Below the pieces are notes generated by a model. It worked only from the letters and a program-made list of their open reading frames with translations, had not been told where the DNA came from and did not search any database. A stretch of DNA of 29,554 nucleotides from positions 1 to 29,554 of the forward strand of contig CAZLEV010000027.1 in NCBI GenBank assembly GCA_964558645.1. Reading direction: 5' to 3'. This document shows positions 1-29,554 of this stretch, piece by piece; position 1 is the first letter of the stretch, and each line of letters starts with the position of its first letter. The position numbers were made by a program, and so were the translations under genes. This DNA is from an uncultured archaeon (GTDB lineage Archaea; Asgardarchaeota; Thorarchaeia; Thorarchaeales; Thorarchaeaceae).

Positions 1-171
1 CATTGGTATGTGCTCGATGCTTCCAAGAGCAATAAGCATTGTTCGGACATCCTGAGAAGGTCCTGCCAGTCTCAGCGTGGGGAATCTGCCTGGCCACTGC
101 ACCCAGAGAACTACTGCGGCAAGCAGTGTCGCCCATCATCGATTTACTGATATCCTATTATGAGATATTTC

Positions 172-414
172 TTAGAGGGCCGCGCAGTGGGACCCTGCCT
201 TACCTCTGCACGCCCGCCCAATATGTGAGTTCTTGGACCGCACCACCACCAGCCCGCGATGCTTGAGCACCATGCTCGCCAGTTTGAGATACCCCACCGC
301 CCGACTCGCCCGAAGCGTGTCTGGATGCCCATCGAAGTCCATCTCATCAGCCACGTGATGGGCAAAGGCGAGGGCATCGTTCACCCGCTCTTGGATCTCC
401 TCTATCCCGCTCAT
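172..414 (-). CDS. small hypothetical protein
   Basis: 80-aa ORF with a GGTGAG RBS-like sequence just upstream of the ATG and an amphipathic helical N-terminus; no recognisable family. Confidence 0.45.
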   Translation of the reverse strand: MSGIEEIQERVNDALAFAHHVADEMDFDGHPDTLRASRAVGYLKLASMVLKHRGLVVVRSKNSHIGRACRGKAGSHCAAL

Positions 415-642
415 CTCTCACACCGTTTCTCTGTGCCGTGGTCTGCTATTTGAGCCCCACAGAACCTCTGTTTGGTAATAGATCCATGTGTTTCAGTCCC
501 TCGTAGTTATCTTTCACATGCTTAGTAGTAGCAGCAGACAAACTGTGGAGATGGCACAGCTAGTCAAGCCCGATTCCGCTAGTTGAGATGCTTCTAGGCG
601 CAGTGAGGCTTGTGACCGGAAGACCTGTATGGAAACGCAAGA

Positions 643-3093
643 CTAGTCACGTTCTTCAAGCGGGCGGTATTCGCTTTCTGTCAATCCGTTCCACGTGGCA
701 TAATTGACTGTCCTCACGGCGTCACTGTCAACTATACTGGCCCCTGGTATGATTGACAGAGTGGGATTCCGTAGGACGTTCGTGACAACGTACACAAAGG
801 CATTCTGAGGATTGCTGACTAAGGTCCGGAACTGATTCGCGGTTATCTTAATAGATCCATGAGGATCCACGCGAGCCTTTACCTCTATGTACATCGGGCC
901 TGCTTCATTCTCAGACATGAGATCGCACCCCTTGCTCTGCGAATCAGATTCCCCCAGTTCCCTAGCCTTGTCACCACGGCCCATCTTCTCTTCGTATCTC
1001 AGAGATGTAAGCACCCCAATCTTCTGAATAGGGCCAGTTTCAGACAGGATGCTATCTACACCAAGCATCTTGAAGAACCTCCTCCAGCTCCATAGGTCGG
1101 ATTCATCGACATCATCGATCAGTTGAGGACTGATGAACTCGAGTGGCCAGTCCAGAAGCCCGTTTTCCACTAGCGATTGAGCATTGTGGTTGGGATAGTA
1201 TTCAGAGGGAAAGACTAGCCTTTCAGGTTCTACCCATTCTCCTGATGTGGCCTTCAGTGTCACGAACGCCAGATCAGCCCGACCTATCTTTTCGTCATCG
1301 AACAGAACCTTCAGACCACATAGCTCTCTTAGCCTATCCTTCTCTGAAATCTGCGACCATCGGTCTGCGAGTTCATGCAAGCCGCCCTCTGTGCTCAGGC
1401 TTTGGATCACTGCGTCGGTAAGCTTTTTGGCACCTGCATGCCGCAGAGCCCGGAGTGCACTACTACTTCTCTCTAGATCTGGATGTACTAGGTGCAGATT
1501 TGCTTCTGGGGGAGGCTCTATTCTCAGTGGGTTGATGTATACCTCCGAAGGTGTCTTCAGGCGCCAGTCTCTTGTAGGCACTGTCGGGGTTTTCCAAAGG
1601 ACTACACGCCTGAGAGATGATGCACTATATGCACCAATACCTTGCCAGAGTCTTTTGAAGAAGTCCACATCTTTCCGCTCCGCCCTGTTGTAGATTGCAC
1701 CTGTGAGGTAGCTGTCTGGCTCGCTCCTAGTGCTATAGTGAATTGCTCTCTCGACATCTAGGTTCGTGCTACACTTCTCATGCAACACCCTCTTGTGTTC
1801 CATGAGTTCATTTCGGATATCATCGTCCTGAATGCCGAGCTCTGACCCAATGGCCGATATCCTCACTGCCTCATTCGGTCTCACGAAAGTCCCATCGCTA
1901 GCGACCAAACATGGTTCGTGCTGCAGGTAGTCACGAATAGGTTCCTTGAGGAACCTCTCGAATAGCTCGTGTCCGTGGCTCCGCGAGTACAAAGGTTCAG
2001 TAAACGAGTACCTCCACTTCTCATGTTCCTTGAAGACGGAAACACACGTATCAGTGATCAAGTCGGATATCTCTCGCACTAGCCACTGATTCCAGAGGGA
2101 TTCGCGCAGGATGTCGGTTCTGCCAGTTGTTGTTAGGAAGTCTGCATGAACCAAGAAACCGAGCCCAAGCTCCACCTCCTTCAAGGGAAGAAAGCTGTAG
2201 ACGCCAATGTGGGCTGTGCCTTCGGGCTCGGGGATCAGCCGATCATCTTCATCGAGGCGAAAGGCAACTACAACTTCTCTCTTCGCAATTCCTTTGCGCT
2301 CGTAACGCTCGGTCGCCTCATCCGACTGCACTTCTGGCGGAACTCTACAGGTCTTTCTGAAGACCACCCATCTTTGTTCTGATACTAGCTCGGAGTCACG
2401 GCACTCCTCAGTGGACACGATCTCATAGTTTCCAGAGCGTTCGTCGCTTTCAGACTGTTTCCGTAGGTTTCTAGTGGTCTGAGAGACAGCATCCCTGATT
2501 TCTAGAGTCGTCAGGTTTCTGAGAAAGAGAAGCACTCTAGGGTTTAACCATTTATTCTGCGTTTCCTCTCTTATCTGCTCTAGTCTATCGCCACTTCGCA
2601 TTTTGGCAAGAAACGAGGTTGTCAGGTCTGCTGCGGGAGGAGTCGGTGATGACTCGACCCATATCGGAATAATCTCCCATGGGGTAGTTGCAGCATCATC
2701 CCAGCAGTGCTTGTCGAACTTGAAATGAAACCCGCCCGAATGTATCTGCACCGAATCCGAGATTAGAAACGTCGACTTGAACCCCACTCCTAGGTACCCT
2801 ATATAGTCACTAGCAGCCTTTGAAGATACACCTATGCTACAGATGGAATCGACGTCCTCACTTGTGAATACCCGTCCGTCATTGTGAATCGCTATCGAGT
2901 CTTCGAGTAGATCAATCATCAGCTTCCTACTACTCGCGTCATCTGCATTCTGAATATACTCCATCACAAAGCTCCCGTATCTGGGGAAGACTTGCTCGAT
3001 TCGTTTGATAGCACCACTTAGTGCAGTTAACAATCGGTTGCTTGAACCGATTATCTCGTTCTGGATTTCGTCAATCTGTTCCCTTGCTTCCAT
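643..3093 (-). CDS. sacsin-like GHKL ATPase with C-terminal DUF3883 (NO VEIN C-terminal-like) nuclease domain
   Basis: N-terminal EYIQNADDA...HNDG..F...GYLGVGFKSTF (sacsin/GHKL motifs), HADF..T..R; C-terminal GCDLMS...YIEVKAR...ITANQ...YVV matches the DUF3883 PD-(D/E)XK pattern. Confidence 0.85.
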   Translation of the reverse strand: MEAREQIDEIQNEIIGSSNRLLTALSGAIKRIEQVFPRYGSFVMEYIQNADDASSRKLMIDLLEDSIAIHNDGRVFTSEDVDSICSIGVSSKAASDYIGYLGVGFKSTFLISDSVQIHSGGFHFKFDKHCWDDAATTPWEIIPIWVESSPTPPAADLTTSFLAKMRSGDRLEQIREETQNKWLNPRVLLFLRNLTTLEIRDAVSQTTRNLRKQSESDERSGNYEIVSTEECRDSELVSEQRWVVFRKTCRVPPEVQSDEATERYERKGIAKREVVVAFRLDEDDRLIPEPEGTAHIGVYSFLPLKEVELGLGFLVHADFLTTTGRTDILRESLWNQWLVREISDLITDTCVSVFKEHEKWRYSFTEPLYSRSHGHELFERFLKEPIRDYLQHEPCLVASDGTFVRPNEAVRISAIGSELGIQDDDIRNELMEHKRVLHEKCSTNLDVERAIHYSTRSEPDSYLTGAIYNRAERKDVDFFKRLWQGIGAYSASSLRRVVLWKTPTVPTRDWRLKTPSEVYINPLRIEPPPEANLHLVHPDLERSSSALRALRHAGAKKLTDAVIQSLSTEGGLHELADRWSQISEKDRLRELCGLKVLFDDEKIGRADLAFVTLKATSGEWVEPERLVFPSEYYPNHNAQSLVENGLLDWPLEFISPQLIDDVDESDLWSWRRFFKMLGVDSILSETGPIQKIGVLTSLRYEEKMGRGDKARELGESDSQSKGCDLMSENEAGPMYIEVKARVDPHGSIKITANQFRTLVSNPQNAFVYVVTNVLRNPTLSIIPGASIVDSDAVRTVNYATWNGLTESEYRPLEERD

Positions 3094-3871
3094 GCCACAA
3101 AGACCCCCATCGATTCTGAATCACTATGCAGTTGCGTCGTCTTACTATCATCTTTGAAAGGGGTGATACCTTAGGTTGTGCCACCGTCTGAGGACTTTCC
3201 GATATCTTTGTGATGATAACACTCTATTAAGATGACCCTGTGTGAATACTCGATGCTAGGTCTCTATACGACCTCCCTCAAGCAATCTATCCAAGCTGCT
3301 TCTACTCAAGGTGTCGCTTGAGGTTGATCGTCAGGCACTGGTTCGGAAACTGGTGATAACCCACCCAGCATGCAGGAACGTCTGAATACAACGGACCCGC
3401 GGTCCAGTTATGGTTGTGTGGTGAGAGGGAGTGATTCCGCGCTGTCATGCTTTTTTCACCCACCATGCTTTTCTGATACCTATATCGGTACACTCCATCT
3501 TCACTCTAGTATCAAGTTTCGGTGCGGCAGAAGAGAGTTGCGTCATTCCCCGCACCTAGATGACCGTTCCACTATTGGAGGAATCAAGCCTCGATGACAA
3601 GATGGCCGATCTCCTTCAGTCAAGATGCTCCGAAACGGAGAAAAGAGAGGGCATGGTTTCTCACAATCTCTCTGACTTCCTTCTTAGCATTATAGGACCC
3701 CTTCGGATCCTTCGGCTCTGTCAGCGTGTAGTGCTTGCTCCCGTACCAGTGCTGCTGACTCTTATGGCTCTCTCTGTATCTGGAATTCGATATCATGCCC
3801 TCATTGTCAGGTAAAAGACCTTCACCCACTTGTAGCTGTGCAGTCCCTCTGCCACAAAACCTAAGACCAGT

Positions 3872-4678
3872 TCAGCTTCTGTCCTTGCAAGGACCTTTCA
3901 CTTGACAGTGTTCACATCCTGTGGTGCATATGGGTTGCTCTAGGCCGAATTCAGAACCTTGCCCCATATTGACAAGCACAATGTCAACGACTCGTATGTC
4001 CTCCTTAGCCTGTTTTGCCATCTGCCTGCAGATGTCTATTGCTGTCCGTTCAACATTTCCATCTCTTGAATCTAGCAGTCCCAGTCGAGAGAAGAGCGCC
4101 ACGATCTGACGGTCTGGTTTCGCGACAAACGCTCCGATATCCATGAGAAAATGATAGGCTGTTATGGGTCCGAGGTAGTAGAAACGCGTCTTGAGGTCAG
4201 CAACTAGTCTGTCCATCGCATCGTCCCAATCATCTGTTCGGAATCCACGCTGCTGCAAGTAATCCTTGAATGAACCGGACTTCGAAGTCAGCCTGTCAAA
4301 TTCCCGTGCGTTCATGATGGTGGCACTAATCTTGGACAAACTCTTGATCATATTCTCTTCTTTGCAGAGTCTTTCGACGTCATCGAAGGTAAACCCTTTC
4401 ACTTTGGAGTAGTCGCCCAGCTCATCTAGAATGGTATCCATTCTATCTCCAGCAGTTGTTGACTTGAAACCGCTATGGAAAGTGATTATTACCAGTCGCT
4501 CGAAAAAATCCCTGTCTTCTTGAAACTTCTCTGAGAGGTTTCTCCAATCTGCGAGTCTATCATCGAACTCGGTTTCTGTTAAAGGTGAGAAATACTGAAC
4601 CGTAGCACGAATCTGCTGATACAACTCCGCGAGTCCTGGTCTTTGATCCATCCCCATGATTCTTGATCCTCCATTCAA
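3872..4678 (-). CDS. DNA-3-methyladenine glycosylase I (Tag)-like HhH glycosylase with C-terminal Cys cluster
   Basis: FERLVIITFHSGF...IKSLSKISATIMNAREF...F.YLGPITAYHFLMDIG resembles Tag; KPDRQI HhH-GPD-like Asp; terminal CX3CX2CX5C. Confidence 0.8.
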   Translation of the reverse strand: MNGGSRIMGMDQRPGLAELYQQIRATVQYFSPLTETEFDDRLADWRNLSEKFQEDRDFFERLVIITFHSGFKSTTAGDRMDTILDELGDYSKVKGFTFDDVERLCKEENMIKSLSKISATIMNAREFDRLTSKSGSFKDYLQQRGFRTDDWDDAMDRLVADLKTRFYYLGPITAYHFLMDIGAFVAKPDRQIVALFSRLGLLDSRDGNVERTAIDICRQMAKQAKEDIRVVDIVLVNMGQGSEFGLEQPICTTGCEHCQVKGPCKDRS

Positions 4679-4883
4679 TCAAATCCTACTTGGATTGTAG
4701 TCCTATGAGTCTTTCTGAGGTCTAGGATGGTCTTACATCTCTTCCCAGCATGTCCCGATTTCAGCCAACAGGCCTTTCGTGACGGCGATAGCCACAACCA
4801 GCTGGTCGGCTGTTGGAAACATACACTCTGCACCTTCGTAGCAACATCATACGACTGGATGCGTTCGAGCAGAAAGACACCTT

Positions 4884-5588
4884 ATGATCCACCTTCATAC
4901 CAGACTTTGGATAATGGTTGGAGATGGTTGGATGAACCTGATGCAAGTAATGAAGTCTCTTTCCTCGGAGAGAAGGGTCTTTCATTCCGAGGCGGATTTT
5001 CAACATAGTCTTGGCTGGAAGATTCGAGAGATGTACTCAGATGCCAGCGTGAGAGCTGAGGTCAAGCTGTTCTATCCTATGGAGAAGGCCACTGGGAAGA
5101 AGCGCAAACGACGAAAATCGCTGGATCTACTGGTCAGTCTCCAAGGGAAGACCACCGCCATCGAACTGAAATACAAGACGGCCTTGGTGGACGGCCTCCG
5201 GAGGATCAGTGTAGACGGCCAGTATTTCATGATTCCTAGGGAGGGTGCTCAAGATATCTGTCGGTACAGCTTCCTCTCAGATATCATGAGGCTTGAACGC
5301 GAAGTCGCAAAGCGAAGTGACACTGAGGGATATGCGGTCTTCTTGACCAATGACCCACTCTACTGGACAAAGCCAAAAGGAAACACAAAGGATGCGCAGT
5401 TTCGGATTCATGACCGGACGTTACCGAGACGAATGACATGGCGGGATGATACAGCCGAGAGCACCAAGGGTGCAGGACGCGACCGACCCATCATTCTCAG
5501 GAACAGTTACACTCTTGAGTGGATTGATTATGCTGTAATTCCCACTCAGGAGAATAATCGGTTCAGATTCCTGCTGGTGAAGGTCTGA
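4884..5588 (+). CDS. PD-(D/E)XK-superfamily nuclease-like protein (true start probably ATG at 4932)
   Basis: FHSEADFQHSL...AEV...LDLLV...AIELKYKT...DIMRLE restriction-endonuclease-like motif set. Confidence 0.75.
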   Translation: MIHLHTRLWIMVGDGWMNLMQVMKSLSSERRVFHSEADFQHSLGWKIREMYSDASVRAEVKLFYPMEKATGKKRKRRKSLDLLVSLQGKTTAIELKYKTALVDGLRRISVDGQYFMIPREGAQDICRYSFLSDIMRLEREVAKRSDTEGYAVFLTNDPLYWTKPKGNTKDAQFRIHDRTLPRRMTWRDDTAESTKGAGRDRPIILRNSYTLEWIDYAVIPTQENNRFRFLLVKV

Positions 5589-5824
5589 AGTAACATAACG
5601 ATTCTCAGAAGCATATCCCCATAATGAGATTCATCATCCGAAACAACTGTGAATAGACATGAAAGAAGCACGAGAGTCAACCCTTGACTAGAACCTCATT
5701 CTCTTCTCTAGACTGATCTAAGAGAGGCAGCTCAATCAACTTGCCCACTATTACACCACCGATCTCTAGGAACAAGGCAGGGCACTTCTCCTGCCTAGTA
5801 CATTCATAGGTGCAGGAACGAGTG

Positions 5825-6880
5825 TTAGGAGCTCGGACACGGTTTCCGAAACCATTGCTGAAGCTTCCATGCTATTCGGCCAACTGATTCACGACGGTCC
5901 CAGAACAAGAAGGCTATCCCAAAGAGTATCCCTACCAGTACTGCGGCGAGTACGAAAAGAACCTTCAGGACGTCCAAAGACGCCACTTCGATGATTCCAA
6001 CTAAGAGATTACCGAAAAAATGGAGAAGCATACTGGGAATGAGACTCCCCGTTGCATCATATAGTGCTCCAAAGACCAAGCCAGCTAGGAACTGCGCACC
6101 AAAGCAGCTCATGAATCCGATGATGATGTCACCTGATGATGCCTTGTTCGTGAAGACATGTACTAGACCGAACAGTAACGATGCCAATACAAGACCACTC
6201 CACCTGCTTCCGTGTTTTGCGGAGAGAGACTGCTGAAGTATTCCCCTGAATGCTATCTCTTCGGAGATGGCAGGCCGGACAGCATATAGGACAATGAGAT
6301 TGAACCAGTTGACTGCACCAAGGCTTGAAACCTCAGGCGTCAGAAGTGCATATACGATGATTGGGAGATATAGTACCGCAATCGTGAACACAGAAACGCG
6401 GGAGATTGTGCTGGAGGGTACAACCAGGCCAACATCGCTTCTGACTAATGGTCTATCTGAGATGACTGAATCGAGAATGAGAATGGGACCCAATGTAATC
6501 AGGATAGATAGCACAAGATCGTCTAAGAAATACGGAAGATAGTTGTATAGACCACCCCCTCCGAATAGAATCACAATCAATAGCCAGAAAGCAGCTGGCA
6601 GCGCAGCTGGAGCGAATTGTGTGGGAAATTCGGGAAGCAGGCGGGCATCAGTGTAATCATGGAACCATACGAGCAAGATTACTACCGGCAACAGCCCTAT
6701 TACATTCCCGGCAATCATCAAGAAACCATACCATATAGAACCAAGAGCAATCATCGATACGGTGAAGAACACCACAGCGAACACCCAGGGTTCGGTCAGG
6801 AGAGGTGACGGTTCGCCCTTGGAGTCATTCTGAGCACTCAATGTGACTGTTCCCCACTCCATGAGTCTAATAGCATTCAT
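5825..6880 (-). CDS. CPBP family (Abi/CAAX-like) intramembrane glutamic endopeptidase
   Basis: Multiple TM helices; EEIAFRG, LFGLVH and LHFFGN motifs of the CPBP family. Confidence 0.9.
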   Translation of the reverse strand: MNAIRLMEWGTVTLSAQNDSKGEPSPLLTEPWVFAVVFFTVSMIALGSIWYGFLMIAGNVIGLLPVVILLVWFHDYTDARLLPEFPTQFAPAALPAAFWLLIVILFGGGGLYNYLPYFLDDLVLSILITLGPILILDSVISDRPLVRSDVGLVVPSSTISRVSVFTIAVLYLPIIVYALLTPEVSSLGAVNWFNLIVLYAVRPAISEEIAFRGILQQSLSAKHGSRWSGLVLASLLFGLVHVFTNKASSGDIIIGFMSCFGAQFLAGLVFGALYDATGSLIPSMLLHFFGNLLVGIIEVASLDVLKVLFVLAAVLVGILFGIAFLFWDRRESVGRIAWKLQQWFRKPCPSS

Positions 6881-6889
6881 AAGTCTGTT

Positions 6890-7783
6890 TTGGCTTATTC
6901 TGTTCTTGGTGGGATTCTGATGCAGCAGGTCATAGTCGTGTTCTTGATCATCTCCGTTCTTGCTCAGATTATGGGCACCGCAGATTCTGTGAGTGTACAG
7001 GATGAATTGGTTCTGTCAGAGCAGGGTACACTGGGTGTGGGAGAATTCTGGACGTTCAACAGGTCGTGTGAAGAGGGCGAGGGATACTATGGTCACATGT
7101 CATCTTCTGACGGTCCATTGCTGCTAAGCGTTGTTGAACAAGTGTACTTGGCTGCTTTCCTGAATGGCACCTATGAGCCTGAAACTGAATGGAGGGACGA
7201 GAATATTTGGAGGTGGGAGTTTGTCTGCGAGCACACTACGAACTACTCCTTCGTGATCAGGTTGGTTCATGGTGCAGAGTCCTCGGTGAGTTTCTCAATC
7301 TATCTGGACCTCACACCCGTGGAGGTTCACTTCCACGCAGAACTGACCTCCCTTTACCTTCCGAGATTCAATCTGAGCTTCTCATTCACAGGAGGCTTCT
7401 TTGTGAGTGCGACGATTGAATTCCCAAACAACGGAGCTGTGAACTGGCTAGAAGGCAATGAGTCGGTGTCCTGGCGTGCATACGAGTATGACCAGAATCT
7501 ATCTGTATATGTACCATATCCCGATGGTGTATACAATATCACAGTGCGGGTACGTGAGAGGATTAGAGAAAGAGTAACTGCTTTCCAAATCCACAAGCAT
7601 AGCAACCAGAGCCTTGGACTGTTGTTGACAGTTATGCTGGGACTTGCCATGATATCTTTTGCCATCGAAATCTGGCGACGACGGCGATATGATATCAACC
7701 ACGGAGTACAGGCACCTACTCGTCCGATGACCTCTCCCGACTCAAAATGGTTTCGTGCGTCTTCCTCTGCAGGACCAAGCTGA
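6890..7783 (+). CDS. secreted, membrane-anchored hypothetical protein (start probably ATG at 6920)
   Basis: N-terminal signal-like hydrophobic stretch, beta-rich body with several N-x-S/T sequons, C-terminal TM followed by RRRR. Confidence 0.75.
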   Translation: MAYSVLGGILMQQVIVVFLIISVLAQIMGTADSVSVQDELVLSEQGTLGVGEFWTFNRSCEEGEGYYGHMSSSDGPLLLSVVEQVYLAAFLNGTYEPETEWRDENIWRWEFVCEHTTNYSFVIRLVHGAESSVSFSIYLDLTPVEVHFHAELTSLYLPRFNLSFSFTGGFFVSATIEFPNNGAVNWLEGNESVSWRAYEYDQNLSVYVPYPDGVYNITVRVRERIRERVTAFQIHKHSNQSLGLLLTVMLGLAMISFAIEIWRRRRYDINHGVQAPTRPMTSPDSKWFRASSSAGPS

Positions 7784-7836
7784 TCAACAGCTACTCTATC
7801 GCCCACTGATTCCAGCAGCTAGCTCGGAGGCAACGA

Positions 7837-8085
7837 GTGGCCGAACAAAGACCATCGGCAAACCTATCACTTTCCTACTACACAGAAACAAGGGATATCG
7901 ACTTGGACGAAGACGAATTGGAGAGGACATCTCTCGCTGCGCATGATGCCATCTTCAGTGACGAGGATGAACTGGAGATAGATGGAGCGACCTATCCGCT
8001 GGAAAATCGAACTTTGATAAATCCGAGGCAAATACTATGTTTGAAACTGAGTGGTCGAAGAAAGGGAAGATATGCTGAAATCTGA
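7837..8085 (+). CDS. small acidic hypothetical protein, possibly a truncated gene fragment
   Basis: Protein-like acidic N-terminal part (DIDLDEDELE...DEDELEIDGATYPLE); composition turns AT-rich near 8005. Confidence 0.3.
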   Translation: MAEQRPSANLSLSYYTETRDIDLDEDELERTSLAAHDAIFSDEDELEIDGATYPLENRTLINPRQILCLKLSGRRKGRYAEI

Positions 8086-8089
8086 TATT

Positions 8090-8341
8090 TCAGGGTCTGA
8101 ATAGACGTTTCAACTTATTTAATTCATCTTCGAGTTCATCAATCCTGAACTCAAGATCATCAATTCTTTCGCGTAACTCCCGTATCTGGTTATTTTCCGG
8201 AGAGAGACTCATGTATGCGGTGATTTCACGAATGCATATTAGTTTTATGTCACTCAGGCTGGACATCCTGTTATTCCTGACGCTCGCCAGAGCAAACTTG
8301 TTATCATGAAATCGTGATGGTGTCGGTGTCGAATAGTGCAT
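8090..8341 (-). CDS. small coiled-coil protein (likely start at internal MSLSPENN, ~8212)
   Basis: Heptad pattern IRELRERIDDLEFRIDELEDELNKLK. Confidence 0.4.
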   Translation of the reverse strand: MHYSTPTPSRFHDNKFALASVRNNRMSSLSDIKLICIREITAYMSLSPENNQIRELRERIDDLEFRIDELEDELNKLKRLFRP

Positions 8342-8533
8342 CGAACTCAGGATACTCTCTTCTCTATCTTGAAACCCTAACAGGATGCCACTTTTTGTAT
8401 TGCCCCCATTCGTATTTACTCATTAGATTTGAACCATCATAGTTAAGCCGTCCTTTCCACCAATGATACTTACAGAAGTTCATTCCGTGCCAATAGCGTT
8501 CTGCTTCCACACCACACTTGTTACATCGAGGGG

Positions 8534-9031
8534 TCATTCCTCTAGCCCCTCCTTGTCATCGTCATCTTGGAAGGATGACGCGAAGAGATCGTCTATGTTT
8601 GGCTGATTCGAGCTACGCAATTCACTCAATCTTTCTATCCCTCTCTCTATACATCTCTCCTTCTCTTTCTTTTCTAGAGAAGCGAGGAAGGGTATAGCAG
8701 ATTGCGTAGATTGCGTAGCTATACTCTGAATCTCTTCTTTCACGAGTTTGATATTGAGATCCATTCCGAACCAAGCTCTCTCCTTGTCTTTGTGTCCTTG
8801 ATCCCAAAATGGAACCAGCTGTATGACTCTCTTTGCAAACCAATTATCACTCGTAGGCTTTTTGCCTGTATAATGTATCCACTTGACATAGAAATCACTC
8901 AAGTCACTTTTCCATGTCACAGGTTCAGGATCTTCTGCTCTTTCGATGTACTTGAGAATGAAGGAAGCTGTCGGATCACTCTTCAGAGAATAAGTCAACA
9001 TCTTCTCATCCGCTGATGGCTTTTCTAGACC
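8534..9031 (-). pseudogene. 5'-truncated phage/plasmid P4-family (D5-like) primase-helicase, C-terminal winged-helix part only
   Basis: Frame reads GLEKPSADEKMLTYSLKSDPTASFILKYI...KSDLSDFYVKW...GKKPTSDNWFAKRV...RAWFGMDL, typical of the region after the SF3 helicase; no helicase domain upstream and an in-frame stop near 9070. Confidence 0.65.
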
Positions 9032-9335
9032 GGAGGAATACGATCTCTTGATTCCGCAGGCTACGCCTCATGAGAGCACGTCAGGGGCATGGCGACTCGT
9101 CAGGGAGCTCTATCGCTCGGCTAGGGAAGTACAGAATATGTGTTTCAGGTTCAAGATTCACGTCTTCTCAGAGAGCATACCTGAACAGCACTAGACATGT
9201 TTGATGAGTCTACTCTCAGCAAGGGTATAAGAATGAACCCTATTACACGGCTCCACCAATGAGTCAAGCAAAAACCTTCTCTCCAGTAAAATGCTTCAGG
9301 AGTTACAAGAAGAGCATTTCATGTATTGAATCCTC

Positions 9336-9740
9336 TCAAAGCAAAGCATAGCCTGCGTCCTCGAAGTGTCCATCGTTAGAGAAGACGGTGTCTATACCAA
9401 AGATATCAATCAGTACGAAACTGGTGTGATCTGTGAAACTGATACCTGAATCGCGTGACCTCTTGAACGAATTCCAAGCCCACTTTTCGTACTGCTCATT
9501 AATGAAGATAATCGTTATGCTGTGTGATTTGCGTATTCCATTCACACACCTAAGTGCCACTGAGTGGTCCGCTCTCCTGCATAATAAGGTGATTAGCTCG
9601 TCTAGAATGTAGTTGGAAGTGACAATGCTGCCCCATAATCCGTTCTGGACTCCCTTCATCTTCTCTATAGCCTGTTCATGATTTGATGAACCCTCAAAGA
9701 GGAAATCGAAAAAGGCGCCAGTGTCAATAAACACCGTCAC
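9336..9740 (-). CDS. vapC: PIN domain ribonuclease toxin (VapC family)
   Basis: VFIDTGAF...TSNYILDE...SFTDHTS...FSNDGHF acidic PIN motifs; GTGA overlap with the upstream gene. Confidence 0.92.
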   Translation of the reverse strand: MTVFIDTGAFFDFLFEGSSNHEQAIEKMKGVQNGLWGSIVTSNYILDELITLLCRRADHSVALRCVNGIRKSHSITIIFINEQYEKWAWNSFKRSRDSGISFTDHTSFVLIDIFGIDTVFSNDGHFEDAGYALL

Positions 9741-10369
9741 TCTGACCCGTCTCCATAGATAGTTTCATCGTGTGAATCTCCTGACTGATTCGCCACCTCA
9801 ATACGGACACTCCCGGCCAAGGAAAAGAACTCGTCCTCACGATCCACTTCTGATGAAGATAGCAGCTCCTTGGCTTCCTCAGTGGTCATGTACCATCTAG
9901 TATCACCTTGCCGAATAGCGATTCTGGAGGTAGTGCTCCGTATCGGTGTAGGAGCAAGATGGCGATAAACTACAAACTCGTCATCTATTTCAGCGACGTA
10001 CAGTTTCTTTCTCAGGGGTACGAGCAAACTAGACTGACTGACATAGTCCTTCTGTGTGCACGAGATGTCAAAGGCGGCGCGTAAATCCGGAAGACTCATT
10101 GTCGATGTTGCTAACAATGACTGCGACAGCAGAAGTTCAATGGACTCATCAAGTTCAGTGTAGGTATCGATGGTTTGACGGAATGTACCGACAATGCGGT
10201 TCGCACTAGTACGACCTCTCGACCCCGGCTGTGCTCCAGCTACAGGAACATCGATCCGCTTCGCTAGTTCCAACTCCGTTGCGCTAGTAGACTCGACTGG
10301 ATGGTCAGCAAACGCCGTGGCGGACTGTCCATACTGATGCTTCATCTGGTTTGCCAATGCTTCCATCAA
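9737..10369 (-). CDS. putative antitoxin, unusually long
   Basis: Translationally coupled to the PIN gene; C-terminus DEFFSLAGSV...SGDSHDETIYG resembles archaeal VapB-type tails. Confidence 0.6.
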   Translation of the reverse strand: MMEALANQMKHQYGQSATAFADHPVESTSATELELAKRIDVPVAGAQPGSRGRTSANRIVGTFRQTIDTYTELDESIELLLSQSLLATSTMSLPDLRAAFDISCTQKDYVSQSSLLVPLRKKLYVAEIDDEFVVYRHLAPTPIRSTTSRIAIRQGDTRWYMTTEEAKELLSSSEVDREDEFFSLAGSVRIEVANQSGDSHDETIYGDGSE

Positions 10370-10379
10370 CCATCACCAC

Positions 10380-11024
10380 TTACGACTCTATTGCATCCTT
10401 GATGATTTCGTCAATATCGGGTATAAACCTCTTCACCAAACTCAGGTCCTGCCTTCGATAAACTAGATTCGCATAGAAGAACCTTGGGTTCTTTACAAAG
10501 GGAGCAATTGACAAATGAAGCCAGTCAGGAACTTCATTCAAGGGAATATTCGGGACATCACCTTCGAACCCACACCAAGCTTTGGAATAGGACCTAAGGG
10601 GAAAATCAACTCTGTCTTTCAGGATTTTCGGAGGCTCAGCATCTAGTTCATTGCTAAGAGGCAATTGCTTCGCTCTCACTTTTGCATAGTAGTTCAGTTC
10701 GTGCCAGATTATCGGAGGAACTTCGCCTAATGCCTGCTCAAGAACGACAAACAACTGCTCCATACCACTGGTCAAATCGTTGAGCCTGTTTGAGCTAATC
10801 GCTAAGTGGCCTTTCGTGCTGTTATAAGAAGTTTCCGTTTTTCCTCGAACTAGGCGATCAATCCGCATTTGGAGCCCCATGTCATCCACAGCCACAGTTA
10901 TTCCCCTATCAGGTGGCAGAAAGAATCCCTTTGATTTTGCCGTATCTAGAACCTCCTCGAATTCGAATGGCTGTGGACTAGCGAATCCCGCAGTAAGCGC
11001 CGCTCTGATGACGATTATTCTCAA
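10380..11024 (-). CDS. hypothetical protein, first gene of the PIN operon
   Basis: 214-aa ORF ending 10 bp before the next gene, with a GGTGA RBS in the gap; beta-rich pattern; start codon uncertain. Confidence 0.65.
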   Translation of the reverse strand: MRIIVIRAALTAGFASPQPFEFEEVLDTAKSKGFFLPPDRGITVAVDDMGLQMRIDRLVRGKTETSYNSTKGHLAISSNRLNDLTSGMEQLFVVLEQALGEVPPIIWHELNYYAKVRAKQLPLSNELDAEPPKILKDRVDFPLRSYSKAWCGFEGDVPNIPLNEVPDWLHLSIAPFVKNPRFFYANLVYRRQDLSLVKRFIPDIDEIIKDAIES

Positions 11025-11170
11025 GATCTCAGCCTTCCTCGTTTCTAATAGACTTGGTCCGATTTAAGTGTGAATGGTGGCGAAGAATGCGGTTTAGATG
11101 GTGAGCGAGAGTCATTTCAGGCTATGCCGGCAGACAGGCAAGATAGGGAAAAGCTCAGAGGCCGAGCCTT

Positions 11171-11629
11171 TTGGCCGCCGGCCCTGCACGAAGAAACGAC
11201 ATTCCTGAGTCGATAAGGAAGAGCTGGCATCACGCGTCTACCTATGGCATGGGTGCCATAGCTTCTGGAGAAGGAGTGCCAAAAACCTTGCGAAAACAAA
11301 GCCCGAAATCATCGAGAGCATCAGGGAGGACAAAAACTACGGATGCGGCTGTCGTGCTGAAACGATGCACATCGCTACGCGAAGACACTGTAGTAAATAG
11401 GGCTGTTCGTGATATGACACAAGGTCAATCCAAGGAAACCTCGTACTGGCTACTGGACACACTGAGAGAACTGGATGTGTTCAGGGAACATCCAAAGCTG
11501 AGAGCTTTGCTGGATAGACACAGCGATGAGATGCGAGGGCGAGTCTATCCTAAGAACATAGACAATCCGTCAGAAACAATCGCAACCTGTCGGTTCCTAG
11601 AGAACGAATGGCGGGCCCCGCCGGATTAG
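11171..11629 (+). CDS. hypothetical protein (5' end uncertain, possibly frameshifted)
   Basis: 152-aa ORF with a helical, protein-like C-terminal half; TTG start; an ATG at 11124 lies in another frame. Confidence 0.4.
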   Translation: MAAGPARRNDIPESIRKSWHHASTYGMGAIASGEGVPKTLRKQSPKSSRASGRTKTTDAAVVLKRCTSLREDTVVNRAVRDMTQGQSKETSYWLLDTLRELDVFREHPKLRALLDRHSDEMRGRVYPKNIDNPSETIATCRFLENEWRAPPD

Positions 11630-11809
11630 AACCAATTCGCTAGTCTGAAACAACAAACTTCTCATTCTGCTCAATGTATGATATCAAACCTAGTTTGAGC
11701 TAAGTGGATAACCACAAGATTGAATTAGTACATTTCCAGAGTCGATTGCGCAAGAGTCAGCTACAACCCGTAAAGGAGCCTGACACTTTAATTTCGGAGG
11801 ATTTCTTAG

Positions 11810-12859
11810 TTGAAGAACTTCGACACTAGGACTTTCAGCGTGAATGATATTCGTCAGTGGGAGGAAAGAAACGAGATAGTGCTTCAACCCAAGTTCCAGC
11901 GGAGAAGAGTCTGGAATGATATGGCCAGATCGTATCTCATTGATACCATTATTCGGGGAAAACCAATTCCAAAGCTGTTCATACGACAGAAAGTGGACAT
12001 GGAGACCATGCACACCATCCGTGAGGTTGTCGATGGGCAGCAGCGACTAACAACCATACTTGCTTTCCTTAAGGATGAAATCACCATCAAGCGAGCTCAC
12101 AGCGAGGAGTACGCGGGCAGGGGCTTCAGCCAACTTCCCGAGAACGTGAAAAAGGATTTTTTGGAGTATGAACTAGCATTTGATTTGCTGCCCAATGCAA
12201 CTGATGAAGAGGTACTGGATATTTTCGCGCGGCTCAACACCTACTCCGTGACCCTGAATCAGCAAGAGAAACTGAATGCTACGTTCTTTGGTGCTTTCAA
12301 GACAACATCTTATGCCTTGGCCTTTGAGTTCAATTCATTTTGGTTGATGAATCGGATTTTCACTGAAAGGAGAGTCGTTCGTATGGCAGAGGCCGAACTC
12401 ACTTCTGATCTTCTCATAGCTATGATTGAGGGAATTCATTCAAAGAAGGCAATCAAGAAACTCTACGAGAAATACGATGAGCATTTGCCCGATAAGAATG
12501 AGATGATGAAACAGTTTCGGCATACTATGGATACTATTGGGGAAATCCTTGGCCCCAATCTATCCTCTTCAAACTTCAGACGAGTGCAGGTATTCTATTC
12601 GCTGTTCTGTGCCTTGTATCATCTCCTTTATGGCTTAAAGAGGTTCGATGTTGAACGCAGAAAGATCCACGAATTCGACTACGAGTGTATCCGATTGGCT
12701 CTTGATGAAATCGACGGCATCTGGAATAGGAGAGAAGAAGATCGCACGCAGAAGGAGAGAGATTTCATCAATTGGTGTAGCCGTGCTACCACAGACGCAC
12801 CTGTTAGGGCGAAGAGAACCGAGTACATCTGCAGAGCCATTGTCAATAGGTTGGGGTAA
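11810..12859 (+). CDS. DUF262 (ParB/Srx-like, GmrSD N-terminal) domain protein
   Basis: QPKFQRRRVW, LIDTI..G.PIP, VVDGQQRLTT and IFARLN signature motifs. Confidence 0.93.
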   Translation: MKNFDTRTFSVNDIRQWEERNEIVLQPKFQRRRVWNDMARSYLIDTIIRGKPIPKLFIRQKVDMETMHTIREVVDGQQRLTTILAFLKDEITIKRAHSEEYAGRGFSQLPENVKKDFLEYELAFDLLPNATDEEVLDIFARLNTYSVTLNQQEKLNATFFGAFKTTSYALAFEFNSFWLMNRIFTERRVVRMAEAELTSDLLIAMIEGIHSKKAIKKLYEKYDEHLPDKNEMMKQFRHTMDTIGEILGPNLSSSNFRRVQVFYSLFCALYHLLYGLKRFDVERRKIHEFDYECIRLALDEIDGIWNRREEDRTQKERDFINWCSRATTDAPVRAKRTEYICRAIVNRLG

Positions 12860-12865
12860 TTCTCA

Positions 12866-13492
12866 ATGCCAAGAAGAGTGCTGAGACTTGTACTCGGGGA
12901 TTTGCAGACCGCCATAAGAACAGCAAGACGCAAAGTCATGAAAGCTCACCGACTATACAGGGACGATGGCAGTGGCGAACTCACAAAATCAGATTTCCAA
13001 GACTGGATTTCAGCAGTCTTTCAGAATGTTGTGTCTGCTTGGGAAACCTTTCTGGAGAACGCTTTTATCCTCTATGCTCTTGGAAAGAGATCTCCGAACG
13101 GAACTAGTACGAGTTGTAATGCTTCTTTCAGAACACGAGATGCAGTAAAGCAAATCCTTCGTGGTCCCGCCAGTTATGTCAAATGGAATGACCCTACCAC
13201 TGTCATTCAGTTAGCGGAGAGATACTTCCAAGATGGCACACCCTTCAGGATTCCAATTAGGAACAACCAGCGATTATTGCAGGATATCCTTACGATACGT
13301 AACGCACTAGGACATGGTACCGAAGATGTGTTTGAGAAGTATCAAGCTCTCGTACGTCATGAGCTGGCCCATTATCCAAGTGGACTCATGCCGGTCGACT
13401 TTCTTATGAGGAACCATGGGGCGAACGGCGCTACATATCTGGAATTCTATATACGTGTTATCGAAGTCACTGGTTCCCAGATAGTTCCATAG
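12866..13492 (+). CDS. HEPN domain putative ribonuclease
   Basis: VSAWETFLE helix and RNALGH (Rx4H) motif; 6 bp downstream of the DUF262 gene. Confidence 0.8.
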   Translation: MPRRVLRLVLGDLQTAIRTARRKVMKAHRLYRDDGSGELTKSDFQDWISAVFQNVVSAWETFLENAFILYALGKRSPNGTSTSCNASFRTRDAVKQILRGPASYVKWNDPTTVIQLAERYFQDGTPFRIPIRNNQRLLQDILTIRNALGHGTEDVFEKYQALVRHELAHYPSGLMPVDFLMRNHGANGATYLEFYIRVIEVTGSQIVP

Positions 13493-13915
13493 GTCTGTGG
13501 TTCATTCCTTCTCTGGGGTCATCCTGATAAGCCCAGTAGTAGAGCGCCCAGCATCCCCACTAGACATTCAATAGAAAAGAATCCATTTAGACCGGGTTTG
13601 AGTTGAGTACGAAACCGATCTGGGGGTAACGAAGCAAGAGAGACTCTCGACTCAAAAGATAGGATCATTCATCTCACGCAGGAGAACATGGCTGGCATCG
13701 ATTCAGGCAATCCGTAGATTTCATGACCCCTGTTCTTGTCCGAAGTCATACCATTGAAGCAATCCTAATATCTAGGTTTAAGATTGCCGAGATTGTGCCA
13801 AAACACCAAGCCAGCTCTCAAGTTTCAATCTGATTGCAACAAGCACCGGAATTGAACTAATCCAACAAGGCACTAAAATGTACCAAGACTACCTTATCTA
13901 TTGATGTGAGCAGCA

Positions 13916-16873
13916 CTATTCGCTAAAGTCTGTTAGTCTTGCCTGTCTTTCACTTATGATCTTTGCACCCTTTAGCTTCTTGACGCGTGTGCGTTTTTCA
14001 TCGATGCCCGAAACCATGACCCCCGCCTCAGTTGCTCCTTTCCGAGCTAGAAACATACTCTCCGCAATAGATGCGGTTTCTTCTGCAGAGTCTTCTAGCT
14101 CGAAGAGGGAGAGGATTGCCCTATCCAGTTCCAAAGTACCCGTTTCGCCTTTGTCCACAATCTCCCTGATCACGGCTTCTATTCTGCTCATCTCCTCCTT
14201 GGAAACCTTGCGTGGATCAAGAACTGGCATGTTCTCGGCCTCATATACCTGCAGTCTATTCATTCCGCCACCGGTTGTTCTGCCATGTAGTTCGCGAAAG
14301 ACAAGTCCAAGGCTCGAATTCATGAACCCACATATAACGATAGGCGAAGTGTCTTCCTCCATCTCAATCATATACATTTGACAGTCTGGTGTGGTTCCAG
14401 CATTCAAGAGGCAGACGGGTCTTCTATATTCCCAGTATTCTCTTGATAGCAGGAGGTCAGGTAGAGGTAACGGGCCAAGGTCAAACCAACATCCATTCTG
14501 GCTTCTGTTACTGGTGCACGTGGGTCTTCTTTGGGGTGGTTCGTGAGGAGACCAGTCTTTTTCCCACATACTATGTATTATGTATTCGTAAAGACCTTCA
14601 TGGCCATCGTTCAACAGACTGTTAAGTACATGAATCTCTTCCTGGGTTAGTTCCATTTCCTTCGCGTCGGATGGAAGTGTGTTCGGGTCTAGAGTGCATC
14701 CTTCCAGCCCTTCACTGTTCAACGCTCTCAGTATTTCATTAACATACTCATGCAAATCAAGAACCTGGTATTCAGTATCATCTGCGTTGAACTCAAGGCG
14801 TCGGGCCTGCTTGATGGACTTCATCAGGGGCTTCAGGAATCTCCTGTCAATATTGTAGGACTTGACCAGTTCTCGGTCAAGATAGAAGAAGTCATTGGCG
14901 CCTGTTGTCTTTCCTCGACTTACTTTAGCAATGTCCTTGAGCTGGCATAAGACCTCATGTCCAAGGAGGTCCCAGTAGAATGTCGGAGCATGAACGAACC
15001 GGTTCCATTTCTCCGCTCCCCTAAGCTCACTCTGGGTGAAAGTTATGGTTCGATAGTCTGGGCTATCGACGAGTATACCCGCCTCCATCTGCTTGTTTAA
15101 CATAGCTAAGATATCATCAACTTCCATTGCTTCCTTGACCCTCACGAACTTTGTGATGTTTCCATCACGTTCTCCATCGTCAGAACACTTCTCAAGAAGT
15201 GTGACACATGTTGGCACGAGGGGATCGGTGAACACTCGACGGGCAAAGCTGACAATAGCCCGTATTCTGAAGTTTTCGAGGAGGAATCTCTGGAGCCCTT
15301 CACCATAGCCTGCTGTCAACCACTTGTCCGAAGTGATGAAGCCCATCCGCCCCCCATCCTGTAGGAACTCTGAAGAGTGAGTGAAGAAGTAGACATAGAT
15401 GTCCGACCTCTCGCTCAGTTCTGAGTAGCCAATGCTTGAGAGATGCTCACGGCATTTCTTCTTGTTCCGTATCATCTCTTGCCTGATGTAGGGTGGATTG
15501 GCAACAATGGCACTGATTCCGTCGGTATGACCTCGCGAGGTTTCGTAAAGCTTGCTCGAGATCGGTTTTCTTAGACTTACCTTCTCAGCAAACAATCGTC
15601 CCTGCGAAGGATCAACATTGAAGAAGTCCTCCACCAAGAGAGTGATTCTTCGGGTTTCCTCTTGTAAGTCTTGGATAGCAAGGTTGATTGCTGACAAGTG
15701 CGCTGGAAACCGGTTGATGTCGATGCCGATGAGCCGAGAGAGGATTGTTTCATGATCCGCCTGAAGATTGTATTCTTCCCGAAGTTTCTTTAATTGATTG
15801 TAGGCAACTATCAGGAAGCTACCGCTTCCACAAGCCGGATCAAGCACCACATCTTGAGGTGATGTTACAGTCGCCTTCACAATTAGGTCAACAATTTCGG
15901 GTGGAGTGTAGTACTGACCTAAGTCATGACGTTCTGAAGCGGGTATAATGTCCTCGTAGATATGGCCTATCGTGTCGTACTGGAACCTGTTGAGATCATA
16001 TTTCTCAAGTTCCTCAAGAAACTCACCTGTTTCTTTTGCAGCCCTATCCGACAAATGGACCTCATCGAAGATCGGGTCGTGTTCGTATATAGCTTCGAAG
16101 TCCGCCTCTTTGGTGAATGTCTTGAAGCTCTCTCTCCTCTTATTTGGCTCTCTTAGATTCTGGAGACCAAGATTGGGAACATCATGGCCGGTGTCCTGTA
16201 GGACTTTGTAGAACAGGAGCTTGTTCATCAGAAGGTAAGCGCTCTGTTTTGCAAAACGATTCTGTGTTTCACCCTTCTCCGGACTCCAGCCTTGCTTCGC
16301 GGCCCACTTCTGGAAGACTTCCTCAAAATGCTTCGTCGGGCTCTTGACATACTTGAGCATTTCTTTAGCAAGCCGTTGATGGAACAGCCGAAGACGATTG
16401 ACGAAGGCTCGCGGATCTGGCTCCCAGCCTATCTTTCCGGCACTTAGCGCTGCAACCTGCTCCAAGAGTTCCGAGGCGAATATTCTAGGACTCTTCACTT
16501 CATACGCCCTCGATTTCCTATGTAGAAGAGGAACGCCTTTCTCGAAGGTTCTGAACAGGACAAGAACCTGCCCGTTATAGGTCGCGAAAAAGTCTGCACC
16601 AAGTGCAAAAGCATATTCGGATGCCTGCTGGATGACCCGCGGAGAATAGGGATCCAAGTCTCGGTCAACGCCATGTTTGCTTTCTCTCTTTGCTTCAATG
16701 ACTAACAGGCATCTACCCATCTCATCTTCAACTACAATATCAGCCCGCCGAAGACCTACAGACTTTTCAGGAATTACTGATCCAAAGGAGATTCCATGGT
16801 ATCTAGGACATTTCTCAATCGCATTCTTCAAGTGTCTGTATAGTTCAAAATGGATATCGGCCTCTTTGTTCAA
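13916..16873 (-). CDS. fused restriction-modification enzyme (type IIG-like): HsdR_N-like endonuclease, N6-adenine methyltransferase and target-recognition region
   Basis: RRADIV...VIEAKR...QASEYA...ATYNG nuclease; GQYYTP, LDPACGSGSF, GIDIN and ANPPYIRQE methyltransferase motifs. Confidence 0.93.
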   Translation of the reverse strand: MNKEADIHFELYRHLKNAIEKCPRYHGISFGSVIPEKSVGLRRADIVVEDEMGRCLLVIEAKRESKHGVDRDLDPYSPRVIQQASEYAFALGADFFATYNGQVLVLFRTFEKGVPLLHRKSRAYEVKSPRIFASELLEQVAALSAGKIGWEPDPRAFVNRLRLFHQRLAKEMLKYVKSPTKHFEEVFQKWAAKQGWSPEKGETQNRFAKQSAYLLMNKLLFYKVLQDTGHDVPNLGLQNLREPNKRRESFKTFTKEADFEAIYEHDPIFDEVHLSDRAAKETGEFLEELEKYDLNRFQYDTIGHIYEDIIPASERHDLGQYYTPPEIVDLIVKATVTSPQDVVLDPACGSGSFLIVAYNQLKKLREEYNLQADHETILSRLIGIDINRFPAHLSAINLAIQDLQEETRRITLLVEDFFNVDPSQGRLFAEKVSLRKPISSKLYETSRGHTDGISAIVANPPYIRQEMIRNKKKCREHLSSIGYSELSERSDIYVYFFTHSSEFLQDGGRMGFITSDKWLTAGYGEGLQRFLLENFRIRAIVSFARRVFTDPLVPTCVTLLEKCSDDGERDGNITKFVRVKEAMEVDDILAMLNKQMEAGILVDSPDYRTITFTQSELRGAEKWNRFVHAPTFYWDLLGHEVLCQLKDIAKVSRGKTTGANDFFYLDRELVKSYNIDRRFLKPLMKSIKQARRLEFNADDTEYQVLDLHEYVNEILRALNSEGLEGCTLDPNTLPSDAKEMELTQEEIHVLNSLLNDGHEGLYEYIIHSMWEKDWSPHEPPQRRPTCTSNRSQNGCWFDLGPLPLPDLLLSREYWEYRRPVCLLNAGTTPDCQMYMIEMEEDTSPIVICGFMNSSLGLVFRELHGRTTGGGMNRLQVYEAENMPVLDPRKVSKEEMSRIEAVIREIVDKGETGTLELDRAILSLFELEDSAEETASIAESMFLARKGATEAGVMVSGIDEKRTRVKKLKGAKIISERQARLTDFSE

Positions 16874-17345
16874 ATCCTCACCCGCGTAAATCTGTTCTCG
16901 GCAACTTCTTCACAGAAACTCTGTTGATGATCAGTCCGCCAGTTTCTTTCCAGGTTCAGGTTTTAATCCCCAACCTTGTCGAGCTAATCTGATTCAACGT
17001 TGTCTGATATTCTTTTCGAGATGCTGCGAGAATGTGTACATATACACCTTCCCGCGAAGGTGTATTGGCCCGTTTTGGCCCTATCCGGTTCAAACTAATC
17101 CAAGCTCCAGTGATTATAGGTGGCGACCCCACGGGAAATCGTGGTAGGAGGGGGGAGTTTCGTAATGAGGGCATGTAACGAAAACTAGCCCGCAGGGCCG
17201 CCATGTTTCCGCTGGTCCGTACCACTCGATATTGCTTCTTCACGCTTCCTAATAAAACCCTATCATCTGACAGCGAGGGGTCCTTTTCTAGCTCCCGCCA
17301 ACACAACCTACTGATCACCATTAGAACAACTGCTCGCCAGGAGAA

Positions 17346-18308
17346 ATGAGCAACCGACAACTTGACAGAACCCTCAGAAGAAACAGTCAAATAGGCACGA
17401 TTCCCACCCTGACACCGGGAGTATTGTACGTAATGAGCATTCTGTTCTTTCCTCCAGAAAGGAAATCTGACAACCTCGCCTATCTCATATTTCCCACGAG
17501 CTTCGTGGTCTTTCTTCACTCACTTGGCATCATTAATCTAGAGGGGACCGCTTCAATCGGGGGGGCTGTGATTGGCGTTTCGGCTCTTGCTCTTTTTCTC
17601 TACATCACTGCACCTGTCGACATATACCTTCGGCGACACACGAGAGGAAAATTCCAGGGAAGGAGGCTAGAAAGGCTTGCCATGGCACTCAACGAGTGGT
17701 ACTTCGGACCGGCAGATCGTCACCGGTCCAAGGAGATGTTCAAGAAGGTGGCAAAGACATGGATATCCAACGCGATCTCCAGTTATGCGCTCAGACAGAG
17801 GTTCGGAAGAATTCGCGTCCTATACTATTTTGGAATCAGCTGTGGGTTCTATGTCTTTGCGCTTGCAGTGTTTCTCACCGGCTTGCTACCGTCCATCGGG
17901 CCGATAGCTATCTATCCTCCATTCATCAATACCGCTCGCCAAGCAGTCTACTGTCCGGCTACGATTCTGGGAACAGCCGGTGTCTGGCTGTTTCTATATC
18001 TTGTATACAGGGGCCGGCGGGTATACGGTTCCTATCTTTATCGGGACATTGCATATGTGGCCGAGTATCTTGCAGTGGAGAATCTCAAGGCAGGAGAATA
18101 TCGCACCCTTGTTGATGGAGGTTCTTCGTTTACACAACCCACGAATGGAATCAATGCCGTGAGAATGGCGGTTGATGAGCTAAGGCACTTTGGCAACATG
18201 CTGCTAAGAGGGGACCTTGACACGTTCTCGACAATCTGGGGGAATCAGTGGTCAAAGATACGCAACGAGAAGAACCAACCGCGACGAGAAACTCAAGACA
18301 CCCGATGA
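17346..18308 (+). CDS. hypothetical multi-pass membrane protein (start may be ATG at 17433)
   Basis: Two pairs of TM helices separated by a basic soluble loop; soluble C-terminus. Confidence 0.7.
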   Translation: MSNRQLDRTLRRNSQIGTIPTLTPGVLYVMSILFFPPERKSDNLAYLIFPTSFVVFLHSLGIINLEGTASIGGAVIGVSALALFLYITAPVDIYLRRHTRGKFQGRRLERLAMALNEWYFGPADRHRSKEMFKKVAKTWISNAISSYALRQRFGRIRVLYYFGISCGFYVFALAVFLTGLLPSIGPIAIYPPFINTARQAVYCPATILGTAGVWLFLYLVYRGRRVYGSYLYRDIAYVAEYLAVENLKAGEYRTLVDGGSSFTQPTNGINAVRMAVDELRHFGNMLLRGDLDTFSTIWGNQWSKIRNEKNQPRRETQDTR

Positions 18309-18350
18309 GGGTCACTTTTCAACGTACAACAACACGATATACTGATTACC

Positions 18351-18604
18351 ATGGGCAGAACCGTTCGCACCCTCAGAGATGCCATCAATGTCGAGGACAG
18401 CGATGTAAGCAGGTCAGGCGCACACTCCGACCTGAAGACCGTGAGACACTGGACTGGATTTTCAACGCGGCACGACAGCACGGAGATGCCGGGACCATCT
18501 ACACCGCCCCGCGCATGACCGAGGTCACCATGCTCTTCGCCCTCATCGAGGTTGTCAAGAGGTTGAATGCAATCGAACAAAGGCAGGACTCGAGCATTGA
18601 CTAG
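18351..18604 (+). pseudogene. frameshifted small helical protein resembling the archaeal MGRT-start family found in PolB2 operons
   Basis: ATG at 18351 reads MGRTVRTLRDAINVE; a shifted frame continues QRCKQVRRTLRPEDRETLDWIFNAARQHGDAG...to TAG at 18604; span is 254 nt, one base short of an intact 85 codons. Confidence 0.7.
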
Positions 18605-18624
18605 TCGTTGAACCCCGTAACTAC

Positions 18625-19608
18625 TCATGCCTGATACAGAACTCCTGAAGACTCTGAATTCTCCTTGGCCTCCTTGTAGGGGCGAGTGAAGGTGTCCCAG
18701 TCGGCCGTTGATACTAATCTGTTGATGAGCTGCTTACTCCAATTGATCAGCTTCTCTACGTTTGATATCTTGAATAGGAGTCGAGTCGGACTGAAGTTAG
18801 TCTGGAGATGAATCCTAGAGATCAGTTCGAAAAGGTGCAACTTCTCCCCTGTAATAGGTTCAAGTTTCAGATTCTCTCTTTGTTTGTGAACAAAGCCCAC
18901 TGTGAATTCGAAGGAGATGGATACTCTGCCGCTGCACCCATTCTTCCACTGTAGGTCAATGCGCCCTCCCTTCTCCTGCTGTGAGTAGTCAAGTACGTAG
19001 GCACCAGGAGCCTTGAAAGCATAGGGTTGAATGTGCTGACCGATTGGCGACTTCTTCATTCTGATTTTATCTTTCAGAGGCTTCGGTTCATACTCACCGT
19101 CAAAGGGTTCTCTCCGGTGAGTAATCTCAGAGATTGTAAGAAGCTCGAGAAACGGAACCAAATCTAGGAGCTCTGATGTGGCAGATGTCGGCGATTCGCT
19201 CGCCTTCCTTATGGTCTGAGTGAATTCGTCCCTTTGCTTTTCTGTAGATCGAGTAAACTCGAAAAGGAACTTCTCTGAGGGCGGATATCCCACAACGCGA
19301 TGAGGAAGCCCAGTGTCGCGATCAAAGAAATACGATATCTGGATTTCACGTTCTATCTTGCATGATGGCCGCAGGGTGCGAACTGCTAATCTCCACATTA
19401 TGAGTACCGTGGATAAAGAGGCTAGACCTGCAACACCCCCCCTAGTTGCCCATGTAGTCGGATCTACTGAGATATCATAACTTGAACTGATGAAGTCGGA
19501 TATCAGGTTGAGAGTCAAGCCAAACAGAATCGCTGTGATGATGATATTCCACTGCTCTCCCCGAATCCTCTGAATGCGTTCTAAATGAGATTCTTCCACG
19601 AATATCAA
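18625..19608 (-). CDS. hypothetical protein with two N-terminal TM helices
   Basis: WNIIITAILFGLTLNLISDFI and GGVAGLASLSTVLIMW TM segments, then a soluble domain with a beta-rich C-terminal part. Confidence 0.75.
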   Translation of the reverse strand: MIFVEESHLERIQRIRGEQWNIIITAILFGLTLNLISDFISSSYDISVDPTTWATRGGVAGLASLSTVLIMWRLAVRTLRPSCKIEREIQISYFFDRDTGLPHRVVGYPPSEKFLFEFTRSTEKQRDEFTQTIRKASESPTSATSELLDLVPFLELLTISEITHRREPFDGEYEPKPLKDKIRMKKSPIGQHIQPYAFKAPGAYVLDYSQQEKGGRIDLQWKNGCSGRVSISFEFTVGFVHKQRENLKLEPITGEKLHLFELISRIHLQTNFSPTRLLFKISNVEKLINWSKQLINRLVSTADWDTFTRPYKEAKENSESSGVLYQA

Positions 19609-20055
19609 CTGCTTGAAAAGATGTCTGAAAGTTCATAAATCCCTTCATCATTGGTGTCGGTTTCTAGTTCAGTTGCGAAATATCACTGCAAATCCAGCCG
19701 TCCTTGAGAGTCCAGAACCCATTCCTCTGATACTGGACTGCCATCTCGGACAAATCGCCTGATCCTGTCTTGCCCAATCTCCATGAGCCAAAGTCCGTAC
19801 ATGCCCATCGCCCCTGTTCCCGCATGACCCGCTCAATTATTGCCCGATTGCTTATTTCACAGCGACCTGCCGTGATCCCTATCGCTATCTCCGAGTTTTG
19901 CAGCATCTTCGCGATACTTCGCGACTTTGGGATTGTCAAACACAAGAGCAATCACCTGCACCGCTCCGTCACGAGCAAGGAGATCGATGGAAAGCCACAA
20001 AGAGCTGTACCTTCAAATGCCGGGGTTACTCTGTGGATATGCGAGAGTGTGAAGA

Positions 20056-21204
20056 ATGAACAGTGATGCTGGAAAAGGCAGGTGCAAGGACACCATACAG
20101 GATGCCCTAGAAGGTGTGAGAACGGCACAGGAGTTGCTCGGTTCCAACGAGAACAACAAGACGGGTCTTCGGGCATCGATTCTTGAGTACTTGCAGAACC
20201 TTTCAGAATCACTAAGGAATCTTGAGGCTGAATGGGATTCCGTAGACCATGCTTCAGAAAGTCATGCCCTGACGGTTCACAAGCTTAGAGTCAGTCAACA
20301 CCAAAGAACACCCTTAGATATTGGTAAGATGATTCTTCATTACAGATTATGGGAGAATCAGAATTCCAGTGAGAAGTTGTCTGAAGAGAGCCAGTTCGCT
20401 GAGCTCTTGATGGATGACATTTTCCAAGAGCTGGGTATCGAATCCATTCCTGAGGTTGTCTTTGGTGGCTCCTTTCAAGCCATCGACTTTGGGCCCCTTT
20501 GCCTAGTTATCATACCCTATACTTTCTATCGCAGGTATGACAGATGGGGCGCCATATCGCATGAGATTGGTCACCTCTACTATCGCAGACATCCCATTGA
20601 CCCTGACCAACTAGTCATCCTAGCAGAACGCCTAAGCGAGAGAATCCCACAGGCCTATACCTCAGAGCGACAGAAGGATATCGAGAATATGCTGGGGAAT
20701 TGGGTGTTTTGGTGGAGTTCAGAGTTGCTCTCTGACTTGGTCGGAGTGTCCATCTTCGGCTTACTCTATCTTCTAGACCTGAACCAACTTGACAATAGGT
20801 TGAACTTCTCCACGGTATCTCGGTCACATCCTCCCACAAGCCTCCGACTAGCATGCATTCGAGTATTCTTGGAGATGAAAGGTGTGAAGCTGCCGGAATC
20901 AGATGATATCTTCGAAAGCGATGAACCTATCCCTCAATGGATTGATGAAGTTGCCTACTCTCTTCTTGAGAAAGAGATAGCTCCAGTGTTCATCGAATGG
21001 GCAATGGATCAAGATGCCTACTGTGACATGATCCTGAACTGGCAAGCCATATTGGAGCTTGGCAGTAGTGAGATTCCATCCGATACGAGCCTAAGCACCA
21101 TCTTTGCTGCCTTAGGCATCGCGTCAGTCCATCATGATGTGGAGGACATATTCCAGCAACTCAAAAGGAAACTCAAGGATAAGGGCAGGCTACCTAGGAC
21201 ATAA
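20056..21204 (+). CDS. putative zincin metallopeptidase (HExxH)
   Basis: ISHEIGH, downstream ELLSD (ExxxD) and SHPP...R, a gluzincin/M48-like arrangement. Confidence 0.7.
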   Translation: MNSDAGKGRCKDTIQDALEGVRTAQELLGSNENNKTGLRASILEYLQNLSESLRNLEAEWDSVDHASESHALTVHKLRVSQHQRTPLDIGKMILHYRLWENQNSSEKLSEESQFAELLMDDIFQELGIESIPEVVFGGSFQAIDFGPLCLVIIPYTFYRRYDRWGAISHEIGHLYYRRHPIDPDQLVILAERLSERIPQAYTSERQKDIENMLGNWVFWWSSELLSDLVGVSIFGLLYLLDLNQLDNRLNFSTVSRSHPPTSLRLACIRVFLEMKGVKLPESDDIFESDEPIPQWIDEVAYSLLEKEIAPVFIEWAMDQDAYCDMILNWQAILELGSSEIPSDTSLSTIFAALGIASVHHDVEDIFQQLKRKLKDKGRLPRT

Positions 21205-21482
21205 CGAGCGGCATCGACTTCATCGTTTTGCACAGAGTGGACCGTGTCATTGATAGAGCAAATGCACAAGAGAGATGACAGCTAGGTTTGTTCTGAACTT
21301 TGACGGAGTTTCGCGTGTGCTACACGAGCACAGACTACCTGAGAGGAAATCATGGTTTGAAGGGTCGTCGATTGCACGAGTGGCATACCTAGTCAGGGGT
21401 TATCGAGTATGTGCGCCATTTCTTACCTATAGTTCAGTGGAGTTGCCCATGCAATACGTCAAGCGTTAGCGGAAAGTACTTC

Positions 21483-22343
21483 TCACCGTCGTTCAATTCG
21501 CGGTGCCATGGCCAGTGTGACCTTCCCGGTCCGAGCAACCAGCGGCTGCTCCGCGGCATACTCCAGTGTGACCTGCAGGGTATCAGGCACGAAGTGCGAA
21601 ACCAGATCGAGCAGTCGCAGGGCATAGAACGCCCTGACCTCTCGAAACTCTAGCTCATCATCCTCTTCCTCTCGGAACCCGAGGTTCTCCACACCCAGCA
21701 ACCCCTCGCTTCGGTGCAGGAAGACTGTTTCATCCTCTCCACTCTCGCCAGCATAGACGAAGGAGAAGTCCCCCTGAGTGCTCGTGACCAAGTACGCATG
21801 GTCGAACTGCTTCTTGCTCCGCAGCATCGACCTGAAGGCCTTCCCCGTCATCCGGATCCGCGCCTCGTGCTTGAGACGTGGGGCCTTAGCGGGCTCCACT
21901 GAACCATCAAGCAGGGTGACCCGTCCGACGCCATCCTCGCCCTCGACTTCCATTACACTCTCCCCGATACGGATGCTCAGCCGATTGGTACACAGCTTCA
22001 GCGCGTTCTTCAGCTCTGACAGGCCGACAGCCACAGTCCGTTCTTCGCTGATCGTGTACCGTTTGAACCAGTCTGCAGGGATGTCCACACTGATGTAGCA
22101 GGTGCGCTCAGAGTTCAACTGGGAGAGATGTATTCCCTCTCTGTCCAGCATGAAGATGCCCTCATAGAGGAGTTTCTCCAACCCTCTGATGATTCCAGCG
22201 AATTTCCGCACCTTGAACCGTCCGATGAACAGAATCCGTGTCCCCTGCTCTCCCGTAACCGAAGCTGTCATGAGGTCATGTCCTCTCTTGCACCTATAAT
22301 GTCCCCAGAAAACTGATTGTACAGGGAACTGATTCCACGACAT
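21483..22343 (-). CDS. pcna: divergent PCNA (DNA sliding clamp) homolog
   Basis: LLYEGIFMLDREGIHLSQLNSERTCYISVDIPADWFKRY...VAVGLSELKNALK...FYALRLL...LEYAAEQPL...LAMAPRIE follows the archaeal PCNA pattern end to end. Confidence 0.88.
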   Translation of the reverse strand: MSWNQFPVQSVFWGHYRCKRGHDLMTASVTGEQGTRILFIGRFKVRKFAGIIRGLEKLLYEGIFMLDREGIHLSQLNSERTCYISVDIPADWFKRYTISEERTVAVGLSELKNALKLCTNRLSIRIGESVMEVEGEDGVGRVTLLDGSVEPAKAPRLKHEARIRMTGKAFRSMLRSKKQFDHAYLVTSTQGDFSFVYAGESGEDETVFLHRSEGLLGVENLGFREEEDDELEFREVRAFYALRLLDLVSHFVPDTLQVTLEYAAEQPLVARTGKVTLAMAPRIERR

Positions 22344-22349
22344 ATCCTC

Positions 22350-25300
22350 TCAACGTCCATTGACTCTATTCGAGTCGTCACGGATCTGTCGCTCAAGGGC
22401 TCGCATCTTGGTGGTCAGGGTATCTACAGTGATATTCTCTCCACGTTTTCGGAGCTGCTCCAAGAGCCCTCTCGATTCCTCAAGGTCTCTCCTAGTCTCA
22501 TCCTGACGTTCAATGTCAAGATGAAGGAGGCAGTGGGCCCTGAGGATGAGTCCTCTCGCAAGAGCCTGAAGGACGATGATGTCGATCAGGTTCTCCTCCC
22601 TGAGCAGACTGACCCCCTCCTCTAGGAGCTGCAGCGCCTCCGTCAGATGCCCCCTCTCAGCGCGAAACTGACCGTAGTCGATCAGCGTCTTTGCTAGATA
22701 CTTCAGCTCCTCAGGCGCCTCTAGAGCTTCCTCTCTATATTCTGTGATGACTTCTTCGTAATCCCTCGCGAGTACATCGTCCTCATTTACGGCCATGTCA
22801 GAGAGATCCGCTCCCTCACGGATTGCCTTGAGCGCCTCCTGTACCTCCCCCTGATTCTCAAGAGAGTACGGCCAGGCCCTGAACTCCTCATGGTCAAGTA
22901 CCTCAAGGAGTTCCTCTACCCCCTCAGCGGTGAGACTGATAGACTCCACCCGCTTCAATGAGCCATCCCTCTCCACCCTGCTGATGACCAGGGTAGACTC
23001 CTCCACTCCGTGCTGGACCTCCCCTCTGCATATCGGAGGTGTGTCCCTCCAGCCACGACTCTCCAGCTCATCCCTGAGCTCTGCCATTGAGTCCTCCAAC
23101 CCATCAAGATGTCCGAGAGGCACCACAGCGGCGACGTCTTGCTTGAACGCCTCGAGGACGGTATCAACGCTGGAACTAGGATCAGGCTGAAACGTATAGG
23201 TCTGGTCCAGCCATGCTCGCCGAGAGGAGAGTTCCACGATGCTCCACGTCAGCCGGTCTTCGCGTGAGACATAGCTCCACCGGACACCCCACGAGCCACG
23301 ACTCCAGTCGAAGGCATCCCGATCCACCTCTGCCAGTGCATGAGAGAGGGCAGGATACCGTTCCACCTGTGACGCACTGAGGTCCAAGTGGCCTGACACG
23401 TCCAGCTCCACCTCGTGGCGAAGCCGGTTTTTTGTGTCGATGAGCTGTTCGCACTCGGCAAGGAGCCCCACCTCGTACAGAGAGGGAGAGGCCTCTTCGA
23501 GGGATCTGAGGGGTGAGTCATCCTCCAGTCCCTGAAGCTGCAGCCGAAACCCGCTTCCACTCCTCTCAGTCCATATCGTCAGCGTCACATCCCCGCCCGC
23601 CGATGCGGCCAACAACTCAGCGCAGCTCTCTGGATAGGAGTAGTGGTCAGGGAGAAACCTGCTCTTCAAGACCAGCGGGATGAGGCAGGTCAGGGAGTCA
23701 TCCGTGTACGTGATGTCCTCTTTGTGGTCCCACGTGACCGCCCCGGCAGCAGTGTCGTATCCAACCCCTCTTCGGATGGGATAGCGGAGGACCCCCACCA
23801 GCTCATCAGTGTCGCTGAACTCCTCCTCCACAGAGATGCCATCCCCCGTGAACTGGACCACATACACCCCTCGACGAGGATCCACAGAGACCTCCAGCTT
23901 GACAGGCGTGACGGGTCTCTCTAGCTGGCCAAGCTCGCGAAGATACTGGTCCACTGCCTGACCGGGGTCACTGTCTGGTGTTGGCGGGATGAGCAGACCC
24001 TGGGTGATATCGGGGACCGTGAAGGGATCAGTGACCCTCAGCCAGGGAATGGTTCGCTGGTTCTTGTCGGGGTATCCGTGGGTGAGGAGGTACGGCCACC
24101 ACTCATCATCCTCACTGGGCAGCCAAAGTATCCTGTGCTCAGCCACATCCGAAAGCATGATGGTCGTGCGTTCCTCCGAGCTTAGAGCACTCCTCGAGTA
24201 CTCCCTCAGTGAGCCTGCGTCCATGTCACATCGATACCACCTCGGTCGGAGAGACGCATCGGCCCCGGTGGTGACCAAGCCTGAGACCATCTCTCCCCGC
24301 TGGTCAGGAAACACCAGGAGGCCTTTGCTGCTATCTCCCTCCTCCCACCAGATGATCTGGCCGGTGGATGCCTGTGAGAGGGAGGTCTCCGGGATGTTCC
24401 GGTCAGATAGAGTCCGTGCGCGGGACCGGAGGCTCCGGTAGATCGTATGCAGGTCGTACTTCGAGGTGACGCTGCTATCCCTCGAGCGAAGTCCCATCTG
24501 GTAGAACGTCCACTCAGCCACCGCTGCCCACAGCGTCTCGTAGTGACAAGAGTTCTCCTCCTGCGCAGCCGCGCAGACCATAAGGAACAGGTTGTTCCCA
24601 TACAGCAAAAGAGCATCCGGAATCTCTTTTGTGATGGTCTCCAGACGTTTCCTGTTGTCGGAGTTCAGGAGGTCGAGAAGCTGCTCCCGTCCGGGTCGGA
24701 GACTCTCCCAGACCTGAGATAGGGATGTCTCTGAGAGGATGATATCTCGGACCAAGGACAGGGTATCCAAGTAGGCATCGCCATCCCCAGTGTCTTCAGA
24801 GTCTGAGAGGACATCCTGACAGAGGTCGGCAATCTCCTCGCAGACACCCTTGAGGGTCCTGCCTAGGGGTCGTGCTGCCAAGTATCTTGCAGTTGTGAGG
24901 AAACGCTTGAGTTCCCATCTCCGTGTGCTACAGCTGTCAAGAGTCACAGCATCCAATTCAGAAGGAACTGGTGGGCGACAGAGGCTACGAGGCCGGGCAG
25001 GTATCTCAGGCCGGGGTGTGGGGTTCCGTTCATAGAACCACCGCCGTGTGATCTTCCCAGACTCCACATACCTGTCCTTAGAGCGTACGGGGTCTGGAGG
25101 CGGTCGAGCCGGTTGGAATCGGAAACGTTGCCGCTGGGTACTTGCCCTTGCGGAGCTGATACCTTGCACCAGTATCTGCGGAATCTCCAGTGCCTCCTGC
25201 GGTTGCTGTTCGTGGCCGTCTCTCGCACGGTATAGACTCGGAACCAGACTGCAGGACTGCTCCATGACCCTGTCCAGGGTGTCCATGGTTAGGTTCCCCA

Positions 25301-27974
25301 GCCCGGACTGGATAGAGGAGAGATTGATGCTCCGCGCATACATCCTGGAGTCGTTCACCACGTGCCTTGCCACATCATCCTGTGAGAGTGACCCATGCCT
25401 TGAGGAGGCCCCCCGGAATCGCTCTGCTGCACCCACGAGGTGAGGGACGTGGATGGTGGTCCTCCACGGAAGTGCCGATGTGGGAGTGTCCTGTACGATG
25501 ACTCGCACGTCTTCGCGCCAGGGCGTAAGGTTGCCGAAGATACGCGGAGGAGACGGGAGGTTATAGATCACCTCGTCAAGGTGCGTCCTGCGGGGAGAGT
25601 CGTGGCGGAAAGGTTTGATGCATCCTCGCTGACAGTCTGCGGAGGTCAGGGTATCCTCAGTACCGGTATCGATCCAGATGATGTTCGTGTCTGTGGAGGG
25701 GAGCGTATCCAGTAGCTGCACTTCCAGGGTGCGGAGGAGATGGCGGGAGTGGGTTGGAATCATCTTACGCAGTTCATCCCACCCGTCCACAACGATGATC
25801 TTCTCGCCCTCGGTCTCAACAGCATTGCAGATAGTGGTTAGCATGCCCTCTATCGACTGGTTCTCGCCCCTCAGGAGTTTCTCTGTGTGAACATGAAGGT
25901 CAACGAAGGAGATGGCCTCGACCTCAGCTACCAGCTCGCCGTGTTCCGACCGGGATATCCTCTTCTCGGCAAGGAGTCTGTCAAGTCCAAACCGCAGGTT
26001 GGTCAGCTGGCCGGTCTGGTAGTCCCCAAGCAAATCCAGCCAAAACACACCTATCTCTTGCGATGAGGCCTCTCTGCACTCTCTTATGTGGTGGAGAAGA
26101 TGCCAGTTCGATGACTGCCATGCGGACGTCTTACCTGATGAGGTCGGAGTGGGAACGGACACGTAGACCGTGAGTATGCGGTCGTCTGTAATGCGATCTG
26201 CAAAGGGGTCCTCGGAGACCAACTCAGCCGGAGGGGCTCTCTGAGAGAGGATTCTATCAGGGCCTGCGTCTGGCAGAAGGAGCAGCGCCACCCGGGGAGA
26301 AGGCAAGATACTGTCTGTATCAAGCACCTGTGAGATAGTCTTTGGTGGGGCCTGGAAAGTGTCACCTGTCAGTTCCACCAGCAGGTTTTCGATGAGAGTC
26401 TGAAATGCTGAGTATGCATCAATGGGAATCTGGTCAGCATCCAGGACGATGACCCCCTTCCAGAGAGAGGTGGGCGGTGTCGGGTCGAAGTCCGCCGTGC
26501 GCTTGTACTCCCTGATGATGGCCTGTTCGTACGCATCGAGCTGACCTTTTGTGCTCTTCTTCGGCGGTGATGTGAGCAATGCATTCCACTCGCCCCCTGT
26601 GAGTGCCCTCTTCCACGCAAAGAAGGCGGGCGCATACTCGTTCTCCTCTCTGCTCCCCACCTCAACACCGTAGAGGTTGATATCGAAGGCACTCTTGGTC
26701 TTGACCTCAAGAATCATGATCGGTGTCCAGATGGTCCGCTTCTCGAGCTCTCGGCGGAGGAAGAACACGAGGTCAGCCTGTCCCCGTCGTGAGTCTACGG
26801 GAAGCTCTGCGACAGCCAAGACGGAGGAGGGCTGGTCCAACATGGTGTCCCCGGCAAAGACCACCTGCTTCAGTGAGGCAGGGTGGTGGAAGCCCGAGAG
26901 GAGGATCCTGTGCCAGCGGTTGCCCTCCTGTGAAGTCGATGAGGAGAGCTGGTCAGTGAGCTTGTCGGCATCCCGTTCCACCACAGTCCCGGCATCGATC
27001 TGGTCCTTCATGCTCTGATAGAGTGTCATCTCGCCCTCATCCACCGTCTTTTGCGGGAGACATTTTACCGCCTTACGGATATCCCCAAGAGTGATTGGCG
27101 ATGGTATATCTAGGGACCGAGTGATCGACTGTCTCTGCCCGGCATGAAGTCCGTACAACGCTCTGATCTCCAGTACGATCTCTCGGAGTTCCCTGTTGGC
27201 ATCCCGGTTGAAGTTGGGTCGGCCTGTGGCCCTCTCAGTGTAGACCCAGTCGAGGAAGGGCCGCAGCCGGTGGATCAGGAGTCGGATGTAGCGGTGTGCC
27301 TCAGTGCGAGGAACGCTGTAGATGAAGCACTGCCTGCAGAGCTCGACGACGTGGGCGCGGATCATGTCGACAAAATCAAGGCTTGGGAGGGTGGGGTGCG
27401 CAAGGTAGACCTGCGGGGTCTTTGTTGTCCCGCTGTAACCGGCCTTCCAGGAGATCTCGGTGTTCTTGTCGAAGTCATCTGGCGGGTACAGACCCTTGGC
27501 CTTCAGCCGGTTGACGAGGGCTAGAGAATAGACCTTCACCGTGCCATCCGGGAACCTTGCTATCTGGAAGACCCGTGGTTCAGGGAATGGGTACCGTGTC
27601 ATGGCCAGGTCACGGAGTCGTGCTCCCGCGTAGTTCAGCAAGGCATTCAGGGGCCCCACTGTCCCCTCAGTCCAGTCGTAGACCCGCTTGAGTTCCGTGT
27701 TACCGTAGGGTACGGTGCTGTGCCACACGAACTGAAGAAACGACTTCCGCATGTTTGGCTCGGTGTTGTTGAGAACCAGATAGTCCTGCCTCTTACCTTC
27801 TTGAGCCCTCAGTGCAGCGCGGACAGCATCCCACATCTTTGAGGCAGAGCAATGGTACTTCGCGAGGCCGCCACTGGCTCTAGGGCCAAGGAGGTTGACA
27901 AGGGCCATGAGACCAGCATGCTTCGCTCTCCCCAGCACAACATTCGGGCGAAGTAATCGCGGTCTGCGTCCCAT
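22350..27974 (-). CDS. giant multidomain protein: diverged Cas1 catalytic domain + Cas4/RecB-like PD-(D/E)XK nuclease + P-loop-like domain + unknown region + TPR-like tail
   Basis: Cas1-like E72...KR...PLNALLNY(110)...GLYP...H193-PTLPSL-D200-FV-D203-MIR; nuclease GNRWH...E390...GQAD401...E423VK...Q478LDAY; PTSSGK615TS and IIVVD730GWDE. Confidence 0.75.
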   Translation of the reverse strand: MGRRPRLLRPNVVLGRAKHAGLMALVNLLGPRASGGLAKYHCSASKMWDAVRAALRAQEGKRQDYLVLNNTEPNMRKSFLQFVWHSTVPYGNTELKRVYDWTEGTVGPLNALLNYAGARLRDLAMTRYPFPEPRVFQIARFPDGTVKVYSLALVNRLKAKGLYPPDDFDKNTEISWKAGYSGTTKTPQVYLAHPTLPSLDFVDMIRAHVVELCRQCFIYSVPRTEAHRYIRLLIHRLRPFLDWVYTERATGRPNFNRDANRELREIVLEIRALYGLHAGQRQSITRSLDIPSPITLGDIRKAVKCLPQKTVDEGEMTLYQSMKDQIDAGTVVERDADKLTDQLSSSTSQEGNRWHRILLSGFHHPASLKQVVFAGDTMLDQPSSVLAVAELPVDSRRGQADLVFFLRRELEKRTIWTPIMILEVKTKSAFDINLYGVEVGSREENEYAPAFFAWKRALTGGEWNALLTSPPKKSTKGQLDAYEQAIIREYKRTADFDPTPPTSLWKGVIVLDADQIPIDAYSAFQTLIENLLVELTGDTFQAPPKTISQVLDTDSILPSPRVALLLLPDAGPDRILSQRAPPAELVSEDPFADRITDDRILTVYVSVPTPTSSGKTSAWQSSNWHLLHHIRECREASSQEIGVFWLDLLGDYQTGQLTNLRFGLDRLLAEKRISRSEHGELVAEVEAISFVDLHVHTEKLLRGENQSIEGMLTTICNAVETEGEKIIVVDGWDELRKMIPTHSRHLLRTLEVQLLDTLPSTDTNIIWIDTGTEDTLTSADCQRGCIKPFRHDSPRRTHLDEVIYNLPSPPRIFGNLTPWREDVRVIVQDTPTSALPWRTTIHVPHLVGAAERFRGASSRHGSLSQDDVARHVVNDSRMYARSINLSSIQSGLGNLTMDTLDRVMEQSCSLVPSLYRARDGHEQQPQEALEIPQILVQGISSARASTQRQRFRFQPARPPPDPVRSKDRYVESGKITRRWFYERNPTPRPEIPARPRSLCRPPVPSELDAVTLDSCSTRRWELKRFLTTARYLAARPLGRTLKGVCEEIADLCQDVLSDSEDTGDGDAYLDTLSLVRDIILSETSLSQVWESLRPGREQLLDLLNSDNRKRLETITKEIPDALLLYGNNLFLMVCAAAQEENSCHYETLWAAVAEWTFYQMGLRSRDSSVTSKYDLHTIYRSLRSRARTLSDRNIPETSLSQASTGQIIWWEEGDSSKGLLVFPDQRGEMVSGLVTTGADASLRPRWYRCDMDAGSLREYSRSALSSEERTTIMLSDVAEHRILWLPSEDDEWWPYLLTHGYPDKNQRTIPWLRVTDPFTVPDITQGLLIPPTPDSDPGQAVDQYLRELGQLERPVTPVKLEVSVDPRRGVYVVQFTGDGISVEEEFSDTDELVGVLRYPIRRGVGYDTAAGAVTWDHKEDITYTDDSLTCLIPLVLKSRFLPDHYSYPESCAELLAASAGGDVTLTIWTERSGSGFRLQLQGLEDDSPLRSLEEASPSLYEVGLLAECEQLIDTKNRLRHEVELDVSGHLDLSASQVERYPALSHALAEVDRDAFDWSRGSWGVRWSYVSREDRLTWSIVELSSRRAWLDQTYTFQPDPSSSVDTVLEAFKQDVAAVVPLGHLDGLEDSMAELRDELESRGWRDTPPICRGEVQHGVEESTLVISRVERDGSLKRVESISLTAEGVEELLEVLDHEEFRAWPYSLENQGEVQEALKAIREGADLSDMAVNEDDVLARDYEEVITEYREEALEAPEELKYLAKTLIDYGQFRAERGHLTEALQLLEEGVSLLREENLIDIIVLQALARGLILRAHCLLHLDIERQDETRRDLEESRGLLEQLRKRGENITVDTLTTKMRALERQIRDDSNRVNGR

Positions 27975-28003
27975 GATACTTCTAGAGTCTTATGTCAAGT
28001 TTA

Positions 28004-28012
28004 CTTATAAAT
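28004..28012 (-). promoter_or_regulatory. putative TATA box for the Cas1-fusion/PCNA operon
   Basis: ATTTATAAG on the minus strand about 30-38 bp upstream of the ATG at 27974, in an AT-rich intergenic region. Confidence 0.55.
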
Positions 28013-28170
28013 AGACTGTGACCAAACAGAGGTTATGAAAAAGGCTTATGATGGCTTATTTTGGCTAAAAAACGTCCCATAATTCTCTATTTGGCTATTC
28101 GTCTTGATACACTTAAAAGTGTTAATGAGATTATATTGTCGGACCCAGACAGAAGAGAGGTGCACGATTG

Positions 28171-29554
28171 ATGACGACGACAGTCCGGCGCCGTCCCCGG
28201 AGGCAGCGGGAATCTGATGAAAGTTCCCAGAAGCAATCGACAATGGATGGCACACTTAAAAATGTTCCATCAACCGCGCACCAGAGTACGGGACTGAAGT
28301 ATCTGGTACAGTCGTTCACCCTCTGTTCAGCGGATAGAGAGGTGAACAAGAAGGGGAAGGGGAAACGACCCGATCCTCGTTACCGGCGATGTAGTCCTAG
28401 ACCTGTACGAAAAGAGATCGAGGCGGCTACCGGGCGAAAGGTCAGAGATATGGACCTCTCTCTTCTGGGTCGATACTTCGAGAAGTATGTAGAGCTCGTG
28501 AATCTCGTTCTCGAGCGTGTGTATGCTTCCCGTGAACGGATTGACTTCCTTGGAGACGAGCTGAACTCCTATCGAGGACAGGGATATGTCCTGTTGAAGA
28601 AGGAGGAGTATCTTGCATACAAGGACAATCCCGATATCAGCGAACAGTGCTTCGAGAGACTCTACAGGAACGTCTTGGAACAGGCGGCCCGGATCATCCA
28701 GTCCAACTGGCTACGGCGTCAGCTCATGAAGGCCGCCATTCGGCTTCTCGATGAGGAACAGAACACACTGTTGCGATTGCTGAGGAACAAGTACATTCCC
28801 TCAGACATGGTAAAGGACGTGCGTTCCAGATGCGAGAGCACGAAGAACAACGGTTCGGGATACTACTATGCCCTGTCTGTCCTGAAACAGCTTCGGCGAG
28901 CTCTTGATGAGCACATCCTGACGGAGAGGGCAGAGTCCCTTGGTTCCAGACCATCGCAGCGGCGACGCGTTCGACGGTACGTCAAGGATGAGACGGAGTG
29001 CTCAGAGACCATGGCTTGCGTTGATGCTCTGCTGCACCAGTTCACCACGGAGGGCTATCCCTTCAAGGTCCCGCGGATGTACTCCCACACGGAGGACTTC
29101 TCAGCAAGCACAGAGAACTCCCCCGGTCAGGGCTACTGGTATTCACAGGACCTGGAGAGGGAAAACGAGGTGCTGTTCTTCCTGAAGCTGCCGGAGGCGA
29201 TGGAGGGAGCGGAACATGATGACTCGCCCTTCCGTACAAGGACGCTCTCGTTCAGGTTTCTTGACTGGCTCCCACGGGCGGCCGCCAAGGACCGAAGGAA
29301 GGGCGATGAGGCAGAGCGAGCTGGGAAGCATATGCGAGCCAAGAAGCTGCGATTCCGGGCCATGAGGTTCGAGGATCAACACGAACAGCTTGTCAACACC
29401 ATCGAGCTTCAACACGCCACCTATCAGCTGGCGAAGTGGAAGAACCGGAAGGATGCGGACCCTGAGAAGATTGCACACCTGAAGGAGAAGGTGCAGTATC
29501 TCAGGAAGTCCAGAACCTGCGGCCCACCTCGCCTCTTGCTTCGTGAGCACAGAG
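28171..29554 (+). CDS. large TnpB/Cas12-like protein, N-terminal part (runs off the window; absent from the ORF track)
   Basis: Manual translation gives 461 codons without a stop from ATG 28171 (GAGGTG RBS upstream): MTTTVRRRPR...KYLVQSFTLCS...LGRYFEKYVELVNLVLE...ERLYRNVLEQAARIIQSNW...GYPFKVPRM...PPRLLLREHR. The ORF itself is well supported; the family call is inferred because no RuvC domain lies in the window. Confidence 0.6.
   Translation, partial: MTTTVRRRPRRQRESDESSQKQSTMDGTLKNVPSTAHQSTGLKYLVQSFTLCSADREVNKKGKGKRPDPRYRRCSPRPVRKEIEAATGRKVRDMDLSLLGRYFEKYVELVNLVLERVYASRERIDFLGDELNSYRGQGYVLLKKEEYLAYKDNPDISEQCFERLYRNVLEQAARIIQSNWLRRQLMKAAIRLLDEEQNTLLRLLRNKYIPSDMVKDVRSRCESTKNNGSGYYYALSVLKQLRRALDEHILTERAESLGSRPSQRRRVRRYVKDETECSETMACVDALLHQFTTEGYPFKVPRMYSHTEDFSASTENSPGQGYWYSQDLERENEVLFFLKLPEAMEGAEHDDSPFRTRTLSFRFLDWLPRAAAKDRRKGDEAERAGKHMRAKKLRFRAMRFEDQHEQLVNTIELQHATYQLAKWKNRKDADPEKIAHLKEKVQYLRKSRTCGPPRLLLREHR

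Follow-up and report, generated by a model that had tools for sequence, protein, structure and literature searches.

CRISPR owes its memory to the enzyme Cas1, and Cas12 descends from TnpB. In canonical Cas1 and in casposase, a beta domain mediates dimerization, and the target duplication of casposons is 14-15 bp. Elements of Asgard archaea that pair the two proteins (aCas1-TnpB) were reportedly treated by Makarova et al. in 2020 (CRISPR J 3:156). Altae-Tran et al. 2023 placed TnpB-linked, diverged Cas1 homologues of Asgard archaea (aCas1) in the groups Cas1H-Asgard-1 and Cas1H-Asgard-2, considered that aCas1 “is likely to be the transposase,” noted that its loci are “often flanked with repeats,” and described a hypervariable stretch adjoining a repeat-like GTTCACTCA motif past tnpB (PMC10691335). 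The aCas1 domain and its pairing with TnpB are already published, so the present case is a confirmation and not a discovery; a biochemical study of aCas1-TnpB was not found in the literature searched.

The window, a 29,554-nucleotide stretch of DNA from an uncultured archaeon, differs in nothing essential from these described elements. Its family shares with them an Asgard host, a very diverged Cas1 homologue, a TnpB gene that is always adjacent (27/27 loci), two TnpB size classes, repeats around some loci, and GTTCACTCA in the class of about 560 aa; the window holds a further copy, whose own TnpB class has another end motif. On balance, we favor the reading that a diverged Cas1 domain here heads a giant protein within a mobile aCas1-TnpB module. 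The aCas1-type gene (P0001; 22350..27974, minus strand) encodes 1874 aa from an ATG start in one unbroken frame, and more than 180 homologues of 1.4 to 1.9 kaa were found, most labeled Thorarchaeota and others Lokiarchaeota or Promethearchaeia. The order of domains is directly supported: a Cas1-like alpha-helical catalytic domain (residues 1-275; 27150..27974, minus strand), delimited by an AlphaFold2 model and VIA-align, is followed by a RecB/Cas4-like nuclease domain, a RecA/KaiC-like domain with a degenerate P-loop, and a long C-terminal region. Between the first two lies a linker of short helices (residues 276-340; 26955..27149, minus strand), in which pLDDT falls to 54 at residues 280-290 and for which 48,161 PDB representatives gave no specific fold match.

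The original prediction had been that a highly diverged Cas1 catalytic domain stands at the N terminus of this protein, and the predicted structure bears this out, the Cas1/casposase alpha-helical domain being the sole fold that this region matched. Residues 1-340 were modeled with AlphaFold2 (pLDDT 91.6) and compared with the PDB by VIA-align; the top 36 entries were all Cas1 or casposase, with Z from 13.6 to 8.3 and the next fold at 5.5. The tool itself cautions that a mostly helical model can score near Z 13 simply from how its helices are arranged. When 48,161 PDB representatives were scanned without a prefilter, Cas1 or casposase likewise took the top 12 places (Z 13.3-9.6 over 150-196 residues; next fold Z 6.6), and in both scans the chains above Z 7 were exclusively of these two kinds. 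The best match was 8flj_A (Z 13.6, rmsd 3.8, 176 aa), and 4n06_B (Z 13.3 over 196 aa), casposase 6opm (Z 12.4 over 199 residues), and the Cas1 half of 7mi4_A (Z 11.5) also matched; the alignment to Cas1 spans the whole catalytic domain. Foldseek, run independently, returned about 12 Cas1 chains with probabilities up to 0.82. Residues 1-5 of the model align to Cas1 residues 80-114, the start of the helical domain, which confirms the earlier suggestion that the usual N-terminal beta domain is absent. A self-association prediction for two copies of residues 1-340 scored 0.00, a result that is uninformative either way.

At the sequence level, the relationship is far harder to see. Neither Pfam nor NCBIfam detected Cas1 in the protein encoded at 22350-27974 (minus strand), the PF01867 profile being unmatched, and neither residues 1-320 nor the family profile found anything relevant among PDB sequences by phmmer or hmmsearch. 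None of the PADLOC models matches the aCas1-type protein. The family profile, searched against 1.84 billion representatives, recovered its own family alone (132 clusters), with canonical Cas1 absent, and hhalign against 30 canonical Asgard Cas1 proteins found the right register at non-significant scores (P 0.028 and 0.1). Within the source genome, the sole PF01867 match is a canonical Cas1 (C4:109177-110016). The case for Cas1 stands on fold, motif register, and conservation combined; sequence statistics are insufficient alone.

The motif residues named earlier (E72, N110, H193, D200, and D203, the last with its codon at 27366-27368) were all present where quoted, in an intact frame, and the proposed E-H-D triad, together with D200, proved to be kept family-wide. 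Across 96 close homologues, there is no variation at G91, E94, R97, N110, N114, H193, D200, D203, or R206, and at least 90% retain E72; in a divergent set of 58, E72 is found in 53/54 members, H193 in 55/55, D200 in 54/55, and R206 in 55/55, and D203 appears as 52 D and 3 E. Hhalign places E72, N110/N114, and D200/D203/R206 on Cas1 motifs: the predicted metal-binding E72 (codon 27759..27761, minus strand) falls on the Glu of Cas1 “mGlEG,” and the acidic pair of SLDFVDMIR (D200-F-V-D203; 27366..27377, minus strand) falls on Cas1 “LDLiEEFR.” H193 (27396..27398, minus strand), the predicted catalytic His, lies in the model in a loop just ahead of helix 197-218; it is probably the equivalent of the Cas1 His, an assignment made from motif order, as its hhalign placement is unreliable. 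The insertion thought to follow the NALLNY helix is real: residues 128-192, between that helix and H193 (27399..27593, minus strand), form a beta-rich variable segment (strands 134-140, 146-150, 173-180, and 188-190 in the model) that measures 19-65 aa across the family. “GLYP” (161-164), which had been equated with the GLDP motif of Cas1, is not that motif, because it sits inside a 9-residue insertion absent from 93/96 homologues. Taken with the modeled fold, this conservation makes it very probable that residues 1-275 are an extremely diverged Cas1/casposase homologue with a competent active site.

Compared with CRISPR Cas1 (PF01867; 4n06, 3god, 8flj), the window protein has the same alpha-helical catalytic fold and the same order of Glu, Asn-x3-Asn, His, and Asp-x2-Asp(Glu)-x2-Arg motifs. 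It differs in having no N-terminal beta domain, Cas2, CRISPR array, or Pfam match, in the 19-65-aa insertion that its family carries before the His, and in being part of a 1.9-kaa multidomain protein. Searches of the window for a CRISPR array, a tandem repeat, or an Rfam CRISPR family gave nothing, and no Cas2 lies near the aCas1 gene, the neighbors of which encode TnpB and a PCNA-like protein.

The domain that follows the linker (residues 341-570; 26265..26954, minus strand) carries D..ExK and QxxxY motifs on a PD-(D/E)xK fold, with G398, D401, K425, Q478, and Y482 invariant and E423 at least 90% conserved. Structurally, it comes closest to the Cas4 domain of 7mi4_A, at a moderate Z of 7.6 over 115 aa, so that both halves of this natural Cas4-Cas1 fusion are matched by one polypeptide that joins Cas1 to a RecB-family nuclease; we count this resemblance of the neighboring domain as support for the Cas1 reading. 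In contrast to the fusions, Cas1 comes first here, about 1300 residues lie beyond the nuclease, and the four-cysteine Fe-S cluster of Cas4 is missing, because residues 341-570 contain no Cys, nor does the family consensus there. The next domain (residues 595-800; 25575..26192, minus strand) has an alpha/beta RecA-like core that matches KaiC (8dba_A, Z 9.0), PH0250 (Z 8.8), RAD51 paralogues, and RadA. Its Walker A motif reads “SSGKTS” in the window copy versus “SSGNAAAW” in the family consensus; since the Lys is not conserved family-wide, ATPase activity in the family is doubtful on sequence grounds. A STAND/NLR-like defense protein was considered and rejected, given the RecA/KaiC-like central domain, the nonconserved Walker A Lys, and the negative PADLOC result. 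The C-terminal stretch of about 1070 residues (22350..25574, minus strand) is poorly characterized, with weak TPR-like signals towards its end: TPR matches at residues 1704-1790 fell below threshold with nothing else in the region, and an Atlas feature search of residues 801-1874 returned weak TPR leads at 0.80 alone.

A 193-bp divergent intergenic region (27975..28167) separates the start codon of the aCas1 gene from that of a TnpB/Cas12-like gene (28168..29553, plus strand), of which the 5' 462 codons of a protein of about 720 aa are present before the contig end truncates it. The window gene can be assigned to TnpB because it is 89% identical to a full copy elsewhere in the genome (C14:53964-56123) that matches PF07282 (3.3e-12) and OrfB_IS605. 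The linkage is obligate in the loci at hand, with a head-to-head TnpB gene in 27/27 aCas1 loci that have upstream DNA, and the module comprises these two divergent genes, of about 8 kb, and no polymerase. The TnpB proteins fall into two size classes, of about 720 and about 560 aa. Of the loci with the smaller type, 8/14 have the GTTCACTCA motif about 100-150 nt past tnpB, and the stretch between GGAACACAGAAGT and GTTCACTCA varies from copy to copy; the larger class, to which the window belongs, lacks GTTCACTCA and has instead the end motif ACAAT[C/G]A[A/G]CGG, located 2-23 nt past the stop codon.

The family is multicopy and almost restricted to one Thorarchaeota-like family: profile matches occurred in 29 of 43 genomes of one GTDB family but in just 1 of the roughly 157 other Asgard genomes that were sampled, at up to about ten copies per genome, with numerous partial copies sitting at contig ends. 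The source genome holds six paralogues of the aCas1 gene. A twin on C14 is 93% identical, its homology ending at the stop codon and its flanks differing beyond. Around the ends of the twin, neither inverted nor direct repeats rose above shuffled controls, and at most of 23 loci neither terminal inverted repeats nor target duplications did so. Inverted-repeat candidates clearly above the shuffled maximum were seen at 2/23 loci (36 and 46 nt), and a 24-nt inverted-repeat match at locus L078 was barely over the reporting cut-off. The plainest ends are those of one paralogue on C2 (426246-430871), which, with its tnpB, is enclosed by a 166-nt imperfect direct repeat containing the 3' 46 nt of a tRNA-Gly; the GTTCACTCA motif stands 98 nt after this tnpB, and the two flanking repeats hold differing segments of about 32 nt. 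Downstream of the other paralogues, the search for tRNA fragments gave a marginal 15-nt match at C30, and at 6/23 loci an element end has a tRNA gene no more than about 0.5 kb away.

These features invite comparison with casposons, in which a Cas1-fold enzyme (casposase 6opm) serves as the integrase of a mobile element, a role that is predicted here, and with which a preference for sites at tRNA genes is shared. Unlike casposons, the aCas1 module has no PolB, a C-terminal HTH was not identified, and TnpB is the partner instead; terminal inverted repeats were not found at the C14 twin or at most of the 23 loci, and the flanking repeat of the C2 paralogue is 166 nt long, not 14-15 bp. In the mechanism that we propose, the Cas1 domain would insert the module at new sites, often near tRNA genes, by its predicted chemistry of metal-dependent DNA cleavage and transesterification; the processing of DNA ends would fall to the fused RecB/Cas4-like nuclease; and TnpB with its RNA would cleave guide-matched sites, as other TnpB transposons do, so that the element is retained or homed. 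This division of labor is a prediction, and within it we give the role of the Cas1-like domain as transposase or integrase about an even chance. Counting against the favored reading are the loss of the beta domain by which canonical Cas1 and casposase dimerize, the lack of a nearby Cas2, the repeat searches that stayed within shuffled controls at the C14 twin and at most loci, and the age of the window copy, which the contig end cuts on its tnpB side.

That a helical bundle resembles Cas1 by chance, with coincidental motifs, would be in keeping with the non-significant sequence searches and with the tool's warning on helical models, but we consider it extremely improbable: every match above Z 7 among the 48,161 representatives was Cas1 or casposase, and the aligned region takes in the catalytic domain from end to end. 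In addition, three motifs line up with those of Cas1 at invariant positions, a Cas4-like domain comes next, and PMC10691335 already counts the family among Cas1 homologues. A homologue could still be a noncatalytic relic, retained for DNA binding or as a scaffold, with the chemistry left to the RecB-like nuclease and TnpB. The dimerization domain and Cas2 are both missing, and the Walker A lysine of the RecA-like neighbor is gone from most members, so decay does happen in this protein; yet at an overall identity of 20-50%, at least 95% of members retain each of the four catalytic positions, R206, and N110, which is the pattern of an active site under selection and makes a relic very improbable.

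An immobile defense or toxin system, with the Cas1-like DNase and the RecB-like nuclease as effectors, TnpB as RNA-guided sensor or partner, and a sensor role for the C-terminal repeats, would suit the metal-dependent DNase activity of free Cas1 proteins (titles of 3god and 4n06), the defense genes around the window locus, and the conservation of the aCas1 locus in a congeneric genome. We judge it unlikely, as no PADLOC model matches, and the center of the protein is a RecA/KaiC-like domain, its P-loop degenerate, instead of a STAND NTPase. A mobile element also accounts better for genomes with up to about ten copies, for the copies found at contig ends, and for a direct repeat with a tRNA fragment. 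Alternatively, the Cas1- and Cas4-like domains may insert or replace the short variable segment of the TnpB guide RNA gene and not move the element, a one-protein, one-spacer form of adaptation. Cas1 with Cas4 is the pairing of CRISPR adaptation (as in the 7mi4 match), a hypervariable stretch lies by GTTCACTCA after tnpB (PMC10691335), the GGAACACAGAAGT-GTTCACTCA stretch differs among copies, and the C2 repeats hold unlike segments of about 32 nt. Different insertion sites alone, however, predict variable sequence beside a transposon end, and the window's TnpB type of about 720 aa lacks GTTCACTCA, array-like repeats do not occur in the window, and Cas2 is absent; we regard this alternative as decidedly unlikely. 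The wider proposition, that the two domains, instead of or besides transposing, write captured short DNA into the TnpB guide segment, seems quite improbable, although if true it would make the module a living intermediate that links OMEGA/TnpB transposons with type V CRISPR-Cas.

An obligate pairing of a minimal Cas1 with TnpB in archaeal relatives of eukaryotes bears on the first encounter of an RNA-guided nuclease with an integrase, and on whether the Cas1 fold can act as a transposase outside casposons. What is added here is structure-level support for the Cas1 fold of the window copy, a domain map, the linkage count (27/27), the restriction by lineage, and the association of element ends with tRNA genes, along with one direct repeat of 166 nt; these offer substrates and mutants for biochemistry.

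The window copy itself lies in a defense-rich island with GmrSD, a type IIG R-M enzyme, and a PIN protein. A functional tie to the PCNA-like gene downstream of the aCas1 gene was rejected, this neighbor being seen at the window and at the orthologous locus of a congeneric genome and at 0/25 other loci. The window copy is old: in that congeneric genome, the PCNA-like/aCas1 junction recurs at 76% nucleotide identity.

The giant gene (22350-27974, minus strand) is an intact ORF of 1874 aa, in which the residues quoted by the original prediction stand at their assigned positions. It lies on contig C27, part of an Asgard MAG totalling 3.6 Mb, its closest homologues carry the label Candidatus Thorarchaeota, and together with its upstream neighbor it has a G+C content of 0.57-0.60, versus 0.45-0.50 elsewhere in the window. 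Pfam, NCBIfam, and PADLOC returned zero matches for the whole protein or for residues 1-320, and no Cas1 among PDB sequences was found by phmmer or by a 96-sequence profile of the giant-protein family; the Pfam Cas1 model identified only the canonical Cas1 on contig C4 of this genome. When 1.84 billion representative proteins were searched with a profile, 132 clusters were recovered, nearly all of them giants of 1.4-2.35 kaa, and ordinary Cas1 was absent from these clusters. Alignment by hhalign to 30 canonical Asgard Cas1 proteins was not significant (P 0.028 and 0.1); its register placed E72 opposite the Glu of Cas1 "mGlEG," GPLN110ALLN114Y opposite "DPxNalLNYgY," and D200/D203/R206 opposite "LDLiEEFR," in agreement with the motif order proposed from the sequence.

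The AlphaFold2 model of residues 1-340, built with an alignment of 96 homologous sequences, was confident (pLDDT 91.6, pTM 0.79). Foldseek found nothing at E < 1e-3 for this model, and its top 50 included ca. 12 Cas1 chains with a probability of at most 0.82. Upon realignment with VIA-align, in which helical models can attain Z near 13 by chance, the first 36 entries were Cas1 or casposase structures, including 8flj_A (Z 13.6, rmsd 3.8, 176 aa), 3god_A (Z 13.5), 4n06_B (Z 13.3, about 194 aa), and casposase 6opm_C (Z 12.4, 199 aa); the next fold had a Z of 5.5. A prefilter-free scan of 48,161 PDB representatives likewise had only Cas1 and casposases in its top 12 (Z 13.3-9.6; next, 6.6). In every alignment, model residues 1-5 to ~250-264 covered the alpha-helical catalytic domain in the C-terminal part of Cas1 (chain residues 114-319 of a 320-residue protein, for example), and thus the N-terminal beta domain is absent, as had been anticipated.

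Active-site conservation was examined in two sets. Among 96 close homologues, G91, N92, E94, R97, N110, N114, H193, D200, D203, and R206 were invariant and E72 nearly so. The proposed E72/H193/D203 triad also held in a 58-member set including the most divergent representatives and the paralogues of this genome (E72, 53/54; H193, 55/55; D203, 52 Asp and 3 Glu), as did D200 (54/55), R206 (55/55), and N110 (55/55). "GLYP," proposed as the counterpart of the Cas1 GLDP motif, proved to sit within a 9-residue insertion missing from 93 of the 96 homologues. The predicted insertion after NALLNY stood, as a variable, beta-rich segment of 19-65 aa between that helix and H193, longest in this copy. A chance resemblance to Cas1 is very unlikely, given the exclusive Cas1/casposase matches, the drop in Z between these and other folds, the coverage of the full domain, and the motif register. 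That the domain is a scaffold with a Cas1 fold and no activity is very improbable; its triad positions are retained across both sets, with Glu for D203 in three members. As modeled, and in line with the original prediction, residues 1-275 are a Cas1 catalytic domain missed by sequence methods.

The remainder of the protein carries further domains. Residues 341-800 form a confident fold (pLDDT 91.3), of which residues 341-570 show a RecB/Cas4 pattern (D401, K425, Q478, and Y482 invariant, E423 nearly so) and are structurally closest to the Cas4 domain in 7mi4_A, a Cas4/Cas1 fusion (Z 7.6, 115 aa); this RecB/Cas4-like domain is without cysteine and would therefore hold no Fe-S cluster. A RecA/KaiC-like domain follows at residues 595-800 (Z 9.0-7), with a Walker A lysine that is present in this copy but not conserved family-wide (consensus SSGNAAAW), and residues 801-1874 gave only weak TPR signals in sequence and feature searches.

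Six paralogues of the giant gene occur in this genome, including one on contig C14 that is 93% identical across all 1874 residues; the DNA common to the window and C14 begins at the stop codon (22348), takes in the upstream gene, and reaches the contig end. That upstream gene, a divergently oriented tnpB (28168-29553), encodes a ~720-aa TnpB/Cas12-like protein cut by the contig end, a full-length copy of which matches PF07282 at 3.3e-12. The Cas1-like profile matched 29 of 43 sampled Asgard genomes of the same GTDB family, usually with several copies per genome. In a second family 1 of 7 genomes matched, and ~150 other sampled Asgard genomes gave 0 matches. A tnpB was head-to-head with the giant gene in all 27 loci that included upstream DNA, the two-gene module was seen in 22 of 23 extended loci, and the family pairs with two TnpB size classes (~720 and ~560 aa).

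According to Altae-Tran et al. 2023 (PMC10691335), who cite Makarova et al. 2020, "Asgard Cas1s, variants of Cas1 (aCas1s)" take the place of the usual TnpA in Asgard archaea. The same paper considers aCas1 the probable transposase and notes that repeats often flank its loci. The domain is therefore not new in kind but a member of this published aCas1-TnpB family, whose existence is already familiar to specialists and which is relevant to how Cas1 and RNA-guided nucleases became associated; no experimental studies of aCas1 were found in the literature searched. The most likely role of the giant protein, to which we give about an even chance, is as integrase or transposase of a two-gene element, a reading consistent with the tnpB linkage and the multiple copies. 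A defence or effector nuclease is unlikely, and there is a slim chance that the Cas1-like domain serves in writing guides for its TnpB partner.

As to the ends of such a putative element, 6 of 23 loci (L076, L077, L080, L082, L044, and L045) had a tRNA gene within ~0.5 kb of one end of the module, and two TnpB-only copies of this genome (C2 near 25.1 kb; C16) had one within ~0.4 kb. At L044 (C2:425900-433200), a 166-nt imperfect direct repeat (C2:426066-426230 and C2:432778-432943), including the 3' 46 nt of tRNA-Gly, brackets a divergent paralogue (C2:426246-430871) and its ~560-aa TnpB. Each repeat reads, in order, a stretch resembling an RNA scaffold (GGAACACAGAAGTCC..), a motif similar to GTTCACTCA, ~32 nt that are unlike between the copies, and the tRNA-Gly 3' 46 nt; the intact tRNA-Gly stands on the tnpB side, and no tnpB remnant was found past the second repeat. 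Comparable repeats were not found around the C14 twin or at most others of the 23 loci. Imperfect inverted repeats outside the module at L045 (C6:128700-136600; 36 nt, C6:128988-129023 and 136352-136387, enclosing tRNA-Lys) and L076 (46 nt, overlapping tRNA-His) may be element ends or tRNA-related similarity.

A hypervariable stretch and then GTTCACTCA have been described downstream of tnpB (PMC10691335). Among 14 loci of the ~560-aa class, 8 had this motif 98-149 nt past tnpB, whereas the ~720-aa class, that of the window, ends with ACAAT[C/G]A[A/G]CGG right after the stop. Some 14 near-identical copies of "..GGGGTGGAACGCAGAAGTCTCTT..GTGAC GTTCACTCA CCAAAC.." are scattered through the genome (for example, C2:386246, C4:5435, C6:184975, C9:22677, C13:104115, C17:54885, C26:18398, and C26:35557), several adjoining tRNA genes or ~100-aa remnants of a TnpB C-terminus; they resemble decayed or miniature elements derived from the ~560-aa TnpB type. 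At the start of contig C10 (C10:368-1102), a giant gene is represented by its last 222 codons (79% aa identity), and the match to the window continues ~65 nt beyond the stop (22287-22349), while the C14 twin diverges exactly at the stop; judged from the C10 match, the element may end ~65 nt past the giant gene.

Six nucleotides downstream of the giant gene lies a PCNA-like gene (21483-22343, minus strand; weak PCNA_N match only), a divergent paralogue of the canonical PCNA at C10:102401-103105. Its position after the giant gene is shared only with the orthologous locus in a congeneric genome (76% nucleotide identity); the PCNA-like gene is therefore host flank, and the insertion is old. The first 38 codons of its long ORF have no counterpart in a second copy (84% identical, C8:162185-162928), which puts the true start probably near 22229; a fragment of the 5' region of the PCNA-like gene recurs at C1:305916-306134. 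At the other side, the final 55 nt of the window (29500-29554) are identical to C14, the last 30 nt overlap with the start of C1 (C1:1-30; also C6:1-14), and C1 supplies the TnpB C-terminus that is lacking here (94% to the C14 copy). The break at the contig end was caused by a repeat during assembly, and the window probably continues in C1 (or C6). Positions 643-16873 make up a variable or defence-type island, with a Sacsin/NOV_C protein (643-3093), a methyladenine glycosylase (3872-4678), a CAAX protease (5825-6880), a PIN protein (9336-9740), GmrSD-N (11810-12859) followed by a weak HEPN match (12866-13492), and a type IIG-like methyltransferase/restriction enzyme of 985 aa (13916-16873).

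Follow-up and report, generated by a model that had tools for sequence, protein, structure and literature searches.

A divergent gene pair at the end of a contig

The window analysed here is a 29,554-nt stretch of DNA that makes up the entire contig C27 of a Thorarchaeota genome (3.63 Mb, 37 contigs, 92.8% complete). Its right-hand end is occupied by a plus-strand frame that begins at 28168 (TTG) or 28171 (ATG) and, as a preliminary description of the DNA had noted, runs without a stop codon to the last base, giving 461–462 codons. The stretch 28171..29554 (461 codons) encodes the N-terminal part of a TnpB/Cas12f-like nuclease of ∼720 residues, and the frame then runs off the contig. The ATG at 28171 is supported as the start of the gene on sequence grounds; a Shine–Dalgarno-like motif (GAGGTG, 28155–28162) lies 8 nt 5′ of it and a TATA-like box (28129–28138) ∼35 nt 5′ of it.

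Contig C1 opens with the same 30 nt that close the window, and an open frame on it begins PRLLLREHR, exactly where the window stops. On the basis of this overlap, and by elimination, the gene most likely continues on C1. The joined frame comprises 720 codons and places the RuvC motifs and the zinc ribbon beyond the window, on C1:1–806. An exact 80-nt repeat, common to the paralogue on contig C14, spans the C27/C1 junction, which accounts for the break in the assembly at this point.

Judged from purifying selection and from its homologue clusters, the frame is a real gene rather than a chance one. For the part in the window dN/dS is 0.16–0.21 against three paralogues and 0.16–0.23 between paralogues, with 0.10–0.16 for the remainder, and full-length homologues fall into at least 157 database clusters, all named members of which are from Thorarchaeota. 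Full-length copies in the same genome, encoding 718–733 residues, lie on C14 (89% nucleotide identity), C2 (77%) and C6 (69%); 3′ fragments are found at the starts of C1 and C6 and on C5, and a rearranged copy is split over C10 and C16. Copies within the genome are 69–93% identical to one another, and transposition in the very recent past is therefore not indicated. A profile search of 201 Asgard genomes, with a threshold of E 1e-30, detected this 720-residue family in 23 of the 43 other genomes of the window's own taxonomic family, usually in multiple copies, and in 0 of 157 genomes from 26 other families of the phylum. Among the genomes searched, the nuclease family, which is under purifying selection, was thus found only in one Asgard family.

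On the minus strand, a giant gene (22350..27974) encodes 1874 residues and starts 196 nt from the start codon of the TnpB-like gene. The divergent intergenic region between them (27975..28170, 196 nt) is kept in all paralogues and holds a further TATA-like box for the giant gene (28003–28014); together with the box and the GAGGTG element that precede the TnpB-like gene, this is a candidate promoter or start signal. Directly downstream of the giant gene lies a PCNA-like gene (21483..22343, minus strand), which is outside the unit duplicated between the window and C14. That unit (22348–29554) consists exactly of the giant and TnpB-like genes. The divergent pair is also present on C6, where the giant protein is 37–39% identical. 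Moreover, 60 loci in other genomes and metagenomes could be tested, their 5′ end being complete and 1.5 kb or more of sequence lying upstream; in 28 of them a giant gene stands head-to-head with the TnpB-like gene at a distance of 185–324 nt, at identities down to 24%. Partner lengths across the pairs are 1,600–1,900 residues.

Folds of the TnpB-like protein and of its giant partner

The C1 continuation and four paralogues carry the RuvC residues D492 (RuvC-I), E603 (RuvC-II) and D696 (RuvC-III) together with a C4 zinc ribbon placed between RuvC-II and RuvC-III. The motifs past residue 461, as read in the C1 continuation and in paralogues P0002–P0004, are GADRG (D492), E603, HADVNAARN (D696) and CxxC...CxxC, and an alignment of 37 homologues (47–76% identity) showed D492, E603, D696, C659, C662, C686 and C689 to be invariant. 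The preliminary description had placed RuvC beyond residue 461 of a protein far above the ∼400 residues of typical TnpB, and had set the downstream sequence beforehand as the test of its assignment. Indeed, D492 is the first RuvC residue of a 720-codon frame, RuvC and the C4 zinc ribbon follow shortly after residue 461, and the fold is that of TnpB/Cas12f.

The 461 residues encoded in the window gave no match to Pfam or NCBIfam. In the completed protein, residues 627–703 match Pfam PF07282 (Cas12f1-like_TNB) above the cut-off (E 3.3e-12). The NCBIfam model NF040570 (guided_TnpB) is matched over residues 486–704 only (E 3.6e-20), at 72.6 bits against a curated cut-off of 100; the N-terminal half, in its enlarged form, has diverged too far for this model to follow. 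NCBIfam Cas12f2 gave a weak match (1e-15).

An AlphaFold2 model of the ∼720-residue protein, built on the 37-homologue alignment, has a mean pLDDT of 75.6. Foldseek, which the preliminary description had named as a check, matched this model to AsCas12f (E 4e-10). With VIA-align, AsCas12f was aligned at Z 18.6 (307 residues, rmsd 3.9, model 42–709 against chain 0–416), ISDra2 TnpB at Z 14.5 (345 of 362 residues, model 41–713 against chain 1–378) and Fanzor2 at Z 14.4, such that the model is alignable with Cas12f, TnpB and Fanzor2 from residue ∼42 to ∼710. The RuvC D-E-D residues, the zinc ribbon and this full-length fold match agree with the earlier proposal of an enlarged TnpB or type V-like effector.

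The order of WED and REC elements that had been proposed from the letters alone is close to the domains of the model. Within the plus-strand frame of the window, a basic disordered tail (residues 1–44) is followed by the first WED strand (residues 45–50), a helical REC domain of ∼200 residues (93–294), further WED strands (309–364) and a helical hairpin of ∼80 residues inserted in WED (367–447), and the next WED strand starts at residue 454, at the window's end. The motifs that had been quoted are all present near the positions given for them (KYLVQSFTL at ∼44, YFEKYVELVNLVL at ∼101, YPFKVP at ∼296 and PRLLLR at ∼453). According to the model, the enlargement of the protein consists of the REC domain, the WED hairpin and a long helical insert in RuvC.

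The giant partner had been taken for a Cas1, which its predicted fold alone bears out: searches of the giant protein against Pfam and NCBIfam, Cas1 models such as PF01867 included, returned no match, and a profile of its N-terminus against PDB sequences gave only noise. The N-terminus is the most conserved part of the protein, and E94, N110, N114, H193, D203 and R206 are invariant, as is a D401...E423xK425 motif. A model of residues 1–660 has a pLDDT of 80. In an exhaustive VIA-align search with residues 1–261 (nt 27192–27974, minus strand) the 12 best structural matches were all Cas1, at Z 13.3–9.3, values that helical domains may reach by chance; they include 8flj_A (Z 13.3), 4n06_B (Z 12.9) and the casposase 6opm_A (Z 11.2). 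Foldseek returned weak rows only for the giant model (Cas1 at E 0.27, and MGME1), the fold being clear only with the wide VIA-align search. An hhalign comparison with 30 Asgard Cas1 sequences was not significant (probability 1.6%), yet it aligned the NALLNYG motif. The Cas1 reading carries weight because the run of Cas1 rows is uniform and well above unrelated rows and because hhalign matched this motif. Taking also the invariant E94, N110, N114, H193 and D203 into account, the assignment of a Cas1 fold to the N-terminus of the giant protein is right as judged from the model. The genome's ordinary Cas1 is encoded on another contig. Large Cas1-containing ORFs of two other Asgard genomes (G041 and G058), considered as possible relatives of the giant protein, proved to be unrelated.

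Residues 280–570 (nt 26265–27137, minus strand) matched Cas4/RecB-type PD-(D/E)xK nucleases in fold at Z 7.6–5, led by 9kqh_A (7.6) and Cas4 8d3l_I (7.0) and followed by MGME1, AddA, RecE and SSO0001. A P-loop ATPase domain is probable at ∼600–800, where Walker-like motifs are present and the protein-language-model neighbours are AAA_22 and AAA_16 ATPases (score 0.90), and this is put forward as a lead only. The C-terminal part is predicted to be a TPR-like tail. The giant Cas1–Cas4–(ATPase) fusion is the sole candidate integrase on the element, and an integrase role would fit its Cas1-like domain.

Gene ends, predicted scaffold and orphan copies

Beyond the stop codon, the similarity among all copies of the TnpB-like gene extends for ∼35 nt and is lost thereafter. 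The common stretch finishes with ...GTTTGTCCAAnTTACAATGAACGG in 75 distinct loci; the next base is T (58 loci) or C (17 loci), and what comes after it is unrelated. The last ∼100 nt of the gene together with the ∼35-nt tail can be drawn as four helices, three of which overlap coding sequence (helix 2 entirely). Across 50 loci, 92.3% of cells in these gene-linked 3′ helices pair, against 30–45% in slid controls, a figure biased in favour of the helices in that they were drawn from the same sequences as were counted. Eleven pairs change on both sides, and 0 of 500 shuffles reach the observed value; compensatory cases include CCCAG/CTGGG to CCCAC/GTGGG and GGAC/GTCC to GTAC/GTAC. A structured 3′ RNA had been among the features to look for, and a covarying predicted scaffold is what the 3′ end of the gene offers. 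It is proposed that the scaffold is encoded by the last ∼100 nt of the gene and the ∼35 nt past the stop codon, ending ...TTACAATGAACGG, and that the DNA after the right end would serve as the guide. This arrangement, in which a predicted 3′ structured scaffold ends at the right end and is followed by a variable flank, is that of an OMEGA-type system. No RNA sequencing run was found to contain the locus.

The 5′ end of the gene also carries a hairpin (TCCGG, 8-nt loop, CCGGA; 28184..28201, plus strand), which falls in codons 5–11 and resembles in sequence the hairpin at the 3′ end. Over 43 loci the stem of this 5′ hairpin shows covariation, one pair being C-G in 24 of them, G-C in 19 and unpaired in none. 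The first 44 codons show low synonymous divergence.

The terminal motif occurs in 32 copies in the genome, only ∼7 of them with a TnpB-like gene; the remaining ∼25 are orphans and are scattered. Orphan units are ∼190–215 nt long and have only their last ∼65 nt in common with the gene copies. Similarity among them reaches back to a TATA-like box that lies ∼190 nt before the end, a different flank follows each of them, and their left end bears an inverted copy of the GTCCAAGTTTGTCCA motif. In these non-coding copies, the helices and a pseudoknot-like crossing helix, which were set by eye and then counted, pair in 80.8% of cells against 36–48% in controls. RNAalifold returned no structure for the orphan copies. 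The 32 guide-like flanks have no second target in the genome beyond chance.

Mobility, rival readings and known systems

Comparison with a sister genome, whose core is ∼90–95% identical, points to mobility. Two copies in the sister genome sit where the window's genome has none, and at both sites the first base past ...AACGG is where homology restarts. Conversely, the sister genome contains, without interruption and at 95% identity, the sequence that flanks the window's own copy (C1:836 onward). In all three comparisons of occupied and empty sites, homology restarts at, or no more than 2 nt from, the right end, and all three empty sites read GGG|T at the point of insertion. The left flank of the empty site of the window copy is C18:...39735, and contig-end overlaps link C18 to C31, C27 and C1 in that order. 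The TnpB-like gene of the window would accordingly be the right-terminal gene of a ∼58-kb strain-specific island, at both junctions of which GGTAAT is found. The sister genome lacks window positions 2401–22400, where a type IIG restriction-modification gene lies along with GmrSD and a PIN gene.

At their left ends the inserted segments vary: flanking sequence (207 nt and 1.1 kb) is missing from the sister genome at two sites, and the genes to the left of the pair are different ones there, which tells against the preferred reading set out below. Terminal inverted repeats were sought between the island ends and none emerged, the local alignment score being 16 where shuffled sequences reached up to 29. 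Searches of the 92.8%-complete genome for Y1 TnpA (PF01797) and serine recombinase (PF00239) gave no match; since many TnpB genes occur without TnpA, this does not exclude membership of the OMEGA type. Three copies lie near a tRNA (His, Lys and Ile) and most loci do not, so a tRNA is not a general attachment site. A host gene split around the C14 copy found no support.

We consider it likely, at a probability of roughly 0.7, that the frame in the window represents the first two thirds of the gene for an enlarged RNA-guided DNA endonuclease of the TnpB family (OMEGA type) with an intact catalytic site, which has its scaffold at the 3′ end of the gene and is paired with the giant fusion protein. 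By analogy with the TnpB proteins of IS200/IS605 and IS607, from which we infer RNA guidance, the target motif and a homing role, the nuclease–RNA complex would recognise the unoccupied site, in which a GGG-type motif directly adjoins the DNA that matches the guide on its 5′ side. The complex would then cut this site, and repair from the occupied copy would keep or spread the element. The ∼25 stand-alone, promoter-bearing scaffolds could give further guides in trans.

Other readings of the same evidence were weighed. A TnpB that has been exapted, and is no longer a transposon nuclease but serves the host or the island (in defence, in maintaining the island or in regulating genes), acting with the giant protein and drawing guides from the orphan scaffolds, would suit copies that are old and remain intact under purifying selection, one of which is syntenic with the sister genome beside the same tRNA-His. 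It would also suit the location of the pair on an island with restriction-modification, GmrSD and PIN genes, and the TATA box that each of the ∼25 orphan scaffolds has of its own; many TnpB exaptations are described by Altae-Tran et al. 2023 (PMC10691335). However, the guide-like flanks match no second genomic site beyond chance, insertion sites differ between the sister genomes with boundaries exactly at the right end, as expected of a mobile element, and the giant partner accompanies only about half of the family's genes. We regard exaptation as unlikely. Less probable still is that the hairpins at the gene ends and the repeated GTCCAA motifs are DNA recombination sites, comparable with IS605/IS607 ends, and do not give rise to a guide RNA. 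Similar hairpins, with a YCCRG stem and a loop of 8 nt, do stand at both gene ends on the same strand, which is the layout of the left and right ends of IS200/IS605, and the inverted GTCCAAGTTTGTCCA motif at the left end of the orphan units fits such a role, but the genome yielded neither a Y1 HUH transposase nor a serine recombinase and the orphan TATA box lies where that of an RNA gene would be expected. The similar hairpins and GTCCAA repeats could nevertheless be recombinase sites instead of, or besides, RNA elements: the right end of a TnpB element is normally also the site of its RNA scaffold, and the two readings are hence not mutually exclusive.

Very improbable, and the least favoured of the three, is that the protein serves as a compact Cas12, a type V CRISPR effector, or as a true array-using intermediate between TnpB and Cas12, with the neighbouring Cas1–Cas4 protein as its adaptation module. 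The size of the protein is in the range of compact Cas12, its best structural matches and its weak NCBIfam match are to Cas12f, and Cas1 and Cas4-like folds are encoded next door. Against this, neither the window nor 911 kb around 95 family loci contained a run of three or more 20-mers spaced 45–95 nt apart, no cas2 was seen, and the ordinary Cas1 of the genome is elsewhere. The copies are moreover dispersed with differing flanks, and a single sharp boundary of conservation followed by unique sequence is the pattern of a transposon. The preliminary description had spoken of a TnpB-to-Cas12 intermediate; the enlarged TnpB stands, whereas the CRISPR sense of the term is unsupported, because no array was found, and the protein behaves as a transposon-type (OMEGA) TnpB.

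Starting from the preferred reading of an OMEGA-type nuclease, a broader and distinctly tentative one, which we think rather unlikely in its full extent, is that the enlarged TnpB, the giant Cas1–Cas4–ATPase protein and the ∼25 promoter-driven scaffold genes form one system that moves or maintains Asgard islands of tens of kilobases. If true, this would be a transposon-borne, array-less counterpart of CRISPR adaptation and interference, with its guides distributed over many single-guide genes.

Among known systems, the TnpB proteins of IS200/IS605 and IS607 (ISDra2 TnpB, PDB 8h1j) share the WED-REC-RuvC-TNB fold, the D-E-D triad, a scaffold that overlaps the 3′ end of the gene and stops at the right end with the flank as guide, as predicted here, and stand-alone copies. 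The present protein differs in being ∼320 residues larger (REC, WED hairpin, helical insert in RuvC and basic tail) and in having, in place of a Y1 or serine TnpA, a Cas1–Cas4 fusion of 1,600–1,900 residues as partner, and the end of its element marks the edge of a ∼58-kb island, not of a 1.5-kb insertion sequence. Cas12f proteins (AsCas12f, Un1Cas12f and CnCas12f) are the best full-chain structural matches (Z 18.6–15.7) and lend their name, through Cas12f1, to the Pfam family of the TNB domain, whereas the present protein is 200–300 residues larger and no CRISPR array was found with it. Casposons are likewise elements with a Cas1-family integrase, and a casposase is among the matches of the giant N-terminus. 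Unlike casposons, the element has no PolB among the ORFs of the window and no terminal inverted repeats between the island ends, at most a 6-nt repeat (GGTAAT) at the junctions instead of a 14–15-bp duplication, and its Cas1 domain shares one chain with a Cas4-like nuclease and ∼1,300 other residues.

Cas12 evolved from TnpB, CRISPR adaptation has Cas1 as its integrase, and Asgard archaea are the closest archaeal relatives of eukaryotes. A TnpB and a Cas1 in a fixed pair without an array therefore bear on how the two halves of CRISPR systems met, and the same gene pair bears on the roles of Cas1 outside CRISPR. In practical terms, the predicted nuclease is compact (720 residues) and apparently active, and its defined scaffold end, candidate GGG-type target motif and many natural guide genes make the family directly testable.

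Pairs of TnpB with Asgard Cas1 (aCas1) were reportedly described in 2020 by Makarova et al. in CRISPR J. Koonin and Makarova 2022 (PMC8730458) cite a 2020 description of very diverged Asgard Cas1 homologues that may represent new mobile elements. Altae-Tran et al. 2023 (PMC10691335) divide the Asgard Cas1-associated TnpBs into two groups, ‘Cas1H-Asgard-1/-2’, propose Cas1 as the transposase and the Asgard Cas1–TnpB loci as a transposon family, and report that tnpB is followed downstream by a hypervariable segment with a conserved T on one side and GTTCACTCA on the other. The literature searched yielded no experimental test of the association. The association itself is thus already published (2020, 2023), and the 720-residue family is a further case of that kind of system; what the present analysis adds is the Cas1–Cas4 fold of the partner, the predicted scaffold and the precise point at which it stops, the empty sites reading GGG|T, the setting on an island and the orphan guide-like genes, so that the value lies in the anatomy of the system rather than in the discovery of the association.

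As in the published aCas1–TnpB groups, the host is an Asgard archaeon (here of the Thorarchaeota), the TnpB stands beside an extremely diverged Cas1 (here a Cas1-fold neighbour, paired in 28 of 60 loci) and a variable region follows a conserved T, which is present in 58 of 75 loci. The published GTTCACTCA motif, in contrast, was absent within 110 nt downstream of the genes of the 720-residue family, and the published description of the hypervariable stretch may cover only one of the two groups. Indeed, GTTCACTCA follows the genes of a second TnpB family in the same genome, of ∼561–574 residues, which is 26% identical to the 720-residue family over 154 residues only. One of these genes lies on C2 beside a distant paralogue of the giant gene, and another copy is on C26. 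The genome therefore holds two Cas1-linked TnpB families, in line with the two published groups.

Stand-alone scaffold units, and tRNA genes near TnpB copies

The genome that contains the window also carries some 25 stand-alone scaffold units of ∼190–215 nt each (for example C28:25282–25521, C13:97796–98035, C15:41283–41522 and C1:208352–208591, from loci L153–L172, where C denotes contigs of the same genome), and these share the terminus ...TTACAATGAACGG with the gene for the 720-aa TnpB/Cas12f-like protein. In each unit a TATA-like box is located ∼190 nt upstream, and the downstream flank differs from unit to unit. The units resemble MITEs in that the GTCCAAGTTTGTCCA motif recurs in inverted orientation at their left end. 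In addition, three copies of the TnpB gene in this genome end 96–395 nt from a tRNA gene, namely those for His (L003:469–542), Lys (L005:3696–3772) and Ile (L004:1955–2031); the tRNA-His arrangement is also kept in the sister genome (L018).

Another TnpB family linked to Cas1

A second TnpB family of ∼561–574 aa (C2:428190–432761, L143; C26:603–2321, L144) is also linked to Cas1, its gene lying head-to-head with that of a distant paralogue (25–28% identity) of the 1874-aa Cas1-Cas4 fusion protein. Beyond the stop codon of this family, after ∼100 nt, a brief variable segment leads into GTTCACTCA, the motif reported for Asgard Cas1-TnpB loci (PMC10691335). The RuvC-II region of these proteins looks rearranged.

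ORFs of 1,325–1,367 aa with a near-C-terminal Cas1 domain (PF01867, E 3e-10 to 1e-6) in two other Asgard genomes (G041:C5, G041:C4 and G058:C9; L060–L062) were considered as relatives of the giant fusion protein and proved to be unrelated.

The island and its cargo

The entire window (1–29554) appears to be a portion of a ∼58-kb strain-specific island that also comprises C18:39736–57775, C31 and C1:1–837, with an insertion point bounded by ...CCAGGGG on one side and TAAT... on the other. Window positions 2401–22400 are missing from the sister genome, the core of which is ∼90–95% identical. Two non-coding repeats of ∼200 nt (17118–17320 and 18339–18569) have copies, 84–91% identical, on C4, C5, C18 and C31, and those on C18 and C31 sit at the contig ends that join to the window.

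The stretch 9336–16873 holds cargo of defence type: a PIN-domain gene (9336–9740, minus strand), a GmrSD N-terminal domain protein (11810–12859, plus strand) and a 985-aa Eco57I/MmeI-like type IIG methylase-endonuclease (13916–16873, minus strand). An 816-aa protein (643–3093, minus strand) combines a sacsin-type (HATPase-like) domain with a C-terminal NO VEIN domain, a pairing known from defence-island proteins. Finally, the giant gene is followed, after 6 nt on its downstream side, by a PCNA-like gene (21483–22343, minus strand). This gene is in its own right an accessory gene present in several copies, since diverged versions occur on C8 (86% nucleotide identity) and C1 (77%).
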